From assembly GCA_965213675.1 (NCBI GenBank), contig OZ243916.1:3328001-3392000 (forward strand): a stretch of 64,000 bases of DNA, read 5' to 3'. Origin of the DNA: an uncultured Candidatus Binatia bacterium (GTDB taxonomy: Bacteria > Desulfobacterota > Binatia > UBA9968 > JAJDTQ01). Every line of letters begins with the position of its first letter. Position 1 is the stretch's first letter. Under the pieces are notes generated by a model. The model was not told the origin of the DNA, ran no database searches, and saw nothing but the letters and a program-made list of their open reading frames with translations. The translations under genes were made by a program, and so were the position numbers. Positions 1-64,000 of the stretch are shown piece after piece.

Positions 1-408
1 TTCCGGTTCCTGCGCGAGTTCCGGGTGGACGACGTGTCGGGTTACGAGTTGGGCCAGGAACTCACGGTGTCGGATCTTGCCGGCCCCGGAGACCTGGTGG
101 ACGTCACCGGCACCTCCAAGGGACGCGGCTTTTCGGGCGTGATGAAGCGCTGGGACTTTCGCGGCGTCTCCCGCACCCACGGCACCCACGAATACTTTCG
201 CCACGGCGGCTCCATCGGCGCCTGCGCCTATCCCGGGAAGGTGTTCAAGGGGAAGAGAATGGCCGGGCACTGGGGCAACGAGAGGGTGTCGATCCAGAAC
301 CTGCGGGTGGTGGGTGTGCGCCCCGAACAGAACCTTCTCCTGGTCAAGGGCGCCGTGCCGGGCGCCAACGGCGGCATGGTTCTCATCCGGCGCGCCGTCA
401 AGGGATAA
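1..408 (+). CDS. rplC: 50S ribosomal protein L3 (5' truncated by window)
   Basis: VDVTGTSKGRGF, KGKRMAGHWG, KGAVPG motifs; first in S10 cluster order. Confidence 0.97.
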   Translation, partial: FRFLREFRVDDVSGYELGQELTVSDLAGPGDLVDVTGTSKGRGFSGVMKRWDFRGVSRTHGTHEYFRHGGSIGACAYPGKVFKGKRMAGHWGNERVSIQNLRVVGVRPEQNLLLVKGAVPGANGGMVLIRRAVKG

Positions 409-411
409 GGC

Positions 412-1008
412 ATGGAACTGCGTCGAGTCGAGCACGAGCTCCCGCAAGCTATCTTTGGCGTCCCGGTCCGCCCCCATCTGTTGCACCAGGTGGTGGTCAT
501 GCAACTGAACAACCGGCGCGCGGGCACGGCCTCCACCAAGACGCGGGGCAAGGTACAGGGCAGCGGCAAGAAGCCCTGGCGCCAGAAGGGCTCGGGAAGA
601 GCCCGAGCGGGCAGTGTGCGCTCGCCCATCTGGGTCGGAGGCGGGACCGTGTTCGGTCCCCTTCCGCGGGACTATTCGTACCGCGTCCCGAAGTCGGCGC
701 GCCGCCAGGCGCTACTCTCGGCTCTCAGCCTGAAGTCCCAGGAAGAAAAGGTCGTGGTGGTGGAGCCCGCCGGCGTGTCCGAGATCAAGACCCGGCTCAT
801 GGCCGAGGCCGTGGCCGCGTTGGGGGTCGAAAAGGCGCTGATCGTCATCGCGGAAAAGGACGACCGCATCGAGTTGTCGGCGCGCAACCTGCCGCACATC
901 AAGGTCTTGAGGGCGGAGGGGTTGAACGTCTACGATCTGCTTCGCTTCGAACACTTGGTGCTGACTCGGGAGGCGCTGGGAAAGATCGAGGAGAGGTTTT
1001 CGCAATGA
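412..1008 (+). CDS. rplD: 50S ribosomal protein L4
   Basis: KPWRQKGSGRARAGS, GGGTVFGP motifs. Confidence 0.97.
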   Translation: MELRRVEHELPQAIFGVPVRPHLLHQVVVMQLNNRRAGTASTKTRGKVQGSGKKPWRQKGSGRARAGSVRSPIWVGGGTVFGPLPRDYSYRVPKSARRQALLSALSLKSQEEKVVVVEPAGVSEIKTRLMAEAVAALGVEKALIVIAEKDDRIELSARNLPHIKVLRAEGLNVYDLLRFEHLVLTREALGKIEERFSQ

Positions 1009-1295
1009 GAGGCGTTCGCGATGCCGTTCTCGGCCCGCTGATATCGGAAAAGGGCTCGATGCTGGCCGAGTCGACGAATCAGGTGATCTTCAAGGTCCGC
1101 CCGGACGCCAACAAGATCGAGATCCGGCAGCAGGTGGAGCGGCTGTTCAAGGTGACCGTGCTGGATGTGCGCACCGCGCGCTACCTGGGCAAGATGCGCC
1201 GCGTGGGCAGGAATACCGGAAGGTTGCCGTTGTGGAAGAAGGCGTATGTGACCCTCAAGGAGGGGGACCGCATCGATTTCTTCGGTGTCGGTTGA
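1005..1295 (+). CDS. rplW: 50S ribosomal protein L23
   Basis: PLISEK, ANKIEI, WKKAYVTL; synteny. Confidence 0.97.
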   Translation: MRGVRDAVLGPLISEKGSMLAESTNQVIFKVRPDANKIEIRQQVERLFKVTVLDVRTARYLGKMRRVGRNTGRLPLWKKAYVTLKEGDRIDFFGVG

Positions 1296-1306
1296 GGATG
1301 TAGTCC

Positions 1307-2134
1307 ATGTCCATCAAGAATCATCGCCCAACTTCTCCCGGGCGCCGTTTTGCTTCAGGCTTCGGGTTCGACGACGTCACCAAGGAGACGCCGCACAAGC
1401 CTTTGTTGCGGCCCCTCCGGGGACACGGCGGACGCAACAACACGGGCCGCGTCACCAAGGATCACCGCGGCGGGGGACACAAGCGGCGTTACCGCTTCAT
1501 CGACTTCAAGCGCGACAAGAAGGGCGTGCCGGGTCGGGTCGAGGCCATCGAGTACGATCCGAACCGCTCGGCCCTGGTGGCGCTCATCTGCTACCTCGAC
1601 GGCGAGCGGCGTTACATCCTTGCGCCCCAGAAGCTCAGGGTCGGCGGGCGGATCATTGCCGGGGACCAGGACATCGACATTCAACCGGGCAACTCCCTGC
1701 CGCTGAAGAGCATTCCCACTGGCACCCTCGTGCACAATGTGGAGCTCAAGGCCGGCAAGGGCGGACAGATCGTACGCAGTGCCGGAGCCTCCGCCCAGGT
1801 GATGGCCAAGGAAGGCTCCTATACGCTGCTCAAGCTTCCGTCCGGAGAGTTGCGCAACGTCCGCTCGGAGTGCCGCGCCACGGTGGGCGAGGTGGGCAAC
1901 AGCGAGTTCGAGAACATCACCTACGGCAAGGCGGGTCGCTCGCGCTGGCTGGGACGCCGCCCGGTCACCCGGGGTATCGCCAAGAACCCGGTGGACCATC
2001 CCCACGGCGGTGGTGAGGGTCAGTCCAAGGGCAACCACCCGCAGACCCCCTGGGGCAAGCCCACCAAGGGTTACCGGACCCGTGGCGTCAAGCCTTCCGA
2101 CAAGTACATCGTGAAGCGCAGAAAGGGACAGTAG
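1307..2134 (+). CDS. rplB: 50S ribosomal protein L2
   Basis: [21 protein letters not shown]. Confidence 0.98.
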
Positions 2135-2136
2135 GC

Positions 2137-2427
2137 ATGGCGCGTTCCATCAAGAAAGGTCCTTTTGTGGACGACCATCTGATGCGCAAGATCGAGGAAA
2201 TGAACCGGGCCCAGGCGCGCCGGGTGGTCAAGACATGGTCGCGGCGTTCGACCATTACCCCGGACATGATCGGCCACACCATCGCGGTTCACAACGGGCG
2301 CAAATTTCTACCGGTGTTCGTGACCGAGGACATGGTCGGCCACAAGCTCGGAGAGTTCTCGCCCACGCGCACGTTCCACGGGCACGCGGGTGACCGGCGC
2401 GGCGACGCCAGGGGCGTGAGGAGATAG
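2137..2427 (+). CDS. rpsS: 30S ribosomal protein S19
   Basis: [21 protein letters not shown]. Confidence 0.98.
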
Positions 2428-2430
2428 GCG

Positions 2431-2766
2431 ATGGAGGCGCGCGCTGTCACGAAGTTCGCCCGGGTCTCGCCCCGCAAGATGCGGCTGGTGGTGGATCAGG
2501 TTCGGGGACGATCCGTCGAGGACGCGCTGACGATCCTCAAATTCGTGCCCAAGGGCTGCGCCGGCATCGTCGCCAAGACCGTGCGGTCCGCGGTCGCCAA
2601 CGCGGAGAACACGCAGAACGTGGACGTGGACCTCTTGTACGTCAAGTTCGCGGAGGTGGGTCAGGCAGGAATGTGGAAACGCTTCATGCCGCGTGGAATG
2701 GGTCGCGCCAACCGCATTCGCAAGCGCTTGAGCCATTTGACCGTCGTGGTGGATGAGAAAGCCTAG
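2431..2766 (+). CDS. rplV: 50S ribosomal protein L22
   Basis: SPRKMRLVVDQVRG, SAVANA. Confidence 0.97.
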   Translation: MEARAVTKFARVSPRKMRLVVDQVRGRSVEDALTILKFVPKGCAGIVAKTVRSAVANAENTQNVDVDLLYVKFAEVGQAGMWKRFMPRGMGRANRIRKRLSHLTVVVDEKA

Positions 2767-2927
2767 TGTGGTGTCTGGTTGATTCGGGTCATAATCTGCG
2801 GAGGATTTTATGTTGTCGGCAAGGCGCGATGACGAGCAGTGGCGTGTACCACGCGAGGAAGAGCAACGCAGCCGACGGCGAAAAAGACCCGCAGATTATG
2901 ACCCGAATTAACCAGACACCACACTAG
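2763..2927. mobile_element. Palindromic MITE-like element at the rplV stop codon
   Basis: 39-bp inverted repeat (2763-2801 vs 2889-2927, 1 mismatch) beginning and ending with CTAG; non-coding; sits where rplV and rpsC are normally nearly contiguous. Confidence 0.75.
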
Positions 2928-3030
2928 CAGCTTGCGCCGCAGGAACCCGGCTCACCCCCGGGCGACGTAACGCAGCCGGTGGGGAAAGCCCCTCGGAACT
3001 TTGTGCGAACGAACCGGACAGGAAACCAGG

Positions 3031-3693
3031 ATGGGACAGAAAACACACCCCAAGGTCTTCCGCATGCGCGTGATCGAGTCGTGGGACTCGAAGTGGTACG
3101 CCGGGCACGATTACCCCGAACTGCTGCATGAGGACCTCAAGATCAAGAAGTTTCTCAAGGGACGGTTGCACCACGCGGGTATCTCGAAGATCGAGATCGA
3201 GCGCGCCACCAACAAGGCCAAGATCAACATCCACACCGCGCGTCCAGGCATCGTCATCGGCAAGAAGGGCGCCGAGATCGAGAAGCTCAAGGAAGAGTTG
3301 GCGAAGCTGTCGCCGCGGGAGGTGTTCATCAACATCCACGAGGTGCGCCGGCCCGATCTTGATGCGCAGTTGGTGGCGGAGAACGTGGCGCTGCAGCTTG
3401 AGCGTCGCGTGGCCTTCCGGCGCGCCATGAAGGAGAGCGTGTCCCGCGCCTTGCGCATGGGTGCGCAAGGGATTCGCATCCAGTGCGGCGGCCGGCTCGG
3501 CGGGCAGGAGATCGCGCGCACGGAGTGGTACCGCGAGGGGCGTGTGCCGCTGCACACGCTGCGGGCGGACGTGAGCTACGGCCTGGCCGAGGCCAAGACC
3601 ACCTACGGGGTCATCGGCGTCAAGGCATGGATCTTCCGTGGCGAGATCCTTACGAAGCAGGAAGAGCAGCAGAAGGCATCTCTGGGATTATAG
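3031..3693 (+). CDS. rpsC: 30S ribosomal protein S3
   Basis: [29 protein letters not shown]; start placed at ATG 3031. Confidence 0.98.
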
Positions 3694-3711
3694 GGTAGAG
3701 GGCGTGAGATC

Positions 3712-4116
3712 ATGCTTGAGCCAAAGAAAGTCAAGTTCCGGAAGATACAGAAGGGGCGCCGGGGCGGATCCGCGGGGCGCGGGTCGGAGTTGTCCTTCGG
3801 CGACTATGGCCTGAAGTGCGTGGACCGCGGCTACATTACGGCGCGCCAGATCGAGGCCGCGCGAATCGCCTTGACCCGCTACCTCAAGCGGCACGGCAAG
3901 GTGTGGATCCGGGTGTTTCCGGATAAACCCATCACCAAGAAGCCCGCCGAGGTGCGCATGGGGAAGGGCAAGGGGCCGCTGCATGCGTGGGTGGCCGTGG
4001 TCAAACCGGGCAAGCTGTTGTTCGAGATGGAGGGGGTTCAGCGGGACGACGCCAAGGAAGCGTTCCGCCTGGCCTCGCGCAAGCTGGGCCTGACCACCGC
4101 GTTCGTGGAGCGGTAG
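3712..4116 (+). CDS. rplP: 50S ribosomal protein L16
   Basis: [24 protein letters not shown]. Confidence 0.98.
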
Positions 4117-4129
4117 CGGGAGAGAGCGG

Positions 4130-4345
4130 ATGCGCGCCAAGGAAATGCGGGACATGGGCGTCGATGAGTTGCAGCAGAAGCGCACGGAGTTCAAGGATGA
4201 GATCTTTCACCTGACCCTGCGGCGCGCCACGGGACAGTTGGAAAGTCCCATGAAGCTGCGCCAGTCGCGCCGCAATCTGGCGCGGCTGGAGACGATCATC
4301 GTGGAACTCCGGCGCGCCGCGGAGCGGGAAGACGATCATGATTGA
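4130..4345 (+). CDS. rpmC: 50S ribosomal protein L29
   Basis: ATGQLESP..RRNLARLET; synteny. Confidence 0.95.
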   Translation: MRAKEMRDMGVDELQQKRTEFKDEIFHLTLRRATGQLESPMKLRQSRRNLARLETIIVELRRAAEREDDHD

Positions 4346-4613
4346 ACGTGGTGTCACGAAGCAGCGTGAGGGCGTCGTTAGAACGGACCGCATGGTCAAG
4401 ACCGTGGTGGTCGAGCTGGAGCGGATCGTTCTGCATTCGCGGTACAAGAAGTACCTCCGGCGCCGGACGCGGGTGAAGGCCCATGACGAGCGCGACGAGT
4501 GCCGCGTGGGCGACCGCGTCGTGATCACCGAGTGCCGGCCCCTCAGCCGCGAGAAGCGTTGGCGCGTAAGCCGCATCCTGAACCGCGCGGCGACGGGCAC
4601 GGCGACGGACTGA
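4338..4613 (+). CDS. rpsQ: 30S ribosomal protein S17
   Basis: KTVVV, AHDE, ECRPLSREKRW. Confidence 0.96.
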   Translation: MIERGVTKQREGVVRTDRMVKTVVVELERIVLHSRYKKYLRRRTRVKAHDERDECRVGDRVVITECRPLSREKRWRVSRILNRAATGTATD

Positions 4614-4700
4614 CACAGCGGCCGCGGCAACGACAGCCAGGGGCGATTCGCTCTCGTCCCGTGGAACAGGCCAACGACGCGAGACACAGAGGTCCAGGCA

Positions 4701-5069
4701 ATGATACAAGTGGGGACGGTGTTGGATGTGGCGGACAACTCGGGCGCCCGGCGAGTCCGGTGCATCAAGGTACTTGGCGGAACCAGGCGGAAATACGCCT
4801 CCATCGGCGACGTGATCGTCGTGTCCGTCAAGGAAGCGATGCCCAATTCCAAGGTGCCCAAGGGCCACGTGGCCAGAGCAGTGGTGGTGCGCACGGCGAA
4901 GGAGCTCAGCCGCGTGGACGGTTCCTACATTCGCTTCGACAACAACTCGGCGGTGTTGATCGACAACCAGAAAGAACCGGTGGGCACGCGCATCTTCGGT
5001 CCGGTCGCACGGGAGTTGCGCGCGAAGCGGTTCATGAAGATCGTGTCGCTGGCCCCGGAGGTGCTGTAG
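4701..5069 (+). CDS. rplN: 50S ribosomal protein L14
   Basis: [29 protein letters not shown]. Confidence 0.98.
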
Positions 5070-5071
5070 CC

Positions 5072-5389
5072 ATGAGCCTGTTCGTCCGCAAAGATGACAC
5101 CGTCATGGTGGTGACCGGCAGGGAGCGGGGGAAGACCGGCAAGGTCATCAAGGTGGTGCCGAGGAAGGACCGCCTGTTCATCGAACGAGTGAACCTCGTG
5201 AAGCGGCACACCAAGCCGCGCAGCGCCCAGCAGCCCGGTGGCATCGTCGAGAAGGAAGCTTCCATCCACGTCTCCAACGTCATGCTCATGTGCGACCCGT
5301 GCAACGCCCCGGTGCGCGTGGGCTACAAGTTCCTTGAGGATGGGGAGAAGGTGCGCATCTGCCGGCGTTGCGGTCAGGGTCTGGGCTAG
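5072..5389 (+). CDS. rplX: 50S ribosomal protein L24
   Basis: KOW motif, GGIVEKEASIHVSNV; real start ATG 5072 inside the longer ORF. Confidence 0.96.
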   Translation: MSLFVRKDDTVMVVTGRERGKTGKVIKVVPRKDRLFIERVNLVKRHTKPRSAQQPGGIVEKEASIHVSNVMLMCDPCNAPVRVGYKFLEDGEKVRICRRCGQGLG

Positions 5390-5413
5390 AGACCCGCAGT
5401 CTGGGATTCAACG

Positions 5414-5974
5414 ATGGTAAGGCTGGAACAGAAATATCACGAGGAGATCGTGCCCGCGATGATGGCCGACTTCGCCTATCGCAACAGGCATCAGGTCCCT
5501 CGGCTCAAGAACGTTTCCATCAACGTATGCATCGGCGAGGCGGTGCAGAACGCCAAGCTGCTGGACGCCGCGGTGTCCGAACTGGGCGCCATCAGCGGTC
5601 AGCGGCCGGTGGTGACGCGGGCGCGGAAGGACATTTCGAACTTCAAGCTGCGCCGCGGCAATCCCATCGGATGCATGGTGACGTTGCGGCGCGCGCGCAT
5701 GTACGAGTTCCTGGATCGACTCATACAGGTGGCGCTGCCCCAGGTGAGGGATTTCAAGGGGCTCTCGGACCGCTCCTTTGACGGTTGCGGAAATTACTCG
5801 CTTGGCATCCGGGAGCAGATCATTTTTCCCGAAGTGAGGCCGGATTCCGTGGATCGGCTCCACGGCCTGACGGTGTCCATCGTGACCACCGCGGGGACGG
5901 ATGAGGAGGGGAGAGCGTTGCTGCGCAGTCTCGGAATGCCGTTCGCGACGGATGGGGGTAGGACCAGTGGCTAA
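5414..5974 (+). CDS. rplE: 50S ribosomal protein L5
   Basis: [24 protein letters not shown]. Confidence 0.97.
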
Positions 5975-6152
5975 GAAGTGCCTGCGGATCAAGGCGGACA
6001 GGACTCCCAAGTTCAAGGTTCGCCAGTACAATCGTTGTCCCCTGTGCGGCAGGGCTCGGGCGTTTTACCGGCGGTTCCGCATGTGTCGGGTGTGCCTCAG
6101 GATGTACGCGCGCCGGGGTGAAATCCCCGGGGTAATCAAGGCAAGCTGGTAG
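5967..6152 (+). CDS. rpsN: 30S ribosomal protein S14 type Z (Zn-binding)
   Basis: GTG start, 61 aa, RCPLCGR...CRVC, GVIKASW. Confidence 0.96.
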
Positions 6153-6167
6153 GAGGGGTTGTCGCGC

Positions 6168-6572
6168 ATGAGTATGACCGATCCCATAGCCGATTTGCTG
6201 ACGCGGATGCGCAACGCCGCCATGGCGAAGCACGAAACCGTGGATGTTCCATGGTCGCGCCTCAAGGAAAACATCATGAAGGTACTGGTGGTGGAGGGGT
6301 ACGTGCGCCAGATCCGGCGTATTCCGGTGGAGGGGCAGGTGCAGGATACACTGCGCATCCAGCTCAAGTACGACAGGGAACATCAGCCAGTGATGAGCCA
6401 ACTGAAGCGGGTCAGCCGCCCGGGGCGCCGGGTCTACGTCGGCTACAAGGACATCCAGCCGCTGCACAAGGGGCTCGGCACCCATGTTCTGTCGACGCCC
6501 AAGGGAATCATCGTCGACAGGGAGGCCGTGAAGGCGAAGCTCGGCGGCGAGTTGCTGTGCTCCATCAGTTAG
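6168..6572 (+). CDS. rpsH: 30S ribosomal protein S8
   Basis: TDPIADLLTRMRNA, SRPGRRVY, GGELLC. Confidence 0.97.
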   Translation: MSMTDPIADLLTRMRNAAMAKHETVDVPWSRLKENIMKVLVVEGYVRQIRRIPVEGQVQDTLRIQLKYDREHQPVMSQLKRVSRPGRRVYVGYKDIQPLHKGLGTHVLSTPKGIIVDREAVKAKLGGELLCSIS

Positions 6573-6600
6573 TGGCCCCCGGCCGTGGGGAGGTTGTCTC

Positions 6601-7143
6601 GTGTCTCGTGTAGGAAAACTGCCGATCATGGTGCCCGGAACCGTCAAGGTGGCGACGGAAGGCGCGGAAATACGAGTGCAGGGTCCCAAGGGGACACTGG
6701 CGCACCGCATTCCGCAAGGCATCGAAGTGAATGTGAACGGCGACCGGCTCGAAGTGGGCCGGAGCGCCGAGACCAAGAGCGTCAGGGCGCTGCACGGGTT
6801 GACGCGCAAGTTGCTGGCCAACATGGTCCTGGGCGTGAGCGAGGGCTTCAAGAAGGTGCTCGAGATCAACGGCGTCGGCTACCGGGCCGAGTTGAAGGAA
6901 AACTCGCTGCACCTGACGCTGGGATTCTCCCATCCCGTCGAGTACCGGCTGCCGGAAGGCGTGAGCGCCTCGGTGGAACGTCAGACGGTGATTACCCTCG
7001 AGAGCCACGACAAGCAGGTGCTGGGTCAGGCCGCCGCCGAGGTGCGGCGTTTCCGCCCCCCCGAGCCCTACAAGGGCAAGGGGATTCGTTATCAGGGCGA
7101 AGTAGTCATGAGGAAGGCCGGCAAGGCCATGGGTTCCGCGTGA
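6601..7143 (+). CDS. rplF: 50S ribosomal protein L6
   Basis: [25 protein letters not shown]. Confidence 0.98.
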
Positions 7144-7165
7144 GCCGGCGGGATCGGGTGAACGC

Positions 7166-7531
7166 ATGCCGATGACAAGCAAGAAGGTTCTGGATCGCAA
7201 GCGGCGCCAGCACAGCGTACGCAAACGGATCAAGGGCAGCGATGCGCGCCCTCGCCTGTGCGTCTTTCGCAGTTCCAAGCACATCTACGCGCAGATCATT
7301 TCCGACGAACGCGGTGTGACCCTGGCGAGCGCGTCGACACTGTCGAAGGAAGCGGCTGCGGCCGACGACGCCAAGGGAGTCGAGGCGGCCCGGGACGTGG
7401 GCCGCAAGATCGCGGAGTTGTGCGAGGCGCGCGAGATCAAGCAGGTGATCTTTGATCGCAACGGGTTTCTCTTTCACGGTCGGGTAAAGGCATTGGCGGA
7501 GGCCGCGCGCGAGGCCGGCCTTTCCTTCTGA
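7166..7531 (+). CDS. rplR: 50S ribosomal protein L18
   Basis: [28 protein letters not shown]; start may be 7172. Confidence 0.97.
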
Positions 7532-7544
7532 TTCGGGGGTTGCT

Positions 7545-8042
7545 TTGGAACGAGTCGATCCGCAGGGCCTGGAGCTCAAGGAGAAGGTCATCCACATCAG
7601 CCGCGTGGCCAAGGTGGTCAAGGGCGGGCGGCGCTTCAGCTTCAATGCGTTGGTGGTGATAGGCGACGAGGCCTCGGTGGTCGGGTACGGACTGGGCAAG
7701 GCCAACGAGGTGCCCGAGGCGATTCGCAAGGGAGTCGAGCACGCGAAGAAGACGCTGCTGCGGGTGCCCCTGGTGGACGACAGTATTCCCTACGAGGTCA
7801 CGGGCCGGTACGGCGCCGGGCACGTGTTGCTCAAGCCCGCCGCCCCCGGAACCGGCGTCATTGCCGGCGCCGGCGTGCGCGCGGTGGTGGAGGCGGCGGG
7901 AATCCCCAACGTCCTGAGCAAGTGCATCGGCTCCAACAACCCGCACAACCTGGTCAAGGCGACGTTCGAAGCCCTGAAGCGCCTCAAGTCTCCGGAAGAG
8001 GTGTCGGTCTTGCGCGGCAAGCCGCTGGCCGAGATTCGATAA
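7545..8042 (+). CDS. rpsE: 30S ribosomal protein S5
   Basis: [22 protein letters not shown]. Confidence 0.97.
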
Positions 8043-8055
8043 GAGGGAACGGTTC

Positions 8056-8491
8056 ATGGATCTGAGCGAATTGCGCCCCCCGAAGGGGACGAAGCACGCC
8101 AAGAAGCGCGTGGGCCGGGGCGAGGCGTCCGGGACCGGCAAAACCAGCGGCCGCGGGCACAAGGGCCAGGGGTCCCGCTCCGGCGGGGGCGTGAGGCCCG
8201 GCTTCGAGGGCGGCCAGATGCCGCTCACCCGGCGTGTGCCCAAGCGCGGCTTCCACAACCTGTTCCGGACGGAATACACCCCCGTGAACCTCGACGGGCT
8301 CGGCGGTTTCGAGGCCGACGCGGAGGTTTCCCCCGAGACCCTGCGGGAGAAGGGGCTACTCAAGCGCGGCTTGGTGAAGATCCTGGGCCGCGGCGATATC
8401 GACAGGCCATTGACCGTCAGGGCGCACGGCTTCTCGCGTAGCGCGAAGCAGAAAATCGAGGCCGCGGGCGGCTCGGTCGAAGTTCTTTCTC

Positions 8492-8499
<8 letters not shown>
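8056..8499 (+). CDS. rplO: 50S ribosomal protein L15
   Basis: [20 protein letters not shown]. Confidence 0.97.
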
Positions 8500-9802
<1,303 letters not shown>

Positions 9803-9859
9803 AGGTGGGTTCCCGTACCGGGCCAGGGTTCGGCGGACGGGAATCGCGGATGATCGGGC

Positions 9860-10618
9860 ATGATCTATCTCAAGTCTCGCGCCGAAATCGACATCATGCG
9901 CCGCGTCAACGTGATCGTGGCGGAGGTGCTGGCGGTCCTGAAGGAGACGGCGCGGCCGGGCATGACGACCTTGGAACTAGACGAGTTGGCGGAGCGGCTG
10001 ACGCATGAGAAGGGAGCCAGACCCGCGTTCAAGGGATACGAGGTCGCCGGCAGAGTGTTCAGGCACAGCTTGTGCACCTCCGTCAACGAAGAGATCGTCC
10101 ACGGCGTTCCTTCGAATCGCGTTCTCAAGGAAGGCGACATCCTGGGGATGGACTTCGGGGTGGTGTACGAGGGTTTTTACGGCGACTCGGCGGTGACAGT
10201 GGGCCTGGGCCAGGTGAGTCCCGAGGCGGAGCGGCTCATGCGCGTCACCGAGACCGCTCTGACCGAAGGCATCGAAATGATGCGCGAGGGCAATCGGCTG
10301 GGAGACCTGGGGAGCGCCATTCAGGGCATTGCCGAGGGTTCGGGCTACTCGGTGGTGCGCGAGTTCGTGGGTCACGGCATCGGCAAGAAGCTGCACGAGG
10401 AGCCGCCGGTTCCCAACTACGGCGAGGCGGGCAAGGGGCAACGGCTGCGCGCCGGAATGGTACTGGCGGTGGAACCCATGGTCAACGCGGGGAAGAAGGA
10501 AGTCGCGATCCTGGAAGACGGCTGGACGGCCGTGACCCGTGACCGGAGCCTCGCAGCTCATTTCGAGCATTCCATCGCCGTGACCGCGGATGGCCCGTAC
10601 GTGCTGAGCCGGCTGTAG
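9860..10618 (+). CDS. map: Type I methionine aminopeptidase
   Basis: [25 protein letters not shown]. Confidence 0.97.
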
Positions 10619-10628
10619 GAGATCGGAA

Positions 10629-10742
10629 GTGAAGGTAAGAGCATCGGTCAAGAAGATCTGCAACAAGTGCAAAGTGGTTCGGCGCAAGGGGACCGTACGA
10701 GTCATCTGCGTCACCCGCAAGCACGCCCAGCGGCAGGGGTAG
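10629..10742 (+). CDS. rpmJ: 50S ribosomal protein L36 (below ORF-track cut-off)
   Basis: Hand translation [37 protein letters not shown]. Confidence 0.96.
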
Positions 10743-10770
10743 CTCCAGCCGCGGTTTCGCAGGAGGAGTC

Positions 10771-11154
10771 ATGGCACGTATTGCTGGGGTGGACCTGCCC
10801 AGGAACAAGAGCATGGATGTCGCGCTGACCTATATCTACGGCATCGGCGCCAGCACGTCCCGGAACATTCTGAAGGAAGCGGGGATCGCGTTCCAACTCA
10901 AGTCCGATGACCTCACGGACGACCAAGTGGTGGTGATACGCCGGATCATCGACCAGGAAATCAAGGTGGAAGGCGATCTGCGACGCGACATCACCACGGA
11001 CATCAAGCGCCACATGGACATCGGCACCTATCGCGGACTGAGACACCGGCGCGGCCTTCCGGTCAGGGGGCAGCGCACCCATACCAACGGACGCACCCGC
11101 ATGGGACCCCGGCGGACCATCGCCGGCAAGAGGAAACCGCCGTCCAAGGGTTAG
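10771..11154 (+). CDS. rpsM: 30S ribosomal protein S13
   Basis: [25 protein letters not shown]. Confidence 0.98.
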
Positions 11155-11189
11155 TGGCTCGACGAGCATAAACCGGAACAGGAGCATTC

Positions 11190-11600
11190 ATGGCCCAAGC
11201 CGCGAAGAGAGCGCGTGACGCGCGGGCGCCGAGGAAACGGCGCGGACGAAAGAACATCGCCGAGGGGGTGGCGCACATTCACTCCACCTTCAACAATACG
11301 ATCATCACCATCACCGACACCCAGGGCAACGTGGTGACGTGGTCGAGCGCGGGCGCCATCGGCTTCAAGGGGTCGCGCAAGGGCACCCCTTTCGCGGCGC
11401 AGCAGGCCGCGGACAACGTCGCGCGCAAGGCCATGGATCATGGCATGCATTCCATACAGGTCTACGTGCGCGGCCCCGGTTCGGCGCGGGAGTCGGCGTT
11501 GAGATCGCTTCAGTCAGCGGGATTGAACGTGAGTCTGATCAAGGACGTGACCCCTATTCCGCATAACGGCTGCCGGCCGCCCAAGCGCAGGCGCGTGTGA
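11190..11600 (+). CDS. rpsK: 30S ribosomal protein S11
   Basis: [25 protein letters not shown]. Confidence 0.98.
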
Positions 11601-11613
11601 GAGGAGATCGTTA

Positions 11614-12240
11614 GTGGCAAGGTATCATGGCCCGGTGTGCCGGCTGTGCCGGCGAGAGAACATGAAGCTGTTTCTCAAGGGAGAGCGGTGCTACACGGAC
11701 AAGTGCGCCATCGAGCGGCGCAACTATCCTCCAGGCCAGCATGGACAGCGGCGGATCAAGTTTTCCGAGTACAGCCTCCAACTCCGGGAGAAGCAGAAGG
11801 TCAAGCGCATGTACGGGCTGCTCGAAAAGCAGTTCAAGGGAAGCTTCGAGAGCGCGGAAAAATCCCGCGGCATCACCGGCGAGAGTCTGCTGGTGATCCT
11901 GGAAAGACGGCTCGACAACGTGGTTTACCGCCTCGGCTTCGCGTGTTCCCGGGGAGATGCCCGCCTTCTTGTGCGGCACGGCCACGTGCGGGTGAATGGC
12001 CGCCGGGTGACCATTCCTTCCTTTCGTGTGGGTGTCGGAGACGTGGTGGCTGTGGCGGAGAAGAGCCGCAAGTCCGAGCGCGTGCTCACCGCCATGGAAG
12101 GATCCCAGAGGCGCGGTGTGCCTGACTGGATCGAGGTGGACCGGGAGAATTTCTCCGGAACGGTCAAGATGCTCCCGAGCCGCGGCGATATCACGACGCC
12201 CATCAACGAAAAGCTCATCGTTGAGCTGTATTCCAAGTAA
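11614..12240 (+). CDS. rpsD: 30S ribosomal protein S4
   Basis: [25 protein letters not shown]. Confidence 0.98.
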
Positions 12241-12267
12241 TCAGCGGTGAACCGTGTTGGAGATCCC

Positions 12268-13293
12268 ATGTCCAAGCACTGGAGCGAACTGATCAAGCCG
12301 GAGAGCGTCGAGGTCGACGAGAAGAGCCACAGTTCGACCTACGGGAAGTTTGTCGGCGAACCCTTCGAACGCGGCTTCGGTCAGACCATCGGCAACAGTC
12401 TGCGCCGCATCCTGCTTTCGTCGCTCAGGGGCGCCGCCATCACATCCGTCCAGATCGAGAGCGCGCTGCACGAGTTTTCCACGATCCCGGGCGCTACGGA
12501 GGATGTGTCCGAAATCATCCTGAACCTCAAGGAGGTGCGGCTCAAGCTGCACAACACCGACCGGGAGGTCGTTCGTATCGACGCCACGGGACCCAAGGAG
12601 GTGCTGGCGGGGGATATCGTCCGGAGTGCGCAAGTGGAAGTACTCAACCCGGAGCACCGCATCGCGTCCCTTTCCAGGGAGGCGAGCCTGAATGCGAACA
12701 TGGTGGTGCGAACGGGTCAGGGATACGTACCCGCGGAGCGTAACCGGGAAGAAGAGCTGCCCGTGGACACGATCTTCATGGATGCCGTGTTCTCACCCAT
12801 TCGCAAGGTCAATTTCACGGTGACCAACGCACGGGTCGGCCAGCGCACGGACTACGACAAGCTGGTTCTGGAAGTGTGGACCGACGGCAGTGAGAAGCCT
12901 GAGGATGCGCTCGCCTACGCCGCGCGGATTCTGCAGGACCAGGTTGCCATCTTCGCCGACTTCGCCGAGGGCCCCCAGATGGTGGAGGTCGAGGCAGTGG
13001 CGGAGGGCCGCGCGCTCAACGAGAACCTCTTCTGCACGGTGGACGAACTGCAATGTCTGTCAGTGCGCGCGCACAACTGCCTGCAGAACGCCAACTTGAA
13101 GTACATCGGCGAGTTGGTGCAGAAGACCGAGCAGGACATGCTCAGGACCAAGAATTTCGGGCGGAAGTCCCTCAACGAGATCAAGGAGAAGCTTGGCGAG
13201 TTGGGGCTGGAGTTGGGAATGAAACTGGACCACTTCCCGAGCCGCGAAGAACTGGATGCCCGCAAGCAGGCCGAGCAGAAGGAGACAGCGTAG
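12268..13293 (+). CDS. rpoA: RNA polymerase alpha subunit
   Basis: [38 protein letters not shown]. Confidence 0.98.
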
Positions 13294-13296
13294 GCC

Positions 13297-13713
13297 ATGC
13301 GGCACTTGAAGAGCGGCAGAAAACTGAACCGTAGCGCGAGTCACCGGCACGCCTTGTGGCGCAACATGACCACCTCGCTGTTGCGGCACGATCGCATCAC
13401 CACCACCGACGCAAAGGCCAAGGAACTGAGGCGTTGGACTGACTGGCTGATCACCCTCGGCAAGGACGGAAGCCTCCACGCCCGGCGCCAGGCGCTGGCC
13501 TTCGTTCAGGACAAGGCCGTCGTGGCGCGTTTGTTCAACGAGCTGGGACCGCGTTTTCGCGACCGCCACGGAGGCTACACGCGGGTCGTGAAGGTGGGCC
13601 GCCGCCGGGGCGACGCGGCGCCGCTGTCCATCATCGAGTTGATACCGGCCGCCGGCGAGGCGACGGCGGGCGGTGACGCGGCCGGCGCGCCGTCCACGAC
13701 GAGCGGAACCTGA
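13297..13713 (+). CDS. rplQ: 50S ribosomal protein L17
   Basis: [24 protein letters not shown]. Confidence 0.97.
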
Positions 13714-13795
13714 GAGACGCTCCCTCGCCACCGCGCGCCGCGGCCGCGGGCCGTGCCCACCGGCAACCGTTGGAATGCGCCGTTCAGGGGTGTCT

Positions 13796-14326
13796 ATGGC
13801 CAACCATCGAAACGCGACCGCCCGCGGCAACGTCTACTTCAGCCGCGGGCAGCTCTTCGGCGTAGCCACGCTGTTCGTGGGCGTGGCGGCCGTTGTTTTC
13901 TTCTTCGGTATCCTCATCGGACAGAGCATCGAGGAGCGCAAGCTTGCCGGCGAGGGTTACGCCGGGATTACGGTCCCGGTGAGCCCGGGCGCGCCCGGCG
14001 ACGACCAGGAGTTGACCTTCTACGACACGTTGACCAAGACGGCTCCGCCCAAGGCCGGCGCGCCTGTCCAGATCCCGCCGGCCGAAGAAGTCAAGACTCC
14101 ATGGACCGTGCAGGTGGCCGCCGCGGAAACCCGGGCGAAAGCCGACAGCATGGTGGCGAAGCTGAAGGAGCGCGGCTACGAGGCGTACGTCACGTCCGGG
14201 CAACTCAACCGAAGGACCTTTTATCGCGTTCGGGTAGGACGGTACCGGAACCGCCAGGAGGCCATGGTGGATCTTCAGCGGCTCAAGAAGGACAAGTACG
14301 ACCCGATGATCATGGGGACCCAATGA
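13796..14326 (+). CDS. SPOR-domain membrane protein (FtsN/DedD-like)
   Basis: N-terminal TM helix, LTFYDTL motif, C-terminal WTVQVAA...YRVRVG SPOR domain. Confidence 0.85.
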
Positions 14327-15339
14327 ACATCCAGCAAGCCATAACCCGCCTGGTGGACGGCGCCGACCTCAACGAGTCGGAGATGGTGGATGTCATGAAC
14401 CAGGTCATGACGGGCGCGGCGACACCGATTCAGGTGGCGGGTTTCCTGACCGCGTTGCGCATCCAGGGCGAGACCGTGGAGGAGGTCACGGGCGCCGCCC
14501 GGGTGATGCGCGAGAAGGCGTTGCGCGTGGAGGCGGGTCCGGGCTGCGTGCTGGATACCTGCGGCACGGGCGGCGACGGCAAGAACACCTTCAACATCTC
14601 CACCACGGTGGCGTTCGTGGTGGCTGCCGCGGGCATCACCGTCGCCAAGCACGGCAACCGGGCGGTGTCCAGCGGGTCCGGCAGCGCGGACGTCCTGGGC
14701 GCTCTCGGGGTCCGGATCGACGTTCCCAGGGAAACGGTGGAACGCTGCCTGCGCGAGGTCGGTCTGGGGTTTCTGTTCGCGCCGATGATGCACGAGGCCA
14801 TGAAGTACGCCGTGGCTCCGCGCCGCGAGCTGGGCATACGGACCATCTTCAACCTCCTGGGTCCTCTGACCAACCCGGCCAGGGCCAGCCATCAGCTCCT
14901 GGGCATCTATGACGGCGCGCTCATCGGAACCGTGGCGCAAGTCCTTGGCAACCTCGGCAGCGACCGGGCCATGGTGGTGCACGGCGACGAAGGCCTCGAC
15001 GAAATATCGCTCGGTGGCCCCACGTCGGTGGCGGAATGGAAGGATGGGGCGGTGGCCCGCTACACGCTTCACCCCGGAGAATTCGGCTTCGAGACGTGTC
15101 CGGCCGAGCGCCTCACCGCCGCCGACCCGGCGGAATGCGCCGCCATCGTGACAGCGATTCTCAAGGGTGAAGCGGGACCGGCGCGGGATGTCGTGCTGCT
15201 CAACAGCGGCGCGGCGCTGTGCGTGAGCGAGCGCGCGGAGACCATCGCCCAAGGCATCGACGTGGCGCGGGAGTGCATCGATTCGGGAGCCGCCATGGGA
15301 AAGCTCGAACACCTGATCCGGCTGACCAATGAAGCATGA
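14323..15339 (+). CDS. trpD: Anthranilate phosphoribosyltransferase
   Basis: DTCGTGGDG, NIST, KHGNR, GLDE; real start ATG 14323. Confidence 0.97.
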   Translation: MNIQQAITRLVDGADLNESEMVDVMNQVMTGAATPIQVAGFLTALRIQGETVEEVTGAARVMREKALRVEAGPGCVLDTCGTGGDGKNTFNISTTVAFVVAAAGITVAKHGNRAVSSGSGSADVLGALGVRIDVPRETVERCLREVGLGFLFAPMMHEAMKYAVAPRRELGIRTIFNLLGPLTNPARASHQLLGIYDGALIGTVAQVLGNLGSDRAMVVHGDEGLDEISLGGPTSVAEWKDGAVARYTLHPGEFGFETCPAERLTAADPAECAAIVTAILKGEAGPARDVVLLNSGAALCVSERAETIAQGIDVARECIDSGAAMGKLEHLIRLTNEA

Positions 15340-16156
15340 CGGCGTTCAGCCCTCCGCCCACGACATTCTCCAGCGGATCGCGACGCATGTCCGCGCCGGG
15401 CTTGAGTCCCGCCGCCGCGAACGCCCGCCCGAAGCGCTGGCGGACCGCGCGCTCTACCAGGAACCGCGCCGGGGCTTCCGCGAGGCGCTGTCACGCCCGG
15501 GCCGGCACGTCATCGCCGAGGTCAAGCGGGCTTCGCCCTCCCAGGGGGTGATCCGTGAGGACTTCGAACCCGTTGGCATCGCCACGCGCTATGAAGCCAG
15601 CGGCGCCGCCGCGCTTTCGGTGGTCACCGAGGAACGCTTCTTTGACGGCTCCCTGCGCTACCTGTCGGACATCCGGGAGAAGGTCGCGCTGCCGCTCCTC
15701 AGGAAGGACTTCGTGCTGGACCCCTACCAGCTCGTGGAGGCCCGCGGCTTCGGCGCCGACGCCGTCCTGCTCATCGCCGCCATGCTCGATGAAGGCGCCA
15801 TGGAATCGCTGCACGCCGAAGCGCGCTCCCTGGCCCTGGACGTGCTGGTGGAGGTGCACTCGGAGCGCGAGCTGGAGAGCGCCGTGCGCATCGGCGCGTC
15901 GATCATCGGCATCAACAACCGCGACCTGCGCACCTTCGAAGTGGATCTCGCAGTGGCCGAAGCGCTTCTGCCCCGCATACCGCCGGACGCCGTGGCGGTA
16001 TGCGAGAGCGGCATCAAGGACGTGGCTCACGTCGAGCGGATCGAGGCGGCCGGCGGCCGGGTGTTCCTGGTGGGTGAAACGCTGATGCGCGCCCCCGATC
16101 CGGGCGTCAAGCTCGCGGAGCTTCTGGGAACGGCCGCCGTCCATGGTCAAGGTTAA
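15329..16156 (+). CDS. trpC: Indole-3-glycerol phosphate synthase
   Basis: IAEVKRASPS, LRKDF, GINNRDL, ESG. Confidence 0.97.
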   Translation: MKHDGVQPSAHDILQRIATHVRAGLESRRRERPPEALADRALYQEPRRGFREALSRPGRHVIAEVKRASPSQGVIREDFEPVGIATRYEASGAAALSVVTEERFFDGSLRYLSDIREKVALPLLRKDFVLDPYQLVEARGFGADAVLLIAAMLDEGAMESLHAEARSLALDVLVEVHSERELESAVRIGASIIGINNRDLRTFEVDLAVAEALLPRIPPDAVAVCESGIKDVAHVERIEAAGGRVFLVGETLMRAPDPGVKLAELLGTAAVHGQG

Positions 16157-16766
16157 GATCTGCGGCATTACCAACGCCGCCGACGCGTTCAAGGCGGTGG
16201 AGTACGGCGCCGACGCGTTGGGCTTCAACTTCTATCCGCCGAGTCCCCGCTACATCGAGCCGGAAGACGCCGCCGGGATCCTCCGGGACCTGCCCGCCGG
16301 CATTTGCGCCGCCGGTCTCTTCGTCAACGAGTCGCGCCAGCACGTGAAGGCCGCGCTCCGGTCATGCCGCTCCAAGGGCGGCCCGGGCCTCACCGCGGTG
16401 CAGTTCCACGGCGACGAAGAGCGCGACTACTGTGCGCGCTGGCCTCTCAAGGTGATCAAGGCGTTTCGCGTGCGCGACCCGGAGACCCTGGCACGGATCG
16501 GCGAATATCCGGCGGACTACTACCTGCTCGATTCCTGGAGCGAAGGCTTTGGCGGTTCGGGCGCCGCGTTCACCTGGAGCTGGCTGACAGTTCCGCTGGC
16601 GCGTCCGGTCATTCTCGCCGGCGGGCTCGGGGTGGACAACGTGGGCGCCGCGGTGCGCGCGCTCGAACCCTTCGGCGTGGACGTGTGCACCGGAGTCGAA
16701 GCCGCTCCCGGCCGCAAGGACCCCCTGCGCATGAAGGCGTTCATCGCGGCGGCCAAGGCGGGGTGA
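16143..16766 (+). CDS. trpF: Phosphoribosylanthranilate isomerase
   Basis: KICGIT, SPR, QFHGDE, LAGGL. Confidence 0.96.
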   Translation: MVKVKICGITNAADAFKAVEYGADALGFNFYPPSPRYIEPEDAAGILRDLPAGICAAGLFVNESRQHVKAALRSCRSKGGPGLTAVQFHGDEERDYCARWPLKVIKAFRVRDPETLARIGEYPADYYLLDSWSEGFGGSGAAFTWSWLTVPLARPVILAGGLGVDNVGAAVRALEPFGVDVCTGVEAAPGRKDPLRMKAFIAAAKAG

Positions 16767-16773
16767 GCCCGTC

Positions 16774-18117
16774 GTGAACGCCTACCGGAAGAGTCTCGAT
16801 TTCATCTTCAATCTGAGCGGGCGCGAGACCGACCTGCGGCTCGACCTGCGGCTCGAACGCGTGTCCGCGGCCCTGGCGCTCTTCGACCATCCCCAGCACC
16901 GCTTCCGCGTTTGTCACGTCGCCGGGACCAACGGCAAGGGCTCCACCGCGGCGATGATCCACGCCGTGCTGTCGGCTCAGGGCCATCGCGTAGGTCTCTA
17001 CACCTCGCCGCACCTCGAGTCGTTCACCGAACGGATCCGCGTCGGCAGGCGGCCCATCCCCCAGGCCGCGGTGGTCGCCCTGGTGCGAGAAGTCGCCGAA
17101 AGGACCCGGTACGCCGACATCGCGCTCTCGTTCTTTGAATTCGTCACGGTCATGGCATTCCTGCACTTCGCCCGGCAGGAGGTGGACGGCGCGGTGGTGG
17201 AGGTGGGGCTGGGGGGCAGGTTGGATGCCACCAACGTCGTCCGGCCGAGCGTTTGTGTGGTGACCACCATCTCCCGGGACCACGAACGCTTCCTCGGCAC
17301 ACGCATCGGCGACATCGCCCGGGAGAAGGGCGGCATCATCAAACCCGGAGTCCCCGTGGTGTTCGGCGCTTTGCCGCCGGCCGCCAGGCGCGCGCTGCGG
17401 CGCATCGCCCGCGAACGGGAAGCGCCCATGCGCGAGTGGGGCAAGGACTTCTCGGTGGCGCCGCGCCTGCCGGACCGGTTCGATTACCACGGCCGCGAGT
17501 GGCGTCTGGAAGGTCTGCGCCTGGGCGTGCGCGGCGAATATCAACGGCACAATGCGGCGGTCGCGCTGGCGGCGCTGGAAGCCCTGAACGGGGTCCTGCC
17601 GGCGGCCGCGAAGGCGGTCCGCGCCGGCCTTGCGTCGGTGCGCTGGCCCGGGCGCCTGGAGCTTTTGCCGGGTACACCCCCGGTGCTGCTGGACGGGGCG
17701 CACAATCCGGGCGGCGTCCACACCCTGGTGCGCGAAATTCCCGGTCTCCTCGGCTTTGGCAGGGTGCGCCTCCTGTTCGCCAGCATGGGGGACAAGGGCT
17801 GGCGGTCCATGCTGCGGGCGCTCTGCGCCGTGTCCCGGGAGGTGGTGCTGACGCGCAACCCGTCCGCGCGGGGGGCGGCGCCGGAGACCCTGCGCGCAGC
17901 GGTGCCGCGGGGGTTGCCGGTGACGGTGGTGGAAGACCCCGCCGAAGCCATCTTCGGGTTGATGGCGCACCGCCAGGGGCGCGACGATCCGGTGCTCGTG
18001 ACCGGATCATTGTATCTCGTGGGGGCTGTGCGCGCGGCCGTGTTACACTATCGGTCCGGCCAGGTTGCCGAGGTCGGGACGCAGGCCGGCACGGGCGGAC
18101 AGGGTCCGCGCCGGTAG
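16774..18117 (+). CDS. folC: Folylpolyglutamate synthase/dihydrofolate synthase
   Basis: HVAGTNGKGST, TSPHL, EVGLGGRLDATN, DGAHN, TGSLY. Confidence 0.96.
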   Translation: MNAYRKSLDFIFNLSGRETDLRLDLRLERVSAALALFDHPQHRFRVCHVAGTNGKGSTAAMIHAVLSAQGHRVGLYTSPHLESFTERIRVGRRPIPQAAVVALVREVAERTRYADIALSFFEFVTVMAFLHFARQEVDGAVVEVGLGGRLDATNVVRPSVCVVTTISRDHERFLGTRIGDIAREKGGIIKPGVPVVFGALPPAARRALRRIAREREAPMREWGKDFSVAPRLPDRFDYHGREWRLEGLRLGVRGEYQRHNAAVALAALEALNGVLPAAAKAVRAGLASVRWPGRLELLPGTPPVLLDGAHNPGGVHTLVREIPGLLGFGRVRLLFASMGDKGWRSMLRALCAVSREVVLTRNPSARGAAPETLRAAVPRGLPVTVVEDPAEAIFGLMAHRQGRDDPVLVTGSLYLVGAVRAAVLHYRSGQVAEVGTQAGTGGQGPRR

Positions 18118-18146
18118 CGGCGCGGCGTGAGTCGGCGGCATCGATC

Positions 18147-20432
18147 ATGCATCTGTGGCGTTCATACATGACGGCGTGGGCGGCGGCATGCTGGTGGACC
18201 CTGGTCCCCGTGGCCCTCGCTGGCGCCCAGTCGCCGGAGGCCGGAGAACGCATCGAGGTGTCGGCGGAAGACTCCATCGAGGCGACCCGCGAAACGGTCC
18301 GGGCGCAGGGCAACGTGGAGATCCGGCGGGGAGCGACGGTCTTCGGCGCCGACACGGTGGTGATCGACCATGCGCGGCGCACGCTGCGGGCGGAAGGGGC
18401 GGTGCGCGTGGACCATCCCCGGTACCGGCTGCGCGCCGCCGGACTGGAGATGAACCTCGACGACGAAACGGGCACGCTTCTTGACGCGGAAGTGTTCGTC
18501 GAGGAGGAGCGCCTCCGTCTGAGCGGAAGCCGGGTGGAGAAGTTCACCGGGCAGACCTACGAGATTCGCGACGGACGCCTCACCACGTGCCTGTGCGAGG
18601 AAGGCGCCGCGCCGTGGCGCATTGCCGCCGGCGCCCTCCGGCTGGAGGAAGGCGCCAAGGCCGCGATGGACGACGCCACCCTCTACCTCTACGACGTCCC
18701 GGTGCTGTATCTGCCCTACCTGTCGTTCGCCTACCTCACGGAGCGCACCACCGGATTCCTGATCCCTTCCTTCGGCTGGTCCCGGGGCGACGGGGTCCTC
18801 TACCGGCAGCCGTTCTTCTGGGCGCTGGACAAGAGCAACGACGCCACCTTCGAGTTGGCCGTGGAGTCCAGGACGCGCGCCGGCATGAACGCGCAGTACC
18901 GCACCGTCTGGAACCGCCACACCGCCGGCCGTTTGGAACTCTCCTACTTCAGCGAGCGCATGCGCAGGTCGACGTCCGCGCGCGACGCCGCCATTGCGGA
19001 TCCGGGGGTTCCCCTGGACCGCTGGAGCGTGCGCGGGTCCCACCGTCACCATCCCCCGGCCGGCTGGGCGACGTTCAGCGACGTCGCTCTGTATAGCGAC
19101 AACCTGGCGCCGCGGGAGCTGGCGGAGTTCTTCGTATCCGGCGCGAACGAGCAGGACATCTTGCGCGCGAACCGGTACAGCGCGTCACGCCTCGGCTTTC
19201 AGTGGCACGGGCCGGACATGGCGTTGACGGGCGAGGTGGACTACGTGCAGGACCTGGTCCAGCCGCAGAAGCGCGCGCTGCACCGCGCTCCCCACCTCTC
19301 CTTCACCGGAGGGCGCGGGCTTTGGCGCGGGCTCGGCCTCGAATGGGACGTGGCGCTGACCCATTACCTGCGCGAGCAGGGGTCGGACGGGCTGCGGGTG
19401 GACATGCGGCCCGAGATCACCTGGCGGGCCGCTCCGCTGCGTCACTTCCGCATGGACACCCGCGTGGCGTTGCGCGAGACGCTCTACCGGCTCGATTCGC
19501 TGGAAGGCGGATCCGCCGCCGGGAGCGCCGCTCACGCGCACAGGGAACTGATGGAATTCGGCTGGCGGCTGACCACGGCGCTGAGCCGAACCTACCGCTG
19601 GAAAATAGGCGGTTGGGAGCGGCTCCGGCATGTGCTGGAGCCCATGCTGGAGTACCGGTTCATTCCCGCGACGGATCAGGACGCATTGCCGATCTGGGAT
19701 CCGGTGGACCGCATCCGGCGCCGCAACCTGCTCACGGTTGCACTCAACCACCGCTTCTGGGGCGCCCTGGATCGGCAGCGGGGATCGGCGCCGGGCGACG
19801 GTGGTCCCGAGGAAGCGGATGCGGGCGGGCGCCCGCGGGCCGCCACGCCGTTCGCCCGCGCTTCGGTCACGGCCACACTTGACGTGGACAAGACCCGCGC
19901 GGGTGAGAACGGTCTTTCCGAAGTGGGTTTCGGGGTGCGGCTGGATCCCGTCGACCATCTGTACGCGTCCCTGGACCTGGGCATGGAGCCCGGTCCCGGG
20001 AACGTCCGGCGGGCCGCGCTGGCGATTTCGCTTTCCGATGCCGCGCCCGTGGAGACCCAGGCGCCGGACCGGGATTTCCGGCAACCCAGCCGCGTGTCGC
20101 TAGGGTATCGGTTCATTCGCGCGAACGTCCTGTCGCCCTTCGCGTACCACGCCAATCTGGATCTTCTGGCCGACTGCCCCGCGGACCCTCGATGCAATCC
20201 GCGGGACGCCCTGAACGGCGTGCACGCCAGCGCCGTGCTGCGGGCCACGGAGCGGATGCTGTTTATTTACGAGGGGAACTACGACACGGGCGGGTGGGAC
20301 AAGAACCGGCTGGGAATCAAGTATCTCTCCAGGTGTCAATGCTGGACCCTGACCCTGTCCCTGGAGCAGCGCACCAACCCGAATCGGACCAGTATCGGTT
20401 TCAAGTTCGACCTGCTGGGTCTCGGATCGTGA
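18147..20432 (+). CDS. lptD: LPS-assembly protein LptD
   Basis: Signal peptide, jelly-roll N-terminus (GNVEI, TTC...PW), TGFLIP, C-terminal CQCW; start uncertain (18147/18168). Confidence 0.85.
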   Translation: MHLWRSYMTAWAAACWWTLVPVALAGAQSPEAGERIEVSAEDSIEATRETVRAQGNVEIRRGATVFGADTVVIDHARRTLRAEGAVRVDHPRYRLRAAGLEMNLDDETGTLLDAEVFVEEERLRLSGSRVEKFTGQTYEIRDGRLTTCLCEEGAAPWRIAAGALRLEEGAKAAMDDATLYLYDVPVLYLPYLSFAYLTERTTGFLIPSFGWSRGDGVLYRQPFFWALDKSNDATFELAVESRTRAGMNAQYRTVWNRHTAGRLELSYFSERMRRSTSARDAAIADPGVPLDRWSVRGSHRHHPPAGWATFSDVALYSDNLAPRELAEFFVSGANEQDILRANRYSASRLGFQWHGPDMALTGEVDYVQDLVQPQKRALHRAPHLSFTGGRGLWRGLGLEWDVALTHYLREQGSDGLRVDMRPEITWRAAPLRHFRMDTRVALRETLYRLDSLEGGSAAGSAAHAHRELMEFGWRLTTALSRTYRWKIGGWERLRHVLEPMLEYRFIPATDQDALPIWDPVDRIRRRNLLTVALNHRFWGALDRQRGSAPGDGGPEEADAGGRPRAATPFARASVTATLDVDKTRAGENGLSEVGFGVRLDPVDHLYASLDLGMEPGPGNVRRAALAISLSDAAPVETQAPDRDFRQPSRVSLGYRFIRANVLSPFAYHANLDLLADCPADPRCNPRDALNGVHASAVLRATERMLFIYEGNYDTGGWDKNRLGIKYLSRCQCWTLTLSLEQRTNPNRTSIGFKFDLLGLGS

Positions 20433-20461
20433 ACGGCCCGTATTTTGCGTTCCCAACGGGC

Positions 20462-22579
20462 ATGAACTTCAAGACACTGTGGATTGTCGCATGGCTCCTG
20501 TCCGGGGCCTTCCTGCAGAACCCGACGGCGTGGTGCCAGCCGATGGAACCCGTGGCGGAAGCCGCTGGCGCGGTGGCGCGCGGCCCCGGCGCCGGGCGCG
20601 CCGATGACACCGGCGCCGTGACCTTGAACTTCGAAGGCGCCGATCTGGTCGAGGTCATCCATGTGTTCGCGCGCCACCTTCGCTTCAACTTCACCATCGA
20701 CCCGGACGTCCAGGGCACCGTCACCATCTTCAGCGGTCAGCCCGTGCGGCGTACCGACCTGATGCCGATCTTTCACGAATTGCTGCGCATCCACGACGCC
20801 GTGGCCATCAGGCGCGGCCAGCTTTACCGGATCACCACCGTGGCCAAGGGGCTTGGGGCCGCTTCCCTCGACCGCGGACGGGATGCGGGATTCGCCATGA
20901 GGATCGCGCCGGTGCGGTTCTTCCCGGCGGCGGTCATGAAGGGACTTCTGACGCCCTTCCTCGGCGAGGGAGGAACGATACTCGAACACGCGCGCGGCAA
21001 CTATCTGGTTATCGTCGACCTGCCGTCAAACATTCGCCGTTTGGTCGAGATCATGGAAATGATCGATGTCGAGGTGTTCGCGGGCACGCGCATGGAACTG
21101 TACGAGCCCAAGGAGGCCGCGGCACAGGACCTCGCGCGCGAATTGTCCGCCGCCATGCGCCTTTTCGCCGCCGCCGAGATGCAGGGCGACACGTTTGCCG
21201 CCCGGTTCCTGCCGTTGCCCAGGATCGACCGGTTGCTGGTGGTGGCCTACAGCGAGGCGGCCTGGCGCTACGTTCGACGCTGGCTCCAGCACCTGGACGT
21301 TGCCAGCCGGAGCGCGGGACGGAGGGTCTTCATCCGGCCCGTGGAGAACGGCGACGCGGTCGCACTGGCGCGAGTGCTCAACCGGGTGTTTGGAACCGGG
21401 AACCGCCCCACCGGGAAGGCGGCGTCCCGGCCGCGCCCGCCCGGGCTCGATGACCTGCCCCGGTGGTCCGCCGCCGGGGAACCGGAGGATGCGCCGGGAA
21501 ACGCCCGCTTCGGGGAAGCTTCCGCCCCGGGCGGAGGTCCCGCGGCCACGCTGCGGATCGGGAGCGATGCAACCGTGGATGCGGCATCTCCGAATCTCCC
21601 GCACGAAGACGCCGCAAAGATGAGCGAAGGCGCGCGCGTGGTGGCCGAACCCGCCACCAACACCCTTGTCATCCTGGCCACGCGCCGGGAATATCTGCGC
21701 CTTGCCGAGGTCCTGGCAAGGCTCGACGCGGTTCCCCGCCAAGTGCTCATGGAGGTCCTGGTGGCGGAGGTCACGCTCACCGACGAGTTCGCGCTGGGGG
21801 TGGAGCATGCGTTGTCGAAAGGAGGCTTCGCTCCGCCCTCCGAGGCGCAGGAAAAGACCCCCGGCGCACCGCTGGGCGCCGGCTTTCAGGCCCTTGACAC
21901 CGGGTTCACGTCCATCGTCGAAGCGGGCCGCGACTTTCGCGTGTTCGTCAATGCACTCATGAAGGACGCGCGGGTCAAGGTGCTGTCGTCGCCGCACCTG
22001 CTGGCAGTGGACAACCGGCCCGCGCGGATTCGCGTGGGCAGCGAGCAGCCCGTGGCCACCGGCACGGTGGTGTCCCAGGAAGCGCGGGCGACCACCACCA
22101 CCATCCAGTTCAAGAACGTCGGGCGGATCCTGACCATCATCCCCAGGGTCAACGATGCCGGTTTTGTGAACCTCCAGGTGCGGGTCGAGGTCAGCGACGT
22201 CGGCGAACGGGTGACGGTGGGGAACCAGACCTTCGACGCCTTCAACGTGCGGGATGCGGAGACCACCGCTGTGCTTCAGGACGGCCAGACGCTGGTCATC
22301 GGCGGCATCATCACCGACAACCTGCGCAAGACGCGGGTCGGCATTCCCCTGCTCATGAACGTGCCGGTGCTGGGGCAACTCTTCCGCACCGACGTCGAAC
22401 GCGCCGACAGGACCGAGCTGGTCATCCTGATCACACCCCGGGTCATCCGCAACCGCGAGGAGGGAGAGGCCGTGACCGAACGATTCCTGGCCAGGGTCGG
22501 GGCGGTCCGCCGCGAGTTGGAGGCACGCTGGAAGCGGCAACCGGGTGTCCCCGAAGCGGAACCGGGAGCGCCGCGGTAA
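20462..22579 (+). CDS. gspD: Type II secretion secretin GspD-like
   Basis: LNFEGADL N0 domain, QVLMEVLVAEV, KVLSSP, DGQTLVIGG, RTELVILITP. Confidence 0.85.
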   Translation: MNFKTLWIVAWLLSGAFLQNPTAWCQPMEPVAEAAGAVARGPGAGRADDTGAVTLNFEGADLVEVIHVFARHLRFNFTIDPDVQGTVTIFSGQPVRRTDLMPIFHELLRIHDAVAIRRGQLYRITTVAKGLGAASLDRGRDAGFAMRIAPVRFFPAAVMKGLLTPFLGEGGTILEHARGNYLVIVDLPSNIRRLVEIMEMIDVEVFAGTRMELYEPKEAAAQDLARELSAAMRLFAAAEMQGDTFAARFLPLPRIDRLLVVAYSEAAWRYVRRWLQHLDVASRSAGRRVFIRPVENGDAVALARVLNRVFGTGNRPTGKAASRPRPPGLDDLPRWSAAGEPEDAPGNARFGEASAPGGGPAATLRIGSDATVDAASPNLPHEDAAKMSEGARVVAEPATNTLVILATRREYLRLAEVLARLDAVPRQVLMEVLVAEVTLTDEFALGVEHALSKGGFAPPSEAQEKTPGAPLGAGFQALDTGFTSIVEAGRDFRVFVNALMKDARVKVLSSPHLLAVDNRPARIRVGSEQPVATGTVVSQEARATTTTIQFKNVGRILTIIPRVNDAGFVNLQVRVEVSDVGERVTVGNQTFDAFNVRDAETTAVLQDGQTLVIGGIITDNLRKTRVGIPLLMNVPVLGQLFRTDVERADRTELVILITPRVIRNREEGEAVTERFLARVGAVRRELEARWKRQPGVPEAEPGAPR

Positions 22580-22654
22580 GGGCCATGCAGGACTGTTCCA
22601 TGCCGTCGATTTGCAGGGAAACCGGAGATTCGGACGGCGTCCTTCCGTGACAGG

Positions 22655-23992
22655 CTACCGTCGTGACGCGTTCCGCTTCCGGATCGCCTCCCACGCTTCG
22701 AGGCGCTCTCGGATGACCCGTTCATGCCCCTGGTCCCCGGGTTGGTAGTAGCGGCGGCCCTCAAGCTCCGACGGCAGATACTCCTGCTCCGTGACGTGGC
22801 CGGGTTCGTCGTGGGGATAGCGGTAGTCGGCGCCGTAGTCCAGGGACTTCATGAGCCCGGTGGGGGCGTTGCGCAAATGGAGTGGGGTGGGCAGCGTGCC
22901 GTGCTCGCGCACGTCGCGGGTGGCCGCCAGCAGCGCCCGGTATGCGGCGTTGGATTTGGGCGCGGTGGCCAGGTAGGTGGCCGCCTGGCTCATGGGGATC
23001 CGCCCCTCCGGCAGGCCGACGAAGTGCACCGCGTCCCTGGCGGCCACGGCGACCTGGAGGGCGCGGGGGTCGGCGTTGCCCACGTCCTCGGCGGCGAAGA
23101 TGACCATGCGCCGGCAAATGAAGAGCGGGTCCTCGCCGGCTTCGACCATCCGCACCATCCAGTAAACGGCCGCGTCCGGGTCGCTGCCGCGCAGGCTCTT
23201 GATGAAGGCCGAGATCAGGTTGTAGTGCTCCTCGCCGGCCTTGTCGTAGTGCAGCGGCGAGACCTGCAGGGCCTGTTCCACGTGACTCGACTCGATGCGT
23301 TTCGCGCGGCCGCCGGCGAGCGCCAGCGTGGCGGCCCCCTCCAGGCCGTTGAGCGCCACCCGTGCGTCACCCTGGGCGCGCCGCACCAGCAAGGCGCGCG
23401 CCTCGGGCTCGATGGACATGTCCTCGTTCCACAGCCCCCGGCCGCGCTCGGTCAGGGCGCGGTCGATGACCCGGGCGAGGGTGTCCCCGGTCAAGGGATG
23501 GAGCACACACACCCGGCAACGGGAGAGCAACGGGGAGATGATTTCGAAAGACGGATTCTCGGTGGTGGCGCCGATGAGCGTGAGCAGCCCCGCCTCGACG
23601 TGCGGCAGAAAGGTGTCTTGCTGCGACTTGTTGAAGTGATGGATTTCGTCCACCAGCAGCGCCACCGGGACGTCGGCGCGTTGCAGGCGGCGGGCGTCGG
23701 GGAGGATTTTCTTGAGGTCGCGGGCGCCTGAACTGACGGCGGAGAAATGGATGCAGTGCGCGCGGCACGCGTCCGCCAGGAGGCGGGCCAGGGTGGTCTT
23801 GCCGCAACCGGGTGGCCCCCAAAGGATGATGGACTGAAGGCGGCCGCTTTCCGCCATGCCGCGCAGGAGTTTGCCGGAGCCGAGCAGGTGTTCCTGTCCC
23901 AGCACCTCGTCCAGCCGGGCCGGGCGCATGCGCTCGGCCAGCGGCGCATTGCCGCCGGTGGAGCGCGGACTCACAGGGTCGAAAAGATCCAC
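22655..23992 (-). CDS. rarA: Replication-associated recombination protein A (RarA/MgsA)
   Basis: PLAERMRP, GPPGCGKTT, DEIH, GATTENP, SAFIKSLRGSD; start at GTG 23992 inferred. Confidence 0.95.
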   Translation of the reverse strand: MDLFDPVSPRSTGGNAPLAERMRPARLDEVLGQEHLLGSGKLLRGMAESGRLQSIILWGPPGCGKTTLARLLADACRAHCIHFSAVSSGARDLKKILPDARRLQRADVPVALLVDEIHHFNKSQQDTFLPHVEAGLLTLIGATTENPSFEIISPLLSRCRVCVLHPLTGDTLARVIDRALTERGRGLWNEDMSIEPEARALLVRRAQGDARVALNGLEGAATLALAGGRAKRIESSHVEQALQVSPLHYDKAGEEHYNLISAFIKSLRGSDPDAAVYWMVRMVEAGEDPLFICRRMVIFAAEDVGNADPRALQVAVAARDAVHFVGLPEGRIPMSQAATYLATAPKSNAAYRALLAATRDVREHGTLPTPLHLRNAPTGLMKSLDYGADYRYPHDEPGHVTEQEYLPSELEGRRYYQPGDQGHERVIRERLEAWEAIRKRNASRR

Positions 23993-24086
23993 TTGTGTGC
24001 CGGGCAGCCGGACAGGACACCGGCCATGAGTCGGCGGCGCGGTCCTGGCGGCGGGTTGGCGCGTCAGCGGGCGTGGCGCCCGGTGG

Positions 24087-24443
24087 TCAGCGCGACGCCC
24101 GTGGCCGGCGGTCTTCCTCCAACCGCGCGCGCTTGCCCGAAAGGTTCCGCAGGTAGTAGAGCTTGGCCCGGCGCACCCGCCCCTGGGTGACGACCTCGAC
24201 CTTTTCGATGCGCGGCGAGTGGAGCGGGAAGATGCGTTCGACACCGACCCCGTAGGAAGTCTTGCGCACGACGAAGGTTTCCCGGTTGCCGCTGCCGGAG
24301 ATGGCGATGACGACACCTTCGAAGACCTGGATGCGTTCCTTCTCGCCCTCGATGATGCGCACATGCACGCGCACGCGTTGGCCCGGCTTGAGCGCCGGCA
24401 TCTCGCGCGTGTGCTCCTGCTCGATCTGGTCTATGACGTTCAT
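24087..24443 (-). CDS. rplS: 50S ribosomal protein L19
   Basis: [27 protein letters not shown]. Confidence 0.97.
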
Positions 24444-24556
24444 TGGACCCTTCCTTCCAGCCAGTGTGATTGCCCGTCCTTGCAGGACCCGCCAAAGCCT
24501 GGGCCGCGAGAATGATGACCGGACGACTTCCCGTAGGGGCAACCGGCCGGTCGTCC

Positions 24557-25843
24557 CTACCCTGGACCAGATCCGGCAGACTCCTGGTGGCCCAGTAGAC
24601 GGTCCATCATAATGGCGGAGGCGGCCCGTACGGACAGATGGTTGTAGTCGTCCCGGCCTGCGATGGGCTCGAGGATCAGGTCCGACCGGGCAAAGATGGC
24701 GTCCGCCAGTCCCCAACCCGTTCCCAGTAGAATCATGCAAGGAGTATCGTCCTTTATTAACACTTCCCGCATCTTTCCAAAAGTTGTGCGTTCCCTTCCC
24801 GGGACGGGCCGTGCCGAGGTCGCTACCAGCCGGGGGGTGGCGCCGCATTCCGCCCGCACCTGCGCCACCGCGTCGTCCAGAGTGTCGCACAGCCGCGCCA
24901 GGGAGAGCGCTTCCCTGCGCGTGCTGTTGTACGTGCTGCCGTAACCCCGTTCCCAATGGTCGATGATGCGGCCCGCCAGCGACTGGAGGGTCTTCACCGG
25001 GTTCACGACATGGAAGGCCTTCACCCCATAGGTGCGGCAGGTACGGGCGATGTCGTGGATGTCCAGATTGGTGATGGACGAGGTCACGGTGTCGCCGCGC
25101 CGGTCGCACACAGGGTAGTGCAGCAACGCCACGTAAACGTCGGCCAAGGGTATCCGGGCCGCCGTTGGGGTCTTCGCCAGCAGGTCCGGCCGCGTTCGCG
25201 CGGTGCTCTCCACGCTCATGCGGCGGCGCCAGTCGCGGATCCTCGCGTGGTCGCCCGAAAGCAGCACCTCCGGCACCTTCATGCCCCGGTACTCCGCGGG
25301 ACGGGTGTACTGCGGATACTCCAGAAGCCCTTCGACAAAGGACTCGTCGCGCGCGGACTGCTCGTTCCCCAGCACCCCCGGCACCAGCCGCGTCACCGCG
25401 TCGATGACGGTCAGCGCGGGGACCTCGCCGCCGCTCAGGGTGTAGTCGCCGACGGAGATCATGTCGTCGGTGTAGGCCGTCACTCTTTCGTCGAACCCCT
25501 CGTAGCGGCCGCACACCAGGATGACGTCCCGGGCTTCCATGAGTTGCGCGGCGGCGGCCTGGTCGAAGACCCGTCCGCGTGGGGAAAGAAGCACCACACG
25601 GGGTTCCCTCAGCCGGGTTCGGCATGCCTCGATGGCCTCGATGACGGGCTCCGGCTTGAGCACCATGCCCTGGCCGCCGCCGTAGGGGTAGTCGTCGGTG
25701 ACGCGGTGCCGGTCCCGGGCGTACTGGCGCAGGTCCACTAATTCGATGGATACGAGCTTCTTCTCCTGGGCGCGCTTCAGGATGCTGTGCGCCAAGGGAG
25801 ACGTGAACATGTCCGGAAAGAGCGTGATGACCGAGAAGTGCAT
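24557..25843 (-). CDS. trmD: tRNA (guanine-N1)-methyltransferase TrmD fused to a second SPOUT-like methyltransferase domain
   Basis: N-half [18 protein letters not shown]; C-half [28 protein letters not shown]. Confidence 0.93.
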
Positions 25844-25879
25844 CGAAACGGTGCCCGGCCCCGGTTCACGGGGGGAGGG

Positions 25880-26392
25880 TCAGAGGTCCAGAAGCCCGTC
25901 GGGCGGGTCGATGACGATGGTTCGCTCGACGACATCGATCTGCCGGATCACCTCCCGCACCGCGGGAACGAGATGTTCCCGCTCGGGGCCGGCCACCACC
26001 AGCAGGTCGCTACCCCGTTTGGCCCAGATCCGGTCTACCGTGCCAATGCGCCCACCCTCGGTGTCCACCACCGCGAAACCCACCACTTCCGCATGGTAGA
26101 ACTCGGACGAGCCGAGGGGTGCGAGCCGTTCGGCGGGCACCGACAGCCGGTACCCCACCAAGCCCCGGGCCGCGTCCATGTCGGCGATGCCCTGGAGCTT
26201 GACGAGCGCGAAACCCCGGTGCGGCTTGGCCTGCTCCACCGCAAGGGTGTGCCGGCTCTCCCCGCGCGTCAATTCCACCTGCGCGCTCGAATAGAGCGTA
26301 GGTCCTTCGGGGTTGAACAGCCGCAGGCGTACCCAGCCGGCCACGCCGTGCGTGGCCACGATGTCGCCCAGGGCGATCTGCTGCATGGACAA
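25880..26392 (-). CDS. rimM: 16S rRNA processing protein RimM
   Basis: G.IVATHGVAG, EFY, C-terminal PRC barrel PPDGLL; synteny. Confidence 0.92.
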   Translation of the reverse strand: MSMQQIALGDIVATHGVAGWVRLRLFNPEGPTLYSSAQVELTRGESRHTLAVEQAKPHRGFALVKLQGIADMDAARGLVGYRLSVPAERLAPLGSSEFYHAEVVGFAVVDTEGGRIGTVDRIWAKRGSDLLVVAGPEREHLVPAVREVIRQIDVVERTIVIDPPDGLLDL

Positions 26393-26402
26393 TGGAAAAG
26401 GG

Positions 26403-26639
26403 TTACGACTCGTCTACGATCTCAAGGACGACCTTCCGGTGGGTCCGCGCGGACGCGGCATTCAGGATCGTCCGGATGGATCTGGCGGTGCGGCCCTGTT
26501 TGCCGATGATCCGTCCAAGGTCTTCCTGGGCGACCTTGAGTTCAATCACGGAGGCGTCGTCTTCCTGCGTCTCCGTGATCTCTACGGCCTCGGGGCGGTT
26601 CACCATGGATTCCGCCAGGTACTGCACCAATTCCTTCAA
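26403..26639 (-). CDS. khpA: KH-domain RNA-binding protein KhpA (UPF0109)
   Basis: DLGRIIGKQGRTA; between rpsP and rimM. Confidence 0.92.
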   Translation of the reverse strand: MKELVQYLAESMVNRPEAVEITETQEDDASVIELKVAQEDLGRIIGKQGRTARSIRTILNAASARTHRKVVLEIVDES

Positions 26640-26694
26640 GAAGCCTGTCTCCTGGGGGCACGGATGCCGGGTGGGCGAGCGTCGCCCGGGGGGC

Positions 26695-27240
26695 CTATTC
26701 CTTGGGCGCTTCCGCGGTCTCCGCTCCGGCCGATCCTTCCGGTGGACTCTCCACTTCCGCCGCGCTCTCCGCCGGGGCAGGGCTCTCCGCTGCCGCCACG
26801 TTTTCCACGGGGCTTGGGCTCGCGGCCGGAGTCACGTCTTCCGCCGGGGCCGAAGTCTCCGTGGCAGGCGAACTCTCCGTCGCCGAGGATTCCGTCACCG
26901 AGGAGTTCTCCGTCACCGCCGCGTTCGCCGCCGTCTCCACGCTCCCTGCCGCCTCAGCGCTCACCGCGCCGGCCTCGGTACTCTCCGCCGCCGCGCCTGA
27001 TTCCTTGGCCGCCCGTTTCATGAGGTTGCGCACCGTCTGGGTCGGTTGGGCTCCCCTCTTGATCCAGCCATGGATCTTGGCCTGGTCCAGTTTCAGGGTG
27101 GCCGCCGAGGAGCGTGGGTCGTAGGTCCCCAACTGCTCGATAAAGCGTCCATCGCGCGGGTCGCGCGCGTCCGCTACCACGATGCGGTAGTACGGCCGCT
27201 TTTTCGCGCCGTGCCGGCTCAATCTGATCTTTACGCTCAT
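26695..27240 (-). CDS. rpsP: 30S ribosomal protein S16 with long acidic low-complexity C-terminal tail
   Basis: [32 protein letters not shown]. Confidence 0.96.
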
Positions 27241-27286
27241 ACGGGTTTGTTCCTTGCGGTCTATTCTGTAAACCAAGCTTTTTAGT

Positions 27287-28633
27287 TCATTGGAACGGCA
27301 TTGGCAACCGGTTCAAGAGCCCGCGGCGCTTGCCGCCGGACTGCTTCATCCGCTGCATCATCTTCCTCATCTCCATGTACTGTTTCATCAGCCGGTTGAC
27401 GTCCGTCACCGTGGTGCCGCTTCCGTCGGCGATGCGCCGGCGCCGGCTACCGTTCAGCAGGGCGGGGTTGCGGCGTTCCTTGAGGGTCATGGAATTGATG
27501 ATGGCCTCCACCCGCTTGAGTTCCTTCTCCGCCTGGCCCATGTCCACCTGCTGGGTCAGCTTGCGACCGCCGGGCACCATGTCCAGCAGGCTCCCGATGG
27601 AGCCCATCTTCTTGACGGCCTGCATCTGGGTCTGGAAGTCCTCGAGGGTGAACTCGCCCTTGCGCATGCGCTGTTCGAGCTTCGGCGCGGTCTTCTTGTC
27701 CACCGCCTGTTCCGCCTTCTCGATCAGCGAAAGCACGTCGCCCATGCCGAGAATGCGCGATGCCATGCGGTCCGGGAAGAAGGGCTCGAGCGCGTCCGCC
27801 TTCTCCCCCACGCCGACATAGAGCACCGGTTTGCCCACCACCGAGCGCACGGAGAGGGCGGCGCCGCCGCGGGCGTCGCCATCCATCTTGGTGAGGATCA
27901 CGCCGGTGAGGTCCAGGGCGTCGTTGAACCCCTGGGCCTGATTGACCGCGTCCTGGCCGATCATGGCGTCGACGGTCAGCACGATGTTGCGCGGCTCCAG
28001 CGCGGCGCGGATCGCCACGAGTTCCCGCATCATCTCCTGGTCGATCTGCAGCCGCCCGGCGGTATCCACGATGAGCACGTCGCACAGCCGCTGGTTCGCC
28101 TTGTCCACGGCGGCCCGGCAGATGTCCAGCGGCGCGTCGTTCTCGCCCGAGTCGTACACCGGCAGTCCGTTCTCGTCGCACAGCGTGCGCAGTTGCTCCC
28201 GCGCCGCCGGCCGGTACACGTCCGCCGACACCAGGTAGGGCATGCGCTTCTGTTGCTTCTTCAGATGCAGCGCCAGCTTCACCGCGGTGGTGGTCTTGCC
28301 CGATCCCTGGAGCCCCACCAGCATCAGCACCACCGGTTGCCGCCCCTTGAGATCCACGCCCGCGGCCTCGCCGCCGAGGAGCTTGATCAACTCCTCCCGG
28401 ACGATCTTGATGAGCTGCTGGTCCGGCGTCAGGCTCTGGAGCACGTCCTGCCCCATGGCCTGGGACCGCACCGAGTCCGTGAAGCTCTTCACCACCTTGA
28501 AGTGGACGTCCGCCTCCAGCAGCGCCGTGCGCACCTCGCGCAACGACTCCACCACGTTGGACTCGGTGATCCGCCCGTGCCCCCGCAGCCGCTTGAAAGT
28601 CTGCTCCAGCTTGTCGGTGAGGTTCTCGAACAT
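27287..28633 (-). CDS. ffh: Signal recognition particle protein Ffh
   Basis: [24 protein letters not shown], Met-rich M domain. Confidence 0.98.
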
Positions 28634-28820
28634 GGCTACCGATTCATTTCTGAAACCGTTTCCAAGGACCGGCTTCCCGTGTCCCAGCCACTTTGTCTAC
28701 CCCCCAAGACCTTGTGTCCTGGCTGCTCCACCCATGTCTTGGCTGCTCCAATATGCCAGTTCCATGAAGCAGGTCAATTCCCTTGCTTGTCAGCGCCTGC
28801 CCAACGGCCGCGCATTTCCG

Positions 28821-28863
28821 AAAAAAAGGGCCTGGAGCCTCTCTGCGGAGGCCCCAGGCCCTT
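28821..28863 (-). terminator. Intrinsic terminator after groEL
   Basis: Minus strand AAGGGCCTGG-GGCCTC/GAGGCT-CCAGGCCC hairpin followed by a 7-T run. Confidence 0.85.
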
Positions 28864-28883
28864 GATCTGCGGCAAAGGCAGCG

Positions 28884-30865
<1,982 letters not shown>

Positions 30866-30952
30866 GTTCGCTCCTCCTTTTTCAAGTATCGCCTGCAAGA
30901 AGTCCGAGACACCCGATGCACTGATAGACGCGCACCCCGTGGTGCGGCGATA

Positions 30953-30980
30953 AATCTAAGCACGGTCCCGGCACTGTCAA
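30953..30980 (-). promoter_or_regulatory. Candidate sigma70-type promoter for groES-groEL
   Basis: TTGACA-N16-TAGATT on minus strand; no CIRCE seen. Confidence 0.5.
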
Positions 30981-31099
30981 GGGGTGTGGATCACTTTTGT
31001 CGAGAATCGGACGCGGTCGCGCGTCCGGCGGCGCCCGCACGCCGTTTGCCGTACCAACGGAAACTTGACAGAATGGTGTGCAACTCCCCCAAGGACATC

Positions 31100-32026
31100 A
31101 TGAATCTCCTCAAACCGCCGCCCCTCAGGCCCGGCGACACCATCGGGGTCATCGCCCCGGCCGGCGCCGTGCACGAGGACCTTCTGGCCAAGGGCGTTCA
31201 CGCGCTCGAGGCGCGCGGATTCCGCGTGGCCCTCGCCGAGGGAATCCTCGCGCGCAAGGGCTACCTGGCTGGAAACGAGCGGCAGCGGGCGGAATCGTTG
31301 CAGCGTTTCTTTCTGCGGGATGACATCGCGGCCATTTTCTGCGCCCGCGGCGGCTTCGGCTCGATCCAGCTTCTGCCGGCCCTCGACGCCGGGCTCATCC
31401 GTACGCATCCCAAGATCTTCGTCGGATTCAGCGACGTGACCGCCCTGCTCAACTGGATGTCCCAGAGTTGCGGGATCGTGGCATTCCACGGCCCGATGGT
31501 TGCCGTCGAGTTCGCCGGGCAGATCGAATCCGGAGTGACCAGCGGGTTCTGGGACGCACTCACCGGGAAACGGCGGACCTGGCAGATCCCGGGCACGGAC
31601 GTGCTTCGTGGCGGCAACGGGCCGGTTCGGGGACCGTTGGCCGGAGGGTGTCTCTCGGTACTCGTGACGACCCTGGGTACTCCCTACGAGATCGATACCG
31701 CGGGAAAGATCGTTTTCCTGGAGGACGTGGGGGAGCGGCCCTATCGTATCGAACGCATGCTGACCCACCTGCGCATGGCAGGCAAGCTCGACGGCGTCGC
31801 CGGCGTGGTGACCGGCGCCTTCAACGGCTGCGAGACCGGCGCCGGGCGGGACGTCACCGAGGTTCTGGCCGATGTCTTCGCCGACGCCCCGTATCCGGTG
31901 GTGCGAGGTCTCCCTTGCGGCCACGCCACCCCGAACACGCTGCTCCCCATCGGGCTCGACGCCGAGCTGGACGACCGCAGCGGCGTGCTGATGCTGGTGG
32001 AGCCCGCGACCCGGGCCGAGTGCTGA
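31100..32026 (+). CDS. ldcA: LD-carboxypeptidase (peptidase S66)
   Basis: ARGGFG, GFSD, HGPM, FLEDV, CGH. Confidence 0.9.
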   Translation: MNLLKPPPLRPGDTIGVIAPAGAVHEDLLAKGVHALEARGFRVALAEGILARKGYLAGNERQRAESLQRFFLRDDIAAIFCARGGFGSIQLLPALDAGLIRTHPKIFVGFSDVTALLNWMSQSCGIVAFHGPMVAVEFAGQIESGVTSGFWDALTGKRRTWQIPGTDVLRGGNGPVRGPLAGGCLSVLVTTLGTPYEIDTAGKIVFLEDVGERPYRIERMLTHLRMAGKLDGVAGVVTGAFNGCETGAGRDVTEVLADVFADAPYPVVRGLPCGHATPNTLLPIGLDAELDDRSGVLMLVEPATRAEC

Positions 32027-33312
32027 TGCCGCCGTCGCGTCACACCCAACGCCCCCGCGGCGCGCGGGTCTGGCGCCCGCTCGACGCAACCTGTCGTGGC
32101 GGTGTAGCCGAAGGGGTGGCGCCCGGCATGGTGATTCTGGTGGGCCACAGCCGGGAAATCCTTTTTCACCGTGCCTACGGCTTTCGCACGCTGCTTCCCA
32201 TGCGGCTGCCGATGCTGCCCGATACCGTTTTCGACCTGGCGTCCCTCACCAAACCCATCGCCACCACCACCGCCATGATGCTGCTGGCGCGGGACGGGCG
32301 GATCGGCCTTGACGACCCCGTGAGCGCCGTCCTCCCCGAGTTCAGCGAAGGACTCAAGGCCGCGGTGACGTTCCGCCAGCTTCTGAACCACACGTCGGGC
32401 CTCCCCGCGTGGAAACCGTATTTCGAGTATTCAGCGGATGCCCCAGCCACTCCGGAACGTCGTTCCCGCGAGACCCTGTCCCCGACCCGGAGCGGGGGCG
32501 GGAATGACCGAGAAGCAGGCCGTACGGACAGAGGAGTCAGGAGCCACGACGGAGGAGCAGGCGGGTACGACGGAGAAGGGTGTCGCAGGGAGGATGCGGA
32601 TGGTGGGCGCATTCTCAAGGGCGTGCTTGAAGAGCCGCTGGTAGCGGCGCCGGGGGAGAAGGCCGCTTACAGCGACCTCGGATTCATCCTCCTGGGAGAG
32701 GCCATTGAGCGTTTGTCCGGCAAGTCGCTGGAACGATTTTGCCGCGACGAGATATTCGTCCCCTTGGGGCTTTCGTCGACATTCTTTGCAGACCTGAGCC
32801 TTCCTTCGTGTGGGCCGCCGCTCGCTTCCATCCATACCCTGGCGGCCACCGAGGACTGTTCATGGCGCGGCCGGATCCTTTGCGGAGAAGTCCACGACGA
32901 GAACGCGTTTGCCATGGGTGGCGTTGCCGGACACGCCGGACTTTTTTCGTCGGCCCCCGACCTGCACCGTTTCCTGTGCCATCTTGCGCGCAGCAGCGCG
33001 GGCGGCGCGCCGGACTTTCTGCCCGGGGTCGTGGTGCGCGAGTTTCTGGAGGCCCGGAGGACTCTTCCCGGGCTGACTCACGTGCTTGGATGGGACACGC
33101 CGTCACCGCAAGATTCGTCCAGCGGGAAGCGCTTCTCGGCCCGGACCGTTGGCCACCTGGGCTTCACCGGCGCCTCCATCTGGTGGGACATGGAGCGCGA
33201 CTTGCACGTCGTGCTGCTGACCAACCGGGTGCATCCGTCCCGTGACAACCACGCCATCCGCGAGTTCCGCCCGCGCGTGCATGACGCCGCCATGGAGGCG
33301 CTGTTCCCATGA
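32026..33312 (+). CDS. Serine hydrolase, beta-lactamase/AmpC family, with an internal low-complexity insert
   Basis: DLASLTK (SxxK), HTSGL, YSDLG, GEVHDEN, GHAGLFS, GHLGFTG, LTNR. Confidence 0.9.
   Translation: MPPSRHTQRPRGARVWRPLDATCRGGVAEGVAPGMVILVGHSREILFHRAYGFRTLLPMRLPMLPDTVFDLASLTKPIATTTAMMLLARDGRIGLDDPVSAVLPEFSEGLKAAVTFRQLLNHTSGLPAWKPYFEYSADAPATPERRSRETLSPTRSGGGNDREAGRTDRGVRSHDGGAGGYDGEGCRREDADGGRILKGVLEEPLVAAPGEKAAYSDLGFILLGEAIERLSGKSLERFCRDEIFVPLGLSSTFFADLSLPSCGPPLASIHTLAATEDCSWRGRILCGEVHDENAFAMGGVAGHAGLFSSAPDLHRFLCHLARSSAGGAPDFLPGVVVREFLEARRTLPGLTHVLGWDTPSPQDSSSGKRFSARTVGHLGFTGASIWWDMERDLHVVLLTNRVHPSRDNHAIREFRPRVHDAAMEALFP
32458..32509 (+). repeat. 52-bp palindromic element (GTCRTTCCCGC...GCGGGAATGAC) inside the serine hydrolase ORF
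   Basis: 41/52 identical by hand alignment to the reverse complement of 61378-61429. Confidence 0.75.
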
Positions 33313-34739
33313 TGCCGCACCTGAACCCCGGAGCGCACGTTCACTTCATCGCGGTCTGCGGCGTGGGCACGGGTTCCCTCGCCGGCATGCTCAAGCAACA
33401 GGGCTACCGCGTCACCGGCTCGGATGAGAACGTCTACCCGCCCATGAGCACCTTCCTGGAAAGCATGGGCATCGACATTCTGCCGGGGTTCAGCGAAGCT
33501 CATGTCGCCGCGTGGCCCGATCTGGTGGTCATCGGCAACGTGGTGTCGCGTGGCAACCCCGAAGCCGAGGCGGTGTTGCGCCAGCGCATTCCCTACGTGT
33601 CCCTGCCCCAGGCCCTGGGCCGTTTCCTCATCGACGGCAAGCGCTCCGTGGTGGTGGCAGGCACCCACGGCAAGACCACCACCACCTCGTTGATGTCCTG
33701 GGTGCTGGCGGCCGCCGGGCTGGACCCGAGTTTCTTCATCGGCGGGATCCCGTTGAACTTCGCCAGCGGTTTCCGCTCCGGCGCGGGCCCCTGGGTCGTG
33801 TTGGAGGGGGATGAGTACGACAGTGCGTTCTTCGACAAGGGGCCCAAGTTTCTGCACTACCAGCCGGAACGGGTGATCCTCACGAGCCTGGAGTTCGATC
33901 ACGCGGACATCTACCGTGACCTTGAGCACGTGAAGGACGCCTTTCGCCGCCTGGTGGCAATCATCCCCGCGGGCGGCCGCCTGTGGGTGTGCGACGATGC
34001 CGTCCATGCCCGGGACATCCTCCGCGGCGCGGCCTGCCCGGTCACGTCCTATGGTCTGGGCGGGGGAGCCGACTGGCAGGCGCGCGACGTACGCGCGTCA
34101 CAGGGCCGCACGTTCTTCACGCCCTGCTACCGGGGCGCGGCTGAAGATCGGGTCGAGTTGCCGCTGATCGGGCGGCATAATGCCAAGAACGCCCTGGCGG
34201 TCTACGCCATCGCGCGGGAGATCGGTTTGAGCGCGTCCGATGTCCGCGGCGCGCTGGCGGCCTTCCGCGGGGTGCGGCGAAGACAGGAAATCATCGGCGA
34301 GGCAGCCGGCGTTCTGGTCATCGACGACTTCGCACACCACCCGACGGCGGTGGCGGACACCGTGGCGGCGGTGCGGGAAGCCTGGCCGGGACGCCGGCTC
34401 TGGGCCGTGTTCGAGCCCCGTAGCCAGACCAGCCGGCGCCGCGTTTTCCTGGAAGAGTTCGCCGCGGCGCTGGGTCGGGCCGACCGCGTCATCCTGCCCG
34501 ATCTCTACCATCCGGAGAAGATTCCCGAGGACCAACGGCTCTCTCCCGCGGAACTGGTGGAACGCATCAACCGGCGCCGGAACGGTGGCGTGGCCGGCTA
34601 CCTGCCCGGCGTCGACGACATCGCCGGCCTCGTGATCCAGGAAGCCGCCGCCGGCGACATCGTCCTGGTGATGTCCAACGGCAGCTTCGGGGACCTGCCC
34701 GCCAGGATCGTGGCGGGGCTCCGCCGGAGAGAATCTTGA
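33309..34739 (+). CDS. mpl: Murein tripeptide ligase Mpl
   Basis: GSDENVYPPMS, GTHGKTTT, EGDEYDSAFFDK, DDFAHHPT, MSNG. Confidence 0.93.
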   Translation: MMPHLNPGAHVHFIAVCGVGTGSLAGMLKQQGYRVTGSDENVYPPMSTFLESMGIDILPGFSEAHVAAWPDLVVIGNVVSRGNPEAEAVLRQRIPYVSLPQALGRFLIDGKRSVVVAGTHGKTTTTSLMSWVLAAAGLDPSFFIGGIPLNFASGFRSGAGPWVVLEGDEYDSAFFDKGPKFLHYQPERVILTSLEFDHADIYRDLEHVKDAFRRLVAIIPAGGRLWVCDDAVHARDILRGAACPVTSYGLGGGADWQARDVRASQGRTFFTPCYRGAAEDRVELPLIGRHNAKNALAVYAIAREIGLSASDVRGALAAFRGVRRRQEIIGEAAGVLVIDDFAHHPTAVADTVAAVREAWPGRRLWAVFEPRSQTSRRRVFLEEFAAALGRADRVILPDLYHPEKIPEDQRLSPAELVERINRRRNGGVAGYLPGVDDIAGLVIQEAAAGDIVLVMSNGSFGDLPARIVAGLRRRES

Positions 34740-35155
34740 CTTGGAGGCAGCCGGTGACTAGACTGCCTTTTGTGGACACTCAAGAACAGACACCGCAGCG
34801 GGCTCTTTCGCCACAGGCGCTTCCCCAGGAGGCGCTTCGGTTGACCGCGTCCGCCGTCGCGCACGTGAAGAAGATCCGCGGGCGCGAGCGCATGGAAAGG
34901 CGCGGCCTACGGGTCTCCGTCACTCAGGGCGGCTGCTCCGGCTACTCCTACAAGCTCGACTTCGACGACGGCCCCAAGCCCGACGACATGGTGCTCGAGT
35001 TGGACGGCCTCCAGGTCTACGTGGAAAAGCCCCTCCTGAATCAGCTCCAAGGGACGGTCATCGACTACGTGAGCGAACTTCAGGGGTCGAGCTTCCGTTT
35101 CACAAACCCCAAGGCCACGGGCACCTGCGGGTGCGGCACTTCCTTTTCGGCCTGA
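34736..35155 (+). CDS. A-type Fe-S carrier (IscA/ErpA/HesB family)
   Basis: GGCSGYSY and CGCGTSF; start uncertain. Confidence 0.92.
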   Translation: MTWRQPVTRLPFVDTQEQTPQRALSPQALPQEALRLTASAVAHVKKIRGRERMERRGLRVSVTQGGCSGYSYKLDFDDGPKPDDMVLELDGLQVYVEKPLLNQLQGTVIDYVSELQGSSFRFTNPKATGTCGCGTSFSA

Positions 35156-35207
35156 CCGCTAGCGGCATCTCCGGCGGCGGGCGCAGCACTCTTCCGAGGC
35201 ACACTCC

Positions 35208-36242
35208 TTGAAAGCGGTCCGGATTCACGAGCACGGCGGCGCCGACAAGCTGCGCTACGAGGACGCGCCGGATCCGGTCTTGCGCTCGCCACGGGACGTG
35301 ATCGTGCGCCTGCGAGCGGCGTCCCTGAACCACATCGACCTGTGGAACCGCAAGGGACTCACCGGGATGAAGGTGGAGTTTCCGCATATTCTCGGCGCCG
35401 ACGGGGCCGGCGTGGTGGAGGAGGTGGGAAGCGCGGTCACCCACACACGCAAGGGCGACGCGGTCTGTCTCTATCCTCCGGTGGGGTGCGGCGCCTGCGA
35501 CTTCTGTCACACCGACCGGGACTTCATGTGTGTGCGCCTGCGCGTTATCGGCGAGGGCATGAAGGGGTCGTACGCGGAATACGTGGCAATTCCCGGCGAC
35601 AACTGCTTTCCGATTCCCGAAGGCTACGGGTTCGAGGAGGCCGCGGCCTTTCCACTGGTATTCGTGACGGTGTGGCGCATGCTCGTGACCAACGCGCGTC
35701 TCGTACCCGGAGAGAAGGTGCTGATCCTGGGCATCGGCGGCGGCGTGGCCCTGGCCGCCCTGCAGATCGCCAAGGCCATGAACGCCTGGGTGGCGGTGAC
35801 CTCGAGCAGCGACGAGAAGCTCGCGCGCGCCCGCAGCCTGGGGGCCGACTACGGCTTGAACTATACCCAGTGTGATTTCACCCGTGAGATCCGCAACGTC
35901 ACTGGCAAGCGGGGCGTGGACGTGGTGGTGGATTGCGTGGGGGGCGACAGTTGGGCCAAGAGCCTCGCTTCCCTCGTCAAGGGAGGACGCCTCGTCACCT
36001 GCGGCGCCACCACCGGCGCCACCCCACCCACGGACATCCGCCGGATCTTCTGGAACCACCTGCGCGTCTTCGGATCCACCCTGGGAAGCCGTGAAGAGTT
36101 CGAGCAGGTGCTGCGCTTCCTCGAAGCGGCGAAGATCGAGCCGGTCATCGACCGGAGTTTCCCACTGGCCGAGGCGGCCGAGGCCCAGACCCGGCTGGAA
36201 GACGGACGGCAGTTCGGCAAGATCATCCTGTTGCCAGAGTAG
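35208..36242 (+). CDS. Zn-binding alcohol dehydrogenase/quinone oxidoreductase (MDR family)
   Basis: LNHID, GADGAG, CGACDFC...C, GIGGGV, FGKIIL. Confidence 0.88.
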   Translation: MKAVRIHEHGGADKLRYEDAPDPVLRSPRDVIVRLRAASLNHIDLWNRKGLTGMKVEFPHILGADGAGVVEEVGSAVTHTRKGDAVCLYPPVGCGACDFCHTDRDFMCVRLRVIGEGMKGSYAEYVAIPGDNCFPIPEGYGFEEAAAFPLVFVTVWRMLVTNARLVPGEKVLILGIGGGVALAALQIAKAMNAWVAVTSSSDEKLARARSLGADYGLNYTQCDFTREIRNVTGKRGVDVVVDCVGGDSWAKSLASLVKGGRLVTCGATTGATPPTDIRRIFWNHLRVFGSTLGSREEFEQVLRFLEAAKIEPVIDRSFPLAEAAEAQTRLEDGRQFGKIILLPE

Positions 36243-36427
36243 CCCCTCATGCGGACCGTTGGCAGGCCCGGTGGTGCGTTCGCGCGGTTGCGTAGGATAG
36301 GGGCGACTGGCGGTGGCCTTCGCATCGGGGCGCGATCATTCGCCGGGTTGCATTGTCTGGATGCGACCCGCGGTCGCCCTTGTGTTGGCGGGCCGTGTCG
36401 ACAGGGTGTGACGGGATCATACCCGAC

Positions 36428-36988
36428 ATGCGCATCATTGGTGGCAACGCGCGTGGAAGAAGAATCCACGCGCCCAAGGGCAACGCCATCCGGCCCACCG
36501 CCGACCGGGTGCGGGAGGCGCTGTTCAACATGCTCCCGCGGGATCTTGCCGGGAAGCGGGTTCTGGACCTCTTCGCCGGCAGCGGCAGCCTGTCCCTGGA
36601 GGCTCTCAGCCGGGGGGCCGAGTCCGCGCTCTTGGTGGACGCATCGCCGGCGGCGGCAAGGCTGGTCCGCCGCAACCTGGATGTGCTGGGCTTCACGGAT
36701 CGGGCACGGGTATGGGTCCATCCGGCGCGGCATGCGGTGAACCGGCTGGGGCAGGAGGGGACGGCCTTTGACGTCATCTTCCTCGACCCTCCGTACGACG
36801 GCGAATGGGTGGGAAAGACTCTGGCCGCCATCGGGACGGCCGGCACGCTCCAGGCAGAAGGCCTCGCCGTGGTCGAACACAGCCCGCGGGAGAGAGTCGA
36901 AGAGCGATACGGTCCCCTGGCGCGCCGCGACCGCCGGCAATATGGCGATACGGTGCTCTCCTTCTACATGCTCCACGATCAGAGATAG
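36428..36988 (+). CDS. rsmD: 16S rRNA m2G966 methyltransferase
   Basis: MRIIGG, RPT.DRVREALFN, DLFAGSG, DPPY. Confidence 0.95.
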   Translation: MRIIGGNARGRRIHAPKGNAIRPTADRVREALFNMLPRDLAGKRVLDLFAGSGSLSLEALSRGAESALLVDASPAAARLVRRNLDVLGFTDRARVWVHPARHAVNRLGQEGTAFDVIFLDPPYDGEWVGKTLAAIGTAGTLQAEGLAVVEHSPRERVEERYGPLARRDRRQYGDTVLSFYMLHDQR

Positions 36989-36997
36989 GTTCTTCAC

Positions 36998-37504
36998 ATG
37001 GCGGAAACCAGCATAGCGGTCTACCCGGGGTCCTTCGACCCCATCACCAACGGCCACATCGATCTGGTGCGGCGGACGCTCCGGATCTTCGATCAGGTGA
37101 TCATCGCCATCGCGTACAACCAGGAAAAGGGGGGCGCCCTCTTCTCGGTGCAGGAACGCATGGTCACCGTGCGCAAGGTCTTCGAGTCCGAGGAGCGCGT
37201 GTGCGTGGACAGCTTCCAGGGGCTGCTCGTGGATTACGCGGAGGCGGTGTCGGCCAAGGTGGTCATCCGGGGGTTGCGGGCCGTGTCCGACTTCGAATAC
37301 GAGTTTCAGATGGCCACCATGAACCGCCGGCTGAAGCCGGAAATCGAGACCTTCTTCATGATGACCAGCGAGTCGTCCTTCTACATCAGCTCGCGGCTGG
37401 TGAAGGAGGTAGCCGGCCTCGGCGGCGACGTTGCCGCGTTCGTCCCGGAGGTCGTGCTCAATCAGCTCCTGGAGAAGTTTCCTCAGTCCTCACGCGGTTC
37501 GTGA
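36998..37504 (+). CDS. coaD: Phosphopantetheine adenylyltransferase
   Basis: YPGSFDPITNGH, RGLRAVSDFEYE. Confidence 0.97.
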   Translation: MAETSIAVYPGSFDPITNGHIDLVRRTLRIFDQVIIAIAYNQEKGGALFSVQERMVTVRKVFESEERVCVDSFQGLLVDYAEAVSAKVVIRGLRAVSDFEYEFQMATMNRRLKPEIETFFMMTSESSFYISSRLVKEVAGLGGDVAAFVPEVVLNQLLEKFPQSSRGS

Positions 37505-37526
37505 AGCGCCAACGCGCGTCACGCGG

Positions 37527-37555
37527 TTGACACCACCGCACCCACCCGCTACAAA
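37527..37555 (+). promoter_or_regulatory. Candidate sigma70 promoter of tRNA-Met
   Basis: TTGACA-N17-TACAAA, ending 6 nt before the tRNA 5' end. Confidence 0.6.
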
Positions 37556-37561
37556 CACTCC

Positions 37562-37638
37562 TGCGGGGTGGAGCAGCCCGGTAGCTCGCAAGGCTCATAA
37601 CCTTGAGGTCGGTGGTTCAAATCCACCCCCCGCATCCA
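37562..37638 (+). tRNA. tRNA-Met(CAT), initiator-like
   Basis: 77-nt cloverleaf, anticodon loop CTCATAA, GGTTCAAATCC T-arm, encoded CCA; A11:U24 as in initiators. Confidence 0.93.
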
Positions 37639-37640
37639 TT

Positions 37641-37682
37641 CAATCCCCTAAAAACATTAAAGTTTTTGGGGGATTGTTGTTT
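37641..37682 (+). terminator. Hairpin terminator after the tRNA
   Basis: CAATCCCCTAAAAAC/GTTTTTGGGGGATTG stem then TTGTTT. Confidence 0.65.
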
Positions 37683-37843
37683 CTGGGTTAGCAACCAAAA
37701 AGAGAATGTCAACACCATGTCAACACCGTGGCAGGCATGTGACGTAGCCGCCTGTTTGGGGCGATCATTCGAAAGTAAAAAAAGATCTTTTCACGCAAGT
37801 GGAGATCGTCTCCCGCGGAGGTGCTGCCGTGTTGGTGCAAGGG

Positions 37844-37896
37844 TGTCAATGTCAGCCGAAAATGTCCCATTTGTGTCAATCGAAAATGTCCCACTT
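37844..37896. repeat. IS21-family terminal inverted repeat (outer element, right end)
   Basis: Starts TG, tandem CGAAAATGTCCCA units; 37861-37894 matches the reverse complement of 45252-45285 at 32/34. Confidence 0.75.
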
Positions 37897-37969
37897 CTGA
37901 TGAGGGGTGCGGTTCAGGACAGACGCGCTCCGGTTGGGTCCGCCGCTGGGTGAGGGGGTGGACGGAGGG

Positions 37970-38414
37970 TTACGCCGCGGACTGGTAGATGGCCTGTAGC
38001 CCCATCAAGCGCATCATACGCCGCACCCGGTGACGACCTACACAGACGCCTTCCCGCCACAGATGGCGGACCATCTGGCAGCTGCCGTAGAAGGGGTACT
38101 CCAGGAACAGCTCCCCGATCTTCGCGTGCAGGTCCCGAATCTCCCCCTCGTGGTCGCCCCTCGTCCGCTCCGTCCCCTTCGTGAAGACCTCCTTCATCCC
38201 CTCCACCGCCCGCTGCTTCCACGTGCTCACCTGGTTCGGATGAACCTTGTGCCGCACAGCGATCTCCTGGATCGTCTTGTCCCCGCGCAGCGCCTCCAGC
38301 GCCACTTTCGCCTTGAACTCCCCGCTGAACCGTCGTCTCGTGCTCATTGCGTATCCCTCCCCAAGTCGGTGGAATACACCTTGGCTACCTGTCCGTTTTT
38401 CCGGGACCACCTCA
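37970..38414 (-). pseudogene. IS3-family relic: left IR plus orfA fused by deletion to an orfB fragment
   Basis: IR TGAGGTGGTCC at 38414; MSTRRRFSGEFKAKVALEA...HAKIGE joined directly to PFYGSCQM...LMGLQAIY. Confidence 0.85.
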
Positions 38415-38548
38415 CCTGAAGGCGTCAGGTGTCCAGCGCCTTCGCCACATGGATATTTTGAAGTTATCTCTATTGCATGGTTATTATCCATGTATGGACG
38501 CTTTCAATGAAACATCACCTTGGTTTGTTTCGAAACTGTGCTATTTTA

Positions 38549-39391
38549 ATGGTAATGCGCCATCAAAGAACGCCACGTCTGAAACCACTCCTGGATGCGG
38601 TCCCCCCCGGCTTCATGGTGGACACGCGGTGGCTCAGGGCCCAGGGCATCGACCCCAAGTCCATCCACGACTATGTCGCCCGCGGATGGCTTGAGCGGGT
38701 TGTCCGCGGGGTCTACCGCCGTCCGCTGCCGGAAGGCGCACGGGGCGCCTACGGAGAATCCTGGGAAATCCCCCTTCTCTCCCTGCAATGGCTCATGAAG
38801 TACGCCGTGCATCTGGGCGGAGAGAGCGCCCTCGACGTGCTCGGCTACGCGCATTACCTGAGACTCGGAGAAAAGCCCCGCGTTTGGTTCTACGGCGAGG
38901 CGCCGTCCTGGATCAAGCGGCTGCCGATCGGGACGCAGATCGTGATGCGCCGGCGCACGCTCTTCGGCGACGACCCGCTGGGCATCGAGGATGCCGGTTC
39001 CGGGGCGGACGGACCGGCGGTCGGCGTGTGGCGCTGGCCTCTCAAGGCGTCGTCTCCGGAGCGAGCCGTCCTGGAGGCCCTTGACGAGCTGCCGCGGCGC
39101 GCCGGCTTCGAGAACCTGGACAAGGTATTCGAGGGGCTGGCGTCGCTCCGGCCCGGGCGGCTCATGGCGCTTCTGACGGCTTGCCGCAGCGTAAAGGTGC
39201 GCAGGCTGTTCTTTGTCTTCGCGGACAGGCACGGGCACGAATGGCGCAAGCACCTGGACGCATCGAGGATCGACTTCGGGTCGGGACCGCGGGCCTTGGT
39301 GGAGGGCGGCAGGCTTCACCCGGACTACCGCATCTACGTGCCCCGGGCACTGGCGCGCGGGAAACCTGCGGCGGCGGACGGCAATGCTTGA
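38549..39391 (+). CDS. Type IV TA antitoxin, AbiEi family
   Basis: N-terminal wHTH (WLERVVRGVY), SSPERA.LE, C.SVKV.RLF; overlaps toxin start. Confidence 0.85.
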   Translation: MVMRHQRTPRLKPLLDAVPPGFMVDTRWLRAQGIDPKSIHDYVARGWLERVVRGVYRRPLPEGARGAYGESWEIPLLSLQWLMKYAVHLGGESALDVLGYAHYLRLGEKPRVWFYGEAPSWIKRLPIGTQIVMRRRTLFGDDPLGIEDAGSGADGPAVGVWRWPLKASSPERAVLEALDELPRRAGFENLDKVFEGLASLRPGRLMALLTACRSVKVRRLFFVFADRHGHEWRKHLDASRIDFGSGPRALVEGGRLHPDYRIYVPRALARGKPAAADGNA

Positions 39392-40298
39392 CCGGTACGT
39401 GGCGCAGGTACGCCTGCTGCTGAGCGTGCTGCCGGACATTGCGGGGGAGACCGCGTTCGCGCTCAAGGGCGGCACCGCCATCAACCTGTTCCACAGGGAC
39501 ATGCCGAGGCTGTCCGTAGACGTCGACCTGACCTACCTGCCGGTCGCGGACCGCCGGTCGTCGCTTGAAGCAATCGACAGTACGCTCGACCGCATCGCGG
39601 CGGCGGTAACCGCCCGCAATCCGCGGCTCAGGGCGCGCCGCATCGCGGGCGGCGGGGACATCGGCACGCGCATCATGGTGAGCGATGGCCGCGCGCGGAT
39701 AAAGATCGAGACCTCCCCGGTGACGCGAGGGGCGGTGCATCCGGCAAGGCCGATGACCGTGTGCGAGAGAGTCACGGAGCAATTCGGATTCGCCGAAGCG
39801 AACGTGCTGGCCTTCGAGGACCTGTACGGCGGGAAGCTCCATGCGGCGCTCGACCGCCAGCATCCGCGCGACATCTTCGACGTCAGGCTCCTGTACGACA
39901 ACGAAGGCATGACGGACGGCCTCTTCCGCACGTTCATGGTCTATTTGGCGAGCTCGAACCGTCCGATGCATGAGCTCCTGGCGCCGGCGGCGCTTCCCGG
40001 AGAGGATCTGTACTACGAAGAGTTCGCCGGGATGACGCGCGAGGCGGTATCCAGGGATGAACTGGCCGACGCGCGAGGCCGTCTGCACGCCGACATCGCA
40101 TCGCGGTTGAAGGGCGACATCGCGGCGTTCCTGCTCTCCCTCCACGATGCGGAGCCCGACTTTGGCCTGATCGGCTTGCCCGAGGCCGTGAACCTGCCGG
40201 CCGTGCGCTGGAAATTGGTGAACCTGGAGAAGCTCAAGCGGGAAAATCCGTACAAGCACGCGGTGGAGCGCGAAGCGCTCGAAAACCTCTTCCGGTAA
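39384..40298 (+). CDS. Type IV TA toxin, AbiEii nucleotidyltransferase
   Basis: LKGGTAINL, RLSVDVDL, GKLHAALDRQHPRD.FD. Confidence 0.9.
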   Translation: MLDRYVAQVRLLLSVLPDIAGETAFALKGGTAINLFHRDMPRLSVDVDLTYLPVADRRSSLEAIDSTLDRIAAAVTARNPRLRARRIAGGGDIGTRIMVSDGRARIKIETSPVTRGAVHPARPMTVCERVTEQFGFAEANVLAFEDLYGGKLHAALDRQHPRDIFDVRLLYDNEGMTDGLFRTFMVYLASSNRPMHELLAPAALPGEDLYYEEFAGMTREAVSRDELADARGRLHADIASRLKGDIAAFLLSLHDAEPDFGLIGLPEAVNLPAVRWKLVNLEKLKRENPYKHAVEREALENLFR

Positions 40299-40680
40299 CG
40301 ACGAAGCCCGTTTGACAAAGTTCATGAGTGGCGGTCAAGTGGAGAAATGATCAAGTCTTCGATCGCGTTCTCCAAGTCCCGCAGGACCTTGATCGCGTCG
40401 CTGGAAGGTGACGCGCGTAGAGGATAGAGGATCGGATTAGCGAGGCCCGCAACGAAAACCCGTGGCGACAGGCTAAAGAAACCGCTGGTGGCGGAGACTG
40501 TGCGTGAGAAACGTATGACTTCTGTCAATGGCAATCGAAAACTGCACACTTTCGAGAAGAGCGTCAGTGCAGAAGTGACGCTCTGCGGTTGGTTCGGTTC
40601 ATGCGTCATAGTCTGGACGGAGGGAGCGGAGCGAGCGGAGTCCAGGCCATGACGGGTAGCAGATCGGGAGGACATGGCGC

Positions 40681-41142
40681 TCACAAGACGCCTCCCTGGC
40701 GAGGCTGCTGGTCGGCTGACCGCATGAGGTTGCGGTGTTCGCGCATCCGGTAGCTGTTCCCGCGGATGTTGACGATGTGGCAGTGGTGCAGGAGCCGGTC
40801 GATGAGGGCAGCAGCCATGACCTCGTCGCCGAGGACGCTGCCCCAGTCCTCGAAGCCCTTGTTGGAGGTGAGCACGGTGGAGGCGCGTTCGTGCCTGGCG
40901 TTGATGAGCTGGAAGAAGAGCACGGCGCCGTCCTGAGTGACGGGCAGGTAGCCGATCTCGTCCACCACGAGCAAGGCGGGATAGGTAAGGACCCGCAGCC
41001 GGCGGGAGAGCTCGCCTGCGGCCTTGGCCTCCAGCAGCGACTCGATCAGTCCGGCCAAGGTTCCGTAGTAGACGCGGTGGCCGGATTCGGCGGCGGCGAC
41101 GGCCAGGCTGATAGCAAGATGAGTCTTGCCGACCCCGGGCGG
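40681..41142 (-). pseudogene. istB: istB 3' fragment
   Basis: GVGKTHLA, VDEIGY, LTSN, DRLLHH, GNSYR. Confidence 0.9.
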
Positions 41143-41150
41143 ACCCGCCA

Positions 41151-41627
41151 CATATTGCCCGTTATCACGGTCGCGAGATAACCATTCGTTACCCGTTCCA
41201 TCCTCGTGCTGGCGAGACGATGGCGGTCATCCGGCGCCACCGGTTCCGTGGCATGAGCGTCTTCGTTGTCAGGCAGCCCGACGGAACGCTGGCGCAGATC
41301 CCTGCATGGATGTGCGCCACGGAGGCGGGCGCGATGTCGGTGACGAAGTCCCCACGCCTTCCAGTGGCCGAACTGCACACGCTTCGCATTACCGTCGACG
41401 CCCTTCTATCATCGCTCTCCAAACCCCCCAACGAAGGAGAGCCACATGGGCAAGAACGGGATTCGTCGTCAGAGAGATCTGCTGAAGCTGTTGGAGCCAG
41501 GGCCGGTGCTCGCACCGGAGTTGCTCAAGTCGGTCGTGCCGCTGCTGGCGACACTGCTGCTGCAAGCGGTGGAAGCCGAGGCGCAAAGCGCCGCGGAAAC
41601 GGTGACGGTGGAGGGAGCGAGCAATGA
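41151..41627 (+). CDS. Small accessory protein of the recombinase element (resembles Y4bD/DUF5372-type); natural start absent in integrated state
   Basis: IRYPFHP..G and DGTLAQIPAWM motifs; first in-frame ATG (41220) lies after YPFHP; family name from recall. Confidence 0.55.
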   Translation, partial: HIARYHGREITIRYPFHPRAGETMAVIRRHRFRGMSVFVVRQPDGTLAQIPAWMCATEAGAMSVTKSPRLPVAELHTLRITVDALLSSLSKPPNEGEPHGQERDSSSERSAEAVGARAGARTGVAQVGRAAAGDTAAASGGSRGAKRRGNGDGGGSEQ

Positions 41628-41631
41628 GTAA
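41446..41631 (+). CDS. Small hypothetical protein preceding the recombinase
   Basis: AGGAG RBS, 61 aa, overlaps recombinase start. Confidence 0.4.
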   Translation: MGKNGIRRQRDLLKLLEPGPVLAPELLKSVVPLLATLLLQAVEAEAQSAAETVTVEGASNE

Positions 41632-43577
41632 GGTCTCGGCCGATCATCTCTCCCGTAAGGCGTTTGTCTACATCCGTCAATCCACCCCGGACCAGTTGAG
41701 ACACAATCACGAGAGCCGGCGGCGGCAGTACGGCCTGACGGTGAGAGCCCGGAAGTTGGGATGGGGCGAGACGGTGGTGATCGACGAGGATCTCGGCCGT
41801 TCGGGCAGTGGCACGGCACGGCCGGGGTTCGAGCGGTTGTTGTTGGCGATCTGCGAGGGACGGGTGGGCATTGTCCTGGCGTTGGAGGCTTCACGCCTCG
41901 CCCGCAACGGCCGCGACTGGCACACGCTGCTTGAGTTCTGCGGGCTGGTGGGGTGTCTGCTCGCCGACGAGGAGGGCGTCTACGACCCGCGCCTGCCCAA
42001 CGACCGTCTCCTTCTGGGCATGAAAGGGACCCTGTCGGAGCTTGAGCTGTCCACGATGCGTCAGCGCTCGCTGGAGGCGCTGCGCCAGAAGGCGCGCCGT
42101 GGCGAGCTCCTGCTGAACGTCGCCGTGGGCTACGTGAAGGTTCCGCGAGACCGGATCGTCAAGGATCCCGACCGGCGCGTGCAGGAGGCGATCAGCTTGG
42201 TGTTCCGCAAGTTCTCAGAGTTCCAGAGCGTTCGGCAAGTCCATCTTTGGCTCCGTCAGGAGGAAGTGCTGCTGCCGGCAGTGGACGGCGAGCCGGGTGA
42301 CGGTGGAAGGCGGCCGCAAGCGGGTCAGCCGGGGCCATCGCCGGGACCGCGAGGCCTGGGACGTGTTGATCGTGGATCACCATGAGGGTTATGTTTCCTG
42401 GGAGGAGTTCGAGAGGAACCAGCGTTTGATCGCCGACAACGCCAACTGCAAGGGGTTGATGACACGGGGCGCGGTTCGCCGTGGCGATGCCCTGCTGGCG
42501 GGGCTCTTGCGCTGCGGTCACTGCGGCCGGCGGTTGCATGTTTCCTATAGCGGCACCGACGGCTACTGCGTTCGCTACAGTTGCCGCGGGGCGCACCTCA
42601 ACCATGGGACTCGGCGCTGCATCTCGTTCGGCGGCGTTCGTGTGGACTCGGCGGTTGCCGAGGAGGTGCTACGGCTGTTGAGCCCGTTGGGCATCGAGGC
42701 CTCGGTGGAAGCCGTGACGATGAGGGAGGACAACGTCGCCGAGACGCGGCGCCAGGTGGAGCTGGGTTTGACCCAGGCGCGCTACGAGGCGGATCTTGCG
42801 CGTCGCCAGTACGATGCGGTGGACTCGCAGAACCGGCTGGTGGCGGCGGAGCTCGAGCGCAGATGGAACGAGCGGCTGGCGGAGGTGGCGAGGCAGGAAG
42901 AGCGGTTGGCGGCCACGGCGGCTGTCCAGCCGGATGCCTTGTCCGGCGAGGACAGAGAGCGGCTGCTGGCGCTCGGGGGCGACCTTGAGACGGTCTGGGA
43001 GCACCCCGGCGCCACGGCGGAAACCCGCAAGCGGATACTGCGCGCGGTGCTGGAAGAGATCGTCGCCACCTCGGCCGAGGACCGTATCGAACTCCTGCTG
43101 CACTGGCGCGGTGGCGATCACACCCGCCTGAGCGTTGCCCGCAACCGCACCGGGCAACATCGGTGGCGGACCAGCGCGGAGGTCGGCGAGCTGATCCGCG
43201 GCCTTGCCCGACAGCAGCCGGACAGCGCCATAGCGGCCACGCTGAATCGGCTGGGCAAGCGGACCGGCCGCGGCAACGCATGGACGGAGATGCGGGTCCG
43301 CAGCTTCCGGTGCCATCACACGGTTCCCGTGTACCGGCCGGGCGAGATGGGGGAACGCGGAGAACTCACTCTCAAGGAGACTGCGGGCAGGCTCAGGGTC
43401 AGCACGATGACGGTCCTGCGTCTCATCAGCGCCGGAACGATTACGGCGCGGCAACTCTGCAAGGGGGCGCCCTGGGCGGTGCCGGAGGCGCAGATCACGG
43501 GACTCGAAGGCGCGGAGGTGGTTCCCCACCATCCGCTAACAGCCAACACGGATCAGAAAGAACTGGATTTCCAATAA
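41624..43577 (+). pseudogene. Large serine recombinase, frameshifted near 42290
   Basis: YIRQST catalytic Ser, DLGRSG, SRLARN; second frame carries CGHCG Zn ribbon, coiled coil and HTH; junction appears to lack the NPxYAG segment. Confidence 0.85.
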
Positions 43578-43609
43578 CGTAGAGAGGTGTGCATTATGAA
43601 GCCCGACTC

Positions 43610-43950
43610 GGCGGGCCGATAAAAATGACGTTTTCGCGGCGATCCAGGAAGCCGAGTTCGTGGAGGCTCTCGATCTGCTCGCGCTTGATGCTGGGCTGGA
43701 AGGCGAAGTCGAACTGGGCCAGGGTCTTCACGGCCGGCAGCCGCGACGAGCGCATGGCGGTCTGGAGGCGGCGGTTGTTGCGCAACCCGATCTGGGCGTC
43801 CAACAACTGCTCGATAGCCTCGCTGGCGGTGGCCGCCCCGCTGTCGGCCTGGGCCAGGACGTCGTCGACGGCCTCGAGCGCGCCCGGCATCTTCAGGTCC
43901 GCCAGCATCGCCCGCAGCCGGTCGCGCCGGTTGCCTGCCTCGGCCCTCAT
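43610..43950 (-). pseudogene. istB: istB 5' fragment
   Basis: KTLAQFDFAFQPSI...ENVIFIGPP; ATGA overlap with istA. Confidence 0.9.
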
Positions 43951-44969
43951 GACACGGCCTCCGCATAGGCGCTGAGCGAGCGCCGCTCGACGTCTACGGT
44001 GACGGGCAGGGGGCGCCGGGCTTGCTGTGGAAGCGTGTGCATACCAAGGCGCCGATACGGGCAACTCGCCAACGGCAGCAGCGCCTGTAGCTCGTCACGC
44101 TCGAAGCGGTCCACCGGGCGCTCCCTGGTGGTGCCGTGCCAGCGCCGGTTCGCGGTTCCCTCAAGCCACAAGCGCACCTGCTCGTTCAGGTCCTCGTCGT
44201 TCAGGAACTCCCGGCCGTAGAAGAAGTTGTTGCGGATGTAGCGGATCGGGCGCTCCACCTTGCCCTTGGTTTGGGCTCGGTACGGCCGGCATGCCCGAGG
44301 CCGGAACCCCCAGTGCGCGGCGAACCGTAAGAAGTCCGCGTTCAACACCAACTCGCCCCCGCCCGCGCGGCCGTCCGACACCACCACCGAACGCATCTGG
44401 TCGAACTACAGCTCCTGCGGCACCCCGCCGAAGCACTCGAAGGCGCTCTCCAGCCCTTCGATCAGCACTGCCATCGTCTGCCGCCTGTAAAACCGCAGCC
44501 ACAACAGCCGGGAGTGGCTCAGAACCGTCACCAGAGCGTGCCGCCGCCCCCAGGGAAGCGTGAACGTCGCAAAGTCCACCTGCCCCTGCCGTCCCGCCGG
44601 CGTCTCGAACCGCACCACCGCCTCCGCCGTCTCCCGCGGCCGTACCGACCGAACGTACTCCCTCACACGGACGTACCCGCCCGTGTACCCCGCCCCTCGT
44701 ACCTCGTCGTATAGCCGCTTCGCCGACAACCGCGGATACTCCTCCAGTCGCGCCTCGATGATCCCCTTGTACGGATCCAGCTTGTGACACACCGCCGGTC
44801 TCGCCCTGTACCGCGTCCCGCCTCCCGACAGATCCCGGTCTAACTGCCCCGTCTCCACCCACTCGTGGATCGTCCGGCGACTCACCCCGAACCGCCGCGA
44901 CAGCTCCGTCTTCGTTACACCCCGTTCCAGATAGTGCCTAAGCAGCATCCTCGTCTCCCATCCGTGCAT
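43947..44969 (-). pseudogene. istA: IS21 transposase IstA with in-frame TAG at 44406-44408
   Basis: RFETPAG.QGQVDF, PQEL*FDQM, KGKVER; both ORF halves share a frame. Confidence 0.9.
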
Positions 44970-45089
44970 CTGTGCTCCGCTCCGTTCCTGTTGCTCTTGC
45001 CAACAGCGTGGACCCGAGCACTCACACCGGCAATCAATCTGTGCAGTTTTCGATTGCCATAAATGGGAAATTTACAGTTGCCACCAACA

Positions 45090-45285
45090 ATCCACACCAA
45101 ACCGTCGCGACAACTCCGCCCTGGTCACGCCTCGTTCCAGATAGTGCCTTATCAGCATCCTTGTCTCCCATCCGTGCATCAGTTCGCCGCTCCATTCCTG
45201 TTGGCTTTTCCCAACAGACTGGCCAACGTACACCTCCTCGCAATCTTCTATGTGCGACATCTTCGATTGACACAAATGGGACATT
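45090..45285 (-). pseudogene. Left-end relic of a second (outer) IS21 with the first ~30 istA codons
   Basis: MHGWETRMLIRHYLERGVTRAELSRRFGV (ATG 45179) duplicates the inner istA start; truncated IR 45252-45285. Confidence 0.8.
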
Positions 45286-45467
45286 GCATCGCGTACTGCC
45301 GCGTAAGCTTCGTCCTAGCGACTTGACCGGTCTATGAGGAAATCCACCTTATTGGCGGACAGGACGCACCGTGTGGCGTTGACCACGGTCTTTCTCGCTT
45401 ACACCCGACCCGCCGGCATTGACCAAGGTGTCCGTCGGCAGTAAGAGTTTGAACGCGGATTACGCCC

Positions 45468-45570
45468 CAAGCCATTGATTTTGTTAGAAACGTCTGTACA
45501 CCTTTCAGGCTCTGCATCTCCTTATTCTGTTATAACTACAATAATTGTATGAATAGTGTTGGCAACTATG
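45468..45570 (+). promoter_or_regulatory. AT-rich leader of the conjugation operon with an IHF-consensus site and palindromes
   Basis: CAAGCCATTGATT (45468-45480) fits the reverse IHF consensus; TGTACA 45495-45500, GTTATAAC 45529-45536, TACAATAATTGTA 45537-45549. Confidence 0.4.
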
Positions 45571-45617
45571 TGATTGTCGTGCTAGACTCTCAGCACTGAC
45601 CATGAGGAGGACCATAA

Positions 45618-45812
45618 ATGGCGAGAAAACCCACGATCCGCGAGCTTGAACAGCTCTTGGAGTCCGAAGAGGATACCCCCATCGAAATACTGCCGAACGG
45701 CGAGATTCGCGCCCGGGGGGGGAGCGATGCCGCAGAGCGGGGCTACAAGAAGCCTCTCACAATGCGAGAGGACCTCGGCGGCGAGTATGGGCGAGGGGGG
45801 ATCCGGGCATGA
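45618..45812 (+). CDS. 64-aa small protein, candidate peptide modifier
   Basis: Strong GAGGAGG RBS, ATGA coupling to next gene; C-terminus DLGGEYGRGGIRA. Confidence 0.75.
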   Translation: MARKPTIRELEQLLESEEDTPIEILPNGEIRARGGSDAAERGYKKPLTMREDLGGEYGRGGIRA

Positions 45813-46183
45813 ATCTGACAAGGGTTCGCCATGAGATCGCGGCCGCTCAGCAGTACTTCGACTACGTGGAGGGCCATCCAACCCCTGAAGGAGGCGTGAT
45901 TGCGTTGATCGCCTTGCAGACAAGCAGGGATGTGTACACGATGGCCGTCTCCTTCCCGGAGTCTTACCCGAACGGGATGCCGGAGGTGCATGTCAGGAGG
46001 CCCGCGTTGCGACCATCTCCCCACAGGTACACGGACAACAAAATCTGTTTCTTGCATCCGCGCATGTGGAACCCGGGGCGCCACAACCTCGCGTTCGTGA
46101 TTCAGCGAGCGGCGAAGTGGTTCGCGAAGTACGAGGTATACCTCGAGACAGGAAAATGGGCCGGCGTCGAAATTAAGCACTAG
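45809..46183 (+). CDS. Prokaryotic E2/UBC-like protein
   Basis: FPESYP..MP, PHRYTDNKICFL, WNP: UBC YP...P / H-x7-C / W.P pattern. Confidence 0.75.
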   Translation: MNLTRVRHEIAAAQQYFDYVEGHPTPEGGVIALIALQTSRDVYTMAVSFPESYPNGMPEVHVRRPALRPSPHRYTDNKICFLHPRMWNPGRHNLAFVIQRAAKWFAKYEVYLETGKWAGVEIKH

Positions 46184-46187
46184 TACG

Positions 46188-46718
46188 ATGGCGATCGAAT
46201 TCAAGCCATTGCCGATGATGGCATTGCGAAGCAGGCCCGGCGAGGTCCTGGATGAGGTGTCCCGAGATGGCGCAGCGTTCCTCATCGAGAGAAACGGGCA
46301 ACAGAAGGCTTGTCTTGTACCGATATCGTACTTCCTTCCAGACATTCAGACGTCCCGCGTCGCGGAGGAGTTGGACAAGATCATCGACTCGAACGAGCAC
46401 TACCGGATCACAATCAGCGGCCAGCGGGAGATTCAACTCATATTCCGGGAGTTCAGTGGCGAAACGCAGGTCGACGTGACGGTAACGCTACCCCACGGCT
46501 ATCCGAACAAAGCGCCGGTTGTATACGCGGCGCCGATCGATGACGGGTGTCCACACCGTTGGCCGGATGGGACGTTGTGCATATACGGTGCCGTAGCTGT
46601 GTGGAACCCAGGAAAACACGACGTGATGCACGCGGTGGCGCTGTTCAGACGGTGGATCCAGCACTACTCGGTTTGGCGGCAGGCCGGACAATGGCCGACG
46701 GAGGGAACTGAACCATGA
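46188..46718 (+). CDS. Phd/YefM-like DNA-binding domain fused to an E2/UBC-like domain
   Basis: N-term LRSRPGEVLDEV..DGAAFLIERNGQQKACLVP; C-term LPHGYP..AP, PHRWPDGTLCIY, WNP. Confidence 0.7.
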   Translation: MAIEFKPLPMMALRSRPGEVLDEVSRDGAAFLIERNGQQKACLVPISYFLPDIQTSRVAEELDKIIDSNEHYRITISGQREIQLIFREFSGETQVDVTVTLPHGYPNKAPVVYAAPIDDGCPHRWPDGTLCIYGAVAVWNPGKHDVMHAVALFRRWIQHYSVWRQAGQWPTEGTEP

Positions 46719-47566
46719 AGGGTCGGTTGTTCGCGAGGATCGAACAGCTATTCGATGTGAAGGCGTTCGAAGACCTTTGGGTGTTGATTGCAGGGTGCGG
46801 ATCGGGCGGTGGCCAAGTGGCGCTGCAGTTGGCCATGTCTGGAGTGAAGAAGTTCATCCTGGCGGACACGGATAAGCTGGAAGTGGAAAATGTTATCCGG
46901 CACGTCTGCGGGATCCGGTACCTGGGTTGGAAGAAGACGGCGGCCCTTGCTGACGTCTTGAGTGACCGCAACCCGCAGATCGAAGTCAAAGAATTTTACG
47001 GCGACGTAACAGCGTGGCCGAGACTGGCAGAGGAGGTCGAGCGCGCGAGCGTTGTAGTCTTGGGGACGGACAACGAACCGAGCCGGTATCGGCTGAACGA
47101 GGTCTGTGTGGAAACGGCGACGCCGTTCACGGTTGGTCGAGTCTTTACGCGAGGAATTGGGGGTGAGGTGTACTCCTACAGGCCCGGGATCGGCGGCTGC
47201 CTGGCCTGCCTTGAGGGGCTTCTTGAGCGGAGCCAATACCGCGACGGTGTCAGGGAAATCGACCTCGTTTCGGAGGAGGAGCGGCAGAAGGTGTACGACC
47301 TTGAAATCGAGGAGATCAAGGACTCGCCCGGCCTATCGGTGGATATCGGGTTCATCGCAGCCTTCCACACGCGGTTCACTTTGGACGCACTGGGCCACGA
47401 AGCGGAGTCCCCACCTAAGTTTATGACGCCGATCGACCATAACTACCTAGTGTGGGGAAATCGAGCCGTGTACCCGTTCTCGAAGAACTTCGAACTGCAG
47501 CGCATGAAGCTGCCACCGCAGGACGGATGTCTGGTTTGTGGAGGACAAGATGAAGGCCAAGAGTAA
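46715..47566 (+). CDS. ThiF/MoeB-family E1-like adenylyltransferase
   Basis: GCGSGG, D.D...N..RH, K, GTDN..SR, Zn pairs CLAC and CLVC. Confidence 0.88.
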   Translation: MKGRLFARIEQLFDVKAFEDLWVLIAGCGSGGGQVALQLAMSGVKKFILADTDKLEVENVIRHVCGIRYLGWKKTAALADVLSDRNPQIEVKEFYGDVTAWPRLAEEVERASVVVLGTDNEPSRYRLNEVCVETATPFTVGRVFTRGIGGEVYSYRPGIGGCLACLEGLLERSQYRDGVREIDLVSEEERQKVYDLEIEEIKDSPGLSVDIGFIAAFHTRFTLDALGHEAESPPKFMTPIDHNYLVWGNRAVYPFSKNFELQRMKLPPQDGCLVCGGQDEGQE

Positions 47567-48467
47567 GGTGCGGGAGGTACGCTTGGAGATCCCGGGAGTC
47601 GTCCTGGAGAGCGTGTTCGAGGAGTGCGACCGCTATGACCGCGAAGAGACGGGGGGGCGCGTGGTAGGCCATTTCACCATAGATTTCGGGACGCTGGTGG
47701 TGCACGTCGGGGGAGTGATTGAGCCGGGTCCAAATGCCCACCGCACAAGCACCAGCTTCTTTCAAGACGGCGATCACCAAGCTGAGGTGTTCCGCCAACT
47801 CGAGGCGGAAGACCCATCGATCGAGCATCTTGGCAACTGGCATACACATCATGTGAACGGATTTCCGAGGCTGAGTGCAGGCGACGTGGCGACCTATCGC
47901 CGGATCGTGAACCACCAGTTACACAACCTGGATTTCTTCTACGCATTGCTTGTGACGAATAGAAACGAAGGCCGGACCGGACTGGACCGATATGCAGTAC
48001 GGCACCACGTGTTGTTTCGTGGTGAAGAGGCCGTCCACGAAATCCGACCGGCCGATGTACACGTAACGGTCGGGCCGAGGATCTGGCCAAAGGAGGCAGA
48101 CTCTTCCACACAAGCTCCTGGCGCAGGTGGCGCAGAGGACGACGGGGCGCGCGGGATTGTTGAAGTACGGGGGCGGGACCAAAGTGTCCTAGGCGTGCTG
48201 TGCCCCTCGATGGAACCCCGGGTGTCAAACCAAACGGGAACGTTCTTTTGGAAGGGTTCGCTGCCGTTAATCGACGGGTCCACGGTAGAGATTCGGGTCG
48301 CCGAAGTCGAAGACGACGGCGGACTGCTCTACTACCCCATCGTCTCAGGCGTGTCGGCGGATGTGGCTGAGTTGTGCGAAACACCATTCCCGAGCGCGTC
48401 CCACGCGGTCCGTGCGTTGGAGTCGCAGATAAATCGGGAGATTTACGAGTCCGCGATAAGGCGGTGA
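47550..48467 (+). CDS. JAB/MPN metalloprotease with C-terminal extra domain
   Basis: EETGG, GNWHTHH...LSAGD JAMM motif; GGAGG RBS before ATG 47550. Confidence 0.82.
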   Translation: MKAKSKVREVRLEIPGVVLESVFEECDRYDREETGGRVVGHFTIDFGTLVVHVGGVIEPGPNAHRTSTSFFQDGDHQAEVFRQLEAEDPSIEHLGNWHTHHVNGFPRLSAGDVATYRRIVNHQLHNLDFFYALLVTNRNEGRTGLDRYAVRHHVLFRGEEAVHEIRPADVHVTVGPRIWPKEADSSTQAPGAGGAEDDGARGIVEVRGRDQSVLGVLCPSMEPRVSNQTGTFFWKGSLPLIDGSTVEIRVAEVEDDGGLLYYPIVSGVSADVAELCETPFPSASHAVRALESQINREIYESAIRR

Positions 48468-48477
48468 GGGCCAAAAT

Positions 48478-49302
48478 ATGGAAGTGTTGACGCTTTACGT
48501 CGGACAAGGGAATTTCGCCGTCATCCGCCACGGTAGGCAGGCTATCGCAGTGGACACTCGGTGGCTTGCTGACCAATCAGACGATATCGAGTCGACGGTG
48601 GGCCGCTTCCTGCAACGGCGGGAACTTGTGGGCGTCGTGTTGACCGGGTTTGATGACGATCACGCCGATCCCGTCGGGCTGGACTGGTTTCTTGAGAACT
48701 ATACGCCCGGCTGGGTGATGTACCCAAAATACTACAAGGATACCGACAACGCGGAAGCGGTCTTCAACGTGGTTCGGAAGCACGAGCGGCGTCGCCAGGG
48801 CACAGCAAACCCGCTTGAGCGCGTTTCTGTACGGCTTGATCGGCTGGAGTCCCGGTACCTCGATGATCTGTCGGAGGAATTCCAGCTAGAGTTGTTCTCA
48901 CCCCACGTCGAGGACATGGACAGCTCTAACAACTGCAGCATCGTGCTGAAGGTGGAAGGAATCGGTCCGGGCGGATTTACATACTTGGTTACGGGCGACA
49001 CGGAGGTCCCCCGGTGGGACCGGATCGTCCAACTTTTCGACGACGCGTTGGACTCGGACGTTCTGGCGGCGCCACACCACGGATCGAAAAACGCCGCTCA
49101 CCCTGGGATGGTCTTGGCGGTCACACCGAACACGGTGCTTATCAGCGCGGGAGTCGACAACCAGTACGGGCACCCGGACAGAAAAGCGGTGCAGTTGTAT
49201 CTGCGGGTGGCGAAGCGCGTATTTCGGACAAACGTGCGGAACGGAATTTCGCTTCTCACAAGGCGAAACGGCGGGGAGTTCCAGACTACCCGTGTGCGTT
49301 AA
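48478..49302 (+). CDS. Metallo-beta-lactamase-fold hydrolase (ComEC/Rec2-like)
   Basis: VGQG, TGFDDDH, NNCS, TGD, APHHGS, NQYGHP. Confidence 0.85.
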   Translation: MEVLTLYVGQGNFAVIRHGRQAIAVDTRWLADQSDDIESTVGRFLQRRELVGVVLTGFDDDHADPVGLDWFLENYTPGWVMYPKYYKDTDNAEAVFNVVRKHERRRQGTANPLERVSVRLDRLESRYLDDLSEEFQLELFSPHVEDMDSSNNCSIVLKVEGIGPGGFTYLVTGDTEVPRWDRIVQLFDDALDSDVLAAPHHGSKNAAHPGMVLAVTPNTVLISAGVDNQYGHPDRKAVQLYLRVAKRVFRTNVRNGISLLTRRNGGEFQTTRVR

Positions 49303-49462
49303 CGGTCGATGGAATTTTCTTCTGCCCATTGGCGCCACCAACATCCTGGCGCTCTTAGGCGAGCCCTAGACTGAATGATTGGGAACACTTCCAATGCGTT
49401 GGGGCTCTTCAACACAACGGTGTGGAACGGGAAAAGCCCAAACAACCCGAGAGGAACGAATT

Positions 49463-50587
49463 ATGACCTTTGAACTACCAACACGCGGGCTCGTTTTTTG
49501 GCCAGTCGGAAACGGTGACAGCACCACCATCGTCATCGACCCCAAGACCTGTCTCCAGATAGACCTCAACCACCTCGAGAAATCCGAGGACGACGACGCC
49601 TCTTGGCCCGTGGTTGATGAACTTGTCAAGCACCTGCCCAAAGTCAACCGCCGCCCCTATCTCGCTGCGTTCGCGCTCACACATCCTGATCAGGACCATT
49701 GCCGGGGCTTCGCCAAACTCCTCAACGAAGTCGATATCGGTGAATTGTGGTTTACACCTAGAGTGTTCCGTGAGTACAAGAAGGACCTCTGCGACGACGC
49801 GGTGGCATTCAAGAAGGAGACGGAACGCCGCGTTCAGAAGGCTATCGACGCCAAGCACGCCCCAGGCTCGGGCGACCGCATTCGGGTCTTCGGCTACTCC
49901 GACCTGCTGGAAGAGGACGACTTCAAGGATTTCCCCAAGGATCGCCTAACTGTCCCCGGTAATGAACTTACCGTCGTCGACGAGAAGGACTTGGCTGGCC
50001 ACTTCCGCGCCTTCGTCCACGCTCCGTTCAAAGATGATGACGCGGGCGAGCGGAACGATACGAGCCTCGCCATGCAAGTCACGCTCCACGCTGGCCCGCA
50101 AAGACTTCGCGCGCTCCTTCTTGGAGACCTTCCCTACCCGATCATCAAGCGCATCTTCGCGATTAGTGACGCCGAGGACCTCGCCTGGAATGTGCTCCTC
50201 GCACCCCACCACTGCTCGAAGGCCGTAATGTACTGGAAGAATGACGGCGACGACGACGAGAAGCTCAAAAAGCACATCGTCGACGAAATGGACGAGGCGG
50301 CACAGGACCCGAATCGTGTCGTATCCAGCTCCAATCCCGTGCCGTCATCCAACAAGGCTGGCGACAACCCGCCTCACGCCAAGGCAAAGACGCAGTACGA
50401 GACCATCACCGACTCCTTCCTGTGTACGATGGACCAGGATGAACCTATCGTGGCTGAACTTGACCACCAAAGGATCGTTCTCGCCGGGGTTGCGACGGCC
50501 TCCAAGTCCGCATCGCAGGCCGCAGACGAAGCGCGCGGCTCAAACAGACCCCCCGACGGCGCCCACACCTACGGCTGTGGCAAATGA
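49463..50587 (+). CDS. Metallo-beta-lactamase-fold protein of the type found beside E2-E1-JAB fusions
   Basis: VGNGDS, THPDQDH, NDTS, GD, APHHCS, PPH; C-terminal tail HTYGCGK; GAGG RBS before ATG 49463. Confidence 0.85.
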   Translation: MTFELPTRGLVFWPVGNGDSTTIVIDPKTCLQIDLNHLEKSEDDDASWPVVDELVKHLPKVNRRPYLAAFALTHPDQDHCRGFAKLLNEVDIGELWFTPRVFREYKKDLCDDAVAFKKETERRVQKAIDAKHAPGSGDRIRVFGYSDLLEEDDFKDFPKDRLTVPGNELTVVDEKDLAGHFRAFVHAPFKDDDAGERNDTSLAMQVTLHAGPQRLRALLLGDLPYPIIKRIFAISDAEDLAWNVLLAPHHCSKAVMYWKNDGDDDEKLKKHIVDEMDEAAQDPNRVVSSSNPVPSSNKAGDNPPHAKAKTQYETITDSFLCTMDQDEPIVAELDHQRIVLAGVATASKSASQAADEARGSNRPPDGAHTYGCGK

Positions 50588-53500
50588 GTAATGGCTACAC
50601 GCTCGCTGGCGAACAGCTAAGGGAGATCGCCGAAACATCGGAAGGCACCGTTCAAATTCATGACGAAACCACACGGCCAAGCGGCTACCGCCAGTTCGAC
50701 GTAAGCATGCGCTTCGACGGCCTTCAACGTGTCGAAGACGGACTTGCAGTGCGAGCCCGTGAGCCATTCCGCGTCATTGTTTCACCTGCCTTCCCTTTCA
50801 AACATCCCGTTGTCGAGACGCCTCACTCTCGTTTCGCCGGCTTCCGGCACGTACAGTGGCGGCGGAGCCCCTGCCTGTACCAAAGCTCCTCCGATTGGGG
50901 CCCAAGCGACGGCATGTACGGCTTCATTACGCGCCTCGACGCCTGGATACGCGACGCCGCACTTAACAATCTCGACCCGGACGACGCACCCCTCCACCCA
51001 CCAGTCGAGTACCCCACGGTCCATCGCCTAATTGTGCCCAAGGCAAATACGCCGGCGGTCTCTGGCACGCCATGGTTTGGATTCGCCAAACTCCGCGAAA
51101 GGAACCATCGCACCGAGATCATTGGATGGGAAGAGAACAGCCAAGAAGGCTCTGACTTCGCGCCTGCAATCCTCCTCCACGAGAATCTTCCCTTCGAATA
51201 CCCCGAAACTGTCCACGCTCTACTGAAAGAACTCGAATTCCACGGAATCGACTATGTGCCCTTTGTCTTCCGACTTGCCGCCCAGGCACGACGCAGCGAC
51301 GCAGGCACACCGCTAACCGTAGTTCTTGGAACTCCGATGCGCCGCGTCGACCCGGGGGGGCCTACCCTTCAGCACTTGGCCGTGTGGGAGATTTCTGCCG
51401 ACGACGCGGACAAGCTGCGCGAGCTGAACATCTCCGCGCAGTTCCGCGGGTCACCGCGATGGGAAGCCGCGACGACGGCGGTCGCCGAATGGGCTGTGTT
51501 TGCCAAGGTGGGGTGGTGCATCGTCCGTGAGATGCGGCCCGAAGTGACCAGCAGACGCGACCATTCATCAGCCATGGCTTGGTTTCGTGGAAAGCGTGTG
51601 GCCATCTGGGGTTGCGGCGCCGTAGGCACTCACGTGGCGGAATCGATTGTACGCGCCGGGGCCAGAACCGTTGAACTCGTCGACAACAAGACTGTTGCAC
51701 CCGGTCTCCTAGTACGGCAAGTCTTCGAAGACGCCGACATCGGAGAGTTTAAGGCCCAAGCGCTCGCCGAACGACTTAAACGGATCGAACCTGACCTCGA
51801 GACACATGTTTCAACCGACGACCTTGTCCTACGTATCATAGGTCCACACCCGGTCCCGGAGGTGGACTTGATAGTCGACTGCACAGCTTCATCGGCCGTT
51901 CAGACAGCCCTCGAGCGAGCACTCCAGGCCGTCGACTCACGCCCCGCGATAGCTGCTGTATCCATCGATAGCCAAGCCGCCACGGCCATTGCCACTCTCT
52001 CTTCGCGCAACCACAGCGGTGCGACCCTCGACCTTGTTCGCCGGCTCAAGCTGGAAGCATGTAGCACACCGGCGCTTTCGAAGGTCCTTGAGGCATTCTG
52101 GCCAAGAACAACGCCAAGTGAGCGCTTTCAGCCAGAGCCCGGCTGTTCGGAACCGACGTTCATCGGTTCCGACGCAGATCTTGCCGCGCTATCTGCGCGC
52201 ATGCTGAATTCCATCACTCACGCTATTGGAAACCCCCGCGATGGCCACACGGGGGCAGGTTGGTTGTTGGAAGAATCGGGAGCGTTACGTGGTTTCGCGT
52301 GGCCTCCGGACCACACCCTGAGGGATGAGGGGCGGGGCTACTCCGTCAGGGTATCTTCACTGGCCGCGCGGGAAATGCGAGGATGGGCTAGGCGTTCCGC
52401 ACGTACGGTCGGCTCAACAGTCGAGACGGGCGGCCTCGTCTTCGGCGAGCTCAACGAAGCCGCGACCGTTCTCTGGGTAACAGATGTCGAGGGACCGCCA
52501 CCCGACAGCGAGGCAGCTGGGGATCATTTCACCTGCGGCACGGACGGCATGGAAACCGTTGCCCAAGAAAGGCAACGCAGGTTCCGTGGATCTGTAGACT
52601 GCCTCGGTAGTTGGCACACCCACCCAACGTCAGCACCCCATCCAAGTCGCGTCGACATCGGCGCTGTCATACAGCTTCTCGCCAACCCGGGTTCGACCCG
52701 TCGAACTTGCCTTGTTTTGATCCTCTCTGGTGACCCGGATGACCCAAGACTGGGCGCGTATGCCTTCAGAACAAAACTAGTCGGCGAAACGCTCATCCGC
52801 ATCCAACCAAGCGCGGCTGCAACCGCGTCCCTTGGGCCAAAGCCAAAGAAACCGCGCAACATCGGAACTGCCCTCTCAGGCGGAGGCTCGCGCGCCATCG
52901 CGTTCCACCTCGGGTGCCTGCGCGCCCTGCACGACCTCGATCTACTCAGCCGTGTTCAGGTAATTTCGAGCGTCTCCGGCGGGTCTATAATCGCGGCCAT
53001 GTACGCCTATTCTTGCGACTCGTTTCGGGAGTTTGACGCGCGTGTTGTAGAGCTTCTTCATCGAGGATTCAAACGGGATATCTTCCGCGAGGTGTTCAAG
53101 CTGGTTTCAATTGGGAAGATCCTGCGACGCCATGTCAGGGCGACCGCGTCTTTCCTATCTCGCACGTTCCTTCGGCTACTTCACGCCGTCGTGAGACCGG
53201 TTGTGGCTCATCGCCAAGGCCCGCCGCCGACCCGCACGTTCAGCCGCACGGAGGCGTTTCGCGACATCATTGCCACCTCCCAATTCGGTGACACCATCGT
53301 ACGCGACGTCGCCCGACATTCACTCCATACGGTCATCAATGCCACAGAACTACGAACCGGCTCCGCATTTCGGTTCGGAAGCAGCCAAAGCGGCTGCTGG
53401 CGATTCGGCACGATTCCCCCCGAAGACGCTCTGGTTGCAGACGCCGTGGCTGCCTCGGCGGCGTACCCGGCACTCTTCCCGGCACTCGAGCGCGAGTACC

Positions 53501-53994
53501 GCTTCACGAAGAACGGGTCCAGCACCGATGCCGCGCGCGTTCTGCTTACCGACGGTGGGGTCTTTGAGAACCTCGGCGTGAATCCGATGGAGCCGGGCCG
53601 GACACCTTCGGTCACCACTAACGTCTTCGACCCCGACTACATTATTTGCTGCGACGCGGGTGCTGGTCTATTCGATGATGACAGCTACCCGACACGTTTG
53701 CACACCCGGATATACAGATCGTTCCTCACGGTCTTTCGCAAGGTCCAAGACGCCACCCGAAAACGCCTACACCACCTTGCCGACGCCGGGGAAATCTCCG
53801 GCTTCGCGTTATGCTATCTCGGGCAGCAGGACAATGCCTTGCCCTGGGTACCAGCAGGTCTTCCTAGAAGGGATGAGGTTCGAGATTACCCTACCGACTT
53901 CGCCGCGATGTCAACGGAAGACGTCGATCGGTTAGCTCTCCGTGGAGAACTCCTGATGAGGCTTCTCGTTGCGTACTACCTCCCAGACCTCTAA
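50584..53994 (+). CDS. E2-E1-JAB-patatin four-domain fusion
   Basis: E2: FPFKHP, HVQW..SPCLY; E1: GCGAVG, DCTAS, EPGCSEPTF; JAB: ETGG, WHTHP....PS.VD; patatin: LSGGGSR, SSVSGG, DGG. Confidence 0.85.
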   Translation: MSNGYTLAGEQLREIAETSEGTVQIHDETTRPSGYRQFDVSMRFDGLQRVEDGLAVRAREPFRVIVSPAFPFKHPVVETPHSRFAGFRHVQWRRSPCLYQSSSDWGPSDGMYGFITRLDAWIRDAALNNLDPDDAPLHPPVEYPTVHRLIVPKANTPAVSGTPWFGFAKLRERNHRTEIIGWEENSQEGSDFAPAILLHENLPFEYPETVHALLKELEFHGIDYVPFVFRLAAQARRSDAGTPLTVVLGTPMRRVDPGGPTLQHLAVWEISADDADKLRELNISAQFRGSPRWEAATTAVAEWAVFAKVGWCIVREMRPEVTSRRDHSSAMAWFRGKRVAIWGCGAVGTHVAESIVRAGARTVELVDNKTVAPGLLVRQVFEDADIGEFKAQALAERLKRIEPDLETHVSTDDLVLRIIGPHPVPEVDLIVDCTASSAVQTALERALQAVDSRPAIAAVSIDSQAATAIATLSSRNHSGATLDLVRRLKLEACSTPALSKVLEAFWPRTTPSERFQPEPGCSEPTFIGSDADLAALSARMLNSITHAIGNPRDGHTGAGWLLEESGALRGFAWPPDHTLRDEGRGYSVRVSSLAAREMRGWARRSARTVGSTVETGGLVFGELNEAATVLWVTDVEGPPPDSEAAGDHFTCGTDGMETVAQERQRRFRGSVDCLGSWHTHPTSAPHPSRVDIGAVIQLLANPGSTRRTCLVLILSGDPDDPRLGAYAFRTKLVGETLIRIQPSAAATASLGPKPKKPRNIGTALSGGGSRAIAFHLGCLRALHDLDLLSRVQVISSVSGGSIIAAMYAYSCDSFREFDARVVELLHRGFKRDIFREVFKLVSIGKILRRHVRATASFLSRTFLRLLHAVVRPVVAHRQGPPPTRTFSRTEAFRDIIATSQFGDTIVRDVARHSLHTVINATELRTGSAFRFGSSQSGCWRFGTIPPEDALVADAVAASAAYPALFPALEREYRFTKNGSSTDAARVLLTDGGVFENLGVNPMEPGRTPSVTTNVFDPDYIICCDAGAGLFDDDSYPTRLHTRIYRSFLTVFRKVQDATRKRLHHLADAGEISGFALCYLGQQDNALPWVPAGLPRRDEVRDYPTDFAAMSTEDVDRLALRGELLMRLLVAYYLPDL

Positions 53995-54256
53995 CGATCG
54001 ATCCCCCCTTTCCACTGCGCACCGTGCCCTCAGGAGCGGAGACTTCGAGGGTCATCGCGATTGGAACCTACGCCGGTGATGCCCAACAGTACCAGCGACC
54101 CTCAGCACCGAAGGATAAGGGGCCCCCGGACAATAGTCCTCGACCCGTCCCGGACCATTCGGCGATCAGCGCGCTGATCGCCCTCGTCGTGCGGGGGCGG
54201 TCCAGTGGCCGTCGTGATTTACGGCTCGTATCAGCTGTGAAACTGGATGTGGTGAT

Positions 54257-55312
54257 TTAGGTGCTTCTCTTGAGGGCGATGTGGAGCAGTTTCGTTTGGT
54301 AGGTAGCGATGCTGTGATCGCTGAGGAGGCTACCCCATTTGTTCGTCCCATTGAAGATCGCCCGAACCCGTCTGCCCCAACCGACCGTGTAGAGCAGGGT
54401 AGCCCTGGAGAAGTCGCCGTCCTTGCAGTTGGTGATAAATCGCATGTTGCCGCCGTGTTCGTAGCCGGAGAAGTACCGTTCGAGCATGTTGCCGATCCAT
54501 ACGAGGAAGGTAAGGAAAGGGGCAAGGCGCCCTAACGCGCGAAGCCCCTTTGTCAGGAGGGCTATCGCCGTGCCGGTTAAAGGGACCATCGGGACGACGT
54601 CGGCCGAGTTCACGATCCTGTAGACCGGACTCTTGATTTGCCCAAGCCACGCCTCGCTCCCGCTCCGGGGCGACCCGTAGGTGTAGCAGGCGGCAATCTG
54701 TCGCTCCGCGCTCAGGCGTCTGGTGGCAATGGTCGCTACTGCCCCGCCGAGGCTGTGGCCCGTAATGAAAAGGGGCTTGTTCGCAACCCCTTCCATATCC
54801 AGCGCCGCCTCAATCGCATCCTCGACATCATTGTACTGGCCCTGGAAACCGGCATGGACGTGTCCGCCAGTTCGGCTCCGCGCCTTATAGGATTTCAGAT
54901 CAGCCCTGATATCACGTATGGATGTTGATTCCGTTCCCCGGAATGCTAGGACGGCGTGATCCGTACTGTAGGCTACAAAGGCTTGGGTGGCGTTTACGCT
55001 GATAGTTTTCGCCAAGGTCCAGCCGATCTTCTTCAACCGACTACTCAGTCTGGCCTCTTCAGCTTCGTAATCTTGTCCGCAGGCCTTCGTGATGGCTCCG
55101 AGTATCTTCGCGTCAGAGCTCTTCGGCAGTCCTCTCAGGGCACGTTGGACGAGCTTAAGAACGGCCTCTCCCTCGAAGGCGGATTTGTCGAACTTCAGAT
55201 AGGCCAATTCCGACATGTAGGCCATGAGCCAAGCAGCTCGATCGCTGTACGCCTTGCGGTAGTCGGGCATCTTCTTGCCGAGAACCTTATCGTGCAAATC
55301 CTGTTCGACCAT
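54257..55312 (-). CDS. Class 3 lipase-family alpha/beta hydrolase
   Basis: AFRGT, VHAGF, GHSLGG, TYGSPR, DVVP, DH. Confidence 0.88.
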   Translation of the reverse strand: MVEQDLHDKVLGKKMPDYRKAYSDRAAWLMAYMSELAYLKFDKSAFEGEAVLKLVQRALRGLPKSSDAKILGAITKACGQDYEAEEARLSSRLKKIGWTLAKTISVNATQAFVAYSTDHAVLAFRGTESTSIRDIRADLKSYKARSRTGGHVHAGFQGQYNDVEDAIEAALDMEGVANKPLFITGHSLGGAVATIATRRLSAERQIAACYTYGSPRSGSEAWLGQIKSPVYRIVNSADVVPMVPLTGTAIALLTKGLRALGRLAPFLTFLVWIGNMLERYFSGYEHGGNMRFITNCKDGDFSRATLLYTVGWGRRVRAIFNGTNKWGSLLSDHSIATYQTKLLHIALKRST

Positions 55313-55503
55313 GGAGTCAATCCCTTCCGGTTCTACTGCGTTACCGACAAGTCTCGTTGCTTCTCCTCGGCATCATCAGGTAATATCCGCCTAGTCAAAC
55401 CGTCATCACCCAAATCCCTCATCCCAACTACGCGCTCTGCTGACTACCGCGAGATCATACACACATCAGCTAGATGCGATGTCCCCTTGGAGATAGAGAC
55501 GGT

Positions 55504-56025
55504 CTACGCTGACCAACGAAACTCACTCGGCTCATCTTCTTCCAAGAAACAACCGTTATCCAGATTCTGCACGAAAATAATAAGATTCGTCCAGTCGTAT
55601 AGTGCAGACGGCACGATTAGGCCGTCATATCCCAAATAAGTCAGACCGTCAACAATGTCTTGGGTGCGTGAATAATCTCGGCTTTGATAGTCTACCTGTC
55701 TTATCCCGAGGTGTTCAAGCTCCTCGAAAATCAACTCCACGAGACGCTTCAATCGAACTCTCAGTTTCCAGTTTAGTACCTGCCGGTCAGGTGTCTGCAC
55801 GAACAGCGACCAGAACGCTTCGAATTCTGCGCTGGCCCCTTCCGCTTCAAATCACGTATTGACGACCTCAAACTGACAATCGGGACTGTTCCAACGACCG
55901 CGCGCCCCATTACTACCGTGGACCGGGCTCTTGTTAGCCCACACCACTCGATGGACAATTCCCTCGACCGCGGTTTGGCCGCAACGGTCTAGATGTTCGA
56001 GTAAACCCGGGTCGGGCTGCAACAT
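55504..56025 (-). pseudogene. RES-domain toxin with in-frame TGA at 55852-55854
   Basis: Hand translation MLQPDP...GRWN...NT*FEAEGASAE...DGLIVPSA: R, E and S motifs all in one frame. Confidence 0.8.
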
Positions 56026-56043
56026 CTGCGGACCGCTCCAAGG

Positions 56044-56390
56044 CTACGTGTACGTTGGATCAGCCATAGCCTGAATGGCCTCCAGGACTTCGTCAATTCG
56101 CCCTTCCTGAATCAAATCAGCAGGTCGAAGGCCGTTGAAGTACCTGTGCCGAGAATACAACCGTGCTCGTGCCGTTTTCGGGTCGGAACAGAATTCCGAA
56201 AGTCGCTTCACTATATACTCTAGGTCAACAAGAAGGTTCTCCTTGACCGGCCTGGGATAGGCGCGCCCTCGATTCCACCGAGAGAATGTTTCAGGAGTCG
56301 TCCCGAGCATATCCGCCACGTCAACCGCCCGAATGGCTGCTCGGCTTTTAAGAGATCAAGTTTTTCAGCCACGACGTTCTTTTCTGCGAA
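56044..56390 (-). pseudogene. Xre/MbcA-type antitoxin (HTH plus C-terminal toxin-binding domain), 5' frameshift
   Basis: DVADMLGTTPETFSRW HTH; RPADLIQEG..DEV; upstream NVVAEKLDL is out of frame near 56350. Confidence 0.7.
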
Positions 56391-56402
56391 AAAAGTCCAT
56401 TA

Positions 56403-57700
56403 GCAGGTTGTTGAAAAACTTGGCCTGACGCGGATAACAGTAAATAACATATTGGTATCGACCGGGAGTAAGGGATGAGAGGAACGGATCCGCGCCAGGA
56501 AGGGATGTTCAGCTATGTGTCGCTGGAGGCGCGGGTGCGGGCGGACCATCCATTGCGAGCGATACGGAAGATGGTGAACCGTGCGCTTGAAGGACTGACG
56601 CGGGAGTTTGAGGAGATGTACTCGCACACGGGGCGGCCTTCGATAGCGCCGGAGCAGTTGCTGCGTGCGTTGCTGCTTCAGGTGCTTTACTCGATCCGTA
56701 GCGAACGGTTGTTGGTGGAGCAACTGGACTACAACTTGCTGTTCCGGTGGTTTGTGGGACTGTCGATGGACGATCCGGTGTGGGGCCACTCGACGTTCAC
56801 CAAGAACCGACAGCGGTTGATCGGGTCGGACATGGCGCGGGCCTTTTTCGGGCAGATACTGGGCCAGGCCCGCGAAGGACGCCTTTTGTCGGATGAACAC
56901 TTCAGCGTGGACGGGACGTTGCTGGAGGCGTGGGCGTCGATGAAGTCGTTCCGGCCGAAAGACGGAGGCGGACGGCTTGGTGGCGGCGGACGCAATGCGG
57001 AGGCGGACTTCCACGGCGAGAAGCGCAGCAATGCGACCCACCAGTCGAGCACCGATCCGCAGGCACGGCTGTACCGCAAGGGCCAGGGACGGGAAGCGAA
57101 GCTGCGCTACCTGGGCCATGCGTTGATGGATAACCGCCATGGACTGATCGTCGATACCCGTACCACCGAAGCCGGCGGCCGGGCTGAGCGCGAGGCGGGC
57201 TTGGCGATGATTGCCGCGCGTCCCGGCGCCGATCGGCTCACCCTCGGGGCGGACAAGGGATACGATACAAAAGACTTTGTGGAGGGACTGCGCTGCGCCA
57301 ACGTCAGTCCGCATGTGGCCCAGAACGACACCCGCCAGCGTTCCGCCATTGACCGGCGCACCACCCGTCACCGTGGTTACGCGGTGAGCCAGCGCATCCG
57401 CAAACGGATCGAGGAAGGCATCGGCTGGGCCAAGACCATCGGAGGCATGCGCAAACTCAAGCACCGGGGCCTGCCCAAGGTCGACTTCCAGTTCACCCTC
57501 ACCTTCGCCGTCTACAACCTGGTGCGACTGCGTACCCTGGGAGTCGGAGGTTGAGCATGCGTCCATGGCCTCCGGGCGTCTGCGCCGGCTTCGTTGGCCT
57601 GAAATGGCCCGCGAAACAAGTTCTGCTTCACGCCCTGAAGCCGGCTTTTCCATCGATTCTCTCACAAACGCTCAAATCTAGGCGTTTTTCCACGGCCTGC
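56403..57700 (+). mobile_element. IS5-family insertion sequence, apparently intact
   Basis: IRs GCAGGTTGTTGAAAAAC / GTTTTTCCACGGCCTGC (14/17), flanked by TA on both sides. Confidence 0.88.
56475..57554 (+). CDS. IS5-family DDE transposase
   Basis: DHPLR, GRPSI, VDGT, ADKGYD, RKRIEE, YNL. Confidence 0.93.
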   Translation: MRGTDPRQEGMFSYVSLEARVRADHPLRAIRKMVNRALEGLTREFEEMYSHTGRPSIAPEQLLRALLLQVLYSIRSERLLVEQLDYNLLFRWFVGLSMDDPVWGHSTFTKNRQRLIGSDMARAFFGQILGQAREGRLLSDEHFSVDGTLLEAWASMKSFRPKDGGGRLGGGGRNAEADFHGEKRSNATHQSSTDPQARLYRKGQGREAKLRYLGHALMDNRHGLIVDTRTTEAGGRAEREAGLAMIAARPGADRLTLGADKGYDTKDFVEGLRCANVSPHVAQNDTRQRSAIDRRTTRHRGYAVSQRIRKRIEEGIGWAKTIGGMRKLKHRGLPKVDFQFTLTFAVYNLVRLRTLGVGG

Positions 57701-57829
57701 TAGCAGCAAGGCTAGAGGCATGGAGACGCTGATGAGCTGGGGTCGGCTCGATAGCGAGACAAGGGGCTCCATCGTGGACGCCTCTTCCTTGTTATTGACC
57801 TATGTCGATGGACACCATACACCTGAAAA

Positions 57830-58108
57830 GCGATCAGGGCCTTTCGGCATCGTGGCTTGAGAGATCTCTATGAGCAGGGCCGTTCGCCGAAGGTGGCTCA
57901 GGAGCATGTGCAAAAACTCTTGCGCATCCTGACGGCCCTAGACCACTCCACTCGTCCGGAGGGAATGGATATGCCAGGCTTTCGACTGCACCCCCTCAAG
58001 GGCCGCATGCGGAGACACCATGCGGTGTTCGTCTCGGGGAACTGGCGGGTGACGTTTCGGTTCGAAGATGGCCACGCCGTAGATGTCGATTATCTGGATT
58101 ACCATTAA
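57830..58108 (+). CDS. higB: HigB/RelE-family toxin; expected start codon reads GCG, possibly inactive
   Basis: IRAFRHRGL..LYE, LHPLKG, VSGNWRVTFRF, DYLDYH. Confidence 0.75.
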   Translation, partial: AIRAFRHRGLRDLYEQGRSPKVAQEHVQKLLRILTALDHSTRPEGMDMPGFRLHPLKGRMRRHHAVFVSGNWRVTFRFEDGHAVDVDYLDYH

Positions 58109-58119
58109 GAGGTGCTCTC

Positions 58120-58407
58120 GTGGCAATGAACAATCCTGTACACCCCGGCGCCATCGTGCGTGAAGACTGCCTGAAACCGCTGGGTTTGTCCGTGACCGAA
58201 GGCGCAAAGCGGCTCGGTATCGGACGTCAGACTCTTTCCAATTTGGTCAACGAAAAGGCATCCGTCTCGATTGAGATGGCCTACCGCCTGTCGAAGGCGT
58301 TTGGCTCCACGCCTGAAACCTGGCTCGCCATGCAGTTGGCCTTCGACCTCGCAGGGTCACGGCACCTGGAACAGAAAATAAAGGTGAGAAGAATCGCTGC
58401 CGCGTAG
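58120..58407 (+). CDS. higA: HigA antitoxin
   Basis: PVHPG, HTH, EMAYRLSKAFGSTPETWL.MQ. Confidence 0.92.
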   Translation: MAMNNPVHPGAIVREDCLKPLGLSVTEGAKRLGIGRQTLSNLVNEKASVSIEMAYRLSKAFGSTPETWLAMQLAFDLAGSRHLEQKIKVRRIAAA

Positions 58408-58528
58408 GCCTTCATCGGTGTTCGACAAATACCGGCGGTCTCATCCCAACTCGGGCTGTTTGTCGAGGGCGACCTACAGACCACGCATCGGACGGACGTG
58501 CTGTAGCAGCGCTCCATTTCTAGGGGGG

Positions 58529-58610
58529 TGAGGTGGTCCTGGTTTGTAGGACAGGGAGGCGGCGGAGTTAAGGCGTATTCCAGACGTTCAATCATGCCGC
58601 CAAGGTCCGC
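58529..58610 (-). repeat. IS3-family right-end relic
   Basis: TGAGGTGGTCC...GGACAG and AAGGYGTATTCC shared with the IS3 end at 38414. Confidence 0.6.
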
Positions 58611-58661
58611 GAAGCACTCGCGGGTAAACTTCGCCAGATCAAGCATGATCTGATTTGTCTT

Positions 58662-58687
58662 GCATACCAGACAAAAGTCTGGTATGC
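58662..58687. promoter_or_regulatory. Perfect palindrome upstream of lexA, candidate LexA operator
   Basis: GCATACCAGAC-AAAA-GTCTGGTATGC, overlapping TTGCAT-N17-TATGCG. Confidence 0.7.
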
Positions 58688-58695
58688 GCATCCTC

Positions 58696-59298
58696 ATGAC
58701 ACCCTTCACTCCACCGGGGGAGACCCGGGACAAGGTTTACCGGTTCGTGCGCAGGCGGACCCTGGAGGAGCTTCCTCCCACGGTTCGGGAGGTCCAGGAG
58801 GCGTTCCGATTCAGGGCGGTGCAGACAGCCCGGCAGCACCTGGAGCGGCTGGTGGCCGAGGGGCGGCTGGTCAAGGCGCACGGGAAATCCAGGGGCTACC
58901 GACTGCCCCGGGAGCCCGGGACGCTGTTGGTACCGTTGCTGGGGCGGGTGCAGGCCGGCGGTCTGCGGGCGGCCATCGAGGAATGCGAAGGCTACATCCC
59001 GGTCCAGTCACGGGGCTCGGAGGAAGTGTTCGGGCTCCGGGTCCAGGGAGAAAGCATGACCGGAGCGGGCATCCTTCCCGGCGACATCGTCGTCGTGAGG
59101 CAGCAGGCGGAAGCCGCCTCGGGGGACATCGTCGTGGCCCTGGTGGGCGACGAGGCCACCATCAAGAGGCTACGCCTGCGCCAGAGCCGGATCGAGCTGC
59201 ATCCGGAGAACCCGGCTTTCGCAACCATCGTTCCCAGGGCCGATGAGTGCACCGTCCTGGGCAAGGTGGTGGAGGTGAGACGCTATCTGGAAGGATAG
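58696..59298 (+). CDS. lexA: SOS repressor LexA (imu-cassette associated)
   Basis: PPTVRE wHTH, VQAG cleavage site, GESM Ser, ATIK Lys; start 58684 or 58696. Confidence 0.95.
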   Translation: MTPFTPPGETRDKVYRFVRRRTLEELPPTVREVQEAFRFRAVQTARQHLERLVAEGRLVKAHGKSRGYRLPREPGTLLVPLLGRVQAGGLRAAIEECEGYIPVQSRGSEEVFGLRVQGESMTGAGILPGDIVVVRQQAEAASGDIVVALVGDEATIKRLRLRQSRIELHPENPAFATIVPRADECTVLGKVVEVRRYLEG

Positions 59299-59385
59299 AC
59301 CCGAAGGATCGCATGGGCGCGGCATCCGGGGCAACGTGTTCCCGGCGTCCGATCCTTTGCCTTTCGCAGGACACGGAGCGCTTTC

Positions 59386-60033
59386 ATGGACGTTTTCGCC
59401 GAAAAGACTCACGACGCCATACCGGCTTCGGGCGCCGCCCCCGCGGCGCCCCGCCGCCGGCCTGTCCGCGAGACCCCGAGGGCCTGGAACCTGTCCTCCC
59501 TGGCCGGACGACTCACCGAAATGTCGGACTCGGGCGCGGCCCCTTCCCTCACCGCCGCGGCCGCCCTCATCCTCCAGGCCCAGCAGCGGGGAGAGCCCGC
59601 GGCGTGGATCGGCTTCGGCAACTCGATCTTCTTCCCGCCGGATTTCGCCGAGTGGGGCATCGACCTCGAGGCCCTGCCGGTGGTCCGGGTCCCCGACGCC
59701 CTTGCCGCGTCCCGCGCGGCCGACCAGTTGCTGCGTTCCGGCGCGTTCGGGCTGGTGGTGCTGGACCTGAAGGCCGAGGCGCGGATGCACATGGCGGCCC
59801 AGAGCCGCCTGGCGGCTCTGGCCCGGAAGCACCACACGGCGCTCCTCTGCCTCACCCGCAAGAAGCGGGGCGCTCCCTCGCTGGGGCCCCTGGTGTCGCT
59901 TCACGGCGAGGGCAGTATCACGAGGACGGCCTTCAGCCGCTTCGACTGGGAAATCCGCATGGTCAAGGACAAGCGGGGGGCTCCGGGTTGGAGCCACATG
60001 GAGTCGTGCCGTGGAACGGATGGCCTGTGTTGA
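59386..60033 (+). CDS. imuA: ImuA-like RecA-fold protein
   Basis: GRLTE, FFPPD..EWGIDL, LLRSGAFGLVVLD; no intact Walker A; position in cassette. Confidence 0.82.
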   Translation: MDVFAEKTHDAIPASGAAPAAPRRRPVRETPRAWNLSSLAGRLTEMSDSGAAPSLTAAAALILQAQQRGEPAAWIGFGNSIFFPPDFAEWGIDLEALPVVRVPDALAASRAADQLLRSGAFGLVVLDLKAEARMHMAAQSRLAALARKHHTALLCLTRKKRGAPSLGPLVSLHGEGSITRTAFSRFDWEIRMVKDKRGAPGWSHMESCRGTDGLC

Positions 60034-61588
60034 CGTTGCGGCCTTTCCCCTGCAACTGCTGCTCCGGGACCATCCGGACTGGAAAGACCATCCCGCCGCG
60101 GTGGTGGACCGGGACAAGGCCCAGGGGACCATCCTCTGGGTAAACCGGCGGGCGCGGGCCATGTGCATCCTCCCGGGCATGAGCTATGGCGCGGGGCTCG
60201 CGCTCTCGCGTCATCTCCGGGCGGACGTCATTGCCCCCTCGGCCATCGACAAGGCCGTGGCCGGCCTGGTTCCACGCCTGCGGCGTTTCGCCGCCGAGGT
60301 GGAGCCCTCCCGGGACGAGCCCGGTGTGTTCTGGCTCGGGGCCTCGGGGCTTTCCCTGCTCCATCCCCGCCTGGAGGAATGGGCCGGGCTCATCCACGGC
60401 GACCTCGACGGCGCCGGCCTTCGCAACACCGTGGCCGTAGGGTTCTCGCGTTTCGGCAGCTATGCCGCGGCCAGATCCAGCGACCGGGTCGTGGTCTTCC
60501 GCACGCCCGAGGAAGAGCACAAACATGTCCGCGACGTCCGGATCGAAAGTCTCGACCTCGCCCCCAAGGTCCGCGACCTCCTGGCCCGTCTCGGCATCCA
60601 CACCCTGGGCGGCTTCCTGGACCTGCCCGCGTCCCAGGTGCGCTCGCGGCTGGGACGGGAAGCCCAGCGTCTCCACCGGCTGGCCGCGGGCGAACTGTGG
60701 AGCCCGCTCCATCCGGAGACGCCGTCCGAGCCCACTGCCGCGGGGGTCTTCCTGGACTACCCGGAGAGCGACCGCCAGCGCCTGGCGGTGCTCGTGGAGG
60801 AGATGCTGGAGCCTTTGCTTGAAGCGCTGGAGCAGCGCCACGAGGTAATGACCGCCCTCCTCCTCCAACTTCGCCTGGACGACAAATCGGAGAAGGCCGA
60901 GACCCTGCGGCCAGCCCGGCCCATCCTCGACCGGACGCAGATCCTGGACCTCTTGCGGCTGCGCCTGGAGGCCACGGAGCTACCGGCCGGGGTGACGGAA
61001 ATCCTCATGGAGCTCCGGGGAGCTTCGCCGGACATCCGGCAGGGAGAGCTTTTCCACGACGCCTCCGCCCGCGACCGCGACGCGGCCAACCGTGCACTGG
61101 CGCGGCTACGCGCCCGGTTCGGCGACGGCGCGCTGCTGCGGGCGCGGCCCCGTGCCGGGCATCTTCCGGAGGCGCGCTTCACCTGGGAGCCCATGGAAGA
61201 CGTGCCGGCACCGAGGCCGCGACGGGTCCGGCTACGCCCACTGGTGCGGCGTTTCTTCCCCAAGCCCCTCCGGCTCCCGAACAAGACTGCGTCAAGACTC
61301 CACATGGATACGGGAACGGCAACACCCGCATCGTCATCCCCACACCTCTCTCCGTCATCCCCGCAAAGGCGGGAATCCGTCATTCCCGCCCCCGATCGGG
61401 ATCGAGGGCAAACTTTCGCGGGAATGACGTCTTCGACCGGCCCCTACATCATCTCCGGAGGATGGTGGGGGTCCGGCGCCGGCGTGCACCGCGAGTACCA
61501 CTTCATCCGTGACGGCGAGGGCCCGTGGCTGTGGATCTACTATGACTCCAAGCGGCGCGGCTGGTTCCTGCACGGGAAGGTGGAGTAG
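60011..61588 (+). CDS. imuB: ImuB, inactive Y-family polymerase
   Basis: Y-family fold lacking catalytic acids, LGIHTLG, GPY..SGGWW, REY, GWFLHG. Confidence 0.88.
   Translation: MERMACVDVAAFPLQLLLRDHPDWKDHPAAVVDRDKAQGTILWVNRRARAMCILPGMSYGAGLALSRHLRADVIAPSAIDKAVAGLVPRLRRFAAEVEPSRDEPGVFWLGASGLSLLHPRLEEWAGLIHGDLDGAGLRNTVAVGFSRFGSYAAARSSDRVVVFRTPEEEHKHVRDVRIESLDLAPKVRDLLARLGIHTLGGFLDLPASQVRSRLGREAQRLHRLAAGELWSPLHPETPSEPTAAGVFLDYPESDRQRLAVLVEEMLEPLLEALEQRHEVMTALLLQLRLDDKSEKAETLRPARPILDRTQILDLLRLRLEATELPAGVTEILMELRGASPDIRQGELFHDASARDRDAANRALARLRARFGDGALLRARPRAGHLPEARFTWEPMEDVPAPRPRRVRLRPLVRRFFPKPLRLPNKTASRLHMDTGTATPASSSPHLSPSSPQRRESVIPAPDRDRGQTFAGMTSSTGPYIISGGWWGSGAGVHREYHFIRDGEGPWLWIYYDSKRRGWFLHGKVE
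61332..61429. repeat. Cluster of GTCATYCCCGC palindromic units inside imuB
   Basis: CGTCATCCCCGCAAAGGCGGGAATCC (61353-61378) followed by a 52-bp palindrome (61378-61429). Confidence 0.78.
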
Positions 61589-61594
61589 GGAACC

Positions 61595-64000
<2,406 letters not shown>

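Follow-up and report, generated by a model that had tools for sequence, protein, structure and literature searches.

The question raised by this locus is what a bacterial conjugation enzyme does with a phospholipase of its own. In the window, i.e. the whole stretch of 64,000 nucleotides analysed here from an uncultured Candidatus Binatia bacterium, a gene for an MBL-fold protein is followed by a single open reading frame in which E2, E1 and JAB domains continue into a patatin-like phospholipase.

A coupled gene pair with intact catalytic motifs

The MBL-fold gene (49463..50587; 374 amino acids counted from the ATG at 49463, with an SD-like GAGAGGAA upstream) and the fusion gene (50584..53994; 1136 amino acids) lie, like all features given below, on the + strand and are ATGA-coupled, with the TGA of the former (50585-50587) overlapping the ATG of the latter (50584-50586). 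An MBL gene also stands directly upstream of the fusion gene in five of six related loci. By NCBIfam, both proteins belong to the anti-phage 6A-MBL system, each exceeding its curated cut-off: the MBL protein, for which a Pfam search gave no match, scores 280.9 bits against NF058524 (cut-off 220), and the fusion protein reaches 350.2 bits against NF058523 (cut-off 320) over residues 53-707. Since an MBL gene beside an E2-E1-JAB fusion also matches operon type 6a, as given in Table 1 of Iyer, Burroughs and Aravind (2006, PMC1779556), the first-pass annotation was right to assign the pair to a known family, which the available parts of PMC13276650, PMC11601596 and bioRxiv 2025.09.30.679545 cite as anti-phage and in jumbo-phage defence.

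All Pfam matches to the fusion protein exceed the gathering scores. Its E2 domain (Prok-E2_A, residues 12-151, 50617..51036, 65.7 bits) has the catalytic Cys97 (50872-50874) within SPCLY, and the E1 (ThiF) adenylation domain (51541..52263; Pfam residues 336-449, 67.9 bits), which among solved structures is nearest in sequence to CBASS Cap2 (7to3, E 8.8e-25), shows G343xGxxG348, R378, K390, D432 and the catalytic Cys521 (52144-52146) within PEPGCSEPTF. The JAB/JAMM metallopeptidase domain (52321..52773; Pfam Prok-JAB residues 611-697, 28.2 bits, cut-off 25) has E614, H678xH680, S688 and D691. Behind a linker, the protein ends with the patatin-like phospholipase domain (52852..53994; Pfam residues 763-1000, 74.0 bits, cut-off 27.7, E 2.3e-20). 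Whereas the textbook nucleophile motif of patatins is G-x-S-x-G, that of the fusion protein is S-x-S-x-G, with S798 (52975-52977) and G800 in SVSGG, together with G766-G768-x-R770 and D990-G-G (Asp990 at 53551-53553); the signature of PF01734, i.e. an oxyanion G-G-G-x-R, a Ser in x-x-S-x-G and an Asp in D-G-G/A, is found in full. Across 32 aligned fusions (33-63% identity), none of the named catalytic residues varies in any of the four domains. The 1136-residue frame with intact E2, E1, JAMM and patatin motifs is therefore borne out as first described, as is its coupling to an MBL protein ending in ...AHTYGCGK.

A genuine and widely shared fusion

A lost stop codon or a misassembly would be the trivial explanation for such a protein, and some relatives do encode the patatin separately. 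This artefact, to which we give practically no credence, is ruled out, however, by several lines of evidence. ThiF and patatin are joined in one protein of ~1136 amino acids in all of the 120 best homologue clusters (62-90% identity), with all four Pfam domains present in 110 of these, and, at 50% identity, in 38 of 124 representatives of near-full length; contigs of three runs cross the JAB–patatin junction with 0 differences; a contig from another study crosses it in frame with a linker of equal length and diverged sequence; and a same-genus genome shows the same open frame. The fourth domain had been singled out as the unusual part of the locus, which holds in comparison with canonical 6A-MBL but not overall, as the fused architecture is common to at least 120 clusters at 90% identity.

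The linker between JAB and patatin (52774..52851, about 26-30 residues) is unconserved. In 29 of 32 fusions it comprises 27-36 residues, mean pairwise identity is 8.7%, and no shared motif was found among the 32 compared. Because, in addition, the patatin is already a separate gene in other genomes, control by JAB self-cleavage at the linker, as originally suggested, is unlikely. In the six plasmid loci inspected, the same patatin lineage always adjoins a JAB/E1 gene; in four it is a separate gene directly downstream of E2-E1-JAB, and in the other two it is broken. As one and the same lineage occurs either fused to or split beside E2-E1-JAB, the patatin can be regarded as a true third component, and the pattern of fusion and fission is one of functional linkage. 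Moreover, patatin is the best conserved part of the protein (mean identity 44% versus 38% for the core) and its distances co-vary with those of the core (r 0.63, reached by 0 of 2000 permutations); by these sequence comparisons, the fusion is under selection. Decayed copies also occur, with a frameshift and two stops in L005, truncation and lack of the MBL gene in L004, and a broken patatin in L008 and L015.

The patatin could nevertheless be a membrane anchor that localizes the machine, or an independent, separately triggered effector, with the MBL cycle regulating the MBL protein only. It is easily split or lost, as the core tree has 28 changes of state, of which starred branches force no fewer than 17, and no patatin lies within 1.5 kb of any of six canonical 6A-MBL loci, which implies that the family can work without it and that the MBL protein may be its main effector. 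Yet neither the Ser-Asp dyad nor the oxyanion motif varies among the 32 aligned fusions, which argues for selection on catalysis rather than mere anchoring. The co-divergence with the core and the constant place beside JAB/E1 genes on the plasmids inspected also speak against this alternative, which we consider quite unlikely.

The MBL protein as putative conjugation substrate

The C-terminal tail of the MBL protein consists of Tyr370-Gly371 followed by CGK (50570..50584) and is the putative site of both trimming by JAB and adenylation by E1. In 117 of 120 homologues the Tyr-Gly is invariant and has 0-4 variable residues behind it: 14 end at [T/D]YG, 85 extend by two residues, 13 by three and 5 by four, with the motif missing in 3. 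More distant 6A MBL proteins likewise have a Gly at or near their end, as ...PPRAG plus 0 or 3 residues, ...TPRAG, ...GFGR or ...GFGAA. Such a tail looks like that of the precursor of a ubiquitin-like protein and is consistent with a conjugation handle, and the recurrence of the pattern supports what the first-pass annotation had surmised from the letters of this one protein. All 29 homologues compared keep the metal motifs (H74-x-D76-x-D78-H79, H186, D222, H249-H250) unchanged. We propose that the MBL protein is the conjugated, ubiquitin-like substrate of the fusion protein and possibly a second, metal-dependent hydrolytic effector as well.

A model of the complex docks the C-terminal helix of the MBL protein on the E2 domain (residues 11-24, 41-61 and 108-120) with an ipSAE of 0.65 (runs 0.65, 0.69, 0.61), the best control giving 0.00; of 80 solved complexes 58 attain the mark for this score, as do 2 of 110 mismatched pairs. 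Between runs, 90% or more of the contacts coincide, with a partner pLDDT of at least 84, and a sequence search for a solved complex containing this MBL protein found none. The model supports binding of the MBL protein to the E2 domain. The last eight MBL residues make no confident contact, so the model does not place the tail in the E1 pocket.

A small mobile cassette

The pair is part of an 8.6-kb cassette (45558..54133), in which it is preceded by an unfused E2/E2/E1/JAB/MBL set of five ORFs (45809..49302): an E2-like ORF (45809-46183), a Phd-like plus E2-like ORF (46188-46718), an E1 (46715-47566), a JAB extended at its C-terminus by 150 aa without family match (47538-48467) and a ComEC-like MBL that lacks a Gly tail (48478-49302). 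In a blastn comparison, 45558-54133 of the window aligns with positions 6092-14674 of a same-genus genome (L012) at 92.5% identity, with no other match within 40-62 kb of the window, and L001 has the gene order of the cassette. The pair is located in a low-GC, IS-rich island and is carried by one of 27 other same-genus genomes and by none of 33 same-order or 400 phylum-sample genomes, and MAGs labelled Terriglobia, Gemmatimonadetes, Arenicellales and Porisulfidus contain close copies at 65-81% identity. By the look of these genomes, distribution is patchy and mobile, and also plasmid-borne.

With close copies mostly from uncultured MAGs, a ~93% identical copy in a sponge-metagenome run and patatins of pathogens acting on host membranes (ExoU and VipD are among the fold matches described below), one may ask whether the cassette is a weapon in conflict or host interaction, or a system of lipid remodelling, rather than phage defence. 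This seems improbable to us, however, as the pair scores above the equivalog cut-offs that NCBIfam sets for an anti-phage system, neither a secretion signal nor secretion genes were seen in the cassette, and its patchy, island- and plasmid-borne occurrence also speaks against this alternative.

A proposed mechanism

Overall, our preferred reading, to which we assign a probability of roughly 55%, is that of a three-function 6A-MBL subtype on a small mobile cassette, in which an MBL protein trimmed by JAB and conjugated by E1 and E2 gates a patatin abortive-infection effector. In a first step, suggested by the tail pattern and by analogy with the Cap3 and Bil peptidases, JAB would trim the 0-4 surplus residues after Tyr-Gly and thus expose Gly371. 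In a second, for which the invariant catalytic residues and the homology to CBASS Cap2 argue, E1 would adenylate Gly371, and the MBL protein would pass via Cys521 and the E2 Cys97 to a lysine of some target; the JAB domain would also reverse this attachment, and the conserved C-terminal helix may retain the MBL protein on the E2 domain, as modelled. The third step is the weakest: phage infection might shift the balance of conjugation and deconjugation such that, quite conjecturally, conjugation switches on the tethered patatin, which would then degrade membrane lipids and abort the infection. The neighbouring unfused set may take part in ways outside this scheme. A more direct variant, possible though doubtful, is that the MBL protein is a large ubiquitin-like modifier that, once bonded covalently to E2 Cys97 as a thioester or to the fusion protein itself through an isopeptide, directly opens the patatin active site. 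In that case, membrane destruction would be triggered by ubiquitin-like chemistry without a nucleotide messenger, and the unfused set might be a second input or a safeguard.

A cyclic-nucleotide messenger would not be involved. A search of the 97.7%-complete genome for a SMODS cyclase (PF18144) gave no match and none was found among the cassette ORFs, in line with the earlier view of a cyclase-free system. Might there be a second messenger without a cyclase, with the MBL protein primed by conjugation, like the CD-NTases of type II CBASS, to make or release a small molecule that activates patatin, as cGAMP does CapV? The AF2 model of the patatin domain (pLDDT 90.1, pTM 0.88) has Foldseek matches to patatin, PlpD, CapE, CapV, VipD, cPLA2 and ExoU, which confirms the fold, and is as near to CapV and CapE as to any patatin (E ~1e-9, TMq ~0.5); it includes a long helical insert at residues ~830-915 and a conserved C-terminal helical region, and conserved extra helical regions lie outside the Pfam domain; the MBL metal site is intact; and PMC11601596, in its available part, lists MBL alongside the CBASS and Pycsar 'signaling enzymes'. 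Against this, a diffusible signal needs no fusion of effector and conjugation machinery, and the domain barely resembles the PADLOC models of CBASS phospholipases (best match E = 0.001, 16 bits). In addition, MBL-fold enzymes are as a rule hydrolases. A messenger of this kind is therefore unlikely, and the patatin, which had been compared with CapV, is not a CapV orthologue, the likeness being one of fold only, at 14-18% identity.

The fused subtype shows that 6A-MBL is not a fixed unit of two genes but a family whose effectors can be exchanged. For the Cap2-like E2-E1 machinery of cyclase-free systems, the accessible text of PMC11601596 speaks of 'unknown targets'; a fused patatin gives such machinery an easy read-out, i.e. 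lipid hydrolysis and membrane leakage. As each step can be hit by a clear point mutation and nature supplies both fused and split forms for comparison, the pair is a tractable system for studying how bacterial immunity converts ubiquitin-like conjugation into the killing of cells.

Comparison with known systems

What is known is 6A-MBL as a two-gene system, on which the experimental paper is reportedly that of van den Berg et al. in 2024; what is new is a widely shared variant in which the conjugation enzyme carries its own phospholipase. Like canonical 6A-MBL, the locus combines a triple-module protein with E2, E1 and JAB in that order and a neighbouring specialized MBL-fold protein with a near-C-terminal Gly, and the E2 and E1 cysteines, the JAMM residues (32 of 32 fusions) and the MBL metal ligands (29 of 29) are intact. 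In contrast to the two-gene, two-function organization originally described, however, a patatin phospholipase of ~380 amino acids is fused after JAB, the cores score 343-363 bits against the family model (canonical members 558-705), the tail is ...TYG rather than ...PPRAG, and a second E2/E1/JAB/MBL set, this one unfused, accompanies the pair. Because of the fused patatin and its absence near the six canonical loci, we file the pair as a 6A-MBL subtype and not as a canonical member.

With type II CBASS (CD-NTase, Cap2, Cap3 and an effector such as CapV) it shares a Cap2-like E2-E1, a Cap3-like JAB, a patatin-fold effector and a partner enzyme whose C-terminal tail bears a Gly, but an MBL protein takes the place of the cyclase, no CD-NTase was found, and the effector is part of the same polypeptide as the conjugation enzyme. 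Bil and Bub systems, as described in the available part of PMC11601596, also rely on the chemistry of E1, E2 and a JAB-type peptidase to defend against phage, but with separate E1 and E2 proteins that conjugate a dedicated beta-grasp Ubl, whereas no Ubl family match was seen among the cassette ORFs scanned.

Finally, the patatin fold and Ser-Asp dyad are shared with patatins that stay latent until the binding of a partner activates them. ExoU is such a phospholipase, activated by ubiquitin. According to the PDB entries, CapV is activated by cGAMP (9kej/8zr9) and VipD by Rab5 (4kyi). The same logic is proposed here, with the difference that the candidate activator would be an MBL-fold protein handled by E1, E2 and JAB domains in cis.

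The gene pair and its domain composition

The system consists of two overlapping genes on the forward strand. The first (49463–50587) starts at the ATG at 49463, with a Shine–Dalgarno-like GAGAGGAA ahead of it, and encodes a protein of 374 residues ending in ...AHTYGCGK, which has no match in Pfam and is assigned by NCBIfam to NF058524, 'anti-phage 6A-MBL system MBL-fold protein' (280.9 bits, cut-off 220). Its TGA shares an ATGA with the start codon of the second gene (50584–53994), a stop/start overlap also noted in a first-pass annotation of this DNA. The second gene is an uninterrupted frame of 1136 codons, whose product contains four Pfam domains above their gathering scores, i.e. Prok-E2_A (residues 12–151), ThiF (336–449), Prok-JAB (611–697) and Patatin (763–1000). 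Over residues 53–707 it matches NF058523, '6A-MBL system cap2_3 protein' (350.2 bits, cut-off 320), and the PADLOC E1-E2 and JAB models agree with this placing. All motifs named in the first-pass annotation are found in the sequence, and an alignment of 32 fusions (33–63% identity) shows E2 Cys97, the E1 glycine loop with R378, K390, D432 and Cys521, the JAMM residues E614, H678, H680, S688 and D691, and patatin G766–G768, R770, S798 and D990–G992 to be invariant.

A conserved fusion of the 6A-MBL lineage

A four-domain protein of this kind could in principle reflect an assembly artefact or a lost stop codon. A search of 5.8 billion proteins, with 8000 candidates scored, returned 1172 matches within E 0.001, and all of the best 120 (62–90% identity, 988–1156 aa) combine ThiF and patatin in a single protein, with all four Pfam domains present in 110; publicly, such homologues are annotated as 'patatin-like phospholipase family protein' or 'ThiF family adenylyltransferase'. 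Thus, homologues do not always encode the patatin separately, which had been named as the finding that would speak against the fusion. Representatives at 50% identity were also searched exhaustively with phmmer, and of the best 150 matches considered, 124 span 600 or more residues of the core (E2-E1-JAB). The patatin part is present in 38 of these, two have a different long C-terminal extension that lacks a Pfam match, and in 84 the protein ends shortly past the JAB domain. The frame is likewise open, at 90% identity, in a same-genus genome. Contigs from three runs of one study, possibly the source, cover all 4532 bases of the pair with no differences, and a 12-kb contig from a separate study (a sponge metagenome) covers them at about 93% identity, with an in-frame GAT as the sole indel and a linker (52772–52841) of equal length and diverged sequence. 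The linker junction, singled out earlier as the place to look for an assembly error, is therefore spanned by contigs of two studies. Together, the fused best matches and representatives, the same-genus frame and the spanning contigs dispose of artefact and lost stop codon, and we consider the fusion real and conserved within the 6A-MBL lineage, with a probability of about 0.97.

Two loci of related metagenome-assembled genomes (MAGs) deviate from this layout. In locus L005 the fusion gene (8001–11412) matches in two frames, and one TGA and one TAG were counted inside it in a family search; either decay of this copy or assembly errors would account for this. The truncated copy in a Gemmatimonadetes MAG (7971–11207) begins at query residue 73 and is preceded not by an MBL gene but by an ORF of 536 aa without a Pfam match.

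Patatin as a fused or separate component

A tblastn search of plasmids matched 99 records, and six of these loci were inspected. Streptomyces sp. NBC_01220 has four genes, encoding a hypothetical protein (the MBL homologue), ThiF, Mov34 and patatin; Bradyrhizobium sp. 26S5 has a hypothetical protein, a 755-aa ThiF-family protein and a 391-aa patatin; and B. barranii and Roseomonas each have a patatin gene after the one for a JAB-containing protein. The remaining two loci, from Rhodococcus DK17 and R. leguminosarum, have a patatin part that is frameshifted or split in two. On plasmid pDK1 of Rhodococcus sp. DK17 (6400–7544 of the extracted locus), the patatin frame shifts inside the oxyanion-motif region and this part is without annotation; a patatin feature is listed on the sister plasmid of strain DK176. 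Where the patatin is separate, it starts exactly at the start of the fused domain, ...IGLALSGGGSRA.

On a FastTree core tree with deep branches (125 rows; of the 150 representatives listed, 26 that cover fewer than 600 core residues were left out), the fused state is scattered and requires 28 changes, of which at least 17 are forced by starred branches, with the proviso that rows scored as 'no patatin' may still have a separate patatin gene. Shuffling gave a mean of 33.4 changes, and as few as 28 in 3 of 500 shuffles. Within the protein, the patatin is best conserved (mean identity 44%, versus 38% for the core), and patatin and core distances are correlated (r 0.63, reached in 0 of 2000 permutations). 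The patatin parts are a single lineage, most simply read as long associated with the core, with fission, fusion or loss occurring repeatedly; the 84 unfused representatives may reflect either loss or fission. Patatin is thus a third component of the system, fused or split.

When folded with 40 sequences, the patatin part gave a confident model (pLDDT 90.1, pTM 0.88), with Foldseek matches to plant patatin, PlpD, CapE, CapV, VipD, cPLA2 and ExoU (E 3e-11 to 5e-4, TMq 0.34–0.50). At 12–18% identity these are all distant, i.e. this is a patatin fold that stands near none of these proteins. Orthology with CapV was rejected, since the best match to the PADLOC CBASS phospholipase effectors reaches only E 0.001. 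The model features a long helix within a variable insert (model residues 107–137; protein residues about 830–915) and a conserved C-terminal helical region, which could be candidates for a lid or membrane-binding element. A rival explanation would have the patatin serve as a membrane anchor, or the effectors act independently of each other; the residues of the patatin motifs that are invariant among the fusions and the co-variation of patatin and core speak against it.

The linker between JAB and patatin is 27–36 residues long in 29 of the 32 fusions, among which it shares no motif and has a mean identity of 8.7%; it looks like a tether rather than a processing site. JAB self-cleavage, an initial idea, is unlikely at this linker, as no conserved site was found and the patatin elsewhere is already a gene of its own.

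The MBL protein and its predicted contact with E2-E1

In a survey of 120 MBL homologues (73–93% identity), the protein ends directly at a [T/D]YG motif in 14 cases, and two, three or four residues past it in 85, 13 and 5 cases, respectively, with the motif absent in three. All 29 MBLs compared keep Tyr370 and Gly371, whereas the residues that come after are unconserved. More distant MBLs end in ...PPRAG (two loci), ...PPRAG plus three residues, ...TPRAG, or ...GFG followed by R or AA. In precursors of ubiquitin-like proteins, a conserved glycine is likewise followed by a short disposable extension, and the tail pattern is consistent with this look. It is also consistent with the statement, in the sections of PMC11601596 consulted, that in Type II CBASS, Pycsar and MBL pathways enzymes are conjugated via a fused E2-E1. 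We consider conjugation through the MBL glycine likely.

The metal ligands of the MBL are invariant as well (29/29), so that hydrolase activity of the protein is probable as well. A rival to activation through conjugation would be a diffusible MBL product that switches on the patatin. The AF2 model of the MBL was poor (mean pLDDT 54.6) and was set aside for fold comparison; against PDB sequences, the MBL profile matched at chance level only (E 0.86), and Atlas look-ups with the MBL and the upstream JAB returned generic MBL and JAB neighbours only.

Among solved structures, CBASS Cap2 (7to3, E 8.8e-25) comes nearest to the core by sequence. A complex of E2-E1 (residues 1–580) and trimmed MBL (1–371), modelled with a separate alignment for each partner, reached an ipSAE of 0.65 (runs 0.65, 0.69, 0.61) versus 0.00 for the best control, where 58 of 80 solved complexes reached the mark, as did 2 of 110 mismatched pairs; agreement between runs was at least 90% of contacts, with partner pLDDT of at least 84. 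The confident interface comprises MBL residues 295, 306–319 and 342–363, including a conserved helix at about 349–358, and residues 11–24, 41–61 and 108–120 of the E2 domain. No confident contact involves the final eight residues of the MBL, so the model supports predicted binding of the MBL to the E2 domain and is silent on adenylation.

Genomic context and spread

The pair lies in a stretch of 0.56–0.61 GC in a genome of 0.63–0.70 GC. At 43594–44969 and 56475–59298 this stretch contains an IstB fragment, an integrase-core fragment with HTH and a DDE transposase (DUF772 and DDE_Tnp_1), as well as a HigB-like toxin and an S24/LexA-like repressor, and it looks like an IS-rich accessory island. 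Exactly 45558–54133 is common to the window and a same-genus genome (92.5% identity over 8586 bases), and the rest of 40–62 kb has no match there. In this 8.6-kb cassette, an unfused ubiquitin-like set (45558–49302, +) lies directly 5' of the pair. It comprises two short ORFs that resemble E2, of which the second has a Phd/YefM-like N-terminus, followed by an E1, a JAB bearing a 150-residue C-terminal extension of no matched family, and a ComEC-like MBL without a glycine tail; it matched none of rows 6a–6e in the table of the 2006 paper as seen in the consulted part of PMC1779556. Set and pair occur together in the same-genus genome and in a Terriglobia MAG, with gene order kept in the latter, and the pair stands without the set in L002, L003, L005 and L006, loci of further MAGs. 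No tRNA was found within 38–64 kb. Promoter-like and terminator-like sites are no commoner than in shuffles (3 versus 2.3 and 5 versus 8.1, respectively).

Several neighbouring genes may be recorded here. A class 3 lipase gene (54257–55312, −; Lipase_3, E 1e-22) is convergent to the fusion gene, lies some 120 bases beyond the shared cassette and was not found in L001–L006, the six MAG loci, by tblastn. In the two Porisulfidus loci (L002 and L006), where the pair lies amid housekeeping genes, the fusion gene is directly followed by a convergent second MBL-like ORF (11428–12318, −), 29% identical to residues 13–118 of the 6A MBL and without a Pfam match. In the Arenicellales locus, divergent genes for an AAA ATPase and a subtilase (Peptidase_S8) just upstream of the pair (3277–6618, −) may be another defence pair.

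Of 27 other same-genus genomes one has the system, and of 33 from the same order none does; with the patatin part as query at E 1e-35, it was found in 0 of 400 genomes of a phylum sample. MAGs with the labels Terriglobia, Gemmatimonadetes, Arenicellales and Porisulfidus nonetheless have copies at 65–81% identity. This combination of rarity in relatives and similar copies in these MAGs indicates horizontal spread.

A proposed mode of action

A SMODS cyclase was not found in the genome, in line with the cyclase-free system envisaged in the first-pass annotation. The basis in hand is the anatomy, its conservation, the fusion–fission linkage and the tail pattern, along with a docking model that lends support, and from these we infer the further steps. 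JAB would cut the MBL tail back to Gly371, which E1 would adenylate, and the MBL would be handed via Cys521 and then Cys97 to a target lysine, a conjugation that JAB could also undo. Infection would shift this cycle such that the patatin, acting in cis, hydrolyses membrane lipids and infection is aborted, with the MBL perhaps as a second hydrolase. That the pair works in defence is highly probable, and a role outside defence is the rival here; that the patatin is an effector gated by the MBL conjugation cycle has about even odds.

Relation to canonical 6A-MBL systems

The 6A-MBL base system is already known, and its anti-phage role is credited to van den Berg et al. 2024 in the consulted parts of PMC13276650, PMC11601596 and bioRxiv 2025.09.30.679545. 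A patatin-bearing 6A subtype, with patatin fused or as a third gene, was not described in the literature searched, a scope that excludes supplements and the 2024 primary paper, where it may be listed; the word 'patatin' has no occurrence in the portion of Iyer 2006 (PMC1779556) consulted. A sample of 400 genomes was scored in the class to which one fusion-carrying MAG belongs, and seven contain a match over the cut-off. Six of these have the canonical 6A form, with frames of 764–837 aa scoring 558–705 bits, an MBL nearby at four of the six loci and patatin within the 1.5-kb flanks at none (both by tblastn), whereas the seventh, the genome on which the sample is centred, has a fused frame of 1145 aa at 343 bits. 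The patatin type is thus a divergent branch that lies barely over the family cut-off.
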